A stretch of DNA of 64,000 nucleotides from Candidatus Saccharimonadales bacterium (GTDB lineage Bacteria; Patescibacteriota; Saccharimonadia; Saccharimonadales; UBA10212): assembly GCA_035758565.1 (NCBI GenBank), contig DASTXL010000001.1, positions 75,242 to 139,241 of the forward strand, in the 5' to 3' direction. Of this stretch, positions 1-64,000 are shown piece after piece (within the stretch, counting starts at the first letter, position 1; each line of letters opens with the position of its first letter). Under the pieces are notes generated by a model. That model made no database searches, was not told where the DNA came from, and was given only the letters and a program-made list of their open reading frames with translations. The translations under genes and the position numbers were made by a program.

Positions 1-2
1 TA

Positions 3-482
3 ACCAACTGGCGCAGCTCTTTGGTGCGTACCGAAAGTATCAGTGCGGCTGCTGCTCGTGAAGGCTTCGAGCCTTTATTGCGTCTATCGCGCGGCGAAAA
101 ACGCGGGAGCGAGCGAGCTCGTGAACAAATTCTAGCCAATTCCTACGAAGCTGTGATTGGCGCCCTATATCTAGATAAGGGCTACGAGGCAGCCAAAGAA
201 TTTATCACCAAAAGTTTATTGCCCACCTTCGACAGTATTCTTAAAGAAGGTAGCTGGATGGATCCTAAATCTCGCCTGCAAGAAGTTGTGCAAAGTCGCG
301 ATGGCTTCACGCCGATCTATAAGGTGATTAGTGAAGAAGGTCCCGATCACGACAAAACTTTTGTCATCGGCGTTTTTGTTGACAACGAGCTAAAAGGTGA
401 GGGGACTGGACCAAGCAAACAAGCCGCCCAGGTAGCCGCCGCAACGTCGGCCTTAAAAAGCTACCAAGAGAGCCAGTGTTGA
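3..482 (+). CDS. rnc: Ribonuclease III, C-terminal part (5' end outside window)
   Basis: The frame is open to the window edge. SYEAVIGALYLDKGY marks the end of the RNase III domain and is followed by a dsRBD-like tail (DHDKTFVIGVFVDNELKGEGTGPSKQAAQ). Classic position upstream of rpsP. Confidence 0.85.
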   Translation, partial: TNWRSSLVRTESISAAAAREGFEPLLRLSRGEKRGSERAREQILANSYEAVIGALYLDKGYEAAKEFITKSLLPTFDSILKEGSWMDPKSRLQEVVQSRDGFTPIYKVISEEGPDHDKTFVIGVFVDNELKGEGTGPSKQAAQVAAATSALKSYQESQC

Positions 483-516
483 CAACAGAGGTGCTTATCT
501 GTAAAATAACCAAGAC

Positions 517-1002
517 ATGTTAGCAATTCGACTCAAAAGAACCGGTCGCACGGGACACGCCCAATTCAGGGTTGTGGTTCAAGACAGCCGTTTTCATCCA
601 ACCCGTGGCCGAATAGTAGCCTACCTTGGTAGCTATAATCCTCATAGTAAAGCCACCCAACTAGATAAAGATTTAGTCGCCAAGTATTTAGGTAATGGAG
701 CTCAGCCATCTGATCGCGTAGCTCGCTTACTTAAATCCGAAGGTGTTAAGCTTCCTGATTGGGTAAAAACTAGCGATCCAAAAGAACGCGCTATTCGCAA
801 TCCTGAAAAGTTGCGTCGCAACCAGCCTAAAGAAGAATCTGCGCCAGAAGTTGAGGCAACCGCCGAAGCTTCACAGGCCGCCGAAGAACCCGCTCCTACA
901 GAAGAAGCCTCTGCCGAACCCGAGGCTGAAGCTGCCCAACCCGAGGCTCCAAGCCCAGAAGCTGATGTACCAGCCGATGGCGAAACCACAGCCGAGCAAT
1001 AA
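517..1002 (+). CDS. rpsP: 30S ribosomal protein S16 with E/A/P-rich C-terminal extension
   Basis: N-terminus MLAIRLKRTGRTGHAQFRVVVQDSRFHPTRGRIVAYLGSYNP is a canonical S16. About 60 extra low-complexity residues at the C-terminus. Confidence 0.92.
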   Translation: MLAIRLKRTGRTGHAQFRVVVQDSRFHPTRGRIVAYLGSYNPHSKATQLDKDLVAKYLGNGAQPSDRVARLLKSEGVKLPDWVKTSDPKERAIRNPEKLRRNQPKEESAPEVEATAEASQAAEEPAPTEEASAEPEAEAAQPEAPSPEADVPADGETTAEQ

Positions 1003-1122
1003 AATAAACTCGCCGGCGCTGCGCGCAACATAACGGGTGGTACTCACAAATAATGAATAAATTCCTTATTTGCTCCGTTCCTACGTTATAATAAAATTAC
1101 CGACTAAACGAAGGAGACTAGT

Positions 1123-1620
1123 ATGGCCGTCAGTATTGACCAGCAATTTATTGAATACATCGTAAAATCTCTTGTAAGTAATCCAGATGCCGTAAAAATT
1201 GAGCGTCGTATAGACGAAAAAGGAGTTCTTCTAGAACTCACCGTCGACCCAGAAGACCTAGGCCGCGTCATTGGTAAACGCGGTGCTACCGCCCAAAGTT
1301 TGCGTACTCTCCTGCGTGCACTTGGCACCAAGAATGATGCTCGCTACAACCTAAAAATTGTCGACAACGGCGAACCGCGCCCAGCCCGTCAAAACGATTT
1401 AGCTGCCAGCGACAATGCGGCAGATGAGCCTGCTACTAACGACGATGCCGCTACATCGGCTGACGAACCAGCTCAACAGGATGACGGCGAACCCGAAGAT
1501 GTTGGTCGTGCTACGAATGACGACACTGTTGATCACGAGAGTGACGAAGATCGCCCGAGCGCCAGCCTAGCCGACCGGACTCGCGCCGAGCTGGCCGACC
1601 TAGACGACCTAGACGTCTAA
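1123..1620 (+). CDS. KH-domain RNA-binding protein (YlqC/UPF0109-like) with acidic tail
   Basis: LELTVDPEDLGRVIGKRGATAQSLRTLLRALG carries the KH GxxG motif. SD GAAGGAG lies upstream. Conserved position after rpsP. Long D/E/A-rich C-terminus. Confidence 0.8.
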   Translation: MAVSIDQQFIEYIVKSLVSNPDAVKIERRIDEKGVLLELTVDPEDLGRVIGKRGATAQSLRTLLRALGTKNDARYNLKIVDNGEPRPARQNDLAASDNAADEPATNDDAATSADEPAQQDDGEPEDVGRATNDDTVDHESDEDRPSASLADRTRAELADLDDLDV

Positions 1621-1929
1621 GCTGTCTCGTGGCCTTATTAGTTTTCGGTGATAATCATTCAGCATTTGACCAATAGCCAACTTTTTGTCAGTACGCATCC
1701 AATTAGAGCCAATAGCCAGCTCAAGACCAATTAACGCGACTGTCGCATCGTGGGGCTTTAATTCTGTGCCACTGTTGGCTTCACTCAAGAGCTCTGTTAC
1801 TCTTTCTACATCGTCCTCAGTAACCTTATCGGTGAGGTCCAACTCCATTTGGTCGACGGCGTCAAAAATGATGTCGATATCATCTTCTGGCTCAAATATG
1901 ATACTCCCTGAGGTTTCACCTGGTTTCAC
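1609..1929 (-). CDS. Hypothetical small acidic protein
   Basis: In-frame GTG at 1929 is preceded by AAGGAGGAG 4 nt upstream; the TTG at 1962 in the track has no SD. No recognisable family. Fills the slot where rimM usually sits. Confidence 0.45.
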   Translation of the reverse strand: MKPGETSGSIIFEPEDDIDIIFDAVDQMELDLTDKVTEDDVERVTELLSEANSGTELKPHDATVALIGLELAIGSNWMRTDKKLAIGQMLNDYHRKLIRPRDSLDV

Positions 1930-1966
1930 AGCACTCCTCCTTTTCTCATTGTATAATAACAATTAT

Positions 1967-2617
1967 ATGACAATACAAATAATTACTTTGTTTCCGGAGA
2001 TGTTTGACGGAGTGCTAAACAGCTCGATGCTCTGGAAAGCCCAAAAAGAAAATCTTGTCGAATATAGTCTAATTAATCTGCGCGATTTTGGCTTAGGTCC
2101 TAGGGCTCAAGTAGACGATGTGCCCTATGGTGGCGGTGACGGCATGGTATTGATGGCCGAGCCGCTGTTTAACGCCATAGATCATGCGCGCAAAACTGAC
2201 CCAGACGCGCAGGTGCTTTTGATGACACCGCGCGGCGAGCAATTCAACCAAGAAATGGCCCGTGAGTTTGCAGCTACCGAGGCCGGAATAATAATTATTT
2301 GCGGTCGTTACGAAGGTTATGACGAGCGAATCGTTAGCATGGTTGATAAACAAATTTCGGTTGGCGATTTTGTGCTAACCGGCGGGGAATTGCCGGCCAT
2401 GATAATAGCCGACGCCGTAACGCGCTTAATCCCTGGTGTTTTGGGTGGTGAAACAAGCGCTGAACTGGAAAGTTTCAGCGAGTTGGGCGTTCGTGAACAT
2501 CCGCACTATACTCGGCCTGAAGAAATCCGCGGATTACGAGTGCCCGATGTGTTGCTTTCTGGTCATCATGAGCAAATCAAAAAATGGCGCGACCAAAACT
2601 CTATCAAGAAGAACTAG
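1967..2617 (+). CDS. trmD: tRNA (guanine37-N1)-methyltransferase
   Basis: MTIQIITLFPEMFDGVLNSSMLWKAQ..., YGGGDGMVL, ICGRYEGYDERI and GDFVLTGGELPAMIIADAV are TrmD signatures. The track ORF start at 1685 is an upstream read-through extension. Confidence 0.92.
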   Translation: MTIQIITLFPEMFDGVLNSSMLWKAQKENLVEYSLINLRDFGLGPRAQVDDVPYGGGDGMVLMAEPLFNAIDHARKTDPDAQVLLMTPRGEQFNQEMAREFAATEAGIIIICGRYEGYDERIVSMVDKQISVGDFVLTGGELPAMIIADAVTRLIPGVLGGETSAELESFSELGVREHPHYTRPEEIRGLRVPDVLLSGHHEQIKKWRDQNSIKKN

Positions 2618-2636
2618 TGACACACGCTCAACCTCC

Positions 2637-2666
2637 ACTACACCAAAACTTCACCGATCGGTGAGC
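2637..2666. repeat. Direct-repeat copy 1 (TACACCAAAA..CACCGATCGGT) containing the 12-bp palindrome CACCGATCGGTG
   Basis: ctacaccaaaacttcaccgatcggtgagc here matches atacaccaaaaactcaccgatcggttat at 3197-3224. Confidence 0.65.
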
Positions 2667-2700
2667 AAACGAGGGAGACGGTATTTATACCAAGTAGTTA

Positions 2701-3186
2701 CTATAGGGAAGAGCATTCATAAAGCTGTACGTAAGGCTCCAAATCCATTTCGTTTACCAGGTCTTTGATTGATTGTTTGTGGTCTAGGGAGGTAGTCCAA
2801 ACACTCTTCTGTACTTGTGCGAACTGCCATAATTTTAGGGTGCGTCGGAACTTTGCTCTTGTTACTGCCATGTCTTCGGGAATGTCGAAAATCACCATCA
2901 ATTTAGCTCCATCAGATAGCCGCTCAGCCACAAATGGTCTTACATTTTTTTGACCCTCGATTGTTAAACGCCAAGCATTAGCCTGTTTTTCTATTAGCTT
3001 ACGCCGCTCGGCTTCGTAAAGAGCATTTTGCAAAGTACGTTTTTTATAACGAGAGATCTTTTCGAGTTCCTGGAAAAAAGTGTTTGAATCAAACACTAGC
3101 AGCATATTTTGACGGCTGTAGGGGATTAGGGCCTTTAGTACAAAACCCATGGCTGTTTGGGGCTGCGGATTGTGATGCCGAACCAT
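2701..3186 (-). CDS. PaaX-like / Cas2-fold domain putative transcriptional regulator
   Basis: The C-terminal half, LMVIFDIPEDMAVTRAKFRRTLKLWQFAQVQKSVW, resembles the PaaX C-terminal (Cas2-like) module. ATG at 3186 lies 6 nt after TATATT, which looks leaderless. Confidence 0.45.
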   Translation of the reverse strand: MVRHHNPQPQTAMGFVLKALIPYSRQNMLLVFDSNTFFQELEKISRYKKRTLQNALYEAERRKLIEKQANAWRLTIEGQKNVRPFVAERLSDGAKLMVIFDIPEDMAVTRAKFRRTLKLWQFAQVQKSVWTTSLDHKQSIKDLVNEMDLEPYVQLYECSSL

Positions 3187-3196
3187 AAATACAATA

Positions 3197-3224
3197 TACA
3201 CCAAAAACTCACCGATCGGTTATT
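3197..3224. repeat. Direct-repeat copy 2 with palindrome ACCGATCGGT, in the divergent promoter region between the regulator gene and sodA
   Basis: Same motif as 2637-2666. Overlaps the expected -35 regions of both divergent promoters. Confidence 0.65.
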
Positions 3225-3273
3225 ATTTGGGGTAGAGTATAATTAAGGGGACTACTAAGAGGAGGAATATATT

Positions 3274-3888
3274 ATGTTTACGTTGCCAGATTTACCTTAT
3301 AGCTTTGACGCTTTGGAGCCGCATATCGACGCCAAAACCATGGAAATTCACCATGATAAACATCATGCGACCTATGTTGAAAAACTGAACGCCGCGCTTG
3401 AGGGCCACGAAGATTTGCAAAAGATGGACATCGTAGAGCTTATCACTAGCCTAGACAAAGTACCCGAAAATATCCGAACGGCCGTACATAATAATGCTGG
3501 CGGCCACGCTAATCACAGCTTTTTCTGGGATGTTATGTCGCCCGATGGCGGCGGCGAACCTGGTGGCGAACTGGCCGAGGCTATCAATAAAACCTTTGGT
3601 AGTTTCGAAGATTTTAAAGCTAAGTTTAAAGAAGCGGCCGCGGGTCGCTTTGGCAGCGGCTGGGCTTGGCTGACTTACAGAAATGGAAGTCTGGAAATCT
3701 GCAGCACACCAAATCAAGACAGCACAGTCATGGACGACCCCGACAATAAACCGCTGCTTGGCTTGGATGTCTGGGAACATGCCTACTACCTCAAATACCA
3801 AAACAAACGTCCTGACTACATAGATGCATTTTGGAATGTTGTAAATTGGCCTCAAGTCGAAAAATACTTCGGTATGGTTTCAAAATAA
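3274..3888 (+). CDS. sodA: Fe/Mn-family superoxide dismutase
   Basis: [35 protein letters not shown] ... [24 protein letters not shown] plus SD GAGGAGG upstream. Confidence 0.95.
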
Positions 3889-3894
3889 TCATGG

Positions 3895-3968
3895 CATGAA
3901 AAGGCCCGCTCATTTTGAAGGCGAGCGACACGAACGCCGAAGCGTTCGTTGGCCTTTTCATGAGCGGG
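3895..3968. terminator. Nested hairpin between the convergent sodA and islet-A genes (bidirectional terminator candidate)
   Basis: Outer 12-bp stem catgaaaaggcc (3895-3906) pairs with ggccttttcatg (3951-3962). Inner hairpin cgaacgc-cgaa-gcgttcg at 3931-3948. Confidence 0.55.
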
Positions 3969-3970
3969 TC

Positions 3971-4654
3971 TTACCCCTTGACCTGCTGGAGTGAGCCCAG
4001 GTACGCGGTGTACTGCGCCGGCGTCAGCCGGATGTCCACGCGCACGAGGCTGTCGTTGATGAACTTCGGCAGGCCTTCCTCGCTCACCCACGCCCACTCC
4101 TTGGTCTTGTAGATATTGGGCGGCGTCTTGCTCAGGTGGCAGGTGGTGTAGGTCCAGAAGTCCTTGCCGGTGCAGGCCCACTTCCGCTTGTCCAGCTCCT
4201 TCGTGTTGTGGACGACAAAGCGGACGGCGTCCTTGGCGCCTGCCTTGGGCTGGAACCGCACCTGGTTGTACGGGATCTCCAGGATGTAGCTGCCGAACTT
4301 GGCCTGCAGGCTGAGCCTGACGGCCGAGCCCGGCTGGATCTGTCCCGACGTGTGGTTGCCGCCGGCGATCAGGAAGAACCAGGTTGAGCTGGTGAAGTTG
4401 CCGGTCGATCCATTGATCGACTGGCCAAGCTTCAGATTCTCCCAGCGGCCGGGATTGAGCCCGGCCGCGCGCAGGTAGTCCTTGGTACTGTAGTACGTCG
4501 TCCTGCCAGGACCGCTGGCCTGCACGCCCGCACCTGCGAGCAGGTAGACGATGGCGCCGATGATGCAGCCGACGAAGGTCCAGCCGACGATGGCGGCGAC
4601 GATGTCGCCAACCTTCGAGGAGCTGGCAGCAGTTTGGCCGCTATACGCGGACAT
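3971..4654 (-). CDS. Hypothetical membrane-anchored (N-terminal TM) exported protein, high-G+C islet A
   Basis: GC-rich codon usage unlike the flanks. SD GGAGAGAG precedes the ATG. One TM helix (IVAAIVGWTFVGCIIGAIVYLLAGAGV) followed by a ~170-aa domain with 2 Cys. No family recognised. Confidence 0.6.
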   Translation of the reverse strand: MSAYSGQTAASSSKVGDIVAAIVGWTFVGCIIGAIVYLLAGAGVQASGPGRTTYYSTKDYLRAAGLNPGRWENLKLGQSINGSTGNFTSSTWFFLIAGGNHTSGQIQPGSAVRLSLQAKFGSYILEIPYNQVRFQPKAGAKDAVRFVVHNTKELDKRKWACTGKDFWTYTTCHLSKTPPNIYKTKEWAWVSEEGLPKFINDSLVRVDIRLTPAQYTAYLGSLQQVKG

Positions 4655-4706
4655 GATCTCTCTCCAATGTCGAGGGACGTGAAAGGTAAAACTTCCAACG
4701 CGCTAT

Positions 4707-4735
4707 ATTTTACAATATTTAACGCATTAAATCAA
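4707..4735 (-). promoter_or_regulatory. Sigma70-like promoter candidate for the islet-A gene
   Basis: Minus strand reads TTGATT-17 nt-TAAAAT, located in AT-rich DNA directly after the stop of the upstream DUF1345-like gene. Confidence 0.35.
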
Positions 4736-5365
4736 TTAACCAAGGATATTGACGGCGCGGGCTGTTACTAGAACCACGGTTACTAATGATACTAAAGCTT
4801 GGACGCTCATTAGCAGTTTGGCTATATGGGTTAGCGGCATAGTGTCCGTTGGGCTAAAAGCCGTGCTGTTAGTTAAAGATAAGTATAAGTAGTCAGAGAA
4901 CAAAGGCTTCCAGCTAGTTTGATGGCCGGCCTGCTGAGGAAACTGAAAATGCTCAACGTCTTTGTGGCGATGAGTGCCTGACAGGCCCGGACTGCCCAGT
5001 TCCCAATACCACAAACCAAACATAATAATGTTGGTTAAAAAGATAGCCAACGCGCCGCGAAGCAAAGTACGGCCCGGCAAATCGGTGCCATTGATAAGCG
5101 CTCCAGCAAGTAGACCCAGCTCAACAGCGTTAGCTAGAGACACTAAGCCGATTAGCAAAAGCGACAAGGTTTTATGTGGTCCGGCTGCATTGCGGTGGCG
5201 GCGTGGGGCGGTAAATCCAATTCCAAAAACAAGCAGCAGTTCCAGAATAGCTACAAAATACTTAGGACCAATGCTTAGCTTTTGAGCAATTGTTAATTGT
5301 AAGGCTATAGCTACGAGCACGGCTATCTGCGCGTGCCACAGCTCGCTTTTTGTTATGGGGTGCAT
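4736..5365 (-). CDS. DUF1345-like integral membrane protein
   Basis: Several TM helices. HFQFPQQ...LFSDYLYLSLTNSTAFSPTDTMP resembles the DUF1345 family. ATG at 5365 lies 6 nt after TATACT; the alternative GTG is at 5383. Confidence 0.5.
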   Translation of the reverse strand: MHPITKSELWHAQIAVLVAIALQLTIAQKLSIGPKYFVAILELLLVFGIGFTAPRRHRNAAGPHKTLSLLLIGLVSLANAVELGLLAGALINGTDLPGRTLLRGALAIFLTNIIMFGLWYWELGSPGLSGTHRHKDVEHFQFPQQAGHQTSWKPLFSDYLYLSLTNSTAFSPTDTMPLTHIAKLLMSVQALVSLVTVVLVTARAVNILG

Positions 5366-5440
5366 AATTCGAGTATAGCGCACAGTTTAAATTTTCCCGA
5401 CAATTCGATATAATAACCCCTGTTGTTTCCTAAGCTAAGG

Positions 5441-5525
5441 GAAAAGAGCAGCCCGAGCAAAAATCACACTTTTTGCCCGGCGCGATGAGGAAAACCGTAG
5501 GTTGTCCTCATAGGGCGAAGCCGTG
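5441..5525 (+). repeat. Two-hairpin dispersed repeat, copy A
   Basis: About 85% identical by eye to the reverse complement of 16858-16945. Hairpins are CCGAGCAAAAA/TTTTTGCCCGG and ATGAGGA/TCCTCAT. Confidence 0.65.
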
Positions 5526-5529
5526 ACAG

Positions 5530-5603
5530 TGGGGATTGGCCAAGCGGTAAGGCACTGGGTTCTGGTCCCAGGATCGGGGGTTCGAATCCCTCATCCCCAG
5601 CCA
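5530..5603 (+). tRNA. tRNA-Gln (anticodon CTG), CCA encoded
   Basis: Acceptor TGGGGAT/ATCCCCA, D-arm GCC-AAGCGGTAA-GGC, anticodon arm CTGGG-TTCTGGT-CCCAG, T-arm with GGTTCGAATCC, then G-CCA. Confidence 0.9.
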
Positions 5604-5640
5604 TTTATCAGTTTTAGATATGATAGTAGGTACTTGATCT

Positions 5641-7083
5641 ATGGAAGAACCTAAGTACATTTCTGATTTTTTGGTGGCCAACGCCAAAAACATTCCGAAT
5701 CAAAACTTTTTGATTTGTCCGGATAAAACGCTCACCTGGCAAGAAGTTTACGATCTAAGCTCGATCGTTGCCGGCTTTATAAACAATCAATTTGGCGGCC
5801 AGCAACAAAAAATAGTTAGCCTCATACTGCCCGACACCTGGCAGTTTGTGGTGGCTTCTTTGGGTGTGACCATATCTGGCAATATTTGCTTGCCGATTGA
5901 TATGAGCTTTAAAAAGCTAGAAGTAGATTCGGTGCTGGAATCTGCTCAGCCGCAAATGATTATTGCTTGCGAAGAAACCAAGCACTTGGCCGGCGATAAT
6001 TTTGTATTAATTGAAGACATTCTTAAAAGCGACCGGCGTTTAAATAAAATCGAGTATGATTTGCCGCCGAAGCAGCAGCTATCTAGCTTGTTCCTATCTT
6101 CGGGTACGACTGGCAAGCCCAAATCGATTCCCAATACGCACGCCAACCAGCTTTGGGACGTCGCGGCCATAGCTGGCCCGATGGGTTGGACCAATGATGA
6201 CACATTGCTACTTACGCTTCATCTTTCGCATCGCCACGGGTTAATCATATGTTTGCTGAGTGCTATTTACCATGGCAGTACGGTTTACTTAGAAGAGCGC
6301 TTTAATCCGGCTCGCGTTCTTGAATTTTTAGAATCGGGCAAAATATCAATGTTTGTTTCAGTGCCAGCAGCCTATGAAAAGCTGGTGGAGTTTGAGCCAG
6401 ACAAGAAATTTGATTTATCTAAAGTACGGCTTTTTGCGTCTGGATCCTCGGCTTTGCCGCCATATCTATTCGAGGATTTTAAAAAGCGCTTCGGGCACAA
6501 TATTTTGGATCGCTACGGTACCAGCGAAACCGGTAGCATAGCCTTTAAGCACGATGCTAATTCCGGAATTTTTGATACGGTGCTTGAGGGCGTAGAGCTT
6601 AGAGTCGAGCCAGACGGCGAAGTGGCCCTAATATCGCCAGGTTTGTTCCCGGGCTATCTTAATAACCAAGAAGCGACAACCAAGAGCTTGACCAAAGACG
6701 GCTGGTGGCTGACTGGTGATATCGGAGAGACTAAAAACGGTAAATTAATTCTAAAAGGCCGCACTAAGGAGCGCATTAATAAAAGCGGCTATTCTATATA
6801 CCCTCAAGACATCGAATGGGCGCTTAAGCAAAACAAAAAAATCCGCGAAGTTAAAGTTATTAGCACGCCGGTTGAACATCACTTGGACGATAAAGTCTTT
6901 GCCTTTTATGCGGGCGACGCCAACGGCCAAGAACTGGTGGAATATTCCAAATTAAATTTGCCCAGGAGCTGGCGGCCTGACGAATTTATAAAAATTAATG
7001 AAATTCCCAGGAATGCCAACGGCAAGTACTCATTAGTTAAGTTGCACGAGCTTCTTAATAAGGACTACAAACATTTGCTCTAA
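5641..7083 (+). CDS. AMP-dependent synthetase/ligase (class I adenylate-forming enzyme, acyl-CoA-synthetase-like)
   Basis: LSSGTTGKPKSIPNTH (A3 motif), YGTSETG (A5), GWWLTGDIG (A7), and NGKYS near the C-terminus (A10 Lys). Confidence 0.8.
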   Translation: MEEPKYISDFLVANAKNIPNQNFLICPDKTLTWQEVYDLSSIVAGFINNQFGGQQQKIVSLILPDTWQFVVASLGVTISGNICLPIDMSFKKLEVDSVLESAQPQMIIACEETKHLAGDNFVLIEDILKSDRRLNKIEYDLPPKQQLSSLFLSSGTTGKPKSIPNTHANQLWDVAAIAGPMGWTNDDTLLLTLHLSHRHGLIICLLSAIYHGSTVYLEERFNPARVLEFLESGKISMFVSVPAAYEKLVEFEPDKKFDLSKVRLFASGSSALPPYLFEDFKKRFGHNILDRYGTSETGSIAFKHDANSGIFDTVLEGVELRVEPDGEVALISPGLFPGYLNNQEATTKSLTKDGWWLTGDIGETKNGKLILKGRTKERINKSGYSIYPQDIEWALKQNKKIREVKVISTPVEHHLDDKVFAFYAGDANGQELVEYSKLNLPRSWRPDEFIKINEIPRNANGKYSLVKLHELLNKDYKHLL

Positions 7084-7146
7084 ACCTACGATTACCCAGC
7101 GAATATAAATATTAAATAAAATACAAAAACCTAGTAGCATAAAAAT

Positions 7147-7845
7147 ATGAGAGCTTTTTGGGTTTTTATAATCATGGTGGCAGCAATTGTTGGCTGGTTT
7201 GGAGGCACTAACAATTCTACTCAAATAGTTCAGGTCAATGATGTTTCTTGGCCGAATTGCGGAGTTGCCTTGCAGAGAACGCAGGCTGGTATTGTGGGCA
7301 TCACGGGTGGCCTGGCTTTGCGTCCAAATCCCTGTTTGAACCAAGAAGCTTCAAAGTATAAAAACTTGTCCGTTTATATTAATACTGGTTATCCTGGCCC
7401 GCATGTCGCGCACCAATTTCAACTTACTCCCAAAGACTGCAGCCCTGGCGACAAGCAATGCCTAGCCTATAATTATGGCTATAACAGTGCGGTTTATGCC
7501 ATTAAATATTCTTTAATGAACGGCGTTGTTGCTAAAAATTGGTGGCTAGATGTCGAGACCGAAAACAGCTGGGACGGCGATGCCAAGGTTAACCGGGCGG
7601 CGTTAAGCGGTAGCTTGGATGCCTTAGCCGGCTTTGTTGGCAGGCAAAATCTGGGTTTTTATTCCTATCCAGGGCAGTGGGATTTGCTGACGGGCAAGTG
7701 GCGAAATCAATATCCTGCTTGGGTTGCCACCGGGTCTACCGAACGCCGCGATGCTCAGCTTGCTTGCGATCAAAGCAGCTTTACCGGTGGCCCGGTCGTG
7801 CTGGCTCAATACACCAAAACTTTAGACGAAGATTTAGCTTGCTAG
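7147..7845 (+). CDS. Secreted GH25-like / DUF1906-like glycoside-hydrolase-fold protein (putative muramidase)
   Basis: N-terminal TM/signal. DVSWPNC, WWLDVE, GFYSYPGQW and PAWVA resemble GH25-type lysozyme motifs. Confidence 0.45.
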   Translation: MRAFWVFIIMVAAIVGWFGGTNNSTQIVQVNDVSWPNCGVALQRTQAGIVGITGGLALRPNPCLNQEASKYKNLSVYINTGYPGPHVAHQFQLTPKDCSPGDKQCLAYNYGYNSAVYAIKYSLMNGVVAKNWWLDVETENSWDGDAKVNRAALSGSLDALAGFVGRQNLGFYSYPGQWDLLTGKWRNQYPAWVATGSTERRDAQLACDQSSFTGGPVVLAQYTKTLDEDLAC

Positions 7846-7846
7846 C

Positions 7847-8617
7847 TCAAGCGTAAGTTTTTATTAGTAAACCTAGCGAAACAACTACGCCGGCAACAAC
7901 GACGATTGCCCTAATATAACTTGCCGGCAAACGCGAGCCATAATTGGCGCCAAGCCAGCCGCCAATAACGTCGCCAATGGCCAGCAGTGGCAATACGTGC
8001 CAGGTCACCAAGTGGTGCGAGACAAAATAAGTAATAGCCATCAAATTCATAGAAATCGACGAAAGGTTTTTAAAACCATTCATTTGGTTGATGTCGCTAA
8101 AAGAAGTCAGACTTAGGAACGCTAGCAGCATTACGCCATAGCCGGCACCAAAATATCCGCCGTAAATCCCCAGCAAAAACAAGGTGATAGCTGCCGCTGA
8201 TCCTAAAAAGAGCGGATGGCGACCCTCAAAAGCCTGGCTGGCTTTAGAGTTCAACAGCCCGTGGACTTTGGTATGCAGACCAATTAGGCCGGCGGCCAAA
8301 AGCAGCAGCCACGGTACGATGTACTCAAATGTGTTGTTGGATGTATGCCCCAAAAACACCGCGCCGATTTCGCCGCCAAGAAAACTAGGAATCAAAAGAA
8401 AAAAGAACTTACTAGGAATCTTTTTTATGGCCCGGCGGTAACCAATCGCCGAACTTATAGTGCCCGGCCAGACCACCAGGCTCAGAGTGGCATTGGCGCT
8501 GACAGGCTTTAGGCCCAAACTCAACATTAATGGGTAAAGAAAGATTGCCGCACCGCCGGCAATAGAGTTGAGCGTGCCGGCCGCCAAGCCGCCTAATAAT
8601 AAAAGGATGCTTTCCAT
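7847..8617 (-). CDS. TauE/SafE family sulfite-exporter-like membrane protein
   Basis: Polytopic. LLLLGGLAAGTLNSIAGGAAIFLYPLMLSLGL and a repeated GGxxG half are typical of TauE/SafE. Confidence 0.8.
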   Translation of the reverse strand: MESILLLLGGLAAGTLNSIAGGAAIFLYPLMLSLGLKPVSANATLSLVVWPGTISSAIGYRRAIKKIPSKFFFLLIPSFLGGEIGAVFLGHTSNNTFEYIVPWLLLLAAGLIGLHTKVHGLLNSKASQAFEGRHPLFLGSAAAITLFLLGIYGGYFGAGYGVMLLAFLSLTSFSDINQMNGFKNLSSISMNLMAITYFVSHHLVTWHVLPLLAIGDVIGGWLGANYGSRLPASYIRAIVVVAGVVVSLGLLIKTYA

Positions 8618-8621
8618 TAAT

Positions 8622-9770
8622 TTATTGCTGGTTCAGCTGGTCCACAAAACCTTGAATTTGACTGAAGTCGTAAATACCGGCTGCCGGGGACAAAGTTGAG
8701 CCATCCAGATACGTGCTCACCAAAAGGTTGGTGCCTTTGCCGTCAATGTTATTTAGGCTCACCGATTTAATTTTAGAATCAGGAACTTGCTTAGAGACTT
8801 TCGCCAGCCGCCTGATGTTGTTGCCGCTAAAGTCAGTTTGCACGTTATTGCCGGCGGCATCCATGAGGCTGCCAAGCTTAAATGGATTAGTCAAAACACC
8901 TAAGCTAGTGGCTTTGTCTTTGACGGCGGTTAGCATCTGGCGCTGATAATTAGTTCGGTCGAAGTCGCTATAGACTCCATAAGCGCCTGGTCCGTCGCCG
9001 CGCGAGCGGGCTAATGCTAAGGCCATGCCTCCGTCTAGTTTATCAACGCCGTTGGGCAATTTGAGAGCAGTGTAGGGGTCGTAAACGCCCCTTGGGTCCG
9101 AGCTCTTGATCGTTACAGTGATGCCTCCAACCGCATTAACCATGTCACGGAAGGCGCTGTAATTAATCAGCGCGTAATAATCGATAGGTACGCCAAAATC
9201 TTGGCTAACTACTTTTTCGAGCAAACCCATGCCGCCCGACGGATAGCCCGATTCGCTAAATTTCTGTGCCTGCCCACACTCGTAAACTGCATTAATCTTA
9301 CCGTCATCTCCGTATGGGCAGTTGGTTGTGCCGTATTTAACGTAAAGATCGCGGGGAATACTTAGCATATAGCCGGTGTGATCGCGGGTGTTGATACTAA
9401 CTAACATTATTGAATCGGTAAGTTGAGCGCCGGAGTGGCCGGGATCATCTACGGAATTGCCAGCTAGTAAAATATTAACCCGGCCGGTGTCCTCACCCTT
9501 GAGCGGCGAGCTGGCAAACAGACTAAAGATTGTGCAATCGTTGAAAACTTTAGAGCAGTTTTTCTCGAATTTATAACTCAGCCAACCAACCGACGCGATA
9601 AACAAAATTAAAACCACCAGAAAAAGTCTTAAAACAACCTTTTTCCAGCCGATTTTCTGCTTTTGGACGGGCAGAGGCTTTGGGGTGATTTCTTGGCGGC
9701 GGTTGGCGTGCGCCAACATATTGGGCAGGCTTTTGCCAACGTCAAAATTTTCTTTATGTTTCTGGGTCAT
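8622..9770 (-). CDS. LytR-CpsA-Psr (LCP) family cell-envelope phosphotransferase
   Basis: N-terminal TM, then VNILLAGNSVDD...LTDSIMLVSIN...MLSIPRDLYV...INYSAFRDMVNAVGGITV. Confidence 0.85.
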   Translation of the reverse strand: MTQKHKENFDVGKSLPNMLAHANRRQEITPKPLPVQKQKIGWKKVVLRLFLVVLILFIASVGWLSYKFEKNCSKVFNDCTIFSLFASSPLKGEDTGRVNILLAGNSVDDPGHSGAQLTDSIMLVSINTRDHTGYMLSIPRDLYVKYGTTNCPYGDDGKINAVYECGQAQKFSESGYPSGGMGLLEKVVSQDFGVPIDYYALINYSAFRDMVNAVGGITVTIKSSDPRGVYDPYTALKLPNGVDKLDGGMALALARSRGDGPGAYGVYSDFDRTNYQRQMLTAVKDKATSLGVLTNPFKLGSLMDAAGNNVQTDFSGNNIRRLAKVSKQVPDSKIKSVSLNNIDGKGTNLLVSTYLDGSTLSPAAGIYDFSQIQGFVDQLNQQ

Positions 9771-9870
9771 TAGGCATATTTTACTTTAGTTGATCTTAGC
9801 AAACCATACGGTATATTCTATCTATCAAACCTTAGCCAATACTTATAATAATTGGTATAATTAGCTACAG

Positions 9871-10161
9871 ATGGTGAAAAGTAAAAAAGCTCGAGTGGAT
9901 TCGGGCGGTGAGCCCAGCCTAGCAAAGGGTGATGGCGCGGTATTTCTAGCCGCGGCATTAGATATGAGTTGGCGGCTGGCGATCGCGGTTTTGGTACCGA
10001 TTATCGGCGGACATTATTTGGACGAAGCATTTAACAGCTCGCCATGGATTACTGTGGCCGGTTTTGTGGTAGCTTTTGTTGGTGTGATTGGCGTAATGAA
10101 ATGGGTGGTGGCCGAAAGTAACCGCCGCATTTCCGATTCTGACCAAAAGGGGAGGTCGTAA
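9871..10161 (+). CDS. AtpZ/AtpI-like small membrane protein of the ATP synthase operon
   Basis: Two TM helices. First gene of the atp operon; its stop overlaps the atpB start. Confidence 0.55.
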   Translation: MVKSKKARVDSGGEPSLAKGDGAVFLAAALDMSWRLAIAVLVPIIGGHYLDEAFNSSPWITVAGFVVAFVGVIGVMKWVVAESNRRISDSDQKGRS

Positions 10162-11003
10162 TGTTCCCTCATCTTCTAAGTTTGGCAGCGGCTGACGGTC
10201 CGGCTATTAATTTAACCCAGCAAACAGTATTCCATATCGGCTCCTGGGCTATTTCTAACGTTGAGCTGTATGGCTGGGCGTCAATTATTTTTGTAATTAT
10301 TTTCTTAACTGTTATGGCGCGCAAAGTCACCGTTCATCCCAGGGGCGGCATCATTCAGATAGTTGAAATAGTGGCGGAGTTTATTCGTGGCACAGTAGAT
10401 AATGCTTTTGAAGACAAGTCTAAGGCCAGGAAGTATTTACCATATTTTGTTACGTTATTTTTCTTTATTTTGAGTGTTAACTGGCTAGGATTACTGCCGA
10501 TCACCCGCGACGCCTTCCAGAGCCACGGCGCGCCGCTGCTCAAACCATGGACGGGCAGCTTTAACTCAACTTTGGCTATGGCCGCGGTCACTATGCTATT
10601 CGTTTACACCATGACGCTGCGCGATTTGGGCTTTAAGCGTTTTATTGGGCACTTCTTCGTCGGTAATCCAAAGAATCCGTTGTTTCTATTCATCGGTTTT
10701 ATCGAAATGATTAGCGATGCTATACGTGTTATCAGCCTTAGCCTCCGACTTTTTCTCAATGTGGCCATTGGCGAGATTATGATTGCTGTTTTTACCTATC
10801 TGGGCGGCGTGTTGGGACCGGTGACGGCACTGCCTTTCTTTTTGATGGAAATGTTCGTACTGGCTCTGCAAGCTTATATTTTTGTCATCCTGTCGATTAT
10901 GTACTTGGCGGTGGCCGTTAACCACGGCGCTGAAGCTCCTGCCGAAGACTTGACCGAAGAAACTGTTCCTGGAACAATAAAGGCGAGCCCAGAGAAAGCA
11001 TGA
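10161..11003 (+). CDS. atpB: F0F1 ATP synthase subunit a
   Basis: Polytopic. ISLSLRLFLNVAIGEIM carries the conserved Arg helix. Operon context. Confidence 0.92.
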   Translation: MFPHLLSLAAADGPAINLTQQTVFHIGSWAISNVELYGWASIIFVIIFLTVMARKVTVHPRGGIIQIVEIVAEFIRGTVDNAFEDKSKARKYLPYFVTLFFFILSVNWLGLLPITRDAFQSHGAPLLKPWTGSFNSTLAMAAVTMLFVYTMTLRDLGFKRFIGHFFVGNPKNPLFLFIGFIEMISDAIRVISLSLRLFLNVAIGEIMIAVFTYLGGVLGPVTALPFFLMEMFVLALQAYIFVILSIMYLAVAVNHGAEAPAEDLTEETVPGTIKASPEKA

Positions 11004-11064
11004 GGTGGGGTAAGACGGCTCTTTTTTAATGTTTATGAATTTTAATAATTAATAACAAGGAGTA

Positions 11065-11304
11065 ATGACAGACATGATCTCATTTGCAGACGCGATCAAC
11101 ACCGCCATCATTGGCAAGGGCCTGATGATTGGCGGCGGATTTATCGGGCCGGCTATCGGCATAGGTATTATTGGCGGTAATTACATGCAAGCGGTTGGCC
11201 GTAATCCAGAGGCTTCTAAGTTTTTGGGTCAGGCGCTAATCTTTACGGCGCTGGCTGAGCTTTTCGGGTTGATTGCTTTTGCCTCAATCTTCATCGTCAA
11301 ATAA
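11065..11304 (+). CDS. atpE: F0F1 ATP synthase subunit c
   Basis: 79-aa hairpin proteolipid with GRNPEA loop and ALAELFGLIAF (carboxylate E). Confidence 0.92.
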   Translation: MTDMISFADAINTAIIGKGLMIGGGFIGPAIGIGIIGGNYMQAVGRNPEASKFLGQALIFTALAELFGLIAFASIFIVK

Positions 11305-11446
11305 GAGAGATTTCCGAGAAAATGCACATTTTGCCCGAAAATTTGCGCTTCAATGCTCACGTACCAATAAGTACGCTGCGCTTCGATGCTCAATTTTCGA
11401 ACAAACTGCACTATTTTTCAAAAATCTCTAAGTTAATAAGGAATAA

Positions 11447-11974
11447 ATGATTAGTTTAATCATAGAATTTGCGGCCGACTCGGCTAATTCAGGTATTCTA
11501 GGACTCGATGTCCACGAGTTTGTAGTGCAGCTAATTACGTTCATTCTGGCGATTTTAGCTCTGATGAAATTCGCTGTGAGCCCGATTAACAAGATGCTGG
11601 ACGCTCGCCGTGAAACTATTGAAAAGGGCGTATCTCTGGGCGAAAAAATGCAAAAAGACCAGGCAGAGATGGAGGCTAAAGTAGCCGCAGCCTTGCGCGA
11701 TGCTCGCGAACAGGCCGATAAAATTATTGCCGACGCAGCCGAGCACGGCCGCCAGGCGATCGTTGAGGCCGAGGCTAAAGCCAAAGAAAAGGCTGAGGCC
11801 ATAATCGCCAGTGGTCAGGAGCGCGTTGAGCAGGATATTAAAGAGGCTCGCACTAAACTAGAAAAAGAATTGTCTGGTTTAGTCGCTGAAGCTACCGAGG
11901 CGGTTATAGGCGAGAAGGTAGATGCCAAAAAAGACGCCGCTCTAATTGATAAGGCTTTGCGGGGGCGGGCATGA
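11447..11974 (+). CDS. atpF: F0F1 ATP synthase subunit b
   Basis: N-terminal TM plus a long charged coiled coil. Operon order. Confidence 0.88.
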   Translation: MISLIIEFAADSANSGILGLDVHEFVVQLITFILAILALMKFAVSPINKMLDARRETIEKGVSLGEKMQKDQAEMEAKVAAALRDAREQADKIIADAAEHGRQAIVEAEAKAKEKAEAIIASGQERVEQDIKEARTKLEKELSGLVAEATEAVIGEKVDAKKDAALIDKALRGRA

Positions 11975-12372
11975 GTTCTAAGATATCCCGCAGCGAGCTG
12001 GTAGTGATTTTAGACAAATTGTCTACAAAACTGCCATCTAAAAAGTTCAGCCGCGAGGTAGCTAACTATCTTTTGAGCGAGAAGCGCACCGGTGAGCTAG
12101 ACAGCCTGGCTCGTGAATTGATTAACTACCGGGCCGAGAAAGGCGTAGTGGAAGTTACCGCCGTTAGTGCGCGCGCGCTTAGTTCGACGGCGGTCAGTGA
12201 GGTGAAGCAGAAGGTTAAGCAGCTCTACCCAGGCGCCCGTCAGATAATTATTAACCAGAGGATTGATGATAGTCAGATTGGCGGTGTGCGGCTGGAGTTC
12301 CCCGACAAGCAGTTGGACTTAACTCTGAGAAGCAAAATTAACAAATTTAAACAACAGACGGTAGGTAACTAA
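11971..12372 (+). CDS. atpH: F0F1 ATP synthase subunit delta (short form)
   Basis: C-terminal IDDSQIGGVRLEFPDKQLDLTLRSKINKF matches the OSCP/delta tail. 4-nt overlap with atpF. Confidence 0.8.
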   Translation: MSSKISRSELVVILDKLSTKLPSKKFSREVANYLLSEKRTGELDSLARELINYRAEKGVVEVTAVSARALSSTAVSEVKQKVKQLYPGARQIIINQRIDDSQIGGVRLEFPDKQLDLTLRSKINKFKQQTVGN

Positions 12373-12375
12373 CTT

Positions 12376-13935
12376 ATGGCGACAGATTTGAACGTTAAGA
12401 ATTTATCAGGCGATATCCGCGCGGCCATTGCCGAGCTTAAAAAGCGGCCCGAAATTGAATCAGTAGGTATTGTTACCCGCGCTGCCGACGGCATTGTCTG
12501 GATTTATGGTCTTAGGTCTTGCGGTTATTCGGAGATGATTGAGATCGACGCTGTGGGCGGCGGGGTGGTTACGGCTTTCGCCCTTAATCTTGGCGAAGAT
12601 GAAATCGGTGCCGTACTCTTGGGTGCCGATGACCGGGTAGAAGCCGGCGCTAAAGCCCGCCTTTCCGGCAAGGTTTTGGAGGTTCCGGTAGGGCCGGAGT
12701 TGGCCGGCCGAGTGGTCAACCCGCTAGGCCAGCCACTAGACGGCGGTGAACCTATCAAAACCAAGCAAACGGCTCGCGTGGAACGTCCGGCACCAGGTGT
12801 ACTGGACCGCAAACACGTCGCCGAACCGCTGATGACGGGACTAACGGCCATCGACACTTTAGTGCCAATCGGCCGCGGTCAGCGCGAGCTTATTATTGGC
12901 GACCGTCAAACCGGCAAGACTGCCATTGCCGTTGACGCCATGATTAACCAGGCTCGCTCTAAGTCCGGTGTTATCAATGTTTATGTGGCTATCGGCCAGA
13001 AATTATCTAAAATCGCAGCCTTGACTGAACGCCTCAAGCGCGAAAAAGTTATGGACCAGACCATTATCGTGGCTACCAGTCCCAGCGATCCAGCCGCCTT
13101 GCTTTACTTGGCACCATACGCGGCGACCGCCATGGGCGAATATTTTCGCGATAACAAGCAGCACGCCTTGATTATTTACGACGATTTATCTAAGCACGCC
13201 GTGGCTTACCGTCAGATGTCACTACTCTTGCGCCGTCCGCCAGGCCGCGAAGCTTATCCGGGTGATGTCTTCTATCTGCACTCACGCCTGCTGGAGCGTT
13301 CAGCGAAACTAGCCGATAAGCTCGGCGGCGGTTCACTAACCGCTCTGCCGATCATCGAGACCCAGGCCGGTGATATTTCCGCCTACATCCCAACCAATGT
13401 CATTTCTATCACTGACGGTCAGATCTTCCTCGAGACCAACTTGTTCTACCAGGGAATCCGGCCAGCTATTTCTGTAGGCCTGTCTGTGTCGCGCGTTGGT
13501 GGCGATGCTCAGACCAAAGCCATCAAGAGCGTTGGCGGCGGTTTGAAACTGAGCCTAGCGCAGTTCCGTGAGTTGGCATCCTTTAGTCAGTTCTCCACCG
13601 ACCTTGATGAAGAAACCCGCAGCACGATTGAACGCGGCCAGCGTTTGACCGAACTTTTGAAGCAGCCACAATACTCACCGAAATCTATTTGGGAAATGTA
13701 TTGTTCTCTGCTCGCAGTCACCAATGGTTGCTTTGATAATGTGGAGCTTCCGAAAATCAAGCCGGCCGAGGCGGCGCTGCTTGCCGAGCTAAAATCCAAG
13801 CACGCTAAGCTGGTCGAAGCTATTAATAAGGGCGACAAACCAACCGACGAGCAGACCAACCAGGTATTGAAAGTAGCTCAGACGATCGCTAAGAGTTACG
13901 AAACAACTAAGTCTAACCAGAATAGGGCGGCTTAG
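12376..13935 (+). CDS. atpA: F0F1 ATP synthase subunit alpha
   Basis: GDRQTGKTAIA Walker A; ...ETQAGDISAYIPTNVISITDGQIFLE. Confidence 0.97.
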   Translation: MATDLNVKNLSGDIRAAIAELKKRPEIESVGIVTRAADGIVWIYGLRSCGYSEMIEIDAVGGGVVTAFALNLGEDEIGAVLLGADDRVEAGAKARLSGKVLEVPVGPELAGRVVNPLGQPLDGGEPIKTKQTARVERPAPGVLDRKHVAEPLMTGLTAIDTLVPIGRGQRELIIGDRQTGKTAIAVDAMINQARSKSGVINVYVAIGQKLSKIAALTERLKREKVMDQTIIVATSPSDPAALLYLAPYAATAMGEYFRDNKQHALIIYDDLSKHAVAYRQMSLLLRRPPGREAYPGDVFYLHSRLLERSAKLADKLGGGSLTALPIIETQAGDISAYIPTNVISITDGQIFLETNLFYQGIRPAISVGLSVSRVGGDAQTKAIKSVGGGLKLSLAQFRELASFSQFSTDLDEETRSTIERGQRLTELLKQPQYSPKSIWEMYCSLLAVTNGCFDNVELPKIKPAEAALLAELKSKHAKLVEAINKGDKPTDEQTNQVLKVAQTIAKSYETTKSNQNRAA

Positions 13936-13937
13936 AA

Positions 13938-14813
13938 ATGCCAAGTCTAATAACGCTAAAGCGCCGGATCGGCTCCATCAAAAATACTCGCCAAATTACT
14001 AAGGCGATGGAGTTGGTTAGCTCTTCTAAACTGCGCCGGGCCCAGGCCGCGGCGCTAGCGTCCAGGGCTTATCGGGAGGCGGCTTATGATCTGCTATCTC
14101 GTCTAAATCAGGTGAAGGAAGTCGAGCAGCAACCGCTGTTTAAAAAGCGCCCGATTAAAACTCGCCTGTACGTAGTGATTACATCCAACAGTGGGCTAGC
14201 CGGGGCTTATAATTCCAATGTTTTAAAGTTACTGGCCCAAGATTTAAAGCAAGACCAATCAGAAAAAGTTAAATCCAGCGCCATCACGGTTGGTTCCAAA
14301 GGCGCCCAGTTTGTCCGAAGAGTTGAGAACGTCGAACTCTTTAGTCATTATCCGGCCTTTGGCGACGAGCCAACAGAGGGTGATATTGTGCCACTCTTAA
14401 ATTCGGTTATTGACGCTTACCGCGAAGAGAAGGTTGACGAAGTCCGCTTAATCTATACGGAGTTTAAATCCAGCCTGAGCCAGGTAGCGACCAGCCTTTC
14501 GCTATTGCCGGCCGGTACAGAAGAAATGCCAAAAGAACCGCCGGCCACTGCCGGTTTTATGAATTTTGAGCCGGATGTTGAAACGGTTATTCATAACGCC
14601 GGCGTCCGGCTGATTCAGGCCCAGATATGGCAAGCTTTACTGGAAAGCAACGCTAGCGAGCACGCTATGCGTGCCGTAGCCATGAAGAACGCCACCGATA
14701 ACGCCGACGATCTTATCGAAGATTATACGTTGGAATATAACTCGACCCGTCAAGGTAAAATTACCCAGGAAATCGCCGAAATCACAGGAGGAGCAGAAGC
14801 ACTTACTGCTTAG
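13938..14813 (+). CDS. atpG: F0F1 ATP synthase subunit gamma
   Basis: IKNTRQITKAMELVSSSKLRRAQ at the N-terminus and ITQEIAEITGGAEAL at the C-terminus. Confidence 0.95.
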   Translation: MPSLITLKRRIGSIKNTRQITKAMELVSSSKLRRAQAAALASRAYREAAYDLLSRLNQVKEVEQQPLFKKRPIKTRLYVVITSNSGLAGAYNSNVLKLLAQDLKQDQSEKVKSSAITVGSKGAQFVRRVENVELFSHYPAFGDEPTEGDIVPLLNSVIDAYREEKVDEVRLIYTEFKSSLSQVATSLSLLPAGTEEMPKEPPATAGFMNFEPDVETVIHNAGVRLIQAQIWQALLESNASEHAMRAVAMKNATDNADDLIEDYTLEYNSTRQGKITQEIAEITGGAEALTA

Positions 14814-14843
14814 GACATGATGGATAGATACGAAGTTTTTATA

Positions 14844-14877
14844 CAAAATTGTAAACAAATTCTTGTTTGCAATTTTG
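14844..14877 (+). other. 15-bp stem hairpin in the atpG-atpD spacer
   Basis: caaaattgtaaacaa-attc-ttgtttgcaattttg, with one G-U pair. No clear U-tract follows. Confidence 0.6.
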
Positions 14878-15014
14878 AGAGGAGGAGCAGCGATTTGCTG
14901 GAGACTCGAAACAGGTCTGCAAGAATAGTTTCGATGTCGGAAGCATTAAGCTTGCTTCGACGAGGAGCCGAGGCGATGGCCGGTTAATGAATGAAAATGG
15001 AGGAAGAAAGATAA

Positions 15015-16412
<1,398 letters not shown>

Positions 16413-16425
16413 AATCCGATAAGCA

Positions 16426-16851
16426 ATGATCCACTTACAGCTAGTAACATTAACCGGCATTAAGTTCGACGATGACGTTTACGAAGTAACTTTGCCGACG
16501 CTAGATGGCGAAATTGGTGTGCTGCAAGATCACATGCCGCTAGTTAGCGTAGCTACCAGCGGAGCCATTGCCATTAGAAAAAATCGTAATGACCCAGATC
16601 GCGCGCGCGATATTTTTGCTATCAGCGGCGGTGTGATAGACGTAGAAAATAATAATCTGCGAGTTATTGTGGACGAGGCCGACCATGCCGACAATATCAA
16701 CGAAGCCGAGGCCGAGGCTGCCCACCAGCGGGCGCTCGCGATGAAAGCCGAAGCTCGTGATCAAGTCAGTCTGGAGCACGCCCAAACCATGGTCGATCGC
16801 TCCAGCGCCCGCTTAGATGTCGCTAGGCTCAAGCGCCGCCACCAGCGATAA
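16426..16851 (+). CDS. atpC: F0F1 ATP synthase subunit epsilon
   Basis: Beta-sandwich N-terminus (LPTLDGEIGVLQDHMPLV) plus a helical C-terminus. Last gene of the operon. Confidence 0.9.
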   Translation: MIHLQLVTLTGIKFDDDVYEVTLPTLDGEIGVLQDHMPLVSVATSGAIAIRKNRNDPDRARDIFAISGGVIDVENNNLRVIVDEADHADNINEAEAEAAHQRALAMKAEARDQVSLEHAQTMVDRSSARLDVARLKRRHQR

Positions 16852-16857
16852 CGGCTC

Positions 16858-16945
16858 CGCTTACGCTTTGCCTTATGAGGAACCCCTTCGCGGTTCCTCA
16901 TCGCACCGGGCAAAAAGTGCGATTTTTGCTCGGGCTCTCTTCCGG
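16858..16945 (-). repeat. Two-hairpin dispersed repeat, copy B (inverted relative to copy A)
   Basis: Its reverse complement aligns with 5441-5525. Hairpins ATGAGGAACC/GGTTCCTCAT (16875-16901) and CCGGGCAAAAA/TTTTTGCTCGG. Confidence 0.65.
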
Positions 16946-17061
16946 AGGAATAGCGCGAGGCGTTACTACCTTTCCTTTAGACAGATTTTATTAGGCCCGT
17001 ATCCAAGTACGAGCCTTGCTGCCGGCATGAAGTGCACCGTGTCTCTATAAGTGATAATATT

Positions 17062-18372
17062 ATGATAACTATGAATAATGAGCTGCCGACCACAACTTTA
17101 GTGATTTTCGGCATTACCGGCGATCTAGCCAGCCGATATATTCTGCCGGCGCTGGCTAAACTCGACGAGCTGGGGCAGCTGCCCGAAAACTTTAGGTTAC
17201 TAGGGCTGTCACGTCGCCAGATTAGCTCGGAAGACGTGCTTAAGGGCGAGACCAGCCGGCTAAAGAAATACCTGGAAACAACCCAAATGGATATGGCCGA
17301 CCCGGCAGATTACCAAAAGCTAAAAGAAAAATTGCCAGCTCAGGGCCAGAAAATTTTCTACTTATCCATTCCGCCGGCTGCCGTTATGCCAATCTTGCGC
17401 CGCTTAAGCGCGGCCGGTTTGAATCACGGCAACACCAAACTGCTTTTAGAAAAACCGTTTGGTTACGATTTGGAGTCCGCCAGAGAATTAATAAGCGAAA
17501 TCGAGGAGTGCTTTAAAGAAGACCAGGTCTACCGCATAGATCACTACATGGCTAAAGAAATGGCCCAAAACATCTCTGTTTTTCTGGGTAGCAACGCGCT
17601 GTTCCGCAAAATCTGGAACAACCAATTTATTGACTCTATCGATATCATAGCGGCCGAGAAAATTGGTATTGAGGGTCGAGCAGATTTTTACGAACAAACC
17701 GGCGCTCTGCGTGATATTGTGCAGAACCACTTAATGAATCTGGCCGCCTTAACGTTGATGCGCCCGTGCGGCAGTCTTTTTGAGTTCGAAGATATGCCCG
17801 AGCGTCGTCTAGAAGCGCTCAAAAGTCTAAAAGCCGCCGATCCTAACGGAGCTGTTCGGGCTCAATATGATGGCTATCAAGACGAGGTGAGTAATGAGCG
17901 CTCGCTTGTTGAAACTTTTGCCGCCGTCACTCTAGAGTCCAGCGACCCGCGCTGGCATGGTGTGCCTATCAAGCTAGTTACGGGCAAAAATTTAGACACC
18001 AAAGTTACAGAAATAAGAGTTAGGTTCAAGCAAACTGACGAATCGCAAGCTAACGAACTTTGTCTGCGTATTCAGCCAAAAGAAGGTGTAGAGATTGATC
18101 TGTGGGCTAAGCAGCCAGGCTTTAGTCACGATTTGCGCCACTTGCCGCTGTCATTCGATTACGCTCAGGGCGCCGAGCGTTTGCCGAATGCTTACGAACA
18201 AGTCTTGGTCGACGCCATGCGCTCACGCACCAGTTTGTTTGCTGGCGCTGGCGAGGTATTAGAAACCTGGCGCGTGCTTCAGCCGATCTTGGAGCATTGG
18301 CAAATGAACTCAAATATAAATACCTACAAACCCGGTGTCGCGGTTGAACAAGTGCTCGAGGCCGACGTATAA
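17062..18372 (+). CDS. zwf: Glucose-6-phosphate 1-dehydrogenase
   Basis: LVIFGITGDLASRYILPAL (NADP site), RIDHYMAKE (RIDHYLGKE motif), DIVQNHL. Start could be ATG 17062 or 17071; the track GTG at 17032 is unlikely. Confidence 0.9.
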   Translation: MITMNNELPTTTLVIFGITGDLASRYILPALAKLDELGQLPENFRLLGLSRRQISSEDVLKGETSRLKKYLETTQMDMADPADYQKLKEKLPAQGQKIFYLSIPPAAVMPILRRLSAAGLNHGNTKLLLEKPFGYDLESARELISEIEECFKEDQVYRIDHYMAKEMAQNISVFLGSNALFRKIWNNQFIDSIDIIAAEKIGIEGRADFYEQTGALRDIVQNHLMNLAALTLMRPCGSLFEFEDMPERRLEALKSLKAADPNGAVRAQYDGYQDEVSNERSLVETFAAVTLESSDPRWHGVPIKLVTGKNLDTKVTEIRVRFKQTDESQANELCLRIQPKEGVEIDLWAKQPGFSHDLRHLPLSFDYAQGAERLPNAYEQVLVDAMRSRTSLFAGAGEVLETWRVLQPILEHWQMNSNINTYKPGVAVEQVLEADV

Positions 18373-18383
18373 TAGAGTAAATA

Positions 18384-19190
18384 ATGTCAGAATCAATCAT
18401 AAAAGCCACTAAAGTGGTCAAGACTTTCGGTGACGTAAAAGCCGTGCGCGGCATTAGCTTTGATGTGCCGGCCGGCGAGATTTTTGCTTTTTTGGGTCCG
18501 AATGGCGCCGGCAAATCAACGACCATTAGCATGCTGACAACTATGCTCAGGCCGACTAGCGGCGAGCTTTTTTTGAACGGCCACAACGTAGAGACCGACC
18601 AAGACGCTGCCCGCCAAAGCTTCGGCATTGTTTTCCAAGACCCGGCCCTTGAAGAAGAATTAACGGCCTACGAAAACATGCAGATCCACGCTGTTTTATA
18701 CGGCATTCCAAAAGCCGAGCAAAAACCGCGCATCGAAGAGCTAATGAGATTAGTTGATCTATGGGAGCGCAAAGACAGCTTTGTCAAAACTTATTCCGGT
18801 GGTATGCGCCGCCGCTTAGAGATTGCCCGGGGCCTGCTTCATCATCCCAAAATTTTATTCTTAGACGAACCAACACTTGGACTCGATACTCAAACCCGCA
18901 ATTTGCTCTGGGATTATGTCAAAAAATTATCCGACACCGAAGGCATGACTATTTTCTTTACCACTCACTATTTAGATGAAGCCGAGGCGGTGGCCGACCG
19001 GATCGCCATAATTGACCACGGCCAAATTATCGCTGAAGGCACAGCTAAACAACTGGCTCAAAAAACCAAGACCAAAAGCTTGGAACAAGCCTATTTGCAG
19101 TTGACCGGCAAAGAAGTCCGCGACGAAACGAGCTTGTCTAATAACGGTCTAAACGTTCGTACGGCTCAACGCAATAGGAGACTGCGCTAG
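18384..19190 (+). CDS. ABC transporter ATP-binding protein (DrrA/ABC-2 type)
   Basis: GPNGAGKST Walker A, YSGGMRRRLEIA signature, ILFLDEPT Walker B. Confidence 0.88.
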   Translation: MSESIIKATKVVKTFGDVKAVRGISFDVPAGEIFAFLGPNGAGKSTTISMLTTMLRPTSGELFLNGHNVETDQDAARQSFGIVFQDPALEEELTAYENMQIHAVLYGIPKAEQKPRIEELMRLVDLWERKDSFVKTYSGGMRRRLEIARGLLHHPKILFLDEPTLGLDTQTRNLLWDYVKKLSDTEGMTIFFTTHYLDEAEAVADRIAIIDHGQIIAEGTAKQLAQKTKTKSLEQAYLQLTGKEVRDETSLSNNGLNVRTAQRNRRLR

Positions 19191-19936
19191 TGGAAGTTGT
19201 ATATACGTTATGGCTCCGCCAAATGAAACGCTACGTGCGGACTCGCTCGCGCGTGGTTGGCGCTATCGGCCAGCCCATTTTATTCCTTTTGGCGCTCGGT
19301 TACGGCGTGGGTTCGGTTTACAAAAAAGCCGGCGAAGGCAACTACTTGGAATTTTTAGTACCCGGCATTATTATTCAGACTATTTTATTCAGCGGTGTTT
19401 TTTGGGGAATTCAAATTCTATTCGACAAGCGCTTTGGTTTTTTAAAAGAAATGTTAGTGGCGCCGGTTAGCCGGTTTCGCATTTTGCTTGGCAACGCCAG
19501 CGGCGGAGCGACTATTTCGCTAATCCAAGGTATTTTTGTGCTGATCATCTCCGTGGCTTTAGGTTTCCGACCGTATAACTGGGCTTATTTGCCGCTTAGC
19601 CTGTTGATCATGCTAGCGCTGTGCCTAATGTTGACCAGTTTTGGCGCAGGCCTGGCCAGTATAGTCGAGGATTTCCAGGGCTTTCAGGGAATCAACAACT
19701 TTTTGATTTTCCCGTTATTCTTCTTATCGAGTGCGCTTTATCCTCTAACCAATGTGCCAACCGCGCTAAGGATCATGTCTTACTGCAATCCTTTAAGTTA
19801 CTGCGTGGATGCTCTGCGGTTCAGTATGATTAATCAGCATCACTTTAATATCTTTCTCGATCTTGGCGTGATTGGCGTAACTTTAATTGTTTGTGTGATA
19901 TTTGCCGTTAATCGGTTTAACCGTTTGCAAGTTTAG
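19190..19936 (+). CDS. ABC-2 type transporter permease
   Basis: Six TM segments. Overlaps the stop of the ATPase gene by 1 nt. Confidence 0.75.
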   Translation: MEVVYTLWLRQMKRYVRTRSRVVGAIGQPILFLLALGYGVGSVYKKAGEGNYLEFLVPGIIIQTILFSGVFWGIQILFDKRFGFLKEMLVAPVSRFRILLGNASGGATISLIQGIFVLIISVALGFRPYNWAYLPLSLLIMLALCLMLTSFGAGLASIVEDFQGFQGINNFLIFPLFFLSSALYPLTNVPTALRIMSYCNPLSYCVDALRFSMINQHHFNIFLDLGVIGVTLIVCVIFAVNRFNRLQV

Positions 19937-20300
19937 TCAGACTTAGTCGAATAGTACCAGCCGGAGCTGCCGGATAGTAAGTTACGCCGGCTTTCAGATG
20001 GCCGCCTTGAGCCTGCAGGATGCGCTGGTATTGCTGGTCAATAAAAGAAGTCAGTTTTAGCTGGCCCGCGCTATTTGGGCGAGCGACTATCGGGGTGATA
20101 TTTTCGTCAGTATTGCCGGTAACCGACAAAATACGGTCTTGCTGGTCAACGTAAATAATTCTAGTCACAGGCATATATCCCCTCAAATGGACCTTTTGAG
20201 CGGTGCCCGAATCGTCGTAGCTGGCAAGCGCCAAAGCTTGGCTAGCACCAAGTAAATTTAAAGTTGCTAAAAAAAGCCCGCCTAATATAACTCGTCTCAC
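19917..20300 (-). CDS. Hypothetical small secreted protein
   Basis: GTG start preceded by GGGGAGG. Signal peptide MRRVILGGLFLATLNLLGASQALA. No family recognised. Confidence 0.45.
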   Translation of the reverse strand: MRRVILGGLFLATLNLLGASQALALASYDDSGTAQKVHLRGYMPVTRIIYVDQQDRILSVTGNTDENITPIVARPNSAGQLKLTSFIDQQYQRILQAQGGHLKAGVTYYPAAPAGTIRLSLTKLANG

Positions 20301-20446
20301 TTGGCTAACCTCCCCAGGTTGCTAATAATGACTAAACTAAATTATACGTTAGCGGTTTGAACTAGCGCTAGTGGATAAGCGTAGTATTTTTTGCTAAAAA
20401 ACGCTTGCTAACAAAACCTACAAATATTTATAAGCTTTGTTAGCGC

Positions 20447-20460
20447 GACAAGCAGACTTT
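20447..20460 (+). repeat. Left terminal inverted repeat of islet B
   Basis: GACAAGCAGACTTT. Confidence 0.7.
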
Positions 20461-20487
20461 AACTTGGCACGTTGCTGGAGCGACGAA

Positions 20488-20523
20488 GGCGGGGGAGGGG
20501 GCGTGTGATTCACCTCCCCCGCC
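20488..20523 (-). terminator. GC-rich 10-bp hairpin in the structured 3' region of the islet-B gene
   Basis: ggcgggggag-16 nt-ctcccccgcc. No U-tract. Confidence 0.4.
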
Positions 20524-20678
20524 ACGAGCGCCGCTCTCGGCTCCCTCGGAAATGAGACAAAACGAGGGGTGCCAAACTTGCAAATCAGGCAGCGAGAGGG
20601 GGAGCGCTTGATTGGCAGCGCCTCCCCTTTTCTCGCCGCTCGCCGATTCCCCGGGGAGAGGACAGGGAGTCGAGCCCT

Positions 20679-21158
20679 TCAGCTGGACGTCAGCGATTCG
20701 GCGTACCAGACGTTCTCGTTCGTGGCCGGGTCCTCGCTCAACGGTTCCGAGTTGAGGTAGAGGTCTTCTCCCTCCTCTTCGATGTCGATCGGCCCGGCGA
20801 GCATGGTCACGAGCTTCTCCTTGATCGCCTGCTCGAAGTAGTGCTCGAGCACGCTCTTCAGGAGGTGCTCGGCGACGTCGCGATTGATGGACAGCTGGAG
20901 GGTAACCCTGCCGACGCTCTCGAGATCATCGGAGATCTCGAACATGATCAGCATGGCGTTGGACTCCAGCTTCCGGCGGTCGTCGAACAGCTTCGTGAGG
21001 ACGCGACCCACCTGCTTCCAGGTGGTCTCGATCATCTCGATCAGTCCGTCGATTTCCGCTTCGAACTTCGGCGGAACATCACCTTCGCAGATGATGCGGT
21101 AGGTCAGGAAGGCCTGCGAGGCGCCGTTATGACGCATAGTCTTGCAGTCGTAGCACAT
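20679..21158 (-). CDS. Hypothetical acidic cytoplasmic protein (islet B)
   Basis: ATG at 21158 is preceded by GAGAGGGG. GC-rich codons. MCYDCKTMRHNG... with an acidic C-terminus and no TM. No family recognised. The track start at 21242 is an upstream extension. Confidence 0.55.
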   Translation of the reverse strand: MCYDCKTMRHNGASQAFLTYRIICEGDVPPKFEAEIDGLIEMIETTWKQVGRVLTKLFDDRRKLESNAMLIMFEISDDLESVGRVTLQLSINRDVAEHLLKSVLEHYFEQAIKEKLVTMLAGPIDIEEEGEDLYLNSEPLSEDPATNENVWYAESLTSS

Positions 21159-21221
21159 GACCCCTCTCGTGTGGTAGCAACACCTCGGCATTTGTTGCCT
21201 TAAGCGGCGCATTCGGCGCGC

Positions 21222-21272
21222 CACAAGGTGAGGGCCAAACACTTATTAAAAATGCTTGGTTCTCACCTTGTG
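21222..21272. promoter_or_regulatory. 11-bp inverted repeat in the 5' region of the islet-B gene (operator or 5'-UTR hairpin candidate)
   Basis: cacaaggtgag (21222-21232) and ctcaccttgtg (21262-21272), separated by 29 nt of AT-rich DNA. Confidence 0.4.
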
Positions 21273-21276
21273 ATGC

Positions 21277-21290
21277 AAAGTCTGCTTGTC
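21277..21290 (-). repeat. Right terminal inverted repeat of islet B
   Basis: AAAGTCTGCTTGTC is the reverse complement of 20447-20460. On the minus strand it contains TTGACA. Confidence 0.7.
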
Positions 21291-21374
21291 AATAAAAACA
21301 ACTTCGGAGTAATCTCAAACGAAGTTAAGCATATTATACTATAAAATTACGCTATTACAACACTAAGAAAAGAG

Positions 21375-22301
21375 ATGATATACTTAAGCGTAATGGATGC
21401 CGAAGCAACCGCTATTAAAATAAATAATTTATCAAAACGCTACGCCAGTTCTGAGCATTTGGCATTGAATAAACTGTCGCTTGCGGTTAAGCCCGGCGAA
21501 GTTTACGGATTCTTGGGCGCTAACGGCGCCGGTAAGTCCACCACTATCCGAACATTACTTAACTTTATTCAGCCCACTAGCGGCTCGGCTACCATTTGCG
21601 GACTGGATATAGTAAAAGATTCGGTGGCCGTTAAGAAGCACGTTGGTTATTTGGCGGGCGAGGTGGCGCTTTACCCAAAAATGACCGGCCGGCAATTCCT
21701 AAATTACATGAGCGATCTGCAGCCGGCCAGCAATGCCAACAATTTGAATAAGCTTGTCAAGCGACTAACTGCCAACCTTAGCCGGCCGATTCACGAACTC
21801 AGCAAGGGCAATCGTCAGAAACTTGGTCTCATTCAGGCCTTCATGCATCAGCCCGACGTACTTATTCTGGATGAACCGACCAGCGGCTTGGATCCACTAA
21901 TGCAGGAACAATTTTTTGAAATGGTTAATGAAGCGAAATCTCGTGGCGCGGCCATTTTTGTCAGCAGTCACAACTTCGCGGAGGTACAGAGAATGTGCGA
22001 CCGCGTGGGTTTTTTGCACGCTGGCGAGCTAGTGGTAGAAAAGACTCTAGAAGACCTGGCCACTAAGGCTGCTCATACTCTTAAGCTTACGTTTGCCGAT
22101 ACGGCACCAGTGGCTGAGCTCAAGCGTCTGCCTCGCGTCAAGGTAACCTCGCATGATGCGCATCACTTGAGCGTTTCGCTGGAGGGTGAACTTACACCTT
22201 TGTTCAAGGTTCTAGCCCGCCACCACGTCACCCGCTTAGAACAGCAAGAGGTCAACCTAGAGGAAGAATTCCTGCACCTCTATCAGAAAGGCGGACAATA
22301 A
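21375..22301 (+). CDS. ABC transporter ATP-binding protein
   Basis: GANGAGKST Walker A, LSKGNRQKLGLI signature, VLILDEPTSGLD Walker B. Start may be ATG 21405. Confidence 0.88.
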   Translation: MIYLSVMDAEATAIKINNLSKRYASSEHLALNKLSLAVKPGEVYGFLGANGAGKSTTIRTLLNFIQPTSGSATICGLDIVKDSVAVKKHVGYLAGEVALYPKMTGRQFLNYMSDLQPASNANNLNKLVKRLTANLSRPIHELSKGNRQKLGLIQAFMHQPDVLILDEPTSGLDPLMQEQFFEMVNEAKSRGAAIFVSSHNFAEVQRMCDRVGFLHAGELVVEKTLEDLATKAAHTLKLTFADTAPVAELKRLPRVKVTSHDAHHLSVSLEGELTPLFKVLARHHVTRLEQQEVNLEEEFLHLYQKGGQ

Positions 22302-23101
22302 TGGGTGTTGCCGTTACAGAGCTTCAAAGGCGTAAGTGGTCAACGGTTTGGTGGACGGTCGGTATCGGATTGTTTATCGCGATGATCTTCGCTATCTATC
22401 CGTCATTTCGCGGATCGGCGGGTCAGCTGGATAAATCACTTTCTAGCATTCCGGCCTCCGCCCGTGACCTATTCACCGATACGGGGGATTTTCTGTCGCC
22501 GGTCGGCTATCTTAGTTCGCAGTGTTATTTTTTGTTGGTTCCATTGCTTTTTTCTTTCTTATCCATAGCTCTAGGCAGCTCACTCTTAGCCCGTGAAGAA
22601 CAAAGCGGAACCCTAGAACTGCTCTTGGCCCGACCAATATCTAGGTCTCGCTTGCTTTTAGCTAAAGCCGCTGCGGGCACCGTTATTTTACTGGTGGTTG
22701 GCGTAGTTATAGCGATACTCGGCGCTATTTTGTGTGCCGCTATCGGCTTTCCGGGCGTCAAGTCGGTCGGTGTTTTCTTTACCACCATCATGTGCTTGGA
22801 TATCGCAATATTATTTGGGGCGCTGGCCTTTGGTACGACTGCCTTGGGTCGGATGGGCCGTGGCGCGGCGATTGGCGTCAGTGTTCTAGCGGCATTGGCC
22901 GGCTATCTTTTTAATTCGCTCGATAAGTCCGTTACTTGGCTGGTTTGGCCGGCTAGGCTGCTGCCGTTTCACTACTATCATCCGGCAGCTGTTCTGCAAA
23001 GCGGCGGTCTCCCGTACTGGGATGCGGCTGGTATGTTTATTGCCAGCTTGGTTTTGCTAGGTTTAGCACTACTAGCCTTTCGCCGCCGCGACATTGGCTA
23101 A
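22301..23101 (+). CDS. ABC-2 family permease
   Basis: Polytopic. ATGA-type overlap with the ATPase gene. Confidence 0.7.
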   Translation: MGVAVTELQRRKWSTVWWTVGIGLFIAMIFAIYPSFRGSAGQLDKSLSSIPASARDLFTDTGDFLSPVGYLSSQCYFLLVPLLFSFLSIALGSSLLAREEQSGTLELLLARPISRSRLLLAKAAAGTVILLVVGVVIAILGAILCAAIGFPGVKSVGVFFTTIMCLDIAILFGALAFGTTALGRMGRGAAIGVSVLAALAGYLFNSLDKSVTWLVWPARLLPFHYYHPAAVLQSGGLPYWDAAGMFIASLVLLGLALLAFRRRDIG

Positions 23102-23133
23102 ATGTTTTAAACGGTCAGCGGTATAATTAGGGT

Positions 23134-24324
23134 ATGGAGAGGCCTTTGGCGGAGCGCATGCGTCCGCAGAAACTATCTGACGTTGTCGGGCAGGAACAAA
23201 TCCTGGGCGAGGGCAAAATCCTAAGCCAGCTTGTTAAAGCTGGTAAGCCGTTTAGTTTAATTTTTTGGGGGCCGCCGGGCAGCGGCAAAACCACTTTGGC
23301 GCGGACTATCGCCAACGAGATGGAGGCGGACTTTATTGAAATCTCCGCCGTCACGGCCGGCAAGGCCGATGTTAATAAAGTTGTTGAGCGGGCAAGGGCG
23401 AACGAGCAGGGTAGTACAATTGAGCGGCCGCGCCATACAGTTTTATTCGTCGACGAGATACACCGTTTCAACAAGGCTCAGCAGGATGCTTTTTTGCCGC
23501 ATGTCGAATCGGGTTTGATTACTCTCATTGGCGCCACGACCGAAAACCCAAGTTTTGAGGTAATCACACCTCTTTTAAGTCGTAGTCGGGTAGTTGTGCT
23601 CGAGCCTCTAAGCAAAGAAGATATCATCGAGATTATCAAACGCGCGGCTAAGGCCGAGAAAATTACCAAAAAATTATCTAAGGAAAGCATAGATTTCCTG
23701 GCCGAAATTAGCGGCGGCGATGCCCGCGTGGCGCTTGGCAACTTAGAGCTATCCATGGAGCTGGCCGGCAGCAAAAATATAACCAAAGAGTTAATTCAGC
23801 AGGCCGCCCAAAAACGTATCCCGGGATACGACAAAGCTGGCGAGATGCACTACAATATCATCAGCGCCTTTATAAAATCCATGCGCGGCGGCGATACATC
23901 AGCCGCGCTTTACTGGATGGCCCGCATGCTGCAGGCCGGCGAAGATCCGAAGTTTATTGCCCGGCGCATGGTGGTTTTTGCCAGTGAAGATATAGGCCTG
24001 GCCGCCCCGGCCGCGCTAAACCTGGCCGTATCAACTTTCTTGGCCGTGGAACGGATTGGTTTGCCGGAATGTTCTTATAATCTTTACCACTGTGCCACGG
24101 TTATGGCCAAATCGCCAAAGAGCAGGGATGTTACCAATGCTATGGGTGCGGCGCAAAGAGCGGCGCGCGAACACCCCGATGCTTCTGTGCCTCTACATTT
24201 ACGCAATGCCCCGACCAAATTAATGAAAGATTTGGGCTACAACAAAGGCTACAAATGGGACGCCGGATTTAAAGACCAACGTGGCTTCTTGCCAGAGGAG
24301 CTCAACGATATAAACTTCTTCTAG
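23134..24324 (+). CDS. rarA: Replication-associated recombination protein A (MgsA/RarA AAA+ ATPase)
   Basis: [53 protein letters not shown], MgsA C-terminal domain ([19 protein letters not shown]). Confidence 0.93.
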
Positions 24325-24346
24325 GAAATCTAGATATAATGTCTGT

Positions 24347-25018
24347 ATGGACGATATTGAAGCCTGGGCGCGCAAAAAGAAAAAAGCCATCGCGAAAGGA
24401 TTTATAAGAGAAACAGATTTTAAGCCAAGCGAAGAGCTTGCTGGCATTTTTACTGCAGGTCTTCCTGGGGCGGGTAAAACAGAATTTACAAAAGAGTTGA
24501 TAAAAGAAATTGTGAACCCGCCAGTCCGCATTGACATGGGTGAAATAGCCACACTAATGGAAGGATATAAGCCCAAACTTGCCAACAAGTTTCGAGCGGG
24601 CGCAACGATAATACTAGAGCGCATCTATGATGAGGTAGTCAAAAACAAATTAGATTTTGTATTTGACGGAACTTTCGCACACGCTAAAGCTATTCCAAAC
24701 CTACAAAGAGCCTTAGACCACGGCTATAAAGTAAAAATCTACTACATCCATCAAGATCCAGTAGTTGCCTGGAGATTTACTCAAGACAGAGAGCTGGTGG
24801 AGCATCGATCTATAGAGAGAACGGGGTTTATTGATAGCTATAAATCCCTGCAAGCAAACCTTCACAGCTTGTGCAATGACTACAAAAATGTTACAATAAG
24901 TCTAATTATTAAAGATGGTGATAATAAGATCGGCGACCGCAAAGAAGATGTCTCAGATCTTTTTAGTGAATTGCCGAAATTTCTTACCGACGAGGAGATA
25001 GCGACTGCTATACTATAA
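24347..25018 (+). CDS. Zeta-toxin-family P-loop kinase-like protein
   Basis: GLPGAGKTEF Walker A followed by ...FVFDGTFAH. Size and layout resemble zeta toxin / AAA_33 kinases. TATAAT lies 6 nt before the ATG. Confidence 0.65.
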   Translation: MDDIEAWARKKKKAIAKGFIRETDFKPSEELAGIFTAGLPGAGKTEFTKELIKEIVNPPVRIDMGEIATLMEGYKPKLANKFRAGATIILERIYDEVVKNKLDFVFDGTFAHAKAIPNLQRALDHGYKVKIYYIHQDPVVAWRFTQDRELVEHRSIERTGFIDSYKSLQANLHSLCNDYKNVTISLIIKDGDNKIGDRKEDVSDLFSELPKFLTDEEIATAIL

Positions 25019-25026
25019 ATAACGTT

Positions 25027-25221
25027 ATGACTCGACTCATATATAAGATTTTCAGACCCAAAGTAAAGCTAAGCGAAGTGGCAGAACCTAAGCCATCAAA
25101 GGCCGCCGCTCGCGTTCTTAATGATGCTTTAAAACGAGCGTATGTTGAACAAAAAAGCGTGAGTACTCACGCAGCCTCAATAAGGAGCTCCAGCTCTACC
25201 TCTAGCTTCACGCGCACCTAA
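25027..25221 (+). CDS. Hypothetical small basic/Ser-rich protein (possible partner of the zeta-like kinase)
   Basis: ATG 8 nt after the kinase stop. No SD. Its stop lies in the loop of the terminator hairpin. Weak coding evidence. Confidence 0.3.
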   Translation: MTRLIYKIFRPKVKLSEVAEPKPSKAAARVLNDALKRAYVEQKSVSTHAASIRSSSSTSSFTRT

Positions 25222-25231
25222 AGCGCGCGTG
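25209..25231. terminator. Hairpin between convergent genes
   Basis: cacgcgc-9 nt-gcgcgtg. Confidence 0.45.
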
Positions 25232-25248
25232 GGGTGGAGCGTATAAAA

Positions 25249-25578
25249 TTATTTCCAACTATGGCCTAATTCGCTAAGAATGAGCCAAACTTTAATATCG
25301 CTCTGAAGAGCATCTTTTAGAAACTCCTGAATTTTCAGACATATTTCATCTTGCTTTTTCACCCGTTCCTCAAAAGCGGCTGCGTTGATTTCAACCTCAA
25401 CGGGTGCAAGCATGCCGTCTCCTGCAGCTTTTAGCAGACGAACACTTACTTCATCTTCGGAAAGAACAATATCTTTGCCGGAAAGTTCTTTAGCAATCAG
25501 TCCTTTTACGCTTTTCGTCATAGTTGCTAGCTTGTATTCAAATTCGGAGTTCTTTTGATAAATATTAACTGTCGGCAT
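25249..25578 (-). CDS. Tautomerase/MIF-superfamily-like small protein (N-terminal Pro1)
   Basis: Begins MPTVNIY, so Pro follows the initiator Met. ~110 aa with a beta-alpha-beta-like pattern. TATAAT lies 7 nt before the ATG. The family call is tentative. Confidence 0.4.
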   Translation of the reverse strand: MPTVNIYQKNSEFEYKLATMTKSVKGLIAKELSGKDIVLSEDEVSVRLLKAAGDGMLAPVEVEINAAAFEERVKKQDEICLKIQEFLKDALQSDIKVWLILSELGHSWK

Positions 25579-25607
25579 AACTCAAATTATACGCTCAAAA
25601 TAGGTGG

Positions 25608-26432
25608 CTAGGCCTGCATGTCTTCTTGGGGAACATGGATTGCCCAGTCAAAATTACCAGAGCTAAATACGCGCTGCTCGCTTCCGCGGAAAGGCCGTAG
25701 ATCTACCATAAATTCCTCGTCAGATAGACCCGCGGTGCGTACGGCGTCGATAAAGAATGTTGGTGCATCACAAACTCCACCCACCACCCACAGGGGTGAA
25801 ATTTTATAACCATCTCGCGCTAATCTTTTAGATAACGCCGATACTCTTGCATGGTATTTATATCCCCATACACCGTTCATTAGCACTCCTCGGTTCCTTG
25901 CGGCGTGGTCGGCGCCCACTAAAGCCGCCACTACGGCCTTCTCGTCGGCTTCAAAAATGTCCCTCAAGCCCTGTGTCATATGAACTTCGCGCTCCTCTGC
26001 GCCATAGTGGGGGAGGGAATAGTCTACGTCGATCGGAACAACCTTTATACCTTGCCTGACCATGGCCTTAGCAACCTCTTGGTAACTTTCACGGCGCTCC
26101 TTTTTTAGAGGATCGGTATCGTATTTAAGCTCTACTCCTACCCGGGTGTCTCCAAGTTCGTAAGAAGGATCTTTATTAAGAAGGTCAATCCCAGGGCTGG
26201 GAGGGCTCTCTACGGCATAATGGGTCGTGCCACAGGCCTTGATTTCTGCCGCATGTGCCGCTAGATGTCTGCGAACCGGACTATTCCTGTGGTCTTCACC
26301 TATCAGTACCAGCTGGCTGTTGTCAAAGATGCTTGCATAATCGACCGGCTGGACAATATCGTCTAAATCGTTAGCAAGGTCGTCACTACTAGTCCATGTA
26401 TTATCAGATTCTAATAAGCGTTTGTGCGGCAT
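25608..26432 (-). CDS. ChaN/Tiki-superfamily (GxxH) protein
   Basis: LVLIGEDHRN (GExH motif) and LVGADHAARN (GxxH motif) at the spacing seen in ChaN/erythromycin-esterase/Tiki-like proteins. No signal peptide seen. Confidence 0.5.
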   Translation of the reverse strand: MPHKRLLESDNTWTSSDDLANDLDDIVQPVDYASIFDNSQLVLIGEDHRNSPVRRHLAAHAAEIKACGTTHYAVESPPSPGIDLLNKDPSYELGDTRVGVELKYDTDPLKKERRESYQEVAKAMVRQGIKVVPIDVDYSLPHYGAEEREVHMTQGLRDIFEADEKAVVAALVGADHAARNRGVLMNGVWGYKYHARVSALSKRLARDGYKISPLWVVGGVCDAPTFFIDAVRTAGLSDEEFMVDLRPFRGSEQRVFSSGNFDWAIHVPQEDMQA

Positions 26433-26514
26433 AGCGGTATCCTACTTCCTATGCGGTTCAAAGTGCAAGCATAAGCGGACTATAAAGGAACGCGCGCGGG
26501 GTGGAACAGATAAA

Positions 26515-27294
26515 TTAGTTCAAGCAATCCACCGCGCCGGTGCCAAACGGGTTCTCGGCGGCTGATAGTTTATAGCCCATGCAGGCAGGGATTGGTACGC
26601 CTTTGCTATTTGGTCCGTTGCCGTCGTAGCCAAAATCTCCCCAGTGATCGTGAAAGGCCTGCACGATATCCGGCGTGAATATGGCCGGCGCCATAAACTG
26701 GCCGTTATGGTGGATATCAAAGTGGATATGGCTGCCGTTAGATCCCGCTTGGGTCAAATACATGTAGCCGATGATTTGGCCCTTCTTAACCTTTTGACCG
26801 TTATGTACCAATACAAAGGGCTTGTAAAAGCCATTTGGCTTACTGACAAAAGGTTCAATGCTGTAGTCAAAGTTGTATCCCTGGGCGATCTCTATTGATA
26901 TGTCGTACTTGGTGTTATCGCCAACTTTAAAATTATAGTCAACACCGTTAACAACACCGTCAGCTACGGCGTAAATTGGCGGATAGTTACTGGGTGCCGT
27001 GCCGCCTTTGGGCCAGGTTTTATAACCATCACCAAATTGCGCGTGACCGCCAGTGTGCGGGGCAATGGAGCGTACGCCTTTATAAGGGTTGCCGCCCTGA
27101 ACAACGTCCATATCTACCAAAAACCGATCTGATTTATGAGTTTTGAGGTAACTGATATCCGGCAATGAACTATCGTGGGGCAGCGGCGGGCCGTTGCGGT
27201 GAATCCAGACTTCGTAGCCGGCTACGCCTACCGCTAAAACAATAATTAATCCAAATAACCATAAGTGGCCAAAGCCATTCTGCTTATGCTTCAT
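26515..27294 (-). CDS. Membrane-anchored M23 family metallopeptidase
   Basis: N-terminal TM. HTGGHAQFGD and GSNGSHIHFDIHHNG (HxH) are LytM/M23 motifs. TATAAT lies 7 nt before the ATG. Confidence 0.85.
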   Translation of the reverse strand: MKHKQNGFGHLWLFGLIIVLAVGVAGYEVWIHRNGPPLPHDSSLPDISYLKTHKSDRFLVDMDVVQGGNPYKGVRSIAPHTGGHAQFGDGYKTWPKGGTAPSNYPPIYAVADGVVNGVDYNFKVGDNTKYDISIEIAQGYNFDYSIEPFVSKPNGFYKPFVLVHNGQKVKKGQIIGYMYLTQAGSNGSHIHFDIHHNGQFMAPAIFTPDIVQAFHDHWGDFGYDGNGPNSKGVPIPACMGYKLSAAENPFGTGAVDCLN

Positions 27295-27569
27295 GAATTG
27301 AATTATACGCCAAACGCACGCTGGAATATGCGTCCAGTAATTTTCTTCAACTTAAAAAAGGACGCCGCTCTTTTCTCCTTCTGCTTTTCTAAAGCTCGAA
27401 GCAAATGCTCTACCTCACGATTTAGCCTAGGTCATTAGGGCAAAAGGTGCCGTGAGCGTATACTTATAAATAACTAGACGACTGCAACACTAAAAATCAG
27501 TTAGGGAGCGGATAAAGATTGTTGTTGGGCTAAGCCAAAATAGCAATCATAAAAGAAAGGACATCTCAA

Positions 27570-27665
27570 ATGTCTTTATTCCACACTTCTAACAACGACG
27601 CGCCAGAAACTAAGCCAGCCGAAGGCGCCGAAACACCAGAAACCACTACCGAAACCAAAGAGTAG
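27570..27665 (+). CDS. Candidate 31-codon ORF (MSLFHTSNNDAPETKPAEGAETPETTTETKE)
   Basis: Below the track threshold. GAAAGGA lies 8 nt upstream. Low-complexity acidic peptide. Speculative. Confidence 0.2.
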   Translation: MSLFHTSNNDAPETKPAEGAETPETTTETKE

Positions 27666-27741
27666 TCGGTATGTTGGGGAGCTTGGTTTTTAAGCCGGGC
27701 TCCCTGGTCCATAAATATTTAAGAAAGGTTTATTTAAGAAA

Positions 27742-28029
27742 ATGTCAGCTAAATTATTTGTAGGGTCATTACCCTTCAGCATCGACGACACCAAACTAAA
27801 GACTCTGTTTGAGGAGTTTGGAACGGTCGAATCGGCCAGAGTAATCATAGATCGCGATTCGGGCCAGTCAAAAGGCTTCGGTTTTGTAGAGATGAGCACC
27901 ACTGACGAAGCTCAGGCAGCCATAAAAGCAATGAATAGCAAAGATATCGATGGTAGAAATATCGTAGTGAACGTAGCTAAGCCGCAAGTAGATCGCCAAA
28001 ATTCCTTTGGCGGACGTGGGCGCTACTAA
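27742..28029 (+). CDS. RRM-type RNA-binding protein
   Basis: KLFVGSLPF (RNP2) and KGFGFVEM (RNP1). Confidence 0.92.
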   Translation: MSAKLFVGSLPFSIDDTKLKTLFEEFGTVESARVIIDRDSGQSKGFGFVEMSTTDEAQAAIKAMNSKDIDGRNIVVNVAKPQVDRQNSFGGRGRY

Positions 28030-28232
28030 AGTGTCCAAAGATCGCGGTCGCAAAGAGGTCAAAAAACCAAAGAAAGCTTAAGCTAAAAGACTAGCCAGGA
28101 GTCGGGCTGGTAAAATTATTCAACTTATGCTAAAATAAGCTCTAAGTTGTTTTAAGAATCCAGGTTTAGTTTTTCTCTCCATGGCTTTTTATAGCAATTC
28201 AAGAGTTAACTAAATAAAGGGATTCTTTTTAT

Positions 28233-29432
28233 ATGTATAAAAATTCTAGATCCGGCGCCGGCCGCCGCTCCGGCTATACCGTATATAGCAGCAAAAACCA
28301 TCGCCCGCCGAAAAACCGCTCCAAAGGGCAGGTTATTGATCCGGCCAGATTTATTAAAGCCGCCACCGCCAGCGAACAGATAGATTACGTAGCCACTAAT
28401 AGCTTTGATGATTTTGCTATGCACCCGTTACTTAAAGCCAATGTAACAAGCAAGGGCTACAAAGCGCCTTCTGAAATCCAAGATAAAACAATTGCTATAG
28501 GACTTGCCGGCAAGAACGTGGTTGGCGTAGCCGATACGGGCACCGGCAAAACCGCCGCTTTTGCGTTGCCGGTTTTAAACAACCTAATGCGCCGCCCAGG
28601 CAGCAACGCCATAATCATCGCGCCAACCCGCGAGCTGGCTATTCAGATAGAAGAGCAGTGCGTGCTTTTGAGCAAAAACAGCGGCATAAAAATGGCCACG
28701 CTGATTGGTGGAATGCCAATGGGCCGCCAGATACATTCATTGCGAATCGGCGCGCGCCTGATAATTGGCACGCCGGGCCGCATCAAAGACCACTTAAATC
28801 AAGGTACTCTGAATCTAGCTTTCTGCGACATGGTTGTTCTGGATGAAGTGGACCGTATGCTAGACATGGGCTTTTTACCAGACGTGCGTACGATACTCGG
28901 TGAGCTGCCCGGGGAGCATCAGGCCTACTTCTTCAGTGCCACGCTAAGCAACGAAATAAAGAACCTGATAAATACTTTTTGTCACGATCCGGAATATGTA
29001 GACGTAAAAGGCGGAGAAACTAGCGCCAACGTGCACCAAGACGTGGTGCGCTATTCCGGCAAAGAAGAAAAAATTGAGCTACTACACGAAGAGCTGATCA
29101 AAGAAGGCAACACCAAGACGATCGTCTTCGGCAAAACCAAATATGGTGTAGAGCGTCTGGCTAAGGAGCTCGTGGCTCGCGGCTTTAAGGCCGAATCTAT
29201 CCACGGCGGCAAAACTCAAGGCCAGCGCAAGCGCGCGCTAGAAGCCTTTCGTCAAGATAGATCAAACATTTTGGTAGCGACAGACGTCGCGGCTCGCGGC
29301 ATAGACGTAAAAGATATTTCGCACGTTATCAACTACGATACGCCGCAAACTTACGATGATTACGTGCACCGCATCGGTCGTGCCGGCCGGGCCGGACGGG
29401 CCGGCCACGCCCTGACGTTTGTCGAGCGGTAA
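28233..29432 (+). CDS. DEAD-box ATP-dependent RNA helicase
   Basis: Q-motif region, ADTGTGKTAAF, PTRELA, DEVD, SAT, HRIGRAGRAG. Basic N-terminal extension. Confidence 0.93.
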   Translation: MYKNSRSGAGRRSGYTVYSSKNHRPPKNRSKGQVIDPARFIKAATASEQIDYVATNSFDDFAMHPLLKANVTSKGYKAPSEIQDKTIAIGLAGKNVVGVADTGTGKTAAFALPVLNNLMRRPGSNAIIIAPTRELAIQIEEQCVLLSKNSGIKMATLIGGMPMGRQIHSLRIGARLIIGTPGRIKDHLNQGTLNLAFCDMVVLDEVDRMLDMGFLPDVRTILGELPGEHQAYFFSATLSNEIKNLINTFCHDPEYVDVKGGETSANVHQDVVRYSGKEEKIELLHEELIKEGNTKTIVFGKTKYGVERLAKELVARGFKAESIHGGKTQGQRKRALEAFRQDRSNILVATDVAARGIDVKDISHVINYDTPQTYDDYVHRIGRAGRAGRAGHALTFVER

Positions 29433-29433
29433 T

Positions 29434-30414
29434 TCAGGATTTTTCCAGCAGGTTTAAGACGCAGTGTTCGTCGGCGGTGAAGTATTGGGCGCGACGCAGT
29501 TTGCTGACTGCTTCGCGGACTTTATATAAATCATTACTGACTACGTAAGCGTGTATGACGCGCGGATCGATATAGCTGGCGCGGGCGATGGCCGGCGTGT
29601 TGCCTAGCCTTTGAGCCACCTTTTTAACACACTCGGTCACGGCTTTCTTGCGCTCTCGCTCGTGCCTTGAGCGTTCAGTTTGCGCCAGTTCAATGCTGGC
29701 CAGCAGCGTGCCGCCCCAAGTGCGAAAATCCTTGGCGGAAAATTCTTCGCCCATGATCTCTTTGATGTATTCATTGACATCGCCGCTATGGATATCCTTT
29801 AATTCACCATTTTCATCAATGTATTTAAAAATTTCATAGCCTGGCAACTCGTCCAATTGTTTGACTATACGGGCCAACCGCTTATCTGTGACCTTCTTAA
29901 GGTTTTCCTGGCCGCTTTTGCCCACAAAATCAAAGACAATAGTATCGCCTTTAACTTCAGTGTGCTTGGAGCGCAGGGTAGTCAGGCCATAGTGCTGATT
30001 TTCTTTGGCGTATTCTTCGTTGCCAACCCGAAAGTAAGCTTTATCCATCAATTGGACAATGCAAGCTAGGATTTTCTCGCGAGGCAAACCAGGAAGCCTC
30101 AAATGCTCATCGGTAACGCGGCGCATTTTGGGCAGCGCCCGGGCAAATCGCAGAATTCTCTCGAACTTTTCCTTTTCCTGGCGGGCCCGGAACTTGACGT
30201 TATAAATGTATTGCAACCGCCCGGCTTTATCTACTCCTGTCGCCACAATTTTAGCGTTATGGCTGGCGGCAATCTTCACGTCTTTCCAGGCCGGTGGTAT
30301 GGCCAAGGATTTAAAGTAGGCCAACTCTGCTTTGGCGGTAACTTGCCGCCCATCATGAAAATAGCGGAACGACCTGGTTCCGGTCCGCTGCCGCTCGATA
30401 TAGCGCTTAGACAT
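29434..30414 (-). CDS. DNA topoisomerase IB (poxvirus-like bacterial type)
   Basis: FRYFHDGRQV..., GLTTLR, AKDFRTWGGT, LGNTPAIARASYIDPRV (catalytic Tyr context). TATAAT lies 7 nt before the ATG. Confidence 0.85.
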   Translation of the reverse strand: MSKRYIERQRTGTRSFRYFHDGRQVTAKAELAYFKSLAIPPAWKDVKIAASHNAKIVATGVDKAGRLQYIYNVKFRARQEKEKFERILRFARALPKMRRVTDEHLRLPGLPREKILACIVQLMDKAYFRVGNEEYAKENQHYGLTTLRSKHTEVKGDTIVFDFVGKSGQENLKKVTDKRLARIVKQLDELPGYEIFKYIDENGELKDIHSGDVNEYIKEIMGEEFSAKDFRTWGGTLLASIELAQTERSRHERERKKAVTECVKKVAQRLGNTPAIARASYIDPRVIHAYVVSNDLYKVREAVSKLRRAQYFTADEHCVLNLLEKS

Positions 30415-30448
30415 AACAGAAATTATACGACGAAAACCAAGCAGACGG

Positions 30449-30925
30449 TTAGGCTGATGGATCTAACTCGTCATCTTTAACCACGTGTAGCAAGCGGCGC
30501 AAAGATTGGTGACCAACGTTCCGAGCTTTATCGTCGGCAATTGGCCATGTTTGTGTCCATTCCCTTGTGGTGGGCGATTGGGCGTACCAAAGTTCGTCGG
30601 AAGCTCCCCGTTCACGCTTCATGCTGGTCAAGGCCGCCTCGTATTCTTGATTAAGTTCATCTAAGCTCAAACCCAAATAAATGCCTAACTTATAAATGCC
30701 TTCGATTAAGCTTCGGCGCTCTAGTGCGTTGACAAGCTCGACAGCGTATGCGAATTCGCCCGGCAGGCTTTTTCTGAACTCCGCCGCGGTTTCTCCGCTG
30801 CTTGCAACCTCCTCCGGCGCAGGCGGGTCAACTGGCTTTAAATGTCTTTCACCTTTGTGGTCCATAAAACCATCGTAGGCGCTATTTAAGGATAAGAAAA
30901 TGAAGATGGTCACAGTAGCGAACAA
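30449..30925 (-). CDS. Hypothetical protein (possible N-terminal membrane anchor)
   Basis: A TTG start at 30925 gives the hydrophobic N-terminus FATVTIFIFLSL. An alternative ATG at 30865 would remove it. No family recognised. Confidence 0.4.
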   Translation of the reverse strand: MFATVTIFIFLSLNSAYDGFMDHKGERHLKPVDPPAPEEVASSGETAAEFRKSLPGEFAYAVELVNALERRSLIEGIYKLGIYLGLSLDELNQEYEAALTSMKRERGASDELWYAQSPTTREWTQTWPIADDKARNVGHQSLRRLLHVVKDDELDPSA

Positions 30926-30938
30926 TCATGGGCGGGTT

Positions 30939-31673
30939 TTAAACCAAAGACCGGTAGCGGAGGCGTTGGAATATAAAGTGGCCGATAGTGCCCAAGACAG
31001 TAGCCAGCCCGCCGATCGCTAATACATCACCCGGGCCGGTATTTGGCAAAGATTTGCCCGAAAAACTATTATTTTCGTTTTGGGCTGGAGCAGATGACGA
31101 CGTGTTGGCGTTTGCTGGAGCAGGATTAGCAGAAGTTTGACTGGTTTCATTAGCGGGGCTGCCGCTACCGGTTAAGTTTACAGTTGCGTTGGCTGTGGCG
31201 TTAGATGTGGCGTTGGCCGACGAAGTCGAAGAGGGGTTGGGCGTTTGCGGAGACGGTGTCGGTACATTGTTATTCATATTGTTGTTCTGGTTGTTATTGT
31301 TATTACCGCTCTGGTTTTGGCTGTTGCCGCTTGATGGACAACTATTGCTGGTGCCGAAAGGATTAGAAGATCCGCTGGCTATTTGACCTTTTAGGTCGCT
31401 GGTGGAATTTATATTACCGATATTCGCTGGATTGACCCAGCCTTGACGATAAGGCGTGCCGCCGGGGCTTTGCTTAATCACCGCCCCTGTGCAGGTTATC
31501 GTCATGGTCGACCCATCAGCAGGATAAAAAACTTTACTTATTGATGCGCCGCCGCCATAAGGCGGCACCTGATTGCCGCTTGAGCTGTCCGACATAGCGC
31601 TTACACCGGCGCCAATCATCAAACTAGAGGCTATTAATCCTAGAGCCGTTGCTTTCTTGATGTGTTTTAGCAT
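30939..31673 (-). CDS. LPXTG-anchored surface protein, S/N/Q-rich
   Basis: Signal peptide MLKHIKKATALGLIASSLMIGAGVSAMS. C-terminal LPNTG, hydrophobic stretch and RLRYR tail. ATG at 31673 follows GGGGGA. Confidence 0.75.
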   Translation of the reverse strand: MLKHIKKATALGLIASSLMIGAGVSAMSDSSSGNQVPPYGGGASISKVFYPADGSTMTITCTGAVIKQSPGGTPYRQGWVNPANIGNINSTSDLKGQIASGSSNPFGTSNSCPSSGNSQNQSGNNNNNQNNNMNNNVPTPSPQTPNPSSTSSANATSNATANATVNLTGSGSPANETSQTSANPAPANANTSSSAPAQNENNSFSGKSLPNTGPGDVLAIGGLATVLGTIGHFIFQRLRYRSLV

Positions 31674-31784
31674 TGAGTCCCCCAATCCCTTACTGGTTCA
31701 AGTTAGCTTAATACCTGGAACGTGTCGGTTAATTTGGCGACAATTTGAATACCAAAAACATCACAACTGCGATAGCTTAAGCAG

Positions 31785-31813
31785 TTTACATATAGGCGAT
31801 AAAATTGTATAAT
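31785..31813 (+). promoter_or_regulatory. Sigma70-like promoter candidate for the islet-C gene
   Basis: TTTACA-17 nt-TATAAT in AT-rich DNA, about 75 nt upstream of the ATG. Confidence 0.45.
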
Positions 31814-31888
31814 TTGCGCTAGTTCAGGGAAGATTTTTCTGGAAGGGGCGCCTTATCGCGTCCGAATACAATTCATTGGAGGTCAGCT

Positions 31889-32497
31889 ATGACCGAGGCC
31901 ATCCATTGGGCGGCCAAGCGTCTGGACGACACCCGCGTGGCCTGGATCCTCGCGGCACTCGCTGCCGCGGTGTTCATCGAGGCCGCCGGAGCAGAGCTGG
32001 GGCAGCTCAAGTGGTCCTACTTCGACTGGGGCCAGCTGCTCGCCTTCGGCTTCGTCACCGCAGCAGTGGTGGTGGGCGCCGAGACGATGAAGGAGGAGAT
32101 GTACAAGCTCTTCAAGGCCGTCACGGTCGTGGCGATGACCCTGTTCGTCGTCGACGTGTTCGTCGAGAACGGCTCGCGCTTCCCCGGGCTGCGCCTGGGG
32201 TGGCTGTGGCTGGTGCTGGCGGTCTTCACCGTCTGGATGTGGTTCATGATCGACATGGACCGCGATCCGCAAGTGACACCGCCCGGAAGGAGTCTCTACT
32301 TCTACCCCGCGGCTCGTCGGCTGGCGGTGACGGTTCTCGCCGGGGCGATCATCTTCGGCGTCGGCCTGCTGGCGATCTTCCACTCGTGGAAGGGTCTCGG
32401 GGTGGTTGCGTTCATCGAGATCCTGTCGGCCGTCGTGCTGGCGGAGCTCTACAGGGCCTCACCACGCGAGCGTGTCGGCCAATCCGTCGTCACCTGA
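31889..32497 (+). CDS. Hypothetical ~6-TM membrane protein (high-G+C islet C)
   Basis: GGAGG lies 6 nt before the ATG. GC3-rich codons. Hydrophobic helices throughout. RFPGL motif. No family recognised. Confidence 0.65.
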   Translation: MTEAIHWAAKRLDDTRVAWILAALAAAVFIEAAGAELGQLKWSYFDWGQLLAFGFVTAAVVVGAETMKEEMYKLFKAVTVVAMTLFVVDVFVENGSRFPGLRLGWLWLVLAVFTVWMWFMIDMDRDPQVTPPGRSLYFYPAARRLAVTVLAGAIIFGVGLLAIFHSWKGLGVVAFIEILSAVVLAELYRASPRERVGQSVVT

Positions 32498-32505
32498 ACG
32501 AAAGA

Positions 32506-32544
32506 GGGCCGCCCCGCATGCCCTCACCGGCTGCGGGGCGGCCC
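32506..32544 (+). terminator. 12-bp GC hairpin after the islet-C gene
   Basis: gggccgccccgc-15 nt-gcggggcggccc. No U-tract. Confidence 0.55.
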
Positions 32545-32664
32545 TCCGCTCACAACTATTAGCTTGTGTAGGTTAAGCACACTTTTATCCACACGCTAAC
32601 CACAATTATTAAGGAGTTATATAAACATAAGCGTTTTAAGAAGTTAAATCGTTGTTTTTTATTG

Positions 32665-32693
32665 TTGACACCAAAAGCGGAGAGGAATATAAA
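32665..32693 (+). promoter_or_regulatory. Promoter candidate in the AT-rich spacer between islets C and D
   Basis: TTGACA-17 nt-TATAAA. Confidence 0.35.
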
Positions 32694-32699
32694 TATAAG

Positions 32700-32808
32700 T
32701 GTCACTGTGAGGTGACAAAGCCAAGTACCAATTTATTGGCAACTGGCTCGGTAAACATCCCTCGTGGATGTTTACCACCCAAGAAACGAGCTTTCGGGCT
32801 CGTTTTTT
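32700..32808 (+). ncRNA. Candidate ~110-nt small RNA (promoter + hairpins + intrinsic terminator)
   Basis: Hairpins gtcac/gtgac (32701-32716) and ggtaaacatcc/ggatgtttacc (32750-32776). Terminator aaacgagc-tttcgg-gctcgttt + TTT (32784-32808). No family recognised. Confidence 0.3.
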
Positions 32809-32824
32809 GTTTGCTCTGCCGATA

Positions 32825-32853
32825 TTGAAAACTACAGATATTTATGATATAAA
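32825..32853 (+). promoter_or_regulatory. Sigma70-like promoter candidate for the islet-D gene
   Basis: TTGAAA-17 nt-TATAAA in AT-rich DNA upstream of the composition shift. Confidence 0.4.
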
Positions 32854-32917
32854 TTGCTCCGTGCACTCGGTACATACTGAGGCAAGACCTACGTCCCCGT
32901 CCAAAGGAGGCTTTTCG

Positions 32918-33538
32918 GTGCCGTATCGCAAGAAGTCGCTTGCGGACCGCCTAACGGCGGCCCTCGAGCAGGAGTGGATGCCGCTGACCCTGCTGATCGT
33001 CGCCATCTTGGCGTCGGTCGCCGCGGCGACGGCCCACCAGCACGTGCGTTTGCACCACGTCTGGTTCGTTCACCTGACTCCCGACGTGCTGAACTACGGC
33101 ACGCCGGTCGGGACCATGCTTGTCTGCCTGGCCGCCTTCGCGGCGGCCTTTCAGACGAAGTACTCGAACCTGCTGGTCATCGCGGCAGTATCGGCGATCA
33201 TGGGCGCATCGCTGCCCAACTCGCACCGCTTCCCGGGCCTGCACGCCAGCCACGACTGGTACTTGGTCGCCCTCGCGGCGATCATCTTCTACCTCGTGGC
33301 GGCACTGCAGAACTGGAAGGGTGTGAACTTCCAGCACAAGCGCGCTGATCGCGTGACGATCTACGCGATGGCGTGCGTGGCGGTGTCGGCCCTGATCTAC
33401 CAGAACACCACCTGGGCTCTGCACGGGTGGTTCGCACTGACGATGGTCCTGATGTTCATGTGGCGCCTCTCGGTGCCGCGCTACTCGCGCGACCACAAGC
33501 TCGACAAGGCCACCGTGAAGCAGTTCAGCGGAACGTAG
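32918..33538 (+). CDS. Hypothetical ~6-TM membrane protein (high-G+C islet D), possible paralog of the islet-C protein
   Basis: GTG at 32918 lies 7 nt after AAGGAGG. The track ATG at 32768 would read through a terminator and AT-rich DNA. RFPGL and WKG motifs are shared with the islet-C protein. Confidence 0.65.
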   Translation: MPYRKKSLADRLTAALEQEWMPLTLLIVAILASVAAATAHQHVRLHHVWFVHLTPDVLNYGTPVGTMLVCLAAFAAAFQTKYSNLLVIAAVSAIMGASLPNSHRFPGLHASHDWYLVALAAIIFYLVAALQNWKGVNFQHKRADRVTIYAMACVAVSALIYQNTTWALHGWFALTMVLMFMWRLSVPRYSRDHKLDKATVKQFSGT

Positions 33539-33542
33539 GTCG

Positions 33543-33570
33543 AAGCCGGGCCCCCTCAAGGGCCCGGCTT
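33543..33570 (+). terminator. 11-bp GC hairpin after the islet-D gene
   Basis: aagccgggccc-cctcaa-gggcccggctt. Confidence 0.55.
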
Positions 33571-33753
33571 TAGACCAGTTTTATAGCTAAAATTCAAGTT
33601 GATTTACTGGGGTCATTTGGCTTATGATTATAGAGGCTAAACAAAAAGCCAAAAGTACACCTCACAAAAAAGCGGGAATAAACCTCCCGCTTTTCTCGCT
33701 ATTAGGGCCAAAATTCAATTGGTTCTCAGCTTGGTATTGTTAAACTAACACTT

Positions 33754-34218
33754 ATGAAGAAGACGGCCGTTATCATCATAACCATCGCTCTACTGGGGTT
33801 AATTGGCATTTACGAAAAGACTCATGCCAGCACACACGAACTAGTCTCGCCGTCGCAAACAGAGGCAGCAACCATGATGAATAAATCAAGAATATCTTCT
33901 ATTAGCTCCAATACAACTTCAACCGTCAGCTACAAGGACGGTACATATACTGGCGATAGCGAATCTACTCCTTACGGCCAGGTACAAATTGCCGTGGTGA
34001 TTAACGGTGGCAAAATAACCAACGTTAATTTTTTGCAAATGCCCAACGATCAACGCGAATCTGAGCAACGAACTATCTATAGTGAACCGCTACTTAAACA
34101 AACAGCTATTGATAAACAGAGTGCCAACATTGATTTTGTAAGCGGTGCTACAAGTACTAGCGAAGGTTACCAGCAATCCCTCCAGTCGGCTCTCGATCAA
34201 GCCGCTAGATCGACGTAG
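33754..34218 (+). CDS. Membrane-anchored FMN-binding domain protein (ApbE flavinylation substrate type)
   Basis: N-terminal TM. C-terminal IDFVSGATSTSEGY matches the D-x-x-SGAT-S/T flavinylation motif of FMN_bind domains. TAAACT lies 7 nt before the ATG. Confidence 0.8.
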   Translation: MKKTAVIIITIALLGLIGIYEKTHASTHELVSPSQTEAATMMNKSRISSISSNTTSTVSYKDGTYTGDSESTPYGQVQIAVVINGGKITNVNFLQMPNDQRESEQRTIYSEPLLKQTAIDKQSANIDFVSGATSTSEGYQQSLQSALDQAARST

Positions 34219-34405
34219 CGCCTGCACCTGCCAGCCGGCGGAGCCGGCTGCACCGCTCATGCTTCTGCCGACTCTGCTACGTTATTGTCTCCGATACTCC
34301 CTCACCGTATTTCAATACGGTTCGGTCTGTTTCTCGACAAAGCCTTGCATAGCCGGCAGCTACGCCAATCTAATAAATCTGAGACAAGAAAGGTAAAATA
34401 AATTT

Positions 34406-35131
34406 ATGCGACGGGTAGAGCAGATTATGGGCATGCCAATAAGCATTGATATTCCCCAGTGCCAGAACGAGGTTGTTTTTGAGGAAGTATTTGACAGGTT
34501 AAAAGAAATAGACCGAAAGTTCAGCCCATATAGACCCGATAGTCAATTGAATCTCCATAATAAAGGTCGACTCAAGCCAGATAAGGAACTCAAGAGCATT
34601 ATTAAAGCTTGCAAAGAGGCCGAAGAGCTAACTGACGGATTTTTTTCGGCTTGGGCCAGCGGTGTTTTTGATCCAAGTGGATACGTAAAAGGCTGGGCAA
34701 TTGACCAAGCCGGCAAGCTCATCAAAAAAGCCGGCTACCAAACTTTTTGCGTAGCTGCCGGCGGCGACATTCTTGCTCGGTCGCAAACCAATAAGGACTG
34801 GGTAATCGGTATTCAAAATCCGTTCGATAAATCCAAGATTATTGGCAGCATCAAAGGAAAAAATTTTGCCGTGGCTACCAGTGGTAATTATGAACGCGGC
34901 GAGCATATTATTAATCTCAAAACCAAAAAGCCGGCGCTGGAATTGGCTAGCTTTACCGTGACAGGCAAGAATATTATCGAAGCCGACGTGTTGGCAACGG
35001 CCGGATTCGTGGCCGGTGATTTCGGTATTAATTTTGTGGGCAACCAGCACGGCTATGAAGCTCTGGCTATAAATTTAGACGGCCGAGTTTCGGCCACCGG
35101 CGGGATGAAGAAAATTTTCAGACCGGTTTAG
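34406..35131 (+). CDS. apbE: FAD:protein FMN transferase (ApbE family), short form without signal peptide
   Basis: IMGMPISIDI, FSPYRPDSQLNLHN, GYVKGWAIDQAG, AAGGDILA, ATSGNYERGEHIIN, ADVLATAGFV. Confidence 0.85.
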   Translation: MRRVEQIMGMPISIDIPQCQNEVVFEEVFDRLKEIDRKFSPYRPDSQLNLHNKGRLKPDKELKSIIKACKEAEELTDGFFSAWASGVFDPSGYVKGWAIDQAGKLIKKAGYQTFCVAAGGDILARSQTNKDWVIGIQNPFDKSKIIGSIKGKNFAVATSGNYERGEHIINLKTKKPALELASFTVTGKNIIEADVLATAGFVAGDFGINFVGNQHGYEALAINLDGRVSATGGMKKIFRPV

Positions 35132-36633
35132 TTGCCGTAGCCCGGGAAGAAGTCGGTTTTTATCCGACTTTGTGATATGCCGAGCTCGGTTAAGTGCAGG
35201 CGGATAAACTCGGTAAAAGCCTGTGATCCAGAAATATAAAAAGTGCGCTCGTGGTAATCGGGCAAGCTCCGGGCAATAGTTTGCTTGGTGATGGCCGAGG
35301 TGGTGCAAAGGGCCTTCAAGCCAAGCGGCTCAAGATCGGTGAAAACCTTGCGAAAAGCTATCTCTTCTTTCTTGCTAACCGCGTAAATCAGGCCAACGTC
35401 GCGTTTTTGGTTTTGATCAACCAAATATTTGCTCATGCTGCGAAACGGCGTAATACCAACGCCGCCGGCTATGAAAGCCAGCTTTCTAGTCGTGTCTTCG
35501 GGCAAAGTAAAACTGCCGGTTAGATAAGAAGCTAGAATGGGGTCGCCGGGTTTTAGCTGTTCTAGCTGCTGCTTGAAGGCGCTCGGCTTAGAAGGTAATT
35601 TGACAGTAAACATTACTTGCTTTTCCGTGGGTGAAGACGAGATTGTCAGGTAGCGGCGGTTACCGCGTGAGTCGCTCTTTGCTTGTTTTAATGTCCACTC
35701 CATGTACTGACCGGCCTTAAAATTAAAGTTTTTAGGTGCCGAAAATACGTAGCTATAAATTCCTTCGGCATCTTTGACCTTGTGAATAAAGCTGAATTGA
35801 AAGCGGCGGTTGGGCGCGATCAAAAAGGTGAGCGCATTGCCAATCAGCAATGACTCTTCCGGGCTGATATGCAGCCTATTAAGCGAGTAAACTACACCGA
35901 CCGCTACGGCGTAAATCAAAGTTGGGTTGAGTGTGGCGGGCGAAGTGAGCGGCTCCGTTAGCATAATGGTGGCAAAGAAAAGCAAAGGCGTATAGATAAT
36001 TCCTAGCCATACTAAGTGCTGTACCGTGTCGGTACTGCTGCCGGTTGGCACTTGTAAAATCAAAATCAACACGTAGACGGCCGAGAATACTAAAGCCAGA
36101 CTAAAGCGTTTGATTTTGCGCAAAATCAGAATACCGCCAATGGCGACTATCGGCAGAGTGAATTTAGACCCGACCCACCACGAGGCGTAGTCGCTAAAGA
36201 TCGTGCCGGCAACAAAGGCGCCAAAGGCAGCCGGATTAAAAATATGGGCTCTGCGGAATACCAAAACGTATTTGGAGGCCATAGCCACCGCCGCGGCGAT
36301 CGCCAAAATTGCATAGTCGCTGCCGGTGGTCGCCGGTGATAGAATCAACGTTAAAATTAAGCCGCTTATCAAAGCCGATTCTTTGTTGGCCGGAATATTA
36401 AGCGCGCGTGAAAGAATCTTATTCGCTATCCAGCAAACGGCGAGTATTAAAGCTGTCGAGGCTAAAATGTGATCCCACGAGAATCCCACTTGGTGAAAAA
36501 AGCTGCCGATTACGCTCCAGCCCAGCAGTGCTAACAAAACGTAAAGGACCAACCGGTAGGAAGTGAGTTGGTCGTTGATTTTATCAACAAGCGAGACGCA
36601 TCGCTGCCAAGTTAGGTTGATCTGGGTAAGCAT
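35128..36633 (-). CDS. RnfD/NqrB-like membrane domain fused to an FNR-type FAD/NAD(P)H-binding reductase
   Basis: N-terminal half: ESALISGLILTLILSP, HIFNPAAFGAF, IMLTEPLTSPAT (RnfD-like). C-terminal half: RRYLTISS (RxYS), GGVGITPFRSM (NAD site). Confidence 0.65.
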   Translation of the reverse strand: MLTQINLTWQRCVSLVDKINDQLTSYRLVLYVLLALLGWSVIGSFFHQVGFSWDHILASTALILAVCWIANKILSRALNIPANKESALISGLILTLILSPATTGSDYAILAIAAAVAMASKYVLVFRRAHIFNPAAFGAFVAGTIFSDYASWWVGSKFTLPIVAIGGILILRKIKRFSLALVFSAVYVLILILQVPTGSSTDTVQHLVWLGIIYTPLLFFATIMLTEPLTSPATLNPTLIYAVAVGVVYSLNRLHISPEESLLIGNALTFLIAPNRRFQFSFIHKVKDAEGIYSYVFSAPKNFNFKAGQYMEWTLKQAKSDSRGNRRYLTISSSPTEKQVMFTVKLPSKPSAFKQQLEQLKPGDPILASYLTGSFTLPEDTTRKLAFIAGGVGITPFRSMSKYLVDQNQKRDVGLIYAVSKKEEIAFRKVFTDLEPLGLKALCTTSAITKQTIARSLPDYHERTFYISGSQAFTEFIRLHLTELGISQSRIKTDFFPGYGN

Positions 36634-36679
36634 ACGCTTAATTTCATCTTAAATTGCTGAGGGCGAACTTAAAATATCT

Positions 36680-37882
36680 TTAAGCGATTTTTTTGGGCGC
36701 GCATATGGTGCAATCTTCTGGACCTTCCATATTCTCGGCTAGCCAGTGCTTGGAGGATTTCCACCACGGTTCGTAGTCATTAAAGCCTCTAAAGTCGGCA
36801 GCACTTCTAAGCAACCAGCCGAGCTTGCCATAGATTTGTACTTTGCCCCAAAGTACGGCTGCCCACCACGGACCGACCGGAGTCACATAAATCGGCCGCT
36901 TTGGCGTGTAGGCCTTGGCTGCCTTGCCGCGGGCCAAGCGTTTTAAGTTACGAGTCACGAAAGACGCGTCATAAAGAGCAGTTTGAGCCATGCCCGAATA
37001 CAGAGTGTCGGCATTATCGCCAATAACGTAAATATTGTCTTCGGCCTGCAGGTGATCGTCCACCAGGACCTTGCCGCGTTCGTTTAACTTGAATTCGTTA
37101 GCTGAAAAGAAAGGATGGTTAGTAACGCCGGCCGTCCAGACCACGGTATGGCTGGCAATATCGTGGCCGCTGACTGTTAAGCCTTCGGCGGTCTCGGCAC
37201 TGACTGTCTGGCCTAGATAAAGTTTGACGCCCAAACGGCGCAACCGCCGGGCTACAGCTTTTGAATAACTCTTGGGCATGCGGCCCATTAACTGCGGCGC
37301 GGCCTCTACTAGGTCGATATGTAGCGAGTGCTTTTTAATTCCGTGGCGCGCCATAATCGATTTTAAGTAGGCGGGCAAAGCGCCAGCTAGCTCAACTCCG
37401 GTCGGGCCGCCACCGATGACTACGTAGTTAAGATCGGGCTTACCTTCGTCTAGCATCTGTTTATGCAAATGGTCACGTAGTTCCGTAGCGTCTTCTATGG
37501 TTTTAATGCCGTAAGAATATTCTTTAAGGCCCTTAATACCAAAGTAATTGGTTATCACGCCAAGAGCGATCACTAGGTCGTCGTAAGAGTATTTTTTGCC
37601 GGACTCGCCGACCACGTGCTTGGCGGTGCGATCAATATTTTTGGCGCTGTCTTTGATTAACTTCACATTTTTGCCAGCGAAAATTTCACTGAGTGGTATC
37701 TGTGAAGCTGATAGCCTACCACCAGTTGCCGCATGGTAGAGGGTGGGGTAGTAGCGGAAATTATCCTGCTCACTCAGCAGCGCTACATCGAACCTATCGT
37801 TATCAGCTAGCTCCAGCGCTACTTTAATACCGCCAAAGCCGCCGCCTATTATTAGGATTTTCTTTTTGTTTTTTTCCATCAA
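36680..37882 (-). CDS. ndh: Type II NADH dehydrogenase-like FAD-dependent oxidoreductase
   Basis: KILIIGGGFGGIKVA (first dinucleotide fold), YVVIGGGPTGVELAG (second), IYVIGDNA. Confidence 0.85.
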   Translation of the reverse strand: MMEKNKKKILIIGGGFGGIKVALELADNDRFDVALLSEQDNFRYYPTLYHAATGGRLSASQIPLSEIFAGKNVKLIKDSAKNIDRTAKHVVGESGKKYSYDDLVIALGVITNYFGIKGLKEYSYGIKTIEDATELRDHLHKQMLDEGKPDLNYVVIGGGPTGVELAGALPAYLKSIMARHGIKKHSLHIDLVEAAPQLMGRMPKSYSKAVARRLRRLGVKLYLGQTVSAETAEGLTVSGHDIASHTVVWTAGVTNHPFFSANEFKLNERGKVLVDDHLQAEDNIYVIGDNADTLYSGMAQTALYDASFVTRNLKRLARGKAAKAYTPKRPIYVTPVGPWWAAVLWGKVQIYGKLGWLLRSAADFRGFNDYEPWWKSSKHWLAENMEGPEDCTICAPKKIA

Positions 37883-37982
37883 GCTTAAGTTTATAACATT
37901 TTCGGTAATTTATCGAGTATTGTCCGCTTACCGACCATAGGTTATGATGCTTTAACAACTTTATAAAAGTGAGGGGTATATT

Positions 37983-39437
37983 TTGGCAAAAAAACAATTA
38001 TCAAAACATTCTGAGAACAAATGGGTGATCTTGGCGTTACTAGCTATGGCTCAGTTTATGGTGGTGGTAGACGTAACCATCGTCAACGTGGCATTGCCAT
38101 CAATGGCCCAGGCCCTCAAATTTACGGCCAACAACTTGCAATGGGTAATCACGGCCTATACTTTGACGTTCGGCGGTTTCTTGCTGCTTGGCGGCCGAGC
38201 GGCTGATCTTTACGGCCGACGCAAAATCTTTATCTGGTCAGTTGCCTTTTTTGCCGCAATGAGCTTACTGTGCGGCCTAGCTCAATCTGATACTCAGGTA
38301 ATTATCGCCCGGGCGTTACAAGGACTAGCGGGCGCCATCATGTCGCCGGCGGCACTTTCGATCGTAATTAGCGAATTCAACGAAGGTAAAGAACGCAACA
38401 CGGCGCTTGGTGTGTGGGCGGGTGTGGCGGCCGGTGGATCGGCCGTTGGCTTGTTGCTCGGCGGTATTTTGACTCAGTACCTAAGCTGGCGCTGGAACTT
38501 CTTTGTAAACGTGCCAATCGGTATTGGCGTAGTTTACGCAGCTGTTAAACTCTTGCCGCACCATATTGGTGAAGAAAACAAAAAACTTCATCTGGACTTG
38601 CCCGGCGCCGTGCTCGGTACGGCCGGTTTGATGAGTTTGGTTTACGGCCTATCAAAAGCACCAGCTGATGGCTGGGGCTCGGCAACCGTTTGGGAATTTA
38701 TCGTAGCCGCTATTGTTCTGCTAATTGGCTTTGTACTTAATGAACGCCGTACCGATCAACCCATGCTGCCGCTTGACCTATTCAAAATCCGCAACGTTTC
38801 GGGTGGTAACGCAACGGCTCTGGCCATAGCCTGTACGTTGTTTAGCATGTTCTATTTCATGACGCTTTATGTTCAGACGGTGTTGGGTTACGGTCCGGCT
38901 AAGTCCGGTGTGTCTTTCATGGTAGTAACGGTAGTGATTGGCGGAACCAGCGCTTTCGTTTCCAAGAAAGTCAATAAGGTTGGCTATAAGCCATTCTTGG
39001 TTGCCGGCCCAATATTCTTGGCCATCGGTCTCTATGTAACGAGTGTCTTAATGAAGGTCAATGGCCATTACTGGCAAAATGTCTTCCCAGGCTTAGTGCT
39101 GATAGCTCTTGGAATGGGTTGTTCGTTCATCTCTATGACTTTGGCTGCAACTAGCGGCGTGCCTAAGCATTTTTCGGGTATTGCTTCTGGCGTTCTTAAC
39201 ACTTCCCAGCAGGTGGGTGGCGCCATTGGCCTGGCTATTTTGTCGGCCGTATATGCCTCTGATCTTAAGACCGGTTTAGCAAACGGTACGTCGGTAGCCA
39301 ATGCTAAAATTCACGGCTTTCAAGCTGGTTTGCACGTTGGTGTCGCTTTGGCTGTAGTCGCCGCCATAGTTGCACTACTGGTAGTCAAAAACGAAAAAGT
39401 CAACGCCGAAGATCTAGCCGCGGTTGCTGCTGCTTAG
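37983..39437 (+). CDS. MFS transporter, DHA2 (EmrB/QacA, 14-TMS) family
   Basis: VDVTIVNVALPSM, GGRAADLYGRRKIF (motif A), about 14 hydrophobic segments. TTG start 6 nt after GAGGGG. Confidence 0.85.
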   Translation: MAKKQLSKHSENKWVILALLAMAQFMVVVDVTIVNVALPSMAQALKFTANNLQWVITAYTLTFGGFLLLGGRAADLYGRRKIFIWSVAFFAAMSLLCGLAQSDTQVIIARALQGLAGAIMSPAALSIVISEFNEGKERNTALGVWAGVAAGGSAVGLLLGGILTQYLSWRWNFFVNVPIGIGVVYAAVKLLPHHIGEENKKLHLDLPGAVLGTAGLMSLVYGLSKAPADGWGSATVWEFIVAAIVLLIGFVLNERRTDQPMLPLDLFKIRNVSGGNATALAIACTLFSMFYFMTLYVQTVLGYGPAKSGVSFMVVTVVIGGTSAFVSKKVNKVGYKPFLVAGPIFLAIGLYVTSVLMKVNGHYWQNVFPGLVLIALGMGCSFISMTLAATSGVPKHFSGIASGVLNTSQQVGGAIGLAILSAVYASDLKTGLANGTSVANAKIHGFQAGLHVGVALAVVAAIVALLVVKNEKVNAEDLAAVAAA

Positions 39438-39850
39438 GCTTTAGGGCAGTTGGCACACAAGCCATAGATTTCGAGGTGATGGCCGCGTGGGCTGAAGTTC
39501 TCTTTGGACACAACGGAATTAATCATAGTTTCTAACATAGCATTAGCGGGCAGGGGGTAAACCCGGTTGCAATTAGTGCAATAAAAGTGGTGATGGTGCT
39601 CGGAGAAAATATCCGATAATTCGATTTTGTATTTCCAGCCAATATTTAGTCGGTGAACGATTCCCAGATCTTCGAACAACTCGATAATCCTGTACACGGT
39701 CGCTCTGTCTACTTTGTCTTCGGCGCGCTTGACCAGCACTTGCATACTTTGCGGTTCCTGGTTGAGCAAAAGATCAAAAATAATCTTTCTAGGCCTGGTC
39801 AGGCTCGAGCCGTTCTTCCTTAAAAGAGCCTTCAATGATTCGTAATGCAT
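39434..39850 (-). CDS. Fur-family metalloregulator (Zur-like by context)
   Basis: Winged-helix N-terminus (DRATVYRIIELFEDLGIV). HHHFYCTNCNRV and GLCANC are the metal-site Cys pairs. Divergent from the ZIP transporter gene. Confidence 0.8.
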   Translation of the reverse strand: MHYESLKALLRKNGSSLTRPRKIIFDLLLNQEPQSMQVLVKRAEDKVDRATVYRIIELFEDLGIVHRLNIGWKYKIELSDIFSEHHHHFYCTNCNRVYPLPANAMLETMINSVVSKENFSPRGHHLEIYGLCANCPKA

Positions 39851-39866
39851 AAGCGAATTTTATATT

Positions 39867-39887
39867 TTTTGCGACATATTTGCAAAA
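39867..39887. promoter_or_regulatory. Inverted repeat TTTTGC-N9-GCAAAA in the Fur/ZIP divergent promoter region (candidate Fur/Zur box)
   Basis: ttttgcgacatatttgcaaaa. AT-rich dyad between two divergent genes. Confidence 0.3.
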
Positions 39888-39915
39888 GTGGGCTGGTGCC
39901 AGATAAATTAACTTC

Positions 39916-40641
39916 ATGGATGCTTTTTTGCTTTCGATCATTGCCGCGCTGGGCGCTTTGGTAGGCGGCTTTATCGCGCTGAATAGCCGTCGTCATTTAT
40001 ATAAAGCTCTAGGTTTTACCGCCGGAGTCATTTTGGGCTTAGTGGCTTTTGATCTGTTGCCGGAAATTTTTAAAATCATAAATTCGACCAGCCTTGATAG
40101 CAAATGGCCGATGATTGCGCTGTGTTTTGGGTTTTTGTTTATGCATGTGGTTGAAAAGCTTATTTTGTTTCACCACGCCGAGGAGCAGGAATACGGTCCA
40201 CACGTGCACCCCTACGTAGGTTTTGTGAGCGCCATTGCGCTGGCCGGCCATAGCTTTTTGGATGGAGTGGCCATTGGCCTGGCCTTTCAGGTTAATAGCT
40301 CAATTGGTACGACCGTGGCCATTGCGGTAATCGCCCATCGTTTTGCCGATGGGTTTAATACTACGAACGTCATGCTTTATAACAAGAACCAGCCTAAGCG
40401 CGCCAGGCAAATGCTAATGGTAGCCGCCGCTATGCCGATACTTGGCGCGCTTTTTACTCAAATCTTTAGTTTATCCGAGAAGTCGCTGGCGATTTATTTA
40501 GGGTTTTTCGCGGGCTTTTTGCTATATATCGGTGCCAGCGAAATTTTGCCCCAGGCTCATTCTAAAAAATCTTCGCGCATCACTATTGGGCTCACCGTAC
40601 TGGGCACTGTTTTTATGTTTATCGTGACCCGTTTAGCCTAA
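39916..40641 (+). CDS. ZIP family metal (zinc) transporter
   Basis: HSFLDGVAIGLAF and IAHRFADGF are motifs typical of ZupT-like ZIP permeases. His-rich loop HHAEEQEYGPHVH. Confidence 0.8.
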   Translation: MDAFLLSIIAALGALVGGFIALNSRRHLYKALGFTAGVILGLVAFDLLPEIFKIINSTSLDSKWPMIALCFGFLFMHVVEKLILFHHAEEQEYGPHVHPYVGFVSAIALAGHSFLDGVAIGLAFQVNSSIGTTVAIAVIAHRFADGFNTTNVMLYNKNQPKRARQMLMVAAAMPILGALFTQIFSLSEKSLAIYLGFFAGFLLYIGASEILPQAHSKKSSRITIGLTVLGTVFMFIVTRLA

Positions 40642-40658
40642 AAAGGTATACTTAAAAA

Positions 40659-41291
40659 GTGAAAATTAAGCTTTTAATAGTTGCTTTGATTGTTGCTGCG
40701 GCCGGCTTTCTAGTTTACAAACATGACCACGATCAGCCAATTGTGGCCGACGCACTCAACAAGGCCCAGTCAGCTGCAGATAACGCAGCGAGCGATGCGG
40801 CAAATAGTGCCACTAGTGCTGCCAAAGCTAAGGCCGAGGCCGAAGCAATATGCGCCACTAATAAGCTAGATCAAAACATTATTGTTAGTATTTCTAAACA
40901 GCATTTATGGGCTTGCGAAGGCGCCACCAGCAAATATGATTCTGCAGTAGTAACCGGCATGGAAAGCTACGCTGCCGATCTTACGCCCGTTGGCACTTAC
41001 CATATTTACGGCAAGCAAACAGACCAAACACTGACCGGTTCAGACGCAACCGGCAGCTGGAGTGACCCAGTCAGTTATTGGGAGCCATTCCTTTATAACA
41101 AATACGGAGCTTATGGATTCCATGATGCCACATGGCGGGCAAATTCGGACTTCGGCAATATTGACGTAAATGCGCCGTTTACTACTACCGCTAAATCTGG
41201 TTCGCACGGCTGTGTCGAGCTTCCGCTGGCTACAGCCAAATGGATATATGATTGGTCAACCATCGGCACGACCGTAACTATCCAGAGCTAA
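40659..41291 (+). CDS. L,D-transpeptidase (YkuD domain)
   Basis: N-terminal TM. GTYHIYGK..., GFHDATW..., SGSHGCVELP (SxGC active site). GTG lies 6 nt after TATACT. Confidence 0.8.
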   Translation: MKIKLLIVALIVAAAGFLVYKHDHDQPIVADALNKAQSAADNAASDAANSATSAAKAKAEAEAICATNKLDQNIIVSISKQHLWACEGATSKYDSAVVTGMESYAADLTPVGTYHIYGKQTDQTLTGSDATGSWSDPVSYWEPFLYNKYGAYGFHDATWRANSDFGNIDVNAPFTTTAKSGSHGCVELPLATAKWIYDWSTIGTTVTIQS

Positions 41292-41315
41292 CCTAAAGCT
41301 CTATAATAGTAGGTA

Positions 41316-42374
41316 ATGATAGCGGTAGTAATTATTTTGGGAGTTCTGGTTGCCTCGCTTGTCGGCTTTATTTTGTGGATGCTGACTCGGCCTAAAACCA
41401 GCGCGTCAGAAACCATGCTTTTAAAAGCTGACATGCAGGAACTTACCAAAGGCATGGGCGCGCTGAAAGATTCTTTGCAAAAGCAGCTTACCGAGCAGAT
41501 GGGGCAAAGCAATAAACAAATGCAGGCTCAGTTCGCGGCCAGCGCTAAGATTATCGCTGACGTTACGCAGAAACTGACCGAACTTGATCGCACAAACAAA
41601 TCCGTTGGCGACGTAGCTAGCGAGCTCAAAACTTTGCAAAACGTTTTGCAGAACCCCAAGCAGCGTGGGGTTTTGGGCGAATATTATCTAGACCAGATTC
41701 TTAAGAATTTGCTGCCACCAGGTGCTTATGAACTGCAATATAAAATGGGCGCCGGCATGACTGTCGACGCCGTGGTTAGGCTCGACGATAAGTTGTTGCC
41801 GATTGATTCCAAGTTCAGCCTGGAAAATTATAATCGCTTACTGGACGCCAAACCCGAAGAGCGGCCGGCGCTAGAGCGGGCTTTCAAGGAAGATTTAAAG
41901 CGCCGCATCGACGAGACCGCCAAATATATCAACCCGGGCAAGGGAACTCTTGACCAAGCTCTGATGTTTATACCGAGCGAGGCGATTTATTATGACCTAT
42001 TGGCCAATAAAGTCGGCGCTGCCGGCGTAAGTGGCCGCAACTTAATGCAATACGCCGCCAAAGACAAGAAAGTAACTATCGTTGGCCCCAGTACTTTGTC
42101 GGCTATGCTGCAGGTGATTGTGCAGGGCCTGCGCAGCATCGAAATCCAAAAAGACACCGATAAAATCCGCAAAAACATCGAGCAATTATCTAAGCACTTA
42201 ATGGCGCACAATGGCTACATGCAAAAGCTTGGCGCCAGCTTGGGCACAACCGTAGGCCACTTTAACACCACCTATAAAGAACTAGGCAAAATCGATAAAG
42301 ACATCGTCAAAATCGCCGAAGTCGAACCGACCGTCGAGCCGGTCCTCATCGACCGCCCAACCTTAGAAGATTAA
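41316..42374 (+). CDS. rmuC: DNA recombination protein RmuC
   Basis: N-terminal TM, coiled coil, then QRGVLGEYYLDQIL...VDAVVRL...LPIDSKFSLE...FIPSEAIYYD. Confidence 0.85.
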   Translation: MIAVVIILGVLVASLVGFILWMLTRPKTSASETMLLKADMQELTKGMGALKDSLQKQLTEQMGQSNKQMQAQFAASAKIIADVTQKLTELDRTNKSVGDVASELKTLQNVLQNPKQRGVLGEYYLDQILKNLLPPGAYELQYKMGAGMTVDAVVRLDDKLLPIDSKFSLENYNRLLDAKPEERPALERAFKEDLKRRIDETAKYINPGKGTLDQALMFIPSEAIYYDLLANKVGAAGVSGRNLMQYAAKDKKVTIVGPSTLSAMLQVIVQGLRSIEIQKDTDKIRKNIEQLSKHLMAHNGYMQKLGASLGTTVGHFNTTYKELGKIDKDIVKIAEVEPTVEPVLIDRPTLED

Positions 42375-42934
42375 GCTACCAGGTCGCTTGGTTGACGGAA
42401 GGATACAATGATGTCGCGGCGATCTCGGCCCTGGCCTGTGCCATCATCTTCGCCGTAGCCCTCTAGCCATTCTTCACCTTCGTAGTGAAAACCCACATAG
42501 TCTACCATTGCTCCCTTGCTGGCCCGCTTAACCAGTACCAGGCGAACAATCTTGAGAGCTTGTCTTTCGCGGAGATCGGCTGCGGCTACATCTAAGCTAT
42601 GCCCGCCTTCGACAATTCCGTCAGTCAACAGGACGACCCGCCCCGCAACATCTACCTCGACCGGTCGCTCTACCCGAGGTTCGCGAGCCTGTCCATTATC
42701 GTAACGGCTGACTTTCATGGGGGCTACGGGCGGGTTAAATGGTTCTTGGAGCAGACCAAACTGTCTAACCAGCTCGTCTGAGGTTTCCCTGCCGCCTCGG
42801 TGCATAGGGACCACAACCGGATCAAGGTGGCGCATATCATTGGTAACTTGTGCGGCTAGCTGACCTAGACGCTCGGCGATTTCTGCTTCGCGGTAGGCCA
42901 CCTCGCCGCGCAGTCTCTCAGTAGCAATTAACAA
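42371..42934 (-). CDS. Divergent type-I phosphoribosyltransferase (Hpt-like)
   Basis: VVPMHRGG, RVVLLTDGIVEGGHSL (degenerate PRPP loop), VDYVGFHYEGEEWLEGYGED (Hpt-like C-terminus). TTG start 6 nt after GAGGAG. Confidence 0.5.
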   Translation of the reverse strand: MLIATERLRGEVAYREAEIAERLGQLAAQVTNDMRHLDPVVVPMHRGGRETSDELVRQFGLLQEPFNPPVAPMKVSRYDNGQAREPRVERPVEVDVAGRVVLLTDGIVEGGHSLDVAAADLRERQALKIVRLVLVKRASKGAMVDYVGFHYEGEEWLEGYGEDDGTGQGRDRRDIIVSFRQPSDLVA

Positions 42935-42986
42935 ATAAAGCTCCTCATTTGTCTTTATAAAAACATTTTACGGCCCAGTGAGCAAA

Positions 42987-44309
42987 TTAGCTCTTCAATA
43001 AATCTATAGTCAGGGCGGCCGTCCAAGAAAAATTGGGCGCGCCGGCGGGCGAACCGTCCAGCGGATTGAAATATTCATAAGAACCGTGCTCGGCCACCAT
43101 TTTCAGAGTCTTCTTTTTGAGTTCTTCGGCTTCGAGTTTGAAGCTGTAACGATCGAGTCCATCCATGATCAACCAGTTCATGTTGACCCAAGTTGGCCCC
43201 TGCCAATATTTTTCTGGATTAAACGAGTGCGAGATTGTCGGCACACTCGGCAGTGGGAAGTTGGTGCGGAACTGCGTGCGTTTTTTCATTAACCGCACTA
43301 GCTCTTCAGCGCGCTTTTGGGTGACTACGCCGGCATAAAGCGGCAAAAGCGTGGCAATCGTAGCTTCGTAAATGCTGTCGCCAGACAGGCAGCGGCTGTA
43401 GTAGCGACAAGTTTGCTCGTCCCATAAAGTGTCTAGTGCTTCCTCGGTGTGTTTCATGGCCTCGGCTATATCTTCGGGCAATTCTTTGCCGATAGACTTG
43501 GCAATGTCTTTCAAAAGTTTATTAGCTCTGATTAAAATGCAATTAAAAGCCAGATCTTCGAGCGCAAACTTAGGCTTGTGCGACAAAATGTCGTGGCTGT
43601 CGTAAGAACGATTGCGCAGGTGGTGCAGCAAAGCCCAATAAGCTATGGCATTAACGTTGCTCATGCGCTGGCCGGGCGGCACGTGACGGACGTCGCGGCG
43701 TACTAAATTAACCGGCCAATCCAGGCGCGAGACTTCTAGAAGTTTTAGCCACCAGGGCCAGGCGTGCTCACGGATTTCGTAAACTTCTGGCGGCGAATTA
43801 TCCATACCAGATTCATAAGGGTGCAAAAGAATTATTAGACCGCTGTCGCTTGCGCGGTCCTTGTATAACCATTGATGGTAGGCCAGCAGGTGGGGATAGA
43901 TTTTGGCATACCAACTGCGCCGATCGACGAGCTTCATTTTTTGGCCAACACGAATTATGGCTTCTGCCAGCATCGGCGGCTGGGTGAGGCCGCTAGTAAT
44001 CACGCCGTTTGGGGCGTGCGGATTGAGCCAGCTTTGCCAAATATTATGGTCACGACGGTGGCGCGGATGCGGATCAAAAATAATGTGCGGCACCATACCA
44101 TTAGCCCATTGCCCGCGCAATAAGCTTTCTATTTCTTGTTGAGCCCGTTCAACGTCTAAGTGGCGAAGGCCGATAGAAATAAAACAGCTATCCCACAACC
44201 ATTGGTGCGGGTAAAGATCGCCGGCTGGCACGATGTAGTTGCCACGGTCGTTGCCATGAAGAACTGCTAGAGCGTGATCAAATAAGGATTTGGCGTCGGC
44301 ATCATTCAT
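42987..44309 (-). CDS. GH63-like (MGH1-type) six-hairpin glycoside hydrolase
   Basis: YPHQWLWDSCFISIGL and GMVPHIIF resemble glucosyl/mannosyl-glycerate hydrolase-type GH63 enzymes, as do later YWQGPTWVNMNW and EYFNPLDG. Confidence 0.6.
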   Translation of the reverse strand: MNDADAKSLFDHALAVLHGNDRGNYIVPAGDLYPHQWLWDSCFISIGLRHLDVERAQQEIESLLRGQWANGMVPHIIFDPHPRHRRDHNIWQSWLNPHAPNGVITSGLTQPPMLAEAIIRVGQKMKLVDRRSWYAKIYPHLLAYHQWLYKDRASDSGLIILLHPYESGMDNSPPEVYEIREHAWPWWLKLLEVSRLDWPVNLVRRDVRHVPPGQRMSNVNAIAYWALLHHLRNRSYDSHDILSHKPKFALEDLAFNCILIRANKLLKDIAKSIGKELPEDIAEAMKHTEEALDTLWDEQTCRYYSRCLSGDSIYEATIATLLPLYAGVVTQKRAEELVRLMKKRTQFRTNFPLPSVPTISHSFNPEKYWQGPTWVNMNWLIMDGLDRYSFKLEAEELKKKTLKMVAEHGSYEYFNPLDGSPAGAPNFSWTAALTIDLLKS

Positions 44310-44378
44310 GAGTAGAGTATATCGCTGCGAAGTATTTTTAAGCTGTTAGGTAAAAACCACAAGCATTATAATGTTAGC

Positions 44379-44768
44379 ATGGATGCTAAACTGGCTGACC
44401 TAATAATTTTCACCATTATTCTGTTTAGTGGTTGGATTATCGAGGGATTTTGGTTTGATATTAAGCGCAAAAAACACCGCTTAAATGTTAAAAACTATTT
44501 GCTATTTTTAGTCGGCCCGCTAGCTTCGACGGGTTTTGCAATTTATAAATTAGGCTCAGCCGCAGTCTATATGTTTATTTTATCTGTATTTTTGGGTGCT
44601 CTTTGCGAATACATTGTCGATAGATCTTATACGGTATTTTTCGGTGCGCGTTTGTGGCGCTACTATCGCTATTCAATCAACGGTGATACGAGCTATTTGG
44701 CGCTGCCTATATGGGGGAGCGCCGGCCTGGCCGCACTGCTGCTCGCTAGAATATTTTTAAAAAGTTAA
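44379..44768 (+). CDS. Small 4-TM membrane protein (PF06541/DUF1113-like?)
   Basis: Four hydrophobic segments. LWRYYRYSINGDTSYLALPIWG. TATAAT lies 6 nt before the ATG. The family call is tentative. Confidence 0.4.
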   Translation: MDAKLADLIIFTIILFSGWIIEGFWFDIKRKKHRLNVKNYLLFLVGPLASTGFAIYKLGSAAVYMFILSVFLGALCEYIVDRSYTVFFGARLWRYYRYSINGDTSYLALPIWGSAGLAALLLARIFLKS

Positions 44769-44803
44769 GCTTAAGCCGACTGGTGGTATACTTTTAAGAA
44801 GTT

Positions 44804-45844
44804 ATGCAGTATCAAAATGAGCAAGTTGCGGCCGCCGCTAACAAGCTAAAGGCAGGACTAGACAAAGCTAAAGATAAGCGGGCTGTTTTGCGCGCGCCAG
44901 AACTAGCCGCCCTTTATGAACATTTGAAGACTTTGCCGACCGGCAAAGAACGCGGCGAATTTGGCCGTGAAGTTAATGCGCTGCGCGGCGAATTAGAAAA
45001 GTTGGTGCGCGAAGCTACCGAACAAAAGGTTGAGCTCGAGCCAATTGACGTAACGGCGCCGTTTGATACTAATATTGCGCCAGAAGACCGTCCGGGCTTA
45101 TTACCGGTCGAGCACGCCAGCCAACATCCGCTAACAAAAGAGATGGAAGTTATTCTATCTATTTTCGAGCGCATGGGTTTTACGGCTGTTGAATCACGCG
45201 AAATCGATGACGATTACCACATGTTTACTAGCCTGAACTTCCCACCCGACCACCCCGCCCGCGATGATTACGATACCTTTATGACCGACGAGGGTTTGAT
45301 TGCCCCGGCCCACACCTCTACCATGCAAAACCGCGTGCTCAAGGATCATAAAAAAGATTTAGAAAAGGGCAAGGCGATTGCCGCGGTGATTCCCGGACGC
45401 GTATTCCGTAACGAGGATGTCGACGCTCGCCACGAACACACTTTTTACCAGCTGGAAGGAATTTACGTAGACGAGTGCATCAATGCTGGCCACTTAGTGG
45501 CGACCATTAAAACCTGGTTGTCCAGCTACTACGAGCGTGATGTCAAAATCAAAATTCAGCCATTTTATTTCCCGTTCACTGAACCGAGCTTTGAATTCGC
45601 TGCGTCTTGTCCTTTCTGCGAAGAAAAAGGCTGTAACGTTTGTAGTTATACTGGCTGGATCGAGTTGGGAGGCTGCGGCATGATCCATCCGAACGTGCTC
45701 AAAGAAGCTGGCATTGATTCAAGCAAATATTCTGGTTTTGCCTGGGGTTTCGGCATCGACCGCCTTGTGATGCTCAAATATGACATCGAAGACGTTCGCC
45801 ACTTCCACTCCGCCAACCTAAAATTCCTGAGGCAATTTTCATGA
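44804..45844 (+). CDS. pheS: Phenylalanine--tRNA ligase alpha subunit
   Basis: HPARDDYDTF, RVFRNEDVDARHEHTFYQLEG, FPFTEPSFEF, GWIELGGCGMIHPNVL, GFGIDRL. Confidence 0.96.
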   Translation: MQYQNEQVAAAANKLKAGLDKAKDKRAVLRAPELAALYEHLKTLPTGKERGEFGREVNALRGELEKLVREATEQKVELEPIDVTAPFDTNIAPEDRPGLLPVEHASQHPLTKEMEVILSIFERMGFTAVESREIDDDYHMFTSLNFPPDHPARDDYDTFMTDEGLIAPAHTSTMQNRVLKDHKKDLEKGKAIAAVIPGRVFRNEDVDARHEHTFYQLEGIYVDECINAGHLVATIKTWLSSYYERDVKIKIQPFYFPFTEPSFEFAASCPFCEEKGCNVCSYTGWIELGGCGMIHPNVLKEAGIDSSKYSGFAWGFGIDRLVMLKYDIEDVRHFHSANLKFLRQFS

Positions 45845-46155
45845 ACATTGATGAGTTAACTAAGCAGGCGCTTGTGATTAAAGATAAGTATGCGCTCAAG
45901 AATGCCACGAGCGGCCATAAAGAATGGTCGGCAAAAGAATTTATGCTGGGTTTTGTCGGCGATGTTGGTGACCTGGCAAAGTTGATTATGGCCAAAGAAA
46001 ATCTGCGACATATCGACAACGTCGACGCGAAGCTCTCTCATGAGTTGGCTGATAATTTGTGGTCAATCTTGGTCCTCGCCGAACACTATGGGGTGAATTT
46101 AGAAGTTGAATTTGCAAAGACTATGGGCGAACTAGAGAAAAGGATTTCAGCATGA
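45841..46155 (+). CDS. MazG-like nucleotide pyrophosphohydrolase domain protein
   Basis: EFMLGFVGDVGDLAKLI...LSHELADNLWSILVLAEHYGVNLE shows a MazG/all-alpha NTP-PPase EExxE/D-like pattern. ATGA overlaps with both pheS and pheT. Confidence 0.65.
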   Translation: MNIDELTKQALVIKDKYALKNATSGHKEWSAKEFMLGFVGDVGDLAKLIMAKENLRHIDNVDAKLSHELADNLWSILVLAEHYGVNLEVEFAKTMGELEKRISA

Positions 46156-48803
46156 AAGTTAGCCTAAACTGGATTCGGCAACTGAACAAAAACTACGGCA
46201 CGAGCGATAGCTCGGAGCTTAAAGACGTTGATAAATTGGTAGAGAAAATTGGCGAGCAGCTCGGCGCTGTTGAAGAAGTTATAGACTTAGGCGAACGCTA
46301 CAAAGGTGTCGTAGTCGTGAAGGTTATTGAATGCGTCAAACACCCTGATGCTGATAAATTGAGCGTTTGTTTGGTAGATGACGGCGGAGTTGTTGAAGGA
46401 GTTGAGAGGGCTGACTGGCCACAAGACACGAGAGCGAGTGCAGTTTCGGCACGCGAGCGAGCAGCGGAAGAAGCTGTAGGTAAGGCTACTGTGACTGAGC
46501 AGCGGAGCTCGCCAACCGAAAATGTGCCGCAGCCCGGCGGAGTTACTGGCTCTGCCAGTAAGCAGGGCGGGCGGTCTCGTGGGCTTGTGCGAGTGGTTTG
46601 CGGCGCGCCAAATGTTAAAGCCGGCGTCACGGTAGCTTGGATACCACCAGGTGCCACGGTACCAAGTACTTTCGATAAAGATCCGTTCGTGCTCGAAGCC
46701 CGTCCGCTGCGCGGAATTGTTAGCAACGGAATGCTAGCTAGTGCTAAAGAGCTTGGCATCGGCGATAGTCACGAAGGCTTATTGTTGCTCGAAGATAAAA
46801 AGCCGGGCACCTCTTTCGCCGAAGCTTACGCACTCGACGACTTTGTTATTGATATCGAAAACAAGATGTTCACGCATCGTCCGGATTGTTTTGGCATTTT
46901 GGGTGTGGCCCGCGAACTGGCCGGAATCAGTGGCAAGCCTTTCAAGAGCCCAGATTGGTACAAAGAAAACGCTCGTCCAGAAGAAGGTTTTGGCTTAGAG
47001 CTAAAGGTTGAAAACAAAGTGCCGGAACTCGTGCCACGATTTACCGCTATCGCTCTTAAAGACGTCAAGGTTGGGCCCAGTCCGGTTTGGATGCAAAGCT
47101 GCTTATCGCGCGTCGGTATTCGCCCCATAAACAACGTTGTCGACCTCACGAACTACTACATGTATCTGACCGGCCAGCCGCTGCACGCCTATGATTACGA
47201 TAAGGTTAAAACTGGTATCCTCGGCGTGCGCTTGAGTAAAAAAAGCGAGAAAGTCGCGCTGCTTAATGGAAAGACGCTAGAACTAAATGACGGCGCAGTT
47301 GTTATAACTGATGGCCAAAAACCAATTGGTATCGGCGGTGTAATGGGCGGTGCCGAAACCGAGGTTGATGCGAATACCAAAAATATTATTCTAGAATGCG
47401 CTACTTTTGACATGAATCTTACTCGTAAAACAGCTATGGCCTACGGTTTGTTTACCGACGCCGTCACCCGCTTTACTAAAGGTCAAAGCCCATTGCAAAA
47501 TCTGGCTGTCTTAACCAAGACAGTTGACGACTTAGAACGCTTTAGCGGTGCGGCAGTAGCCAGCGCCTTGATTGACGAGAAGTCGCCGAAAGTAAAAGAG
47601 CCGAAGCCTTTAACCACGTCCGTTAAGCTTATAAATAGTCGGCTGGGTGAAGAGTTATCCGGCGCGAAGATTAAGGAGCTTTTGGAAAACGTTGAATTCA
47701 AGGTCGACGTAGCCGGCGATGAAGTCGGCATCGACGTGCCGTTCTGGCGCACCGATATTGAAATACCCGAAGACATTGTCGAAGAAGTTGGCCGGCTTTA
47801 TGGCTACGACAAGTTGCCGCAAATTTTGCCAAAGCGCAACCTAGAACCGGCTCAAATCGACCATCGCTTGGCATTCAAATCACATCTACGCAAGATTATG
47901 GTGGCTGCCGGCGCTAATGAAGTTTTAACTTATAGCTTTGTTAACCAAAAACTTTTAGAGGCGGCCGATCAAGACCCAGCTAGCGCCTTTCATATCCGTA
48001 ACGCTGTTAGTCCGGAGTTGCAGTATTATCGCTTCGATTTACTGCCGAGCCTGCTTGATAAAGTTCGTCCCAATAAAAAAGCCGGCTACGATTTGTTTGC
48101 GCTTTTTGAGCTTGGCAAAGGCCACGCCAAAGATTACGCCGACGAAAATAAGCTTCCAAAAGAATCAGAAATGATTGCCATGGTAGTGCACAACCCTTAT
48201 CTCAAAGGCGAGCCTATTTATCAGGCGCGCGCTATTGCCGATTATCTTTTGAACGAGTTGAACATTGATTCGCGTGAATATTACTCGCTGGGCGCCAAAG
48301 ACTTAGAAAACTCCAAGATTTTTAAATTCTTTGAACCGGGTCGTTCTGCGACGATTTGGTCCGGCGGCACTGGTCTTGGAATAATAGGCGAGCCGTCACA
48401 AAAACTGCGTCGAGTTCTAAAACTTCCAGCCGGCGTCTCGATGTTCGAGCTCAATATCGAAGCTCTTTACGAGACCCAAAAGCCAAAGAGCTATCATCCG
48501 CTAAACAAGTTCCCGGAATCGTCACAAGATATTTGTTTGAGACTGCCGGCAAAAATTAGCTACGAAGAGGCTGATGATTTTGTTTGGGAGAATCTGCAAA
48601 AATTATCTAAAAAACAAGGCTATCTTTGCCAGATGGACACGCTCGACATCTTCCAGAAAGAGGGTGATAAAACTCACAGGCAAATCACCTGGCACATTAG
48701 TTTGAGCCATCCCGAAAAGACTCTTAAAACCGAGGAAGTTAACAATCTTTTGGACGAACTGTCATCCGCGGCTCACGACAAACTTGGCGCCGAGAGAATT
48801 TAG
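46152..48803 (+). CDS. pheT: Phenylalanine--tRNA ligase beta subunit (with an ~65-aa insertion in the N-terminal tRNA-binding OB domain)
   Basis: HPDADKLSVCLVDDGG ... VVCGAPNV, B3/4, B5, FDX-ACB-like C-terminus. Confidence 0.96.
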   Translation: MKVSLNWIRQLNKNYGTSDSSELKDVDKLVEKIGEQLGAVEEVIDLGERYKGVVVVKVIECVKHPDADKLSVCLVDDGGVVEGVERADWPQDTRASAVSARERAAEEAVGKATVTEQRSSPTENVPQPGGVTGSASKQGGRSRGLVRVVCGAPNVKAGVTVAWIPPGATVPSTFDKDPFVLEARPLRGIVSNGMLASAKELGIGDSHEGLLLLEDKKPGTSFAEAYALDDFVIDIENKMFTHRPDCFGILGVARELAGISGKPFKSPDWYKENARPEEGFGLELKVENKVPELVPRFTAIALKDVKVGPSPVWMQSCLSRVGIRPINNVVDLTNYYMYLTGQPLHAYDYDKVKTGILGVRLSKKSEKVALLNGKTLELNDGAVVITDGQKPIGIGGVMGGAETEVDANTKNIILECATFDMNLTRKTAMAYGLFTDAVTRFTKGQSPLQNLAVLTKTVDDLERFSGAAVASALIDEKSPKVKEPKPLTTSVKLINSRLGEELSGAKIKELLENVEFKVDVAGDEVGIDVPFWRTDIEIPEDIVEEVGRLYGYDKLPQILPKRNLEPAQIDHRLAFKSHLRKIMVAAGANEVLTYSFVNQKLLEAADQDPASAFHIRNAVSPELQYYRFDLLPSLLDKVRPNKKAGYDLFALFELGKGHAKDYADENKLPKESEMIAMVVHNPYLKGEPIYQARAIADYLLNELNIDSREYYSLGAKDLENSKIFKFFEPGRSATIWSGGTGLGIIGEPSQKLRRVLKLPAGVSMFELNIEALYETQKPKSYHPLNKFPESSQDICLRLPAKISYEEADDFVWENLQKLSKKQGYLCQMDTLDIFQKEGDKTHRQITWHISLSHPEKTLKTEEVNNLLDELSSAAHDKLGAERI
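46389..46583 (+). repeat. In-frame insertion within pheT, collinear with intergenic element at 49718-49825
   Basis: About 65 codons sit where E. coli PheT, as I recall its sequence, has only about 4 residues. Shared blocks are ggcca..cgagagcgag, actgtgactgagc, tgccgcagc and ctggctctgccagt. The 10-nt direct repeat cggcggagtt occurs at 46382 and 46535. Confidence 0.45.
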
Positions 48804-48845
48804 CAGCTTTATCCAAGTGTGAATATTCTGTAGAATAAATTGAGC

Positions 48846-49466
48846 ATGAAGAGACCGCATATTAATAATTTTGGTGATAAATTACGCCGCGCAGGCTGGT
48901 TATTTTTAACGGCCTTGTTTATTTTTACTGGTTTAGGGGTTGGGGTTTACGCTTTTTACGCTAGCACTCACCAAACCGATACTAATCAAGCAGCCAACAG
49001 TACCACGCAGCCAAATAACACCACGGCTTGCTCGTTCAGCGGAGCCCAGAGCGCTGCGGTAATGTCTGCTCCGGCGGTGTATAAAACCTCAGGCAAAACC
49101 TCTAACTTACAGATCACTGATCTTCAAAAAGGCAGCGGCCAGACCGCCGCAAAGGGTGATTGTCTGCTGGTGAAATATTACGGCACAATTGCCAATACCG
49201 GTGTGAAATTCGACGAAGATTATACTCAGCCGCTCGCGTTGCAGTTCTTAGTAGGCGAGGGTTATGTGATTCCGGGCTGGGATCAGGGCTTGATTGGCAT
49301 GAAAGTTGGCGGCGAGCGTCGTTTGGTAATTCCATCAAACTTAGGCTACGGTGCCAGCGGCCAATGTAAAACCCAGGACCCAAATAACCCAGAAAAGTGT
49401 GCCGACTTTGCTATTCCTCCAAATACCGACCTGGTTTTTGTCGTCAAACTCCTTAGCATCAAATAG
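48846..49466 (+). CDS. Membrane-anchored FKBP-type peptidyl-prolyl isomerase
   Basis: N-terminal TM. VKYYGTIANTGVKFDEDY...FLVGEGYVIPGWDQGLIGMKVGGERRLVIPSNLGYG. An alternative TTG start is at 48840. Confidence 0.85.
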   Translation: MKRPHINNFGDKLRRAGWLFLTALFIFTGLGVGVYAFYASTHQTDTNQAANSTTQPNNTTACSFSGAQSAAVMSAPAVYKTSGKTSNLQITDLQKGSGQTAAKGDCLLVKYYGTIANTGVKFDEDYTQPLALQFLVGEGYVIPGWDQGLIGMKVGGERRLVIPSNLGYGASGQCKTQDPNNPEKCADFAIPPNTDLVFVVKLLSIK

Positions 49467-49879
49467 GTTACTCATACTTTTGTATCGACAAAAGCATGCA
49501 AAAACTCTTGGCACATTCGAAAACGCGATTCTCACTCAACCTTCACCAAAAGTGAAGCTGCGGAACTCTCCGCTGGCTGGCGGATCAAACAGTCCTCGCT
49601 TCTGCTTTTGATTCACTTTTTGCTCGATCGGTTTTCTCGAGTGCCGAAAATAATATTTCTCGCCCAGTAACTACACCGTTAATGCTAATCGTGCCACATT
49701 TGAGCGCAATGCAAGAAGGCCACGAGAAGCGAGCGAAAAGTACAAAGATGTACTTTGAGTGAGCCTCGCAGTGAGTTGCCGCAGCAGTGTGCCAAAAGGC
49801 CATCAGAGCGGCTGGCTTTGCCAGTCGGTTGGGTGGCCGTTGTGGTTCGATTGAGGTAAAAAGCACAATATATAGTGTA

Positions 49880-49909
49880 TTGACGCCTATTTTCCAGCGG
49901 GTCTACAAT
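49880..49909 (+). promoter_or_regulatory. Promoter candidate for the glutaredoxin-like gene
   Basis: TTGACG-18 nt-TACAAT. The SD-like sequence GAGAGGG lies before the ATG at 49967. Confidence 0.45.
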
Positions 49910-49966
49910 ACATAAGGAGTTTAGGAAAACACCAAACAAAAACTAATTTAGAGAGGGTTATCAAGG

Positions 49967-50215
49967 ATGCCTAAGAACATCACTGTATTTACAACTAGCA
50001 CTTGCAGCTACTGCCCAATGGTCAAACGCTATTTGGCAAGCAAGGGCCTAACCTACGACGAAGTAAACCTGGAAGACAATCCAGAGCGCCAGCAAGAAGT
50101 CTTGGCCATGAGCGGTGCGTTGACCGTACCAGTCACCATTGTTACTCAGCAAGACGACAGTCAGGCTGTGATAGTTGGTTATAACTTACAAAAGCTCGCC
50201 CCAGCGGTTGCGTAG
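49967..50215 (+). CDS. Glutaredoxin-like protein (NrdH/YruB type)
   Basis: 82 aa. CSYC redox motif near the N-terminus. TVPVTIV. Confidence 0.8.
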   Translation: MPKNITVFTTSTCSYCPMVKRYLASKGLTYDEVNLEDNPERQQEVLAMSGALTVPVTIVTQQDDSQAVIVGYNLQKLAPAVA

Positions 50216-50352
50216 CTTTTTTGTGGCGCTATGCTGCGTCAGAGTCTGCGCTTTTCGCGAGCAGTATTGAAATAAAGCTCGTTGCAATGCTTAACTCTTC
50301 CTTGCGTTGCACTCGCCTAAAGCTTAATTTGAATATAGTTAAGGAGTTCGAG

Positions 50353-50880
50353 ATGAATGCGTTATTGCTGGGTGGTAACAGCTTGAGGAATCAGGAATGG
50401 ATTCACCGGGTTGGCGAAGCTTTTTCGCCTTTGTTCAACCATCTAAAAGTGCACGACTACAAACACTGGTTAGAGGGTCGCCCGAACATTAATCTAGCGG
50501 ATGAGCAGCCGGTAATCGCTAAGGAAGCCGCCGGTCTTGGCGACTATGTAGTGTTCGCCAAGTCTGCCGGCTCAATCCTGATCGTTAAAAGTATTTACGA
50601 CGGCTTGATATCTCCTAAAAAATGCGTCTTTGCTGGTACGGCGCTCGCTATGGTCAAAAACGAGAACTTGGATTTTGCCCGCTGGTTATCAGCAGTGGAA
50701 TGCCCGGTACTATTTATTCATAACGGCGACGACCCGGTCGCTTCGTTTGCCGAGCTAAAAGAATATATGACCGAAAACGGTCCGGCTAATTTTGAAATGG
50801 TAGAATTGCCCGGCGAAACGCACGATTACGACGATTTGCCCGAGCTAACCGAGCTGGTTAAAGAGTTTGTTTTTAAGTAA
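50353..50880 (+). CDS. Small alpha/beta-hydrolase-fold protein
   Basis: ATG at 50353 lies 6 nt after AAGGAG. VVFAKSAGS is a nucleophile-elbow-like motif. Late D/H residues (HNGDDP, ETHDY). The track start at 50221 is an extension. Confidence 0.5.
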   Translation: MNALLLGGNSLRNQEWIHRVGEAFSPLFNHLKVHDYKHWLEGRPNINLADEQPVIAKEAAGLGDYVVFAKSAGSILIVKSIYDGLISPKKCVFAGTALAMVKNENLDFARWLSAVECPVLFIHNGDDPVASFAELKEYMTENGPANFEMVELPGETHDYDDLPELTELVKEFVFK

Positions 50881-50891
50881 GATAGGTTGAT

Positions 50892-51869
50892 ATGGAAGAC
50901 AACAAAATTCACGATCTCGTTATAGTCGGCGCCGGACCAGCCGCTCTATCCGCGGCCATCTATACCTGCCGTGAAGACATCGACACTTTATTATTCGAAA
51001 AGGGCGCCATTGGCGGGCTGGCCGCCATTACCGACTGGGTAGATAACTACCCTGGCTTTGCCAAAGGAATCGCCGGCCTAGACTTATCCGAACAAATGCG
51101 CCAACAAGCCGAGCGCTTTGGCGCTAAGATCGAGCTTGGCGAGGTGATGGGTATAAAGAGCGAAAACAACCATCACATTCTAGACACTACCAGCGGCGAA
51201 ATTACCGCCAAAGCCGTGCTAATAGCCACCGGCAGCGAGTACCGCCAGATTGGTGTGCCTGGCGAAGCCGAATATTACGCTCGCGGCGTGCACTACTGCG
51301 CTACTTGCGACGGCGCCTTCTACCGCGATAAACGAATCGTAACCGTGGGCGGCGGCAATTCGGCTGTTCAAGAAGCAATGTTCCTAACCAAGTTTGCCAG
51401 CCACATCGATATGTTGGTTCGGGCTGATAAATTCCGCGCTAGCGACGTTTTGCAAAAAGATTTAGAAAAGTTCAAAGATAAAATTACCGTGCATTTTAAT
51501 ACCACAACTGACGAGATTGTGGGCGAGGGCGGCAAAGTCACCAAAGTTATCGGCACCGATAAAACCGCTGGCAAAAAAGTAGAGTTCCCAACTGACGGCG
51601 TGTTTGTATTCGTGGGTTTAGATCCCAATACTAAATTTCTAAAAGACACCGGCGTGGAGCTAGATGAAGCTAACTTTGTTAAAACTGACCAGCATTTAAT
51701 GACCAAAGTGCCGGGTATTTTTGCCGCCGGCGACGTTCGTTCCGGCGCGACATTGCAGATTGCCAGTGCCACCGGCGAAGGCGCAACGGCGGCATTAATG
51801 ATCCGCGAATATCTAGAAAACCATCAAAAAGTATCAAAAACCGCCGTCCAGACTCTGTATGGCAACTAG
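50892..51869 (+). CDS. trxB: Thioredoxin-disulfide reductase
   Basis: VIVGAGPAALSAAIY, CATCDG redox centre, VGGGNSAVQEA, AAGDVR. Confidence 0.95.
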   Translation: MEDNKIHDLVIVGAGPAALSAAIYTCREDIDTLLFEKGAIGGLAAITDWVDNYPGFAKGIAGLDLSEQMRQQAERFGAKIELGEVMGIKSENNHHILDTTSGEITAKAVLIATGSEYRQIGVPGEAEYYARGVHYCATCDGAFYRDKRIVTVGGGNSAVQEAMFLTKFASHIDMLVRADKFRASDVLQKDLEKFKDKITVHFNTTTDEIVGEGGKVTKVIGTDKTAGKKVEFPTDGVFVFVGLDPNTKFLKDTGVELDEANFVKTDQHLMTKVPGIFAAGDVRSGATLQIASATGEGATAALMIREYLENHQKVSKTAVQTLYGN

Positions 51870-51901
51870 TGTACAATATCTGTTAGAAACAAGGAGAAAA
51901 A

Positions 51902-52432
51902 ATGGCTGATTTCAATCAAGTTCTAGATTCTGGTGATTATAAAAACAGCACAGTAAATACCGTAATTGAAATTCCTAAAGGCTCGACCAACAAAATCGAG
52001 TGGGATCGCAAGCGCGCTTGTTTTATGGTTGACCGCGTTGAACCAATTATTTTTGCCAAACCGGTAAATTACGGTTTTATTCCGCAAACGCTGGATGAGG
52101 ATGGTGACGAACTGGACACATTGGTAGTTACTGACGAACCATTGCCAACCGGCGTTTGGCTGGAAGCCAAAGTTATTGGTGTTTTAAATTTCGAAGACGA
52201 CGGGGAAGCCGACCATAAAGTCGTGGTCGTGCCAGCCGACAATCGTCAAACCGACGACTCTATTAAAAGTCTCGATGACCTTGGCGAGCGCTGGAAGCAG
52301 CAAATCGTTCATCATTTCACACACTACAAAGACCTCAAGAAGCCAGGCAGCACCAAAGTTCTGGGCTGGGGCGATATTGAAGCTGCCAAGCAAATTATTG
52401 CCGAATCAATCGAGCGCTACAAAAACCAGTAG
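51902..52432 (+). CDS. ppa: Inorganic pyrophosphatase (family I)
   Basis: VIEIPKGSTNKIEWD, YGFIPQTLDEDGDELD, DHKVV. Confidence 0.95.
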   Translation: MADFNQVLDSGDYKNSTVNTVIEIPKGSTNKIEWDRKRACFMVDRVEPIIFAKPVNYGFIPQTLDEDGDELDTLVVTDEPLPTGVWLEAKVIGVLNFEDDGEADHKVVVVPADNRQTDDSIKSLDDLGERWKQQIVHHFTHYKDLKKPGSTKVLGWGDIEAAKQIIAESIERYKNQ

Positions 52433-52519
52433 ACTTCTCTAAACTTGCACCATAATCCTAATGCTTTTACAATAAAGACATAGTTTAAATTTGAACTTAA
52501 AAGGATGGGCATTTAATTC

Positions 52520-53878
52520 ATGAAGACAAAAATCGCAATTAACGGCTTTGGCCGCATTGGACGCAACGCTTTTAAGATCGCGCACGACCGAAGTGATCTA
52601 GAAATTGTGGCCGTTAACGACCTGACCGACACCAAAACCTTGGCGCATTTATTAAAACACGACAGCAACTATGGTGCTTATGATGCCGAGGTTGGCTACG
52701 ACGACCAAAACTTAATTGTTAATGGTCAAAAGATTCGAGTGCTAGCCGAAAAAGATCCAGCAGCCTTGCCATGGAAAGATCTGGGCGTTGAAGTTGTTAT
52801 AGAATCGACTGGATTCTTTGTTGATCCAGAGAAGGCCAAAGCCCACATTGCTGCCGGCGCCAAAAAAGTGGTTTTGAGCGCGCCAGCCAAGGGCGAAGGC
52901 GCGACTACTATCGTGCTGGGCGTCAACGAAGATAAATTAAAACTGGCGGGCGAAGTTATTAGCAACGCCTCTTGTACCACTAACTGCATTACGCCGGTTA
53001 TGGCCGTACTTGAACAGCATTTTGGTATCGACAAAGCCATGATGACCACTGTTCACAGCTATACCGCCAGTCAAAAGCTGCAAGACGCACCGGCCAAAGA
53101 CTTGCGCGAGGCCCGCAACGCGGCCGAAAATATTGTGCCCACCACTACTGGTGCCAGCATTGCGGCCGCCAAAGCTATGCCAGCACTTGAAGGCGTGTTC
53201 GGTGGCTTGAGCGTGCGTGTGCCAACTCCTGTCGTATCCTTGAGTGACTTTGTCGTGGTTACTAAAAAAGAAGTCACGGTTGATGAAGTCAACGAAGTCT
53301 TCAAGAAAGCTGCGGCTGATCCGTTTTACCAAGGTATTTTGGATGTAACCGAAGAAGAACTAGTTTCTAGCGACTTTATTGGCAACAGCCACTCGGCAAT
53401 TGTTGATCTTAAGCTCACCCACGTTGTTGGTGGCAATCTGCTTAAAGTGGTTGCCTGGTACGACAACGAATGGGGCTATTCTAACCGCTTGGTAGAGGTT
53501 ACCGCCGACGTCGGCAAATTACTGCAAGGCGGTGATTCTGGCGGTGCTCCAGTACCAGCTGCTGTCGCAGCTCCAGCCGACGCTCAACCACAGCCAGGGG
53601 TAGCACCGGTAGATCCAGAAACTCCAACACCAGCGGCCGAGCCAATGCTAGAGGCGCCAGCCGAAGCCAAAGAAGAGCTACTGCCGGCTCCGCAGCAATC
53701 CATGCAACCCCAAGCTGAGCAACCCTTCCAGCCAACTCCAGCTTCTGATTTCGCAGCTCCTGCTCCAACCCCAGCGGCATCAGTCCAGGAATCACCGACT
53801 CCAGCAGCAGCCAACCAGGCGCCAGCTCAACCATTGACGAATCCTAACGGTTCGATTGACGGTTTTCGACAATTCTAA
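52520..53878 (+). CDS. gap: Type I glyceraldehyde-3-phosphate dehydrogenase with ~115-aa P/A/Q-rich C-terminal extension
   Basis: INGFGRIGRN, SNASCTTNC (active-site Cys), WYDNEWGYSNR, then a low-complexity tail from about 53520. Confidence 0.95.
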   Translation: MKTKIAINGFGRIGRNAFKIAHDRSDLEIVAVNDLTDTKTLAHLLKHDSNYGAYDAEVGYDDQNLIVNGQKIRVLAEKDPAALPWKDLGVEVVIESTGFFVDPEKAKAHIAAGAKKVVLSAPAKGEGATTIVLGVNEDKLKLAGEVISNASCTTNCITPVMAVLEQHFGIDKAMMTTVHSYTASQKLQDAPAKDLREARNAAENIVPTTTGASIAAAKAMPALEGVFGGLSVRVPTPVVSLSDFVVVTKKEVTVDEVNEVFKKAAADPFYQGILDVTEEELVSSDFIGNSHSAIVDLKLTHVVGGNLLKVVAWYDNEWGYSNRLVEVTADVGKLLQGGDSGGAPVPAAVAAPADAQPQPGVAPVDPETPTPAAEPMLEAPAEAKEELLPAPQQSMQPQAEQPFQPTPASDFAAPAPTPAASVQESPTPAAANQAPAQPLTNPNGSIDGFRQF

Positions 53879-53888
53879 GGCAAATAGC

Positions 53889-54380
53889 ATGAATATCGCC
53901 CTAGCTACAGATCACGCTGGCTTTGAACAGCTCAAGGATCTTCAGGGTTTTCTAGAGAGCCTAGGGCACGTTTATACGAATTTTGGGCCGACCAAGCTCG
54001 ATCCGAGCGATGATTACCCGGATTTTATCTTCCCGGCTGCCAAAGCCGTGGCGGGCGGTGAGTGCGAAGCCGGCATTATCTTAGGTCGTAGCGGGCAGGG
54101 CGAAGCCATGGCCGCTAACCGCGTAAAAGGTGTGCGCTGCGCTGTTTTTTACGGAACGGCCGTAGCGAAAAATATCGTTGACGCCAGTGGGCAGGTCAGC
54201 CACGACCCGTATGAGATCATCAAGAAAAGTCGCGAGCACAACCATGCCAACATGCTCAGCTTGGCGGCTTCTTACCTAACCTTAGAAGATATGAAGCAAG
54301 TTGTTAAGCTTTGGCTAGAAACACCTTATGCGAACGAAGAGCGTCATGTTCGCCGAATCGAAAAACTGGACAAACAATGA
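53889..54380 (+). CDS. rpiB: Ribose-5-phosphate isomerase B
   Basis: MNIALATDHAGFEQLK..., GIILGRSGQGEAMAANR, RHVRRIEKL. The track start at 53856 overlaps gap. Confidence 0.88.
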   Translation: MNIALATDHAGFEQLKDLQGFLESLGHVYTNFGPTKLDPSDDYPDFIFPAAKAVAGGECEAGIILGRSGQGEAMAANRVKGVRCAVFYGTAVAKNIVDASGQVSHDPYEIIKKSREHNHANMLSLAASYLTLEDMKQVVKLWLETPYANEERHVRRIEKLDKQ

Positions 54381-54403
54381 TGATTAGCTTTGCGAATCAT
54401 CAG

Positions 54404-54478
54404 GGCCTAGGGTCTAGGGTAAAGGGTCTAGAAAACCAGAGCTGCCTAACCCCTAGTCCCTATACCCTAAAACCTAAG
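54404..54478. repeat. Imperfect long inverted repeat built from TAGGGT-like heptads
   Basis: The G-arm cctagggtc tagggta aagggtc tag faces the C-arm cccctag tccctat accctaa aacctaagg. About 26 potential pairs with a few mismatches. Confidence 0.6.
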
Positions 54479-54501
54479 GTAGCGGCCGGAGGCCGCGCCT
54501 G

Positions 54502-55149
54502 ATGCCCTGGATTTGTCCGACAATTACCGCCGAGGATTTAGATGAGTACCATAAACAAATGGAAAAGGTGGCGAGCTTTGCCCACCGTATTCACATTGAT
54601 TTAACGGATGGAAAATTTGCGCCTAGCCAAACCGTTCAGCCGGCAGAAGCCTGGTGGCCGGTGGGTATTAAGGCAGACTTTCATGTAATGTTTCAGAATC
54701 CTTTGCCAGCCGCCAAAGAAATCCTTAAGCACAAGCCTAGTTTAATAATCATACACGCCGAAGCCGACGGCAACTTTGAAGAACTTGCAGAACTTTGCAG
54801 AAGTCATGGCGTATCTGTGGGCGTAGCTTTGCTGCCCAAAACTTCTCCGGAAGAAATTTATGGCGCGCTTGAACTTATAGATCACGTGCTGATTTTTTCG
54901 GGCAATCTTGGCTACCAGGGCGGCAGTCAGGCCAACCTTAATTTGCTAACCAAAGTGAATATGCTGAGATCCAAGAAACCGAGTCTAGAAATTGGTTGGG
55001 ACGGAGGAGCCAATACTCAGAATATCTCGCAGATAGTCTTTGGCGGCGTTGATGTAGTAAATGTTGGCGGTTTTATCCAAACAGCCGAAAATCCAGAACA
55101 TGCCTATAGCTCGCTGCTTAGAATCGCCGAAGAAACCGGCACCACCTAA
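54502..55149 (+). CDS. Ribulose-phosphate 3-epimerase family protein (divergent)
   Basis: HIDLTDGKFAP (compare H-x-D-x-M-D-G-x-F-V-P), IIIHAEA, GWDGGAN. TIM-barrel size. Confidence 0.65.
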   Translation: MPWICPTITAEDLDEYHKQMEKVASFAHRIHIDLTDGKFAPSQTVQPAEAWWPVGIKADFHVMFQNPLPAAKEILKHKPSLIIIHAEADGNFEELAELCRSHGVSVGVALLPKTSPEEIYGALELIDHVLIFSGNLGYQGGSQANLNLLTKVNMLRSKKPSLEIGWDGGANTQNISQIVFGGVDVVNVGGFIQTAENPEHAYSSLLRIAEETGTT

Positions 55150-55860
55150 TTAGCCAAAAATCTCTACGTATCTTATTCGTTCTAGCCGGCAAACTTCTAC
55201 TTCTTTAAGGCCCTCGCCGGTTTTAGTAACACTTTGAGACGTAATTCCTATAACCGCAGGCTTATTGGTAGGCAATCGTAAATCTTCAAATTCATATTTT
55301 AGAGTTTCCTGCACGTTCGAATGAAAGCCAACGCCGAACGGTCGGGACATGCCCGTATTGATTCGTTCTTTCACCGGGCGGACTCCAAATACTGCCGGTC
55401 TACCCCAATCGTCGTAAAGTATTACGCCCAAACCTTCTTGTCGTTCGAAGCGAGAGACGGCGTGCAGTCCCTCTTCTGGATAGTATTCGTGGTCGGGCTT
55501 GGGAGAATATTGAATGCCCACCAAACCACCTCTAGAGAAAACGCCTTTTTCTGCGGCCTCGCTAGCGATGGCCAAATTGGCGTGAGTGGCTACCGTCAGC
55601 CTTTCTCGACCGAACTTAATAAAGGTTTCAACGGGTAACTCCGCTAAATCAAACACCTCTCCGTAAAGTAGTTCTTTAATGGGCTGCTTGGGCTTGGCGG
55701 CCCTTATCTCAAACACCTTAGCGATGTCTTCTGCCTTTTTCCGGTAGCGCCTCAAAACTTCCCCAGGGGTTCTTCTGCTATACTCGGCATTTGCCGAAGA
55801 CAGCGGGAACCAGTAGCTTGGTTCAAATTCGTTAAGGGGTTTTAACTCGGGAGCGCTCAT
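55150..55860 (-). CDS. Hypothetical protein, antisense insert in the sugar-phosphate block
   Basis: 236-aa ORF with normal composition. No family recognised. Confidence 0.5.
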   Translation of the reverse strand: MSAPELKPLNEFEPSYWFPLSSANAEYSRRTPGEVLRRYRKKAEDIAKVFEIRAAKPKQPIKELLYGEVFDLAELPVETFIKFGRERLTVATHANLAIASEAAEKGVFSRGGLVGIQYSPKPDHEYYPEEGLHAVSRFERQEGLGVILYDDWGRPAVFGVRPVKERINTGMSRPFGVGFHSNVQETLKYEFEDLRLPTNKPAVIGITSQSVTKTGEGLKEVEVCRLERIRYVEIFG

Positions 55861-56032
55861 AAAAATATATCTTATAATAATATGACATATATGTAAATAT
55901 CTACCCTCTTTGAAATAGGTGTATAATCTTAAGCAGTATGAGTCCCGTTAGAACTCACTTAATTTCCAGCCTCTGGTTATCGTTTGAAAATCAGTGCTTG
56001 CTTCAAGACGCGCAATTAACTTTGGAGGCTTT

Positions 56033-56908
56033 TTGAGTTCTAACGGGATGGGTGTGGCACCAGAAAAACTAATAGAATTAGAAGAAACCGCCAACCGCAT
56101 CCGCGTTAATATTATTAGGATGCTAGAGCACGCTGGCAGCGGCCACTCGGCGGGCTCCCTTGGCCAGGCCGATATCTTTACGGCCCTTTATTTTTATATG
56201 TTGGTGCATAATCCGAAGAATCCAGATTGGGCCGACCGAGATATTTTGCTGCAATCTAACGGACATACTGTGCCGGTCCGCTATGCGGCCATGGCCGAGG
56301 CCGGCTATTTTCCTAAGCAAGAACTTCTAACTCTGCGACAATTTGGCAGCCGATTGCAAGGTCATCCGGAAAGAGTTCGTTTGCCTGGACTAGAGACTAC
56401 CAGCGGGCCCTTGGGCAGTGGTTTAAGTCAAGCTTGCGGTATAGCGCTCGCAATGCGTATGGATAATCAAACTCATCGTCACGTTTATGTGACGACTGGC
56501 GATGGCGAGCTGGATGAGGGCAACATTTGGGAGGCCGCCATGCTGGCCGGCAAATACAAGCTCAGCAACATCACGGTAATTGTTGATCGCAATAACATTC
56601 AGATCGATGGTACCACCGAAAACGTAATGCCGCTCGAAGACCTGCACGGCAAATGGTCTAGTTTTGGCTGGCACGTTATGGAAGTTAATGGTAACGACAT
56701 CGGCGCCGTGATCGAAGCTCTGCAGACCGCCAAAGCCATCACCGAAAAACCGGTTGCGATTCTAGCGCACACGGTTCCTGGCAAAGGCGTTGATTTTATG
56801 GAACAAGATTTTCATTGGCACGGTATTGCGCCCAACCACGAACAAGCCAAGAAAGCTTTGGCCGAGCTTAGAACTCTGGGCGGCAAAATCAGATCGGAGC
56901 ACCAATAA
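56033..56908 (+). CDS. Transketolase, N-terminal (TPP-binding) subunit
   Basis: GSGHSAGSLG, GDGELDEGNIWEA, DRNNIQIDG. Start ambiguous: TTG 56033 (after GGAGG) or ATG 56048. Confidence 0.9.
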   Translation: MSSNGMGVAPEKLIELEETANRIRVNIIRMLEHAGSGHSAGSLGQADIFTALYFYMLVHNPKNPDWADRDILLQSNGHTVPVRYAAMAEAGYFPKQELLTLRQFGSRLQGHPERVRLPGLETTSGPLGSGLSQACGIALAMRMDNQTHRHVYVTTGDGELDEGNIWEAAMLAGKYKLSNITVIVDRNNIQIDGTTENVMPLEDLHGKWSSFGWHVMEVNGNDIGAVIEALQTAKAITEKPVAILAHTVPGKGVDFMEQDFHWHGIAPNHEQAKKALAELRTLGGKIRSEHQ

Positions 56909-57888
56909 TGACGGATATGCATTTAGCGGCCGGCGAGCTAAAAAGTGAACCAATTCGTAAAGGCTTCGGCCTAGGCCTGGCCGAGGCCGGCAAGCGCTGG
57001 GATAACGTAGTTGCAGCCTGTGCCGATCTGACCGAATCAACCAACATGCACTTTTTTGCCGAAGCCTTTTCTTCAAGATTCATAGAAATTGGCGTGGCCG
57101 AGCAAAACTTAGTAACCGTTGGCTCCGGGTTGGCGGCAGCCGGCAAAATTCCTTTTGTCTCGAGCTATGCTGCTTTTAGCCCTGGGCGTAACTGGGAGCA
57201 GATCCGCACCACTATTTGCTTGAACGACCGACCGGTGAAAATCATTGGATCACACGCCGGTGTCAGTGTGGGGCCGGATGGCGCTACGCACCAAATGCTT
57301 GAAGACCTGGCTCTTATGCGTGCCCTGCCAAACATGGTAGTTATTGCGCCGTGTGACAGCGTGGAGGCCTACAAAGCCACGCTAGCTATGGTGAGTGATA
57401 AACGGCCTAATTACATGCGGTTGGCCCGAGAAGCCACTCCGGTGTTTACCACCGAAAAGACGCCTTTCGAAATTGGTAAAGCCCAAGTTTTTTGGCCGGG
57501 CAAAGACGTCACGCTCGTAGCCACCGGCACCATGACCTATCAAGCTATGGAAGCCGCCGATTTATTGGCCGAGCATAAAATAAAGGCCGAAGTTATTCAT
57601 GTTGCCACCATTAAGCCTTTAGACGGCAAAACCATCCTAGAAAGTGCCGCCAAAACCGGACATGTTATTACAATCGAAGAAGCCCAGATCAATGGCGGCT
57701 TGGGTGGGGCGGTGGCAGAACTTTTGAGCGAAAATCTGCCAACGCCAATGATAAGAATGGGTATGCGAGACCGTTTTGGCGAATCGGGCAAACCAGAAGA
57801 ATTGCTAGAGCACTTTGGCCTGACCGCCAAACATATCACTCAAGCTACCCAACATTTTCTATCAGATCATAACGGGCACAAACATTAG
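56908..57888 (+). CDS. Transketolase, C-terminal (pyrimidine-binding) subunit
   Basis: FIEIGVAEQNLV, GPDGATHQMLEDLALMRALPNM. ATGA overlap with the N-terminal subunit. Confidence 0.9.
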   Translation: MTDMHLAAGELKSEPIRKGFGLGLAEAGKRWDNVVAACADLTESTNMHFFAEAFSSRFIEIGVAEQNLVTVGSGLAAAGKIPFVSSYAAFSPGRNWEQIRTTICLNDRPVKIIGSHAGVSVGPDGATHQMLEDLALMRALPNMVVIAPCDSVEAYKATLAMVSDKRPNYMRLAREATPVFTTEKTPFEIGKAQVFWPGKDVTLVATGTMTYQAMEAADLLAEHKIKAEVIHVATIKPLDGKTILESAAKTGHVITIEEAQINGGLGGAVAELLSENLPTPMIRMGMRDRFGESGKPEELLEHFGLTAKHITQATQHFLSDHNGHKH

Positions 57889-57897
57889 GAGGAAGAA

Positions 57898-58809
57898 ATG
57901 CCGCTTACGCTTAACGAAATACGTGATAACTGCCAGAAGGCCCGTAATACATTTGCCCGAGCTCGCCGCGAACACTTTGCTTTGGGCGCCTTCAATCTAG
58001 ACAACCAAGAGACTTTGATAGCTGTTTCTCGGGCAGCCGCCAAAAAGAAGGCTCCGGTTTTAGTAGAGGTCAGCCATGGCGAAGTCGAGGCCATGGGGCT
58101 CGATAATATTCGTGACCTAGTCGATAACTACAAACGCGAATATAACATCGAGATGTACGTAAACCTCGATCATAGCCCAAGCGTCGAAGCTGCGATTGCT
58201 GGCGTTATGGCTGGATTTGAGTGCATTCACATTGACATATCTCAAGCCAAGCACGACGCTAGCGACGAAGAAATAATTGCCGGCACCAAGCAAGTAGTGC
58301 AAGCTGCTAAATTTACGGGCGCTTTGGTAGAGGCCGAACCGCACTATTTCGGTGGTGGTAGCAACGTTTTCACCAAAAAATTCGATTATGCAGAGATCAA
58401 GAAAACTTTCTCAACCCCAGAAGGCGCAAAGGCCTTTGTGGACGAGACTGGTGTGGACACTTTTGCGGCAGCAGTTGGCAACCTGCACGGCCATTACCCG
58501 GTGCCCAAAAAACTCGATCTGGAGCTTTTAAAGCGAATTTGCGAGGCACTTGATTGCAATATTTCTTTGCACGGCGGCAGCGGCACGCCTGGACATTATT
58601 TTATAGAGGCTGTAAAAATTGGTGTTACCAAAATAAATATAAATACCGATATGCGCATGGCTTACCGCGAGACCCTAGAAAAGGTGTTGGCTGAAAACAA
58701 GACTGAATTTGCGGTTGTTAAATTAATGGGCGAAGTTATAGACGAAGTCGAAAAAGTCGTGCTGTCAAAGATCGATGATTTCAACAGCACTGGCCACGCC
58801 CGACCCTAA
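57898..58809 (+). CDS. fba: Class II fructose/tagatose-bisphosphate aldolase
   Basis: GAFNLDN, NLDHS, AVGNLHG, SLHGGSGTP, KININTD. Confidence 0.85.
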   Translation: MPLTLNEIRDNCQKARNTFARARREHFALGAFNLDNQETLIAVSRAAAKKKAPVLVEVSHGEVEAMGLDNIRDLVDNYKREYNIEMYVNLDHSPSVEAAIAGVMAGFECIHIDISQAKHDASDEEIIAGTKQVVQAAKFTGALVEAEPHYFGGGSNVFTKKFDYAEIKKTFSTPEGAKAFVDETGVDTFAAAVGNLHGHYPVPKKLDLELLKRICEALDCNISLHGGSGTPGHYFIEAVKIGVTKININTDMRMAYRETLEKVLAENKTEFAVVKLMGEVIDEVEKVVLSKIDDFNSTGHARP

Positions 58810-58883
58810 CCTCTTGGCATAAGCAGTTTTGTGGTACAATTTAGGTAGTTAAGCGTGAGCGTAATAGAAAGAAAAATATTTTA

Positions 58884-59891
58884 ATGGCGCAATCAGAACT
58901 AGACGTATTATCGGTGGGCGACGTCGTAATTGATGACTTTATCCGCCTGCTAGACAAAGAAGAAAAAGTAGAACACACAAAAGACGGCAGCGAGTGGCTG
59001 GCCATTCCGTTTGGGACCAAAATCCCGTTCGATCATAACGAGGTGGTGCCAGCGGTGGGCAATGCCAGTAATGCGTCGGTAGCTTTTGCCAAACTCGGGC
59101 TAAAAAGCGGCTTGGTGGCCAACATTGGCGACGACGACCGTGGCCGCACTATTTTAGACGCCCTGCATAAAGCCGGAGTAGATTCCCGTTTTGTTCATAT
59201 AAACCATGGCAAGAAAAGCAACTATCACTACGTGCTTTGGTATAAAGATGAGCGCACAATTTTAATTAAACACGAAGAGTACGACTACCAATGGCCGACT
59301 TTCAGAATTAGCGATATACCACGTTGGATTTATTTTAGCTCCATCAGCGAGCACGCTATGGAATACCACGACCAAATCGCTGCTTGGCTAGAATACCACC
59401 CTTCCGTAAAAATGGCTTTTCAGCCGGGTACTTTCCAGATTGAGGCCGGCGCGCATCGTCTAAAGAAAATTTACGAACACAGCGAACTCATAGCCGTAAA
59501 TAGAGAAGAGGCCACCACCATTACCGGCGGCGACCACGGCAATGTTCACGACTTGTTAGATAGACTGCATGCCCTCGGGCCCAAAATCGTGGTAATCAGC
59601 GACGGCCACGCCGGCGCTTATGCCAGCGATGGCGTTAAGCGTTTGAAGATGCCAATTTATCCCGATATCAAGCCACCATATGATAGAACCGGTGCCGGCG
59701 ATGCTTTTACCAGTACCTTTGTGGCTGCCATCCTAAAAGGCGCCGATATTGAAGGCGCACTACTTTGGGCGCCCGTTAATAGCATGAGCGTAGTCCAGAA
59801 AGTCGGCGCTCAAGCTGGGCTTTTGACCGAACACGAACTAGAGCATTACTTAAGAATTGCTCCGCGCAATTACCATCCGGAGAAGTTCTAG
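58884..59891 (+). CDS. PfkB-family carbohydrate kinase
   Basis: GNASNASVAFAKLG and DRTGAGDAFTSTF (the PfkB signature 2 motif). Confidence 0.8.
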   Translation: MAQSELDVLSVGDVVIDDFIRLLDKEEKVEHTKDGSEWLAIPFGTKIPFDHNEVVPAVGNASNASVAFAKLGLKSGLVANIGDDDRGRTILDALHKAGVDSRFVHINHGKKSNYHYVLWYKDERTILIKHEEYDYQWPTFRISDIPRWIYFSSISEHAMEYHDQIAAWLEYHPSVKMAFQPGTFQIEAGAHRLKKIYEHSELIAVNREEATTITGGDHGNVHDLLDRLHALGPKIVVISDGHAGAYASDGVKRLKMPIYPDIKPPYDRTGAGDAFTSTFVAAILKGADIEGALLWAPVNSMSVVQKVGAQAGLLTEHELEHYLRIAPRNYHPEKF

Positions 59892-59893
59892 CC

Positions 59894-60922
59894 ATGAGCG
59901 ACTTGCTGGCAACCCTTGCCGGTAAAGACGAGCAAGAGTTTAAGGATATCGTAGCCGAGCTAGAAGAGCGCAGCGGTTTCCCGAGCGAGGACGTCAGGCA
60001 CCTATCAGAAACCACCCAAGCACTAAGGGCCAAAGTTGCACAACTCGGCTTAGACCCAGATGATACAACCGGCGAAGAGCTTTATTACGCTTTGCAAGCC
60101 CGCTATGAAAAGGATGCGGCTAGCGTGGACCGCGCGCTAGGAGTTAATGCCCAAACCTCATTTGCTGAACGGGCGCAAAAAGCTGCCGAGCTTGTTTATC
60201 ACAGCGTTGATCTTAAAGAAGTCTGGACTCTGAAAAACTCCGCGGCCAAGAATCTAATTAAGCAAAATCCGCCTAAAAAATTGATGAAAACTTTGCATTA
60301 TCGTTCCGTAGACTCTTTGCTTAAGCGCGAAGATATTGCCGCTATTTTTGTAAGCGCCGATTTGCTAGAAGTTTCAACTTGGCATAAAAAAGTTGAGGCC
60401 AAGCTCGCCAGACTTAGTTCGACCAGCTATGAACTCAAGCCTCTAAAGACGGTTGCTTTGCCAGATAAAATTCCTGGAACAGAGAACGCCTTCAAAGTGT
60501 TAGCAAACGGAGCGGTAGGTTCTATAGCTCTGAATCCTAAAGTTGGCAATGCTCCTACGTTAACAATGGCACTGCTGTTAATAGACGGCTTAGAAAGTCT
60601 GAGCGAAAATCGTTTGAGCCACAATTTACATAGGGCGCATCCAGCACTTAGCTGGTGGCTGGGCGCCGAGCACTTGCTAATGTTTAATGACGGCGAGCCG
60701 GTTTCGCTCAATTTTAAAGACGTATCGCATAACCATCTTGTTGGCGCGAATTACCAAGACCGTCTGCGCAGCAATGGTCACCATCTTTTTTGGGCAGGGC
60801 TAATGAACCGCTATCGCCAATATGTTGAAGAATTGCCAGTATCGGCAGCTGCCGCCAGCCAAGAAGTTACCAAAGCGTTTAAACCGGCGATTGATTTGGT
60901 GCCAGAATTGGTTGAGGCTTAA
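59894..60922 (+). CDS. Hypothetical conserved-looking protein, no recognisable family
   Basis: 342-aa ORF tightly packed between pfkB (2-nt gap) and the LOG-like gene (1-nt gap). Confidence 0.5.
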   Translation: MSDLLATLAGKDEQEFKDIVAELEERSGFPSEDVRHLSETTQALRAKVAQLGLDPDDTTGEELYYALQARYEKDAASVDRALGVNAQTSFAERAQKAAELVYHSVDLKEVWTLKNSAAKNLIKQNPPKKLMKTLHYRSVDSLLKREDIAAIFVSADLLEVSTWHKKVEAKLARLSSTSYELKPLKTVALPDKIPGTENAFKVLANGAVGSIALNPKVGNAPTLTMALLLIDGLESLSENRLSHNLHRAHPALSWWLGAEHLLMFNDGEPVSLNFKDVSHNHLVGANYQDRLRSNGHHLFWAGLMNRYRQYVEELPVSAAAASQEVTKAFKPAIDLVPELVEA

Positions 60923-60923
60923 G

Positions 60924-61493
60924 GTGGGTAAGTATCAATTTTGTGTTTCTGGAGCGGCTAAGGGCCAAAGCGTAGAGCAGGGCAAAAAGCTGGCTCATTC
61001 TGCTGGCGAAGCCATTGCCCGTGCTGGTCATAGTTTGATGACGGGTGCCACCACTGGGCTACCTAACGATTCAGCCGAAGGCTACAAGGCCGCCGGTGGC
61101 AAGATGAGTTTGGGCATCAGCCCGGCTAGCACTAAAGTCGAGCACGTTATGAAGTATCGGCTGCCCATCAAAGCCTATGACTGCATCTTGTATACAGGCC
61201 TGCACTATTCCGGCCGCGATGCTTTGCTCATTAATTCATCCGATGCCGTAGTCAGTGTCGGCGGACGGCTTGGCACCTTGCACGAATTCACGATTGCCGC
61301 CGAGACGCATACGCCAATTGGAATTTTGACCGGCGCTGGCGGCATTGGCGAACAGCTCGAAGGCTTGATGAAACTTCTGCCAAACGCTAATCCTGACTTG
61401 ATTGTCTTTGACGATGATCCAGATAGCTTGGTGGCTAAGTTGACTAAAATACTCGATGAGCTCCATAAACCCTACAGAAATCTATATGAGTAG
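60924..61493 (+). CDS. LOG/TIGR00725-like Rossmann-fold (SLOG) protein
   Basis: GTG at 60924 lies 6 nt after GAGG. FCVSGAAKG...LMTGATTG...VVSVGGRLGTLHEF resembles the LOG/DprA-like family. Confidence 0.55.
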   Translation: MGKYQFCVSGAAKGQSVEQGKKLAHSAGEAIARAGHSLMTGATTGLPNDSAEGYKAAGGKMSLGISPASTKVEHVMKYRLPIKAYDCILYTGLHYSGRDALLINSSDAVVSVGGRLGTLHEFTIAAETHTPIGILTGAGGIGEQLEGLMKLLPNANPDLIVFDDDPDSLVAKLTKILDELHKPYRNLYE

Positions 61494-61533
61494 GCTACTT
61501 GTGCTTTTAAGTGCTTAAGCTTACACTCTGCTT

Positions 61534-62637
61534 ATGAAAACAAAACAAACAGGATTTGCATTCGTAGAATCTGTTATTATATTTCTTTACGTTATCGTTA
61601 TCGGTGTTGGTATCTATCTAGTATGGCACAACGAAAATTCTAAAAATAAGCCTGCTGCAACTTCAGATCAGGCGTCAACTTCGTCGATAGCTACCTACAC
61701 CGACTCGGCCGGGGCGTTCAGCCTTAAGTACTCAAACGACTGGGAATTTAAGTATATCGATCCGGCTGGCACCGACAGTCCGGTACCTACGCCGGATTAT
61801 TCGAAACAAAGCCGGCCATTCACCCTGCTGCCGCCGCATAATCAAAAAAACCAACTGAACATCCAATTTGGCGCAGCCGATGCCATCCCGAACGATAAGG
61901 CCAGAGCCGATAAATTCCACACGATCAAAGAATTAACTATCAATGGGCAGCAGGCAATCCTCGACAAGCTGGTTTTTACCGGGCCATCTGCTGCCGAAAA
62001 GTACACGGACGATACGTACATAATTACTTCTGGCAGCTTTAGTATCAGCCTAACCTTCCGGGAGAACTACTATCATGATTCGCCTTACGAAAATTGGAGC
62101 GACAGCCAAGACCTAGCGGGCTTCGAGTCAATCGTTAACTCAATAAAAATTTCCGGAGCATCAAGCTCAGCCAGTCAAAGTGCTTCGTCCAAAACATCTA
62201 GCTCCAGTTCTTCGACCAGCTCCACTGAATATTTCACGATTTCGCAGTGGGGCGTTCGCGCGCCATACAGCGGCAACTTAACTCTCGAATACAGCCTTAA
62301 TAGCAGCGATAGCTTGCCGTGGGTAGGAACTTTCAGCTCAACTCAGTTGGATGCAACGTCTGCTCAATGCGCGAATAAAACCTACGGTGGCTCAATAGAT
62401 CGCTACCGCTCGACGGATGTCGTGAGATTGGCCGACGGTACTTCCTCGGGTCAAACTGCGGCAGAATACGCCACAACCTTGAGTAAGTCTGATTACGGCC
62501 ATGCGGGCGACTATTACTATTTTTTCCAGCATGCCCAAAGCGCCTGCGGTGACAATCAAGCTTCGAGCAATGTCGAAACTCAAACAAACAACGCAGTCAA
62601 AGCACTATTGCCCAACCTTCAGGTCATACCCCAATAA
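61534..62637 (+). CDS. Hypothetical membrane-anchored extracellular protein with Ser-rich linker
   Basis: N-terminal TM (FAFVESVIIFLYVIVIGVGIYLV). Poly-Ser segment. Two globular halves. Confidence 0.5.
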   Translation: MKTKQTGFAFVESVIIFLYVIVIGVGIYLVWHNENSKNKPAATSDQASTSSIATYTDSAGAFSLKYSNDWEFKYIDPAGTDSPVPTPDYSKQSRPFTLLPPHNQKNQLNIQFGAADAIPNDKARADKFHTIKELTINGQQAILDKLVFTGPSAAEKYTDDTYIITSGSFSISLTFRENYYHDSPYENWSDSQDLAGFESIVNSIKISGASSSASQSASSKTSSSSSSTSSTEYFTISQWGVRAPYSGNLTLEYSLNSSDSLPWVGTFSSTQLDATSAQCANKTYGGSIDRYRSTDVVRLADGTSSGQTAAEYATTLSKSDYGHAGDYYYFFQHAQSACGDNQASSNVETQTNNAVKALLPNLQVIPQ

Positions 62638-62661
62638 GCCTACTCTTGTTACAATTAAATG

Positions 62662-64000
62662 ATGGCTAAGTTCAGCTTAAAGAGTGATTATGAGCCGCGG
62701 GGCGACCAGCCGGCGGCTATTGCCAAGTTAACCGAAGGTTTAAATGCTGGTGAGAAAAACCAGGTGTTGCTCGGCGTGACCGGTTCTGGCAAAACTTTTA
62801 GCATGGCTAATTTAATCCAGAATACCCAAAAACCGACACTGGTTTTGAGCCACAACAAAACGTTGGCCGCACAGCTTTATAACGAATTTAGGCAATTCTT
62901 TCCGGACAATGCCGTGCACTATTTTGTTAGCTACTTCGATTATTATCAGCCAGAAGCCTATATTCCCCGGTCCGATGTTTATATAGAAAAAGACAGTGAT
63001 ATTAACGAAGAGATTGACCGTTTGCGACATGCAGCTACGGCAGCGTTGTTATCGCGCCGCGATGTGATTATTGTGGCATCGGTTTCATGTATTTATGGAA
63101 TCGGTTCAGTGGAAGATTACGATAACATGGCCCTGCGCTTGAAGCGTGGCGAACGCCGCTTGCGCGATAAAATGCTGCGCCAGCTGACCGACATTCAATA
63201 TAACCGCAACGATATAGATTTTCACCGCAGCACTTTCCGCGTACATGGCGACGTGGTTGATATCTTCCCGGCCGGCGAAGAGGCGGCTTACCGCGTAGAA
63301 TTTTTTGGCGACGAACTAGATAGAATTACGCGAATTAATCCACTTACCGGTGAAATCGAGGCTAATCTCGATGAGCTGACCGTCTTTCCGGGTAGCCACT
63401 ATGTAACGCCAGAAGAAAAACTCAAAAGGGCATTGGTTAAAATCCAGCACGAGGCCGAAGAGCGAATTGCTTGGTTCAAGAAAAATAACAAATTGCTCGA
63501 AGCCCAGCGCTTAGAGCAACGCATTAAATTCGACGTCGAAATGCTCGAACAAACCGGCTTCGTGAAGGGCATTGAAAATTACAGCCGCTATTTAACTAAC
63601 CGCGAGCCCGGCGAGCAGCCAGCTACCTTGCTCGACTATTTCCCGGACGACTATTTAATGATTATTGATGAAAGCCACATGACTATTCCGCAGGTTCGCG
63701 GCATGTATCACGGCGATCGTGCCCGCAAAGAAGTGCTGGTGGAGTATGGTTTCCGCCTGCCGAGCGCGCTCGATAACCGGCCGTTGACGTTCAGCGAATT
63801 CGAGCACCACTTGAATCAAGTTGTTTATGTCAGCGCTACTCCGGCTGAGTGGGAGCTAAGTCGCAGCCCTGAACCGGCCCAGCAAATCATTCGCCCGACA
63901 GGACTGCTTGATCCAGTTATAGAGGTTCGTCCGGTAGAAGGTCAGGTAGATGATCTAATTGCCGAAATCCGCAGCACAACCGAAAAAGGCCAACGCGTCT
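62662..64000 (+). CDS. uvrB: Excinuclease ABC subunit B (3' end outside window; not in the ORF track)
   Basis: Own translation from ATG 62662: [23 protein letters not shown]...[15 protein letters not shown]...[16 protein letters not shown]. Open to the window end. TACAAT lies 6 nt before the ATG. Confidence 0.95.

Follow-up and report, generated by a model that had tools for sequence, protein, structure and literature searches.

The FMN_bind protein, the ApbE-family transferase and the RnfD-like/FNR fusion encoded at 33754-36633 probably (probability about 0.7) make up the two-subunit electron-transfer system described as "NQR/RNF-like", together with its flavin transferase, since the cluster fits the published operational definition of a PF03116+PF00175 fusion beside ApbE/FMN_bind (Méheust 2021, eLife, PMC8238504). 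The three-gene system has already been described in the literature under this name. Such systems were reported chiefly from Actinobacteria and CPR (PMC8238504; Huang 2024, mSystems, PMC11334425), and the host here is a Candidatus Saccharimonadales (CPR) genome, of which we analysed a 64-kb stretch of DNA (the window); a MAG of Candidatus Saccharimonadales contains a protein with 100% identity.

The three-gene cluster and its proposed electron path

The four ORFs of the locus, for these three proteins and for an NDH-2-type flavoenzyme, were confirmed (Table 1), and the stop codons of the convergent gene pairs overlap at TTAG (35128-35131). Every Pfam match for the four ORFs lies above its gathering score, and the gene identities proposed in the first-pass annotation are borne out by FMN_bind, ApbE, NQR2_RnfD_RnfE, NAD_binding_1 and Pyr_redox_2; for the FNR module, NAD_binding_1 matched whereas FAD_binding_6, also expected, gave no match at E<=0.01. 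All motifs quoted earlier are found in the translations: DFVSGATSTSEG, the flavinylation motif of the FMN_bind protein, HIFNPAAFG, MLTEPLTSP, RRYLTISS, GGVGITPF and two GxGxxG.

Table 1. Features of the cluster and its flank, in window coordinates
Feature	Position	Strand	Length	Basis
NqrC/RnfG-like FMN_bind subunit	33754-34218	+	154 aa	Pfam PF04205, E 9e-10
Thr133 codon ACA, predicted FMN attachment residue	34150-34152	+		S130-G-A-T133, motif IDFVSGATSTSE
GC-rich hairpin CAGCCGGC-GGA-GCCGGCTG	34232-34250	+		Repeat search and sequence
ApbE-family FAD:protein FMN transferase, compact, leaderless	34406-35131	+	241 aa	Pfam PF02424, E 3.5e-39
RnfD-like/FNR fusion	35128-36633	-	501 aa	
FNR-type FAD/NAD(P)H module of the fusion, ~residues 276-501	35128-35808	-		Pfam PF00175, E 6.5e-8
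NqrB/RnfD-like polytopic membrane domain of the fusion, ~residues 1-275	35809-36633	-		Pfam PF03116, E 6.7e-11
NDH-2-type flavoenzyme	36680-37882	-	400 aa	Pfam PF07992 Pyr_redox_2, E 2.3e-45
DHA2-family MFS efflux permease	37983-39437	+		Pfam/NCBIfam
Fur-family regulator	39434-39850	-		Pfam/NCBIfam
ZIP/ZupT-like metal importer	39916-40641	+		Pfam/NCBIfam

The membrane domain of the fusion scores 42.5 bits against PF03116 (NQR2_RnfD_RnfE; gathering score 27.7), has ~10 helices in the AF2 model of the fusion (pLDDT 92.4, pTM 0.86) and carries the conserved motifs HIFNPAA, SWWVG and MLTEPLTSP. In the PDB, the profile of the fusion matches RnfD (8ahx_D, E 1.9e-7) and NqrB (7xk3_B, E 2e-4). The FNR module contains RRYLTISS, GGVGITPF and a C-terminal DFFPGY, its profile matches flavohemoglobin and NqrF FAD domains down to E 1e-21, and it superposes on NqrF and other FNR modules with Foldseek TMt values of 0.65-0.79. 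The AF2 model, together with the Foldseek and profile matches to NqrF FAD domains, flavohemoglobin reductase modules and further proteins, supports an FNR module complete in its two domains. No Fe-S motif was found in the fusion, and no Cys is invariant across the 37-sequence alignment. In the profile alignment, residues 213-271 of NqrB have no counterpart in the RnfD-like domain; this segment includes T236, the flavinylated Thr of V. cholerae NqrB. The earlier remark that this domain has no SGAT site was correct, because the ~60-residue NqrB loop with the flavinylated Thr has been lost, a trait reported across the NQR/RNF-like family (PMC11334425) and reproduced here.

The FMN_bind subunit is a single-domain protein in which MKK and a hydrophobic anchor (residues 1-19) are followed by a Ser/Thr-rich linker and the FMN_bind domain (residues 75-148). 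The anchor is its sole hydrophobic segment (2.01 in a Kyte-Doolittle 19-residue window), and its sequence contains neither a Cys lipobox nor a twin-Arg motif. A positive N-flank precedes the anchor in 57/66 FMN_bind partners, and the predicted topology of the anchored subunit is N-in/C-out, which would place its FMN domain outside the cell. Judged by its place in the sequence, Thr133 is the predicted FMN attachment residue; the motif [ST]GA[ST] is present in 66/67 family members, 19-23 residues from the C-terminus. The spacer between the FMN_bind and ApbE genes is unusually long (187 nt, compared with 9-65 nt in relatives), and its hairpin has no T-tract on the 3' side.

We collected 83 loci of the fusion from Patescibacteria, Chloroflexota, Alphaproteobacteria, Actinomycetota and others. 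An FMN_bind gene adjoins the fusion in 72 of them, an ApbE gene in 67 and both in 66, mostly as one overlapping co-directional operon, and all four genes of the window are syntenic in the six loci of its own clade (6/6). Since the trio recurs in several phyla and the quartet throughout the clade, the adjacency is not fortuitous. In the other loci, two-component systems and MacB-type ABC exporters are the commonest neighbours, and none of the genes conserved next to the cluster across the loci encodes an acceptor or a terminal reductase.

Published work reads NQR/RNF-like systems as a one-way conduit from NAD(P)H to extracytosolic flavin, on the basis of bioinformatics and AlphaFold-multimer models (PMC8238504, PMC11334425). 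The first-pass annotation had likewise proposed an NAD(P)H-to-exterior conduit, which for the three genes agrees with this model-based interpretation; its NDH-2 part and its Listeria analogy are not supported. In the path that we infer, NAD(P)H would be oxidised at the FAD of the cytoplasmic FNR module, and a flavin in the NqrB/RnfD-like domain would pass the electrons across the membrane to the FMN that ApbE is predicted to attach covalently at Thr133 on the outer face, from which they would exit to some external or membrane acceptor. The most likely role would be to re-oxidise NAD(P)H in an organism that has little respiratory chain; the window encodes an F1Fo ATP synthase, G6PD, GAPDH and TrxR, and no oxidase. 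The step from the FNR module to the membrane flavin would proceed without an Fe-S relay of the Nqr kind, a point against the conduit.

A leaderless ApbE with a substrate predicted to face outward

The ApbE model (AF2, pLDDT 93.3) matches the folds of Listeria FmnB and T. pallidum Ftp with Foldseek TMq values of 0.88-0.90, and H167, D194 and T198 do not vary among 30 homologues. The window's ApbE has no hydrophobic segment (Kyte-Doolittle maximum 1.37), an in-frame TAA (34394-34396) lies just 5' of its ATG, and a signal peptide, lipobox or TM segment is absent from the cluster ApbE in 67 loci and in 120 close homologues. As it carries no export leader, the enzyme is predicted from its sequence to be cytosolic, while its substrate domain would sit outside the cell; thus, the simple picture of extracytosolic flavinylation does not hold. 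Neither PMC8238504 nor PMC11334425 discusses this mismatch. The missing export signal had been passed over in the first-pass annotation. A cytoplasmic ApbE is known from Klebsiella pneumoniae, where its substrate is a soluble fumarate reductase (for a review, see PMC12052999). Like that enzyme, the cluster ApbE has no signal peptide and would hence act in the cytoplasm; unlike it, its sole SGAT-bearing partner is predicted to be membrane-anchored, not a cytoplasmic enzyme.

The NDH-2 neighbour and alternative readings

The NDH-2 gene encodes a genuine NDH-2 homologue, with GGGFGG and GGGPTG as its GxGxxG motifs and a full-length alignment to C. thermarum NDH-2 (4nwz, E 4.5e-36). On the strand that also carries the fusion, it lies upstream at a distance of 46 nt, and it adjoins the fusion in 6/6 loci of the clade (the window, L001-L003, L083 and L084) and in 0/79 others; across the clade, the inverted fusion gene follows 11-52 nt downstream of the NDH-2 gene, except for one gene call in which the two overlap. 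The two genes are probably co-transcribed, and their conserved pairing in the clade could reflect functional coupling. The earlier view of NDH-2 as a dedicated core part is not supported, given this distribution and the lack of a predicted TM helix (Kyte-Doolittle maximum 1.43), the operational marker of EET Ndh2; the gene is a clade-specific neighbour, and its product probably serves as a second NADH-oxidising membrane enzyme alongside the conduit, not as one of its subunits.

The flavin-based EET locus of Listeria monocytogenes comprises Ndh2, EetA, EetB, PplA, FmnA/FmnB and DmkA/B. A FLEET-like chain, running from NDH-2 through quinone and quinol to the flavinylated FMN_bind protein and external acceptors, would make NDH-2 a dedicated part, as its close spacing to the fusion, its adjacency to ApbE and FMN_bind and its full-length homology to characterised enzymes might suggest. 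We consider such a chain most unlikely, given that NDH-2 is missing from all 79 clusters outside the clade, that the fusion already supplies an NAD(P)H entry site, and that ApbE is not an exported lipoprotein. The Listeria analogy also fails on the FMN_bind protein, which reaches 28 bits with the PplA model (cut-off 325) and is a single domain without a lipobox. The conserved block in the window and its clade relatives contains no EetA/B-like or quinone (DMK)-synthesis genes, as had been noted before, and with no PplA and no TM helix in NDH-2, membership in the Listeria FLEET class was rejected.

An ion-translocating NADH oxidoreductase that would build membrane potential in a short chain, with its NqrB-like domain as the Na+/H+ path, is unlikely. 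The homology of the membrane domain to NqrB/RnfD, the F1Fo ATP synthase operon in the window and the NDH-2 next door are in keeping with it; however, the subunits that hold the membrane Fe-S centre of Nqr, NqrD/E, have no homologue near the cluster, cyo genes are absent from the window, and the linkage of ApbE to an SGAT-bearing, outward FMN_bind protein in 66/83 loci points to an extracytosolic flavin exit. For soil Saccharibacteria, a short chain of NDH-2, scavenged quinone and cytochrome bo3 was proposed, with ion translocation by an NqrB-like/NqrF-like protein that is apparently the same fusion (Starr 2018, PMC6031116), but that proposal assumed an Fe-S motif that the fusion does not have. 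We judge it very unlikely that the extracytosolic flavoprotein instead reduces Fe(III) or another metal for ZIP import under Fur-family control. The ZIP and Fur genes are kept 2.8-3.3 kb from the fusion in the 6 clade loci, and six NQR/RNF-like clusters contain VIT1 iron transporters (Méheust 2021, PMC8238504). The MFS, Fur and ZIP block (37983-40641) is syntenic in L001, L002, L003, L083 and L084, but this adjacency says little, because the whole clade region is syntenic, RmuC and PheS included. Outside the clade, only L020 and L071 have a ZIP gene close to the cluster, and 4 loci have a clear homologue of this MFS; the ZIP/Fur linkage is missing from about 75 other loci, where other neighbours prevail, and a search upstream of the cluster genes revealed no operator common to them.

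Comparison with known systems

With the Listeria EET locus, the cluster shares an ApbE-family transferase (FmnB is the closest fold, TMq 0.89), an FMN_bind protein and an NDH-2 homologue, but its NAD(P)H would enter through an NqrB-like/FNR fusion that Listeria does not have, and its NDH-2, ApbE and FMN_bind proteins differ as described above. Bacterial NOX/ferric reductases such as Streptococcus pneumoniae SpNOX (PDB 8qt6), which is among the Foldseek matches of the fusion, likewise join a redox membrane domain to a C-terminal cytoplasmic FNR-type dehydrogenase and move NAD(P)H electrons across the membrane. The homology is confined to the FNR part; the SpNOX membrane domain is a six-helix di-haem ferric reductase domain, and that of the fusion is NqrB/RnfD-like and presumably binds flavin.

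Na+-NQR and RNF have the homologous membrane domain and an ApbE-dependent flavinylation motif in common with the cluster, and its FNR module is similar to the NqrF domain for FAD/NADH. In contrast to these complexes, the cluster consists of two polypeptides only, without NqrA/D/E or RnfA/B/C/E and, compared with Na+-NQR, without a 2Fe-2S domain or the flavinylated NqrB loop; the predicted route of its electrons is one-way and outward, not semicircular. The closest likeness is to NQR/RNF-like systems, which share the PF03116 domain without the flavinylated Thr, its fusion to a C-terminal PF00175 NAD-binding module, the adjoining ApbE and NqrC/RnfG-like FMN_bind genes, the latter with [S/T]GA[S/T], and an occurrence in CPR. 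Elsewhere the three genes usually form a co-directional operon, whereas in the Saccharimonadales clade the fusion is inverted relative to the FMN_bind-ApbE pair, shares a tail-to-tail overlap with ApbE and comes after the NDH-2 gene.

Protein identities at the four-gene locus

All four open reading frames that the first-pass annotation had placed at 33754-37882 were located, and every peptide motif it quoted was found in their translations (table). A Candidatus Saccharimonadales MAG encodes, on a 483-kb contig, a protein with 100% identity to the fusion. Each Pfam assignment scored above its gathering score, and none of the four proteins matched an NCBIfam model above the cut-off of that family. 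The genes form two convergent pairs, as had been described, and the stop codons of the ApbE and fusion genes overlap in the tetranucleotide TTAG; there is thus no space for a terminator, and each transcript must end within the opposing gene. The same 4-nt overlap occurs in L001, L003, L083 and L084, loci from the window's own Saccharimonadales group (hereafter the clade).

Features of the locus and its surroundings (window coordinates)
Feature	Position	Strand	Remarks
F1Fo ATP synthase operon	10161-16412		about 20 kb from the cluster
Glucose-6-phosphate dehydrogenase (G6PD)	17032-18372		about 20 kb from the cluster
MgsA	23134-24324		
Variable island	24347-33700		about 9.4 kb, between MgsA and FMN_bind
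Island: zeta-toxin homologue	24347-25018		
Island: M23 peptidase			
Island: DEAD-box helicase			
Island: bacterial topoisomerase IB	29434-30414		
Island: Ser/Asn-rich surface protein	30939-31685		LPNTG sorting signal
Island: GC-rich stretch	31.9-33.6 kb		55.7% GC; two membrane ORFs without Pfam match
FMN_bind protein	33754-34218	+	154 aa; PF04205 FMN_bind, E 9e-10
Codon of Thr133	34150-34152		predicted FMN attachment site
FMN_bind/ApbE spacer	34219-34405		187 nt
Spacer hairpin	34232-34250		perfect, GC-rich, without T-tract
Second, small spacer hairpin	34304-34321		
ApbE homologue	34406-35131	+	241 aa; PF02424, E 3.5e-39
Stop-codon overlap	35128-35131		TTAG
Fusion	35128-36633	-	501 aa; NQR2_RnfD_RnfE, E 6.7e-11; NAD_binding_1, E 6.5e-8
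NDH-2 homologue	36680-37882	-	400 aa; Pyr_redox_2, E 2.3e-45
Inverted repeat TTTTGC-N9-GCAAAA	39867-39887		in the 65-nt divergent Fur-family/ZIP spacer

The fusion joins an RnfD/NqrB-like membrane domain (PF03116, 42.5 bits; gathering score 27.7) to an FNR-type module (PF00175, 33.6 bits; gathering score 22). In its AF2 model (pLDDT 92.4, pTM 0.86), about ten helices lead into a beta-barrel, and a Rossmann domain comes last. The FNR assignment is borne out by this model, by profile matches in the PDB to flavohemoglobin and NqrF FAD domains (E about 1e-21) and by Foldseek matches to FNR modules, NqrF among them (TMt 0.65-0.79), although FAD_binding_6 was absent at E ≤ 0.01. The profile of the N-terminal domain matched RnfD (8ahx_D, E 1.9e-7) and NqrB (7xk3_B, E 2e-4). 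No NqrB or RnfD chain appeared in the top 50 of a Foldseek search of the whole fusion against the PDB; since FNR structures fill this list, the kinship with NqrB/RnfD rests on Pfam and on the profile-versus-PDB sequence search. A 10-helix topology whose N- and C-termini both lie inside agrees with the helices of the model and with the charges of the loops; the short ASWWVG loop would then face outward and the FNR module would be cytoplasmic. The fusion has no invariant Cys and therefore no Fe-S relay.

The membrane domain had been noted to lack an obvious SGAT site, and the alignment agrees and accounts for it. NqrB residues 135-212 and 272-393 align to the fusion profile, and the intervening residues 213-271, which we take to be the loop carrying the flavinylated Thr236 in the V. 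cholerae enzyme, correspond to only about 11 profile positions; the motif is missing because the entire loop is deleted. The fusion contains a single [ST]G[AS][ST] match (TGSS at 197), which falls elsewhere than the homologous position. We also considered A-[S/T]-W-W (residues 150-153) as a relic flavinylation site and rejected it: it sits in the 11-position stub that replaces the ~60-residue NqrB loop, and E, L, V or I occupies that position in five of 37 sequences.

The FMN_bind protein has a single hydrophobic segment (residues 1-19, KD 2.01) with MKK in front of it, a possible THA/S cleavage site and a Ser/Thr-rich linker. It carries IDFVSGATSTSE, in which SGAT occupies residues 130-133 and Thr133 is the predicted attachment site of FMN. 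An [ST]GA[ST] motif lies 19-23 residues from the C-terminus in 66 of 67 family members, and in 57 of 66 the anchor is flanked by more positive charge on its N-terminal side than on its C-terminal side. Neither a lipobox nor a twin-Arg motif was found among the family members (66 proteins checked for the latter). The spacer to ApbE is 9-65 nt in relatives and longer in the window, where it holds the perfect hairpin CAGCCGGC-GGA-GCCGGCTG and a second, small one; a role in transcript processing or in attenuation is possible. In four patescibacterial loci with no adjacent ApbE (L015, L024, L056 and L077), the gene just ahead of the fusion encodes a small N-anchored protein without [ST]GA[ST] and with a weak or nil FMN_bind score; the system may exist there in a form that has no covalent flavin.

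Residues 6-365 of the NDH-2 homologue align to residues 3-382 of C. thermarum NDH-2 (4nwz) with E 4.5e-36, and further matches were obtained to B. subtilis YjlD and S. aureus NDH-2. Both GxGxxG motifs are kept (GGGFGG and GGGPTG), and its AQTALY aligns to AQIAIQ of 4nwz, so that of the quinone-site motif AQxAxQ the first Gln is retained and the second is Tyr. No segment reached the transmembrane threshold of 1.6 in a Kyte-Doolittle 19-residue window (KD19; maximum 1.43).

Gene linkage across relatives

The fusion family comprises 608 representative clusters at 50% identity (E ≤ 1e-30), and at least 594 GTDB species-representative stretches encode a relative (594 of the first 600 pattern matches). 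The exact sequence of the window's fusion protein was not found in the contig index and homologues were used instead: 80 GTDB loci (38 Patescibacteria, 16 Alphaproteobacteria, 8 Chloroflexota, 3 Actinomycetota, 5 labelled Gammaproteobacteria, 1 Spirochaetia and 9 unclassified), which with two metagenomic contigs and the window make 83. ORFs were called in these loci and searched with HMMs built from the window proteins; the additional clade contigs L083 and L084 lie outside the 83 and were inspected from gene tables.

Gene linkage, like domain identity, is an observed result. An FMN_bind gene stands beside the fusion in 72 of the 83 loci, ApbE in 67 and both in 66, usually in a co-directional overlapping operon in the order FMN_bind, ApbE, fusion. 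NDH-2 adjoins these three genes only in the clade (the window, L001, L002, L003, L083 and L084) and in none of the 79 other loci. The clade's fusions show 49-63% identity. Their genes are inverted, converge on ApbE with overlapping 3' ends and lie 11-52 nt downstream of NDH-2 (overlapping gene calls in L084), with which they are probably co-transcribed. The block RmuC-(YkuD)-ZIP-Fur-MFS-NDH-2-fusion-ApbE-FMN_bind is kept as a unit, and synteny ends just past FMN_bind. In the window the variable island follows at this point, and in L002 and L083 MgsA and FMN_bind are immediate neighbours.

When neighbouring ORFs were clustered without bias, no conserved terminal reductase emerged near the fusion. 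Within 6 kb of the fusion in L004-L082 (the related loci beyond the clade), the most frequent additional neighbours are two-component systems (histidine kinase and OmpR-type regulator) in 28 loci, MacB-type ABC exporters in 22, with FtsX and HlyD components (22 and 12 loci), and an ECF sigma factor in 8. The rest of the window is housekeeping, including the F1Fo ATP synthase operon, G6PD, thioredoxin reductase, GAPDH, pentose-phosphate and glycolytic enzymes and PheST, and no oxidase, Nqr/Rnf subunit or quinone-synthesis gene was found among the 57 scanned ORFs of the 64-kb window. The inverted repeat between the Fur-family and ZIP genes is a weak candidate operator, and nothing like it was seen ahead of the flavinylation genes. 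No Fur/Zur-type operator is shared among the region upstream of FMN_bind, the NDH-2/MFS spacer and the Fur/ZIP spacer. Fur and ZIP have the look of a metal-uptake unit of their own. Promoter-like sites (15 against 9.1 ± 3.0 in shuffled sequence) and terminator-like sites (18 against 10.7 ± 3.7) were little above background, and none was informative.

A leaderless ApbE and the site of flavinylation

The window ApbE has the fold and the conserved residues of its family: when its AF2 model (pLDDT 93.3) is superposed on Listeria FmnB and T. pallidum Ftp, TMq reaches 0.88-0.90. The catalytic His and the metal-binding Asp/Thr are present, with H167, D194 and T198 unchanged across 30 homologues, and the motif around the His can be aligned to its counterpart in V. 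cholerae ApbE (6nxi). The N-terminal lipoprotein or secretion signal typical of most characterised ApbEs is missing from it. Its sequence begins directly with the first beta-strand (MRRVEQIMGMPISIDI), and the model has no residues to spare for a leader. A hidden N-terminal extension was considered and rejected: an in-frame stop lies 9 nt upstream, the spacers of relatives measure just 9-65 nt, and the maximal ORFs share an MK/RxxR start. This is a general property, as neither a leader, a lipobox nor a TM segment was found in any of 67 cluster ApbEs across phyla or of the 120 closest database homologues (for the latter, none reached KD19 ≥ 1.6 in the first 60 residues). The ApbE of these clusters is compact throughout, at about 230-250 aa. 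The maximal ORFs of the cluster ApbEs encode about 245-253 aa, beginning M[KR]xT[RK]xLMGMP, and the 120 homologues are 218-257 aa long.

Characterised ApbEs with extracytosolic substrates are exported lipoproteins (PMC12052999). The missing leader points instead to a cytoplasmic transferase, predicted for every locus examined, whereas the only SGAT-bearing partner of the enzyme is predicted to lie N-in/C-out with its FMN domain extracytosolic. The compartment and the moment in which the outward-facing subunit receives its FMN thereby become a concrete question, and the papers on the NQR/RNF-like system that we consulted do not take up the mismatch.

Several resolutions can be envisaged. The chain could be flavinylated in the cytoplasm while still untranslocated; this has some support because ApbE is active on truncated NqrC in the E. 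coli cytoplasm. Short motif tags are also accepted by ApbE. Export of the pre-flavinylated protein by the Tat route was considered and rejected, none of 66 FMN_bind proteins having a twin-Arg motif. The FMN domain could possibly be cytoplasmic, against the published model, or a second, exported ApbE might be encoded elsewhere in the genome, or export might take an unconventional route. That ApbE acts in the cytoplasm across the whole NQR/RNF-like family, either on the NqrC-like SGAT before translocation or on an FMN domain that is not extracytosolic, strikes us as a tentative and somewhat improbable generalization. The leaderless ApbE is nevertheless the only lead here that might alter the understanding of the family: if true, cytoplasmic flavinylation would supply covalent flavoproteins outside the cytosol with no need to export FAD, which would suit minimal CPR genomes, and an FMN domain that is not extracytosolic would overturn the published topology of the system.

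Proposed electron path and comparison with known systems

The best-supported reading of the three core genes is an NQR/RNF-like conduit, in keeping with the NAD(P)H-to-exterior path proposed in the first-pass annotation and with the literature. We infer its cofactors, direction, sidedness and acceptor as follows: NAD(P)H would reduce FAD in the FNR module of the fusion, electrons would then pass to a flavin in the NqrB-like domain and on to the FMN that the outward-anchored subunit carries in covalent linkage at Thr133, from which they would exit to an acceptor. With such a conduit a fermentative epibiont would probably rid itself of reducing equivalents. The system is widespread, and it may be a main means of NAD(P)H re-oxidation for CPR bacteria without respiratory chains, or may alternatively serve electron exchange with surroundings or hosts.

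The second half of the initial interpretation, in which NDH-2 was a core part in the style of Listeria flavin-based extracellular electron transfer (FLEET), was not upheld. The protein is a true NDH-2 homologue and is not a component of the NQR/RNF-like system; besides its restriction to the clade, none of the FLEET features tested was found. Listeria uses a specialised NDH-2 with a transmembrane segment, which Méheust 2021 took as the operational marker of such NDH-2s (PMC8238504), and the window protein lacks one. The Listeria lipoprotein PplA contrasts with the window FMN_bind protein, which has a single FMN_bind domain, no lipobox and 28.4 bits against the NCBIfam PplA cut-off of 325; the window ApbE is likewise not a lipoprotein. 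Listeria also has EetA/EetB and demethylmenaquinone (DMK)-synthesis genes; the conserved block contains neither, its remaining families being MFS, Fur, ZIP, YkuD and RmuC, in line with the initial remark that no EetA/B-like or quinone genes were visible. With NDH-2 outside the system, the Listeria scheme is no suitable template for it.

The cluster also differs from canonical Na+-NQR/RNF, a six-subunit operon, in that NqrA/D/E and RnfA/B/C/E are absent from the 57 scanned window ORFs and from the gene tables of related loci, and in that canonical NqrB/RnfD carries a flavinylated Thr on the loop deleted here. Starr 2018 reported a novel protein with NqrB-like and NqrF-like domains in a soil Saccharibacteria genome, apparently the same fusion, and suggested that it might translocate ions; they also proposed a chain in which NDH-2, scavenged quinone and cytochrome bo3 take part (PMC6031116). 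Méheust 2021 defined the NQR/RNF-like system by a PF03116+PF00175 fusion inside a flavinylation gene cluster (PMC8238504); the window protein carries PF03116 N-terminally and PF00175 C-terminally in one chain, and its gene, whose 3' end ApbE overlaps, lies within five genes of ApbE and FMN_bind. Our search of the literature found no experiments on any member. The window cluster is a member of a known, computationally described system with a clade-specific rearrangement, and our finding re-identifies what was noticed in Saccharibacteria in 2018 and catalogued in 2021-2024. Huang 2024 modelled the Ktedonobacter complex with AlphaFold-multimer and reported an NqrB/RnfD-like subunit without the flavinylated Thr, with the NqrC/RnfG-like subunit placing its FMN site close to the flavin pocket so vacated (PMC11334425); in the window cluster, too, the Thr is lost from the NqrB/RnfD-like domain and [S/T]GA[S/T] is kept in its partner.

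Follow-up and report, generated by a model that had tools for sequence, protein, structure and literature searches.

The pheT gene examined here raises the question of how an essential enzyme of a Saccharimonadales bacterium came to carry an in-frame insert, and whether that insert is related to an intergenic element ~3 kb downstream. The window denotes the whole 64-kb stretch of DNA that was analyzed. Within it, pheT (46152-48803, + strand) was identified from its open reading frame, translation, and Pfam profile (tRNA_bind/B3_4/B5/tRNA_synthFbeta/FDX-ACB) as encoding an 883-residue phenylalanine-tRNA ligase beta subunit, which matches a Candidatus Saccharimonadales PheT at 100%. The original prediction had described a low-complexity, G+C-rich stretch of ~65 residues where E. 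coli has ~4, and such a stretch is indeed present: 65 residues (80-144) separate VCLVDDGG from LVRVVCGAPNV, and G+C reaches 0.62-0.65 in 100-nt windows versus 0.49 across the whole window. The corresponding gap in E. coli PheT (3PCO_B) is 2 residues, with query residues 40-79 aligning to chain residues 32-71 and 145-231 to 74-156. The extra residues are real, but relative to the nearest relatives they amount to ~53 codons rather than ~65 (883 aa versus 830 aa in the closest insert-free relatives). PheT of this clade already has a loop of 11-14 residues (DDGGKVKDVER-KGDG-LV), and VVEGVER in the window protein is host sequence. We place the insert at 46419-46577 (+ strand; ~159 nt, 53 codons, PQDTRAS...KQGGRSR), with boundaries accurate to +/- ~6 nt and an alternative loop reading that puts the start at 46413. 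Rather than being conserved in all relatives, the insert is missing from 119 Saccharimonadales relatives, out of 121 PheT sequences examined.

A surface loop on the OB fold had been raised as a possibility for the insert, and structure prediction agrees. In the AlphaFold model of PheT (mean pLDDT 85), the only segment with pLDDT below 50 comprises residues 89-142, which are framed by confident strands at 71-76 and 145-150. The insert is probably a hydrophilic, disordered loop in the N-terminal OB-fold (tRNA_bind) domain that leaves the enzyme core intact. The insert peptide had no matches in a word-indexed protein search, and an exhaustive HMMER search recovered one orthologous insert.

The pheT insert is very probably one copy of a family of small, non-coding, MITE-like mobile elements of Saccharimonadales. 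The unit spans ~140-170 nt and comprises a ~93-nt imperfect 5' hairpin, usually a second hairpin with the apex NGGC-TYT-GCCN, and an enclosing inverted repeat. This closing repeat, typically 12-17 bp and located just outside the core, is copy-specific in the full-length copies examined and differs by subfamily. All three parts are recognizable in pheT. The 5' domain (46436-46530, + strand) is a long imperfect hairpin containing an inverted repeat (46441-46458/46507-46524), and its GTAG...CTAC apex stem is flanked by the direct repeat GAGCAGCGGA (46459/46497). Hairpin 2 (46532-46572, + strand; inverted repeat I1) has the apex CTGGC-TCT-GCCAG, encodes PGGVTGSASKQGG, and differs by compensatory changes from the copy at 49790-49844 and from other copies. 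The closing stem (inverted repeat I4) pairs CACGAGAGCG (46427-46436, + strand) with CGGTCTCGTG (46572-46581, + strand) and is extended by 6 bp (CACAAG, 46420-46425, with CTTGTG, 46584-46589); the orthologous copy in another genome (L115) differs by one compensatory G:C to T:A change. The minimum free energy fold (-82.3 kcal/mol, z = -2.7) also supports the 5' hairpin domain.

Two covariance models were used to search for copies, of which R1 was built from copies that include other genomes. R1 scored the pheT copy (46436-46573) at 122.8 bits, and R2 matched its 5' domain at 64.6 bits. The window contains five copies, approximately one per 13 kb. An intergenic paralogue (49702-49842, + strand; R1 128.6 bits, R2 63.2 bits) has a closing stem at 49687-49698/49841-49852 and lies between an FKBP-type gene (48840-49466) and a glutaredoxin gene (49967-50215), in a spacer of 500 nt versus ~120 nt in four relatives. 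A minus-strand copy just 3' of the glutaredoxin gene (50189-50314, 5' domain 50223-50314; R1 41.9 bits, R2 70.3 bits) has orthologous copies in three other genomes (L001, L003, and L005), with a mean column identity of 78% across the four. A full minus-strand copy (34219-34357) with the closing stem TAGATTGGCGTAGC/GCTACGTCGATCTA fills the spacer that separates an FMN_bind gene (33754-34218) from an ApbE gene (34406-35131); this copy was outside the R1 training set and scored 74.7 bits (E ~1e-18; R2 79.4 bits). The match at ~34200 was weak in pairwise comparison and emerged as a full copy with the covariance model. The fifth, consisting of the 5' domain only (11321-11413, minus strand; R1 18.8 bits, R2 25.4 bits, E = 7e-6), lies between atpE (11065-11304) and atpF (11447-11974). 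Genes beside the last two copies were identified by Pfam. The window's own copies are old.

Beyond the window, the covariance model retrieved 87 copies in 80 metagenomic contigs at 30-115 bits, and further copies occur in other Saccharimonadales genomes; independent copies outside the model-building set scored 75-115 bits. Most surviving copies fill intergenic spacers, and they face either way with respect to neighboring genes. This mix of orientations is awkward for a purely mRNA-level role and, to that extent, for our best explanation. Searches of Rfam 15 at the gathering score returned only tRNAs in the window and six related loci, and nothing relevant appeared up to E = 10 over 46300-46700 or 49400-50000. 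No matches were obtained by blastn against plasmids and phages, and phage carriage was rejected because 2.9 million viral contigs contained nothing matching the element pattern. We likewise set aside a diversity-generating retroelement or retron, as the sole reverse transcriptase beside a copy (L142) is not repeated near others. We found no published description of the family.

We consider the family MITE-like because its young subfamily has 13-bp terminal repeats and 5-bp target duplications. This subfamily comprises at least 10 near-identical copies of 165-167 nt in different flanks, bounded by perfect 13-bp inverted repeats (TAGGACTTACGCG/CGCGTAAGTCCTA). Three of the 10 have identical 5-bp flanks (TGTTA, TAATA, and TTTAA), and in 3 more the flanks agree at 4/5 positions, giving a mean of 3.5 matches versus 1.8 in mismatched pairs (permutation P = 0.00015). 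Filled and empty orthologous sites were observed in pheT, the FKBP-glutaredoxin spacer, and folD. The short unit (below the ~300 bp expected of a MITE) without coding capacity of its own, the terminal inverted repeats, and the dispersed copies with presence/absence differences all match a MITE; counting against this assignment, the terminal inverted repeats vary from one subfamily to another, which would be unusual for ends recognized by a single transposase. For the pheT copy, the best candidate duplication is TGGCC (46416-46420) versus TGGGC (46580-46584), which agree at 4/5 positions, and no clean duplication is visible. The 10-nt direct repeat CGGCGGAGTT, reported in the original prediction at 46382-46391 and 46535-46544 (both + strand), exists as described, with copy 2 located within hairpin 2. 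It is not a target duplication because copy 1, which encodes D-GGV, is host sequence conserved in insert-free relatives as DDGGV(V/K). Moreover, the empty site implied by such a duplication would be missing VVEGVER, a segment that can be aligned with relatives.

We propose that the element would insert as DNA through a putative transposase, of presumed type, that makes 5-bp target duplications; this mode of insertion is seen in the young subfamily and is presumed for the old pheT copy. A copy in an essential gene would survive only if it occupied a surface loop in sense orientation, was stop-free, and had a length that is a multiple of three, and it would then be translated. Pfam-confirmed sense, in-frame copies were found in CysRS, Dus, FolD, and a methyltransferase (at two different sites), in addition to PheT in two genomes. 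The element is present in 30 of 120 FolD homologue clusters; the N-terminal extension of UmuC in L043 is no more than a possible in-frame example. No stop interrupts any confirmed intragenic copy, and all of them are in sense orientation with a length divisible by three. Hairpin 2, wherever present, reads G-S-A-(S/G)-(K/R)-Q, and in the 5' half the reading frame of the pheT copies differs from that of other intragenic copies. Open frames and structure prediction together suggest that the inserts are translated. Among the first 12 copies translated, 10 intergenic copies had stops in all three sense frames. Freedom from stops only when intragenic was true of those 12, but it fails as a general rule: some open frame crosses the element in 84 of 87 metagenome copies, and we therefore did not use this contrast as evidence.

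How the insert-bearing allele reached the window genome is a separate matter. The only other insert-bearing PheT known (L115) is 0.61 identical to the window PheT and no closer to it than to any other relative, whereas the insert-free P0002-P0004 are 0.78-0.79 identical to it. Occurrence of the insert-bearing pheT allele in two non-sister lineages implies later lateral recombination, repeated loss, or site-specific re-insertion. A similar pattern is seen in folD, where the tree tips are a mixture of long and short alleles and all long alleles have the junction (D/N)P(E/D)A in place of KNAK. It is possible, although we lean against it, that the window lineage took up DNA from another Saccharimonadales lineage and obtained the insert-bearing pheT allele through homologous recombination in the conserved flanks, without transposition into its own pheT; such spread would resemble homing but involve no dedicated nuclease. 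The discordant PheT identities argue for acquisition, as do the mixed folD tips, the identical folD junction residues, and the window and L115 pheT inserts, which have the same closing stem and are 78% identical versus 64-65% in the flanks. Conversely, the immediate flanks of the window insert resemble those of close relatives, not L115, so that any conversion tract must be very short, and 65% nucleotide identity makes the flanks a poor substrate for homologous recombination. Repeated precise loss or site-specific re-insertion predicts the same pattern, and the case is built from two known insert-bearing pheT sequences. Under the mobile-element explanation, the allele would have arisen once and entered the window genome by a route that we infer.

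Once inserted, a copy does not decay like neutral or ordinary coding sequence; compensatory changes maintain its single-strand fold. Between the window and L115, the pheT flanks are 0.64-0.65 identical and their third codon positions only 0.34-0.41, whereas the insert is 0.78 identical overall and also 0.78 at third positions. In folD, third-position identity rises from 0.57-0.59 in the flanks to 0.89 within the insert. The pheT copy has 63 pairs: 46 show no change, 5 still pair despite a one-sided change, 7 have compensatory changes, and 5 are broken, versus 20.5 +/- 3 that randomly placed substitutions would break. Because compensatory changes keep the fold and third positions are as conserved as first and second positions, we conclude that selection acts on the element in its folded nucleic-acid form, most likely as RNA, given that intragenic copies are all sense and G.U pairs are frequent. 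The conservation of orthologous copies and of the fold exceeds the needs of a purely selfish element, an observation that sits uneasily with our best explanation.

These data bear on whether the family is primarily a host-functional structured RNA module, such as one that is bound or processed by an RNA-binding protein or RNase, or one that stabilizes mRNA. The cell would then keep copies because they are useful, mobility would explain only the origin of new copies, and the pheT copy would be functional. Several features speak for such a role. The GTA/TAC apex stem is invariant in 85/85 sequences, 93% of cells in the fold are paired, and double changes occur in 24 of 29 pairs. The covariation score is 0.361 versus 0.103 in shuffles (reached by 0 of 500) and at most 0.056 in slid controls. 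Covariation was counted on alignments fitted to the model, so these counts lean toward structure. The same figures are evidence for the fold of the mobile-element family. G.U pairing is strand-specific, with pair 40-59 being G.U in 51 of 85 sequences. The copies 3' of the glutaredoxin gene have kept their 78% identity across four genomes in which synonymous sites are saturated, and the third-position conservation in pheT and folD, the excess of compensatory over broken pairs between the two pheT copies, and the uniform sense orientation of intragenic copies point the same way. Nonetheless, we judge a primarily host-functional role unlikely. There is no consistent gene association, as copies occupy spacers of unrelated operons in both orientations as well as unrelated proteins; transposition is evident from the terminal repeats, the target duplications, and the dispersal of near-identical copies; higher insert identity could mean that insert alleles are younger than their host genes; and no Rfam family matches.

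A wider reading, offered tentatively and as somewhat improbable, is that the element may be more than selfish DNA: a structured module compatible with coding, whose fold the host maintains by purifying selection even within essential ORFs and whose alleles spread to the same pheT and folD sites between divergent lineages. Spread could proceed by site-specific insertion or by natural transformation and recombination, homing-like yet without an intein or intron. If true, a folded nucleic-acid element would have a hitherto undescribed means of persisting and moving within the core genes of ultra-small bacteria.

Returning to the mobile element that we favor, PheT would lack the 53 residues if the element were removed from the RNA or the protein, in the manner of an intron or intein or by excision through its paired ends. 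The closing stem does juxtapose both element ends, and in animals transposons have been described whose excision from mRNA is triggered by pairing (PMC12779559). However, excision before translation requires none of the three properties common to the confirmed intragenic copies (sense orientation, absence of stops, and a length divisible by three), which therefore count against it. FolD inserts with partial internal deletions also remain in frame, 53 residues are too few for an intein, and neither intein or group I/II intron signatures nor an Rfam match was found. We consider excision very unlikely.

The resemblance of the insert to the downstream intergenic element, which first drew attention to this locus, is borderline as a pairwise similarity taken alone. 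The sequence TACTKTGASTGAGC occurs in the window only at 46487 and 49751, and a perfect CTGGC-NNN-GCCAG only at 46546 and 49812. By blastn, the insert and 49700-49860 have 65/104 identities (E = 0.004 in the window); the gapped score was reached by 1 of 1,000 dinucleotide shuffles, and the pair was the best of 1,260 windows (score 26, next best 20). An ungapped repeat finder did not detect the similarity. The collinear blocks proposed between the insert and 49718-49825, hairpin included, hold up, and homology is secure only because the covariance model draws on copies from other genomes. The two copies are close, collinear, and in the same orientation, as would be the case if one had been templated locally on the other, 3.3 kb away, in a one-off duplication in either direction. 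That origin is highly improbable, as the pair is only ~63% identical versus 78% between the window insert and the pheT copy of another genome, and dozens of copies exist elsewhere; the 49702-49842 copy is a diverged paralogue, not the donor. A lineage-specific expansion of a low-complexity loop, resembling 49718-49825 by chance or composition, would suit the internal repetitiveness of the insert and the borderline pairwise statistics given composition and search-space size, but is almost certainly wrong in view of the 123-bit covariance-model score, the independent copies at 75-115 bits, and the covariation.

The closest precedent is the Rickettsia palindromic elements (RPEs), ~150-nt palindromic repeats found both intergenically and in frame (Ogata et al. 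2000, as summarized in PMC10969869). The original prediction had inferred an analogous structured repeat able to reside in both settings, and the family, its fold, and the other in-frame copies support this. Both elements occur at constant orientation in unrelated housekeeping genes of a reduced genome and encode a conserved hydrophilic peptide apparently tolerated by the host protein; for PheT, the AlphaFold prediction is of a surface insert that leaves the fold intact. We do not claim RPE family membership because the host belongs to a different phylum (Saccharimonadales, Patescibacteria); the sequence also looks unrelated. In further contrast to RPEs, the Saccharimonadales element has a young subfamily with demonstrable terminal inverted repeats and a 5-bp target duplication, a fold that evolves by compensation at orthologous intragenic sites, and insert alleles at the same site in non-sister lineages.

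Bacterial MITEs, including the Correia elements of Neisseria, ERIC, pneumococcal BOX/RUP, and cyanobacterial MITEs (reviewed in PMC10969869), are also similar. Like them, the element is small and non-coding, ends in inverted repeats, duplicates its target site, is dispersed in many copies, has a folded transcript, and is occasionally fused in frame to host ORFs. The pattern of conservation is the reverse of that in most MITEs, in that the terminal repeats vary by subfamily whereas the internal two-hairpin core is conserved, and the core differs from MITEs in its RNA-like covariation and frequent G.U pairs. Like REP/BIME sequences, which are associated with RAYT transposases, the element forms intergenic palindromes with maintained pairing, often just past stop codons and in both orientations. 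A REP, however, measures 20-40 nt, consists of one imperfect palindrome with a conserved GTAG head, and has no target duplication. The Saccharimonadales element, at 140-170 nt, combines two hairpins in a compound structure and has a 5-bp duplication, which places it outside the REP range in size and structure.

To our knowledge, in-frame selfish DNA within protein genes was essentially a Rickettsia phenomenon until now. Saccharimonadales, members of the Candidate Phyla Radiation with ~1-Mb genomes, now display it as well. The element explains puzzling low-complexity inserts in conserved Saccharimonadales proteins, including core PheT, FolD, CysRS, and Dus, and the covariance model allows annotators to recognize such inserts. 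Intragenic copies further provide natural insertion-tolerance data for essential enzymes, and they raise the questions of why a fold is conserved inside coding sequence and how identical insert alleles come to reside in non-sister lineages.

The remainder of the lineage-specific intergenic block upstream of the 49702-49842 copy (49467-49701) is missing in four relatives. Neither the window nor 1.6 Mb of fetched loci contains a sequence related to this 5' 235-nt segment. It contains a 137-nt imperfect palindrome (49509-49646) and a weak R2 match (49542-49614, 12 bits), and may be a degenerate minus-orientation copy of the element.

The insertion in pheT, in-frame and sense-oriented, belongs to a dispersed family of structured, MITE-like elements and has been conserved at the level of a nucleic-acid fold; the original prediction is confirmed, and the phenomenon is wider than its author could see. 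The host ORF, 46152-48803 (+), encodes an 883-residue phenylalanine-tRNA ligase beta subunit; a Candidatus Saccharimonadales MAG has an identical protein, and the next best relatives are at 68% identity or less and 818-853 residues long. Between the DDGG and LVRVVCGAPNV motifs lie 65 residues, as first counted, and the corresponding gap in the E. coli enzyme is short, although it holds two residues and not about four (3PCO_B 32-71 aligns with query 40-79, and 74-156 with query 145-231). The extra sequence is present in none of 119 Saccharimonadales relatives in an N-terminal alignment and so is not a loop kept by the whole lineage. The normal loop of the clade in that alignment reads DDGG-KVKDVER-KGDG-LV; VVEGVER is therefore host-derived, and the true insertion is about 53 codons rather than 65, which fits the protein lengths (883 versus 830 residues). 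The likeness of GCT GAC TGG CC in pheT to GGG GAC GGC C in relatives sets the insertion at approximately 46419-46577 (159 nt, with an uncertainty of a few bases). Its G+C content is elevated as noted, reaching 0.62-0.65 against 0.49 overall, and the direct 10-nt repeat CGGCGGAGTT is indeed found at both 46382-46391 and 46535-46544. The repeat was rejected as a target duplication around the insert because its first copy is coding sequence for the conserved DDGGV.

Homology of the insert to the intergenic region 49718-49825 had been proposed by eye. With blastn (word size 7), the two share 65/104 identities (E = 0.004 for the window); the gapped score was reached by 1 of 1,000 dinucleotide shuffles of the intergenic target, and the region ranked first among 1,260 windows on both strands (score 26, next best 20). 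On pairwise statistics alone, the similarity is borderline; it is membership of the same family by covariance model that makes the homology secure. An extended hairpin around CTGGC-TYT-GCCAG is common to both, with compensatory differences between them. The spacer separating the FKBP-type and glutaredoxin genes measures 500 nt in the window versus about 120 nt in four relatives, and the match therefore sits within a second lineage-specific insertion. At ~63% identity, this copy 3.3 kb downstream is a paralogue, not the donor, of the pheT insert.

Scanning the pattern CTGGCTYTGCCAGTNNGNNGGG against one genome per species matched 109 stretches, and Saccharibacteria accounted for 6 of the 80 listed. 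Three of these six (L043, L083, and L069) share with the pheT insert both the hairpin and the upstream blocks GAGCARCGGAG...GTAC...GTAC...GAGTAGCGGAG. RNAalifold folded five sequences into two hairpins with compensatory changes in 15/30 pairs, and the same five were used to build R1, a covariance model of the two-hairpin unit. Copies retrieved from outside the model were L003 126-265 (85 bits), the window regions 34219-34357 (74.7 bits with E ~1e-18), 11325-11413, and 50189-50314, and the orthologues of this last copy 3' of the glutaredoxin gene in related loci L001, L003, and L005. A second model, R2, covers the 5' domain only and, run without filters on the 64-kb window, returned five clear copies: 11321-11413, 34266-34357, 46436-46530 (pheT), 49702-49795, and 50223-50314. 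A metagenome scan with a 5'-domain pattern yielded at least 87 copies confirmed by R1 in at least 80 contigs (30-115 bits), with up to four copies per contig among the matches listed. Rfam 15 has no family matching the element, and full-text literature searches turned up no account of an element of this kind for either Saccharibacteria or Patescibacteria.

The core of the element is a long, imperfect hairpin of ~93 nt with the consensus GGATGCAGTGCAAGG..CGAG.A.CGGA..GAGCCGTAT....ATACGGTGAG.GAG.A.CGCAG....TAACGC.GCAATGCGCC. Most full copies continue into a 3' hairpin (hairpin 2) with an NGGC-TYT-GCCN apex, and each full-length copy examined is enclosed by an inverted repeat of its own, typically 12-17 bp long. 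In the metagenome set (87 copies, among the matches listed), 93% of cells were paired and 24/29 pairs carried both-sided changes; the GTA/TAC apex stem showed no variation. The covariation score was 0.361 versus 0.103 in shuffles (reached by 0/500), with slid controls at or below 0.056; the alignments were fitted to the model and are thus biased towards structure, but the margin is large nonetheless. A 12-sequence set gave the same picture. At one pair position, 51 of 85 sequences have G.U, a bias that marks one strand as the folding strand, and we infer that the selected form of the element is RNA.

Evidence of mobility came from a young subfamily in which at least 10 units of 165-167 nt, nearly identical to one another, lie in unrelated flanks and end in perfect 13-bp repeats TAGGACTTACGCG...CGCGTAAGTCCTA. 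The outer 5-bp flanks are identical in three of ten young copies (TGTTA, TAATA, and TTTAA) and match at 4/5 positions in three more; matches averaged 3.5 versus 1.8 in mismatched pairs (P = 0.00015 by permutation). Given dispersed units, terminal repeats, and 5-bp flank matches, the family qualifies as a MITE under the working definition. The pheT copy was presumably brought in by transposition that duplicated 5 bp, for which TGGCC/TGGGC (4/5 matches) is the best remnant that can be proposed there. The element pattern had no match in 2.9 million viral contigs. In contig L142, a reverse-transcriptase gene (Pfam RVT_1, 10220-11218) ends 34 nt 5' of a copy at 11252-11364 in the same orientation; no homologous gene was found near other copies, so the adjacency is probably coincidence.

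Intergenic copies occur in both orientations, in the window and in metagenome contigs, and those of the window fill the FMN_bind-ApbE, atpE-atpF, FKBP-glutaredoxin, and glutaredoxin-next gene spacers. Copies inside recognizable proteins are all in sense orientation. Pfam annotation placed them in CysRS (L116, just 5' of SPWGPGFPGWHVEC), tRNA dihydrouridine synthase (L152), FolD (L146, between its two domains), and a SAM-dependent methyltransferase (contigs L157 and L137, at two different sites). Together with the R1 and R2 copies and the covariation, these bear out the suggestion of a structured repeat residing both intergenically and in-frame within genes. Where present intragenically, hairpin 2 is read in the PheT frame, as G-S-A-(S/G)-(K/R)-Q; the frame of the 5' half in the pheT copies differs from that in other intragenic copies. 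The L043 copy lies directly 5' of a UmuC-like gene and is open in the same frame, but could be no more than a 5' leader. The pheT insert is most likely translated. In an AlphaFold2 model of PheT (42 homologues; mean pLDDT 85), pLDDT falls below 50 only at residues 89-142. Confident strands of the OB-fold tRNA_bind domain (71-76 and 145-150) stand on either side, and the insert is accordingly predicted to form a flexible surface loop out of the OB fold.

An exhaustive HMMER search with the 58-residue insert peptide found one other carrier, a PheT fragment of GCA_016177425.1 (L115), whose insert occupies the same site (R1, 87 bits). Identity between the two genes is 64-65% in the flanks (third codon positions, 0.34-0.41) and 78% in the insert, where third positions (0.78) equal positions 1 and 2. 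Of 63 pairs in the window-copy fold, 46 are unchanged in L115, 5 survive a one-sided change, 7 are double-changed yet still pairing, and 5 no longer pair; if the 44 substitutions were placed at random, 20.5 ± 3 pairs would break, and none of 5,000 trials came down to the observed 5. The L115 protein is no nearer to window PheT (0.61 identity) than to any other relative; the insert-less relatives P0002-P0004 are at 0.78-0.79 to window PheT. The same L115 gene holds a second partial match (2308-2396, 22.8 bits), hairpin 2 only, which puts ~9 additional residues in frame (ISGSAGKQGGV) into the B5 region, read as in the main insert, which suggests that the hairpin-2 module can stand alone. It is also split into two ORFs at 1392-1452 by a frameshift in a GGAGAAT tandem repeat (~14 residues added), which is an assembly artefact or else a genuine tract prone to slippage.

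FolD repeats this pattern of a conserved insert at one site with carriers mixed among non-carriers. The element occupies one site in 30/120 homologue clusters (ALG-(D/N)P(E/D)APWPPH...VRGSW-FEPATP), 88/120 read ALG-KNAK-FEPATP, and 2/120 have in-frame internal deletions; long and short forms intermix at the tips of a neighbor-joining tree of non-insert columns. In a close long/short pair, 177 nt replaces 12 nt, and third positions of two long alleles agree at 0.57-0.59 in the flanks versus 0.89 in the insert. Orthologous copies 3' of the glutaredoxin gene in four genomes are 78% identical. Identical insert alleles in non-sister lineages could reflect recombination that passes alleles between lineages, re-insertion at a specific site, or precise loss on repeated occasions.

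Rickettsia palindromic elements (RPEs) are ~150-bp palindromic repeats found in-frame in many unrelated genes, where they encode a conserved peptide (as summarized in PMC10969869). The Saccharimonadales element matches their behavior; membership of the RPE families is not claimed because the phylum differs and the likeness rests on behavior rather than sequence comparison. It has the characters of a MITE, save a known autonomous partner, and is unlike REP/BIME in being a compound, target-duplicating unit of 140-170 nt. The element is an RPE-like MITE with in-frame insertion into coding genes, and structural purifying selection inside ORFs and patchy same-site distribution go beyond the textbook type.

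Other repeats were also encountered. The 22-nt hairpin pattern matched several contigs of the same Thermoguttaceae MAGs and many other Planctomycetota genomes (L024, L028, L060, L007, L032, and L073 among them); among the matches listed, these exceed single-genome expectation, so a separate repeat may exist there. A different repeat, GCAGCAAGGCTGCGAGAGGGGGCTCAAATCTGGCTTTGCCAGTTTGAGGGGG, lies beside tRNA genes in other Saccharibacteria MAGs (L033 1626-1647, L077 3802-3823, and L081 2419-2440) and has the hairpin apex alone in common with the pheT-element family; L081 has several more GGATC-NGGCTTYGCCN-GTCC hairpins nearby. Within the window, an unrelated ~72-nt repeat, AGCCCGAGCAAAAATCRCACTTTTTGCCCGGYGCGATGAGGAA...TTCCTCATARGGC, occurs at 5450-5521 (+), and 16865-16936 (-) with 85% identity and its own hairpins, one copy just 5' of tRNA-Gln and the other in a spacer; it has no Rfam match at gathering score.

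Around the intergenic copy, the FKBP-type isomerase (48840-49466) has 14 residues more than its L001 orthologue (SGQCKTQDPNNPEKCADF region), unrelated to the element. The lineage-specific block 49467-49701, 5' of the copy, includes an imperfect palindrome of 137 nt (49509-49646); nothing related to it occurs in 1.6 Mb of compared loci, it gives nothing stronger than a 12-bit minus-strand match to the 5'-domain model, and it may be a decayed inverted copy. The glutaredoxin gene (49967-50215, 82 residues) is bracketed by inverted copies at 49702-49842 (+) and 50189-50314 (-), of which relatives carry only the downstream one. Upstream of this gene, GGTAAAAAGCACAATATATAGTGTATTGACG (49856-49890) is near-invariant in five genomes with saturated synonymous sites and is probably a promoter or operator.
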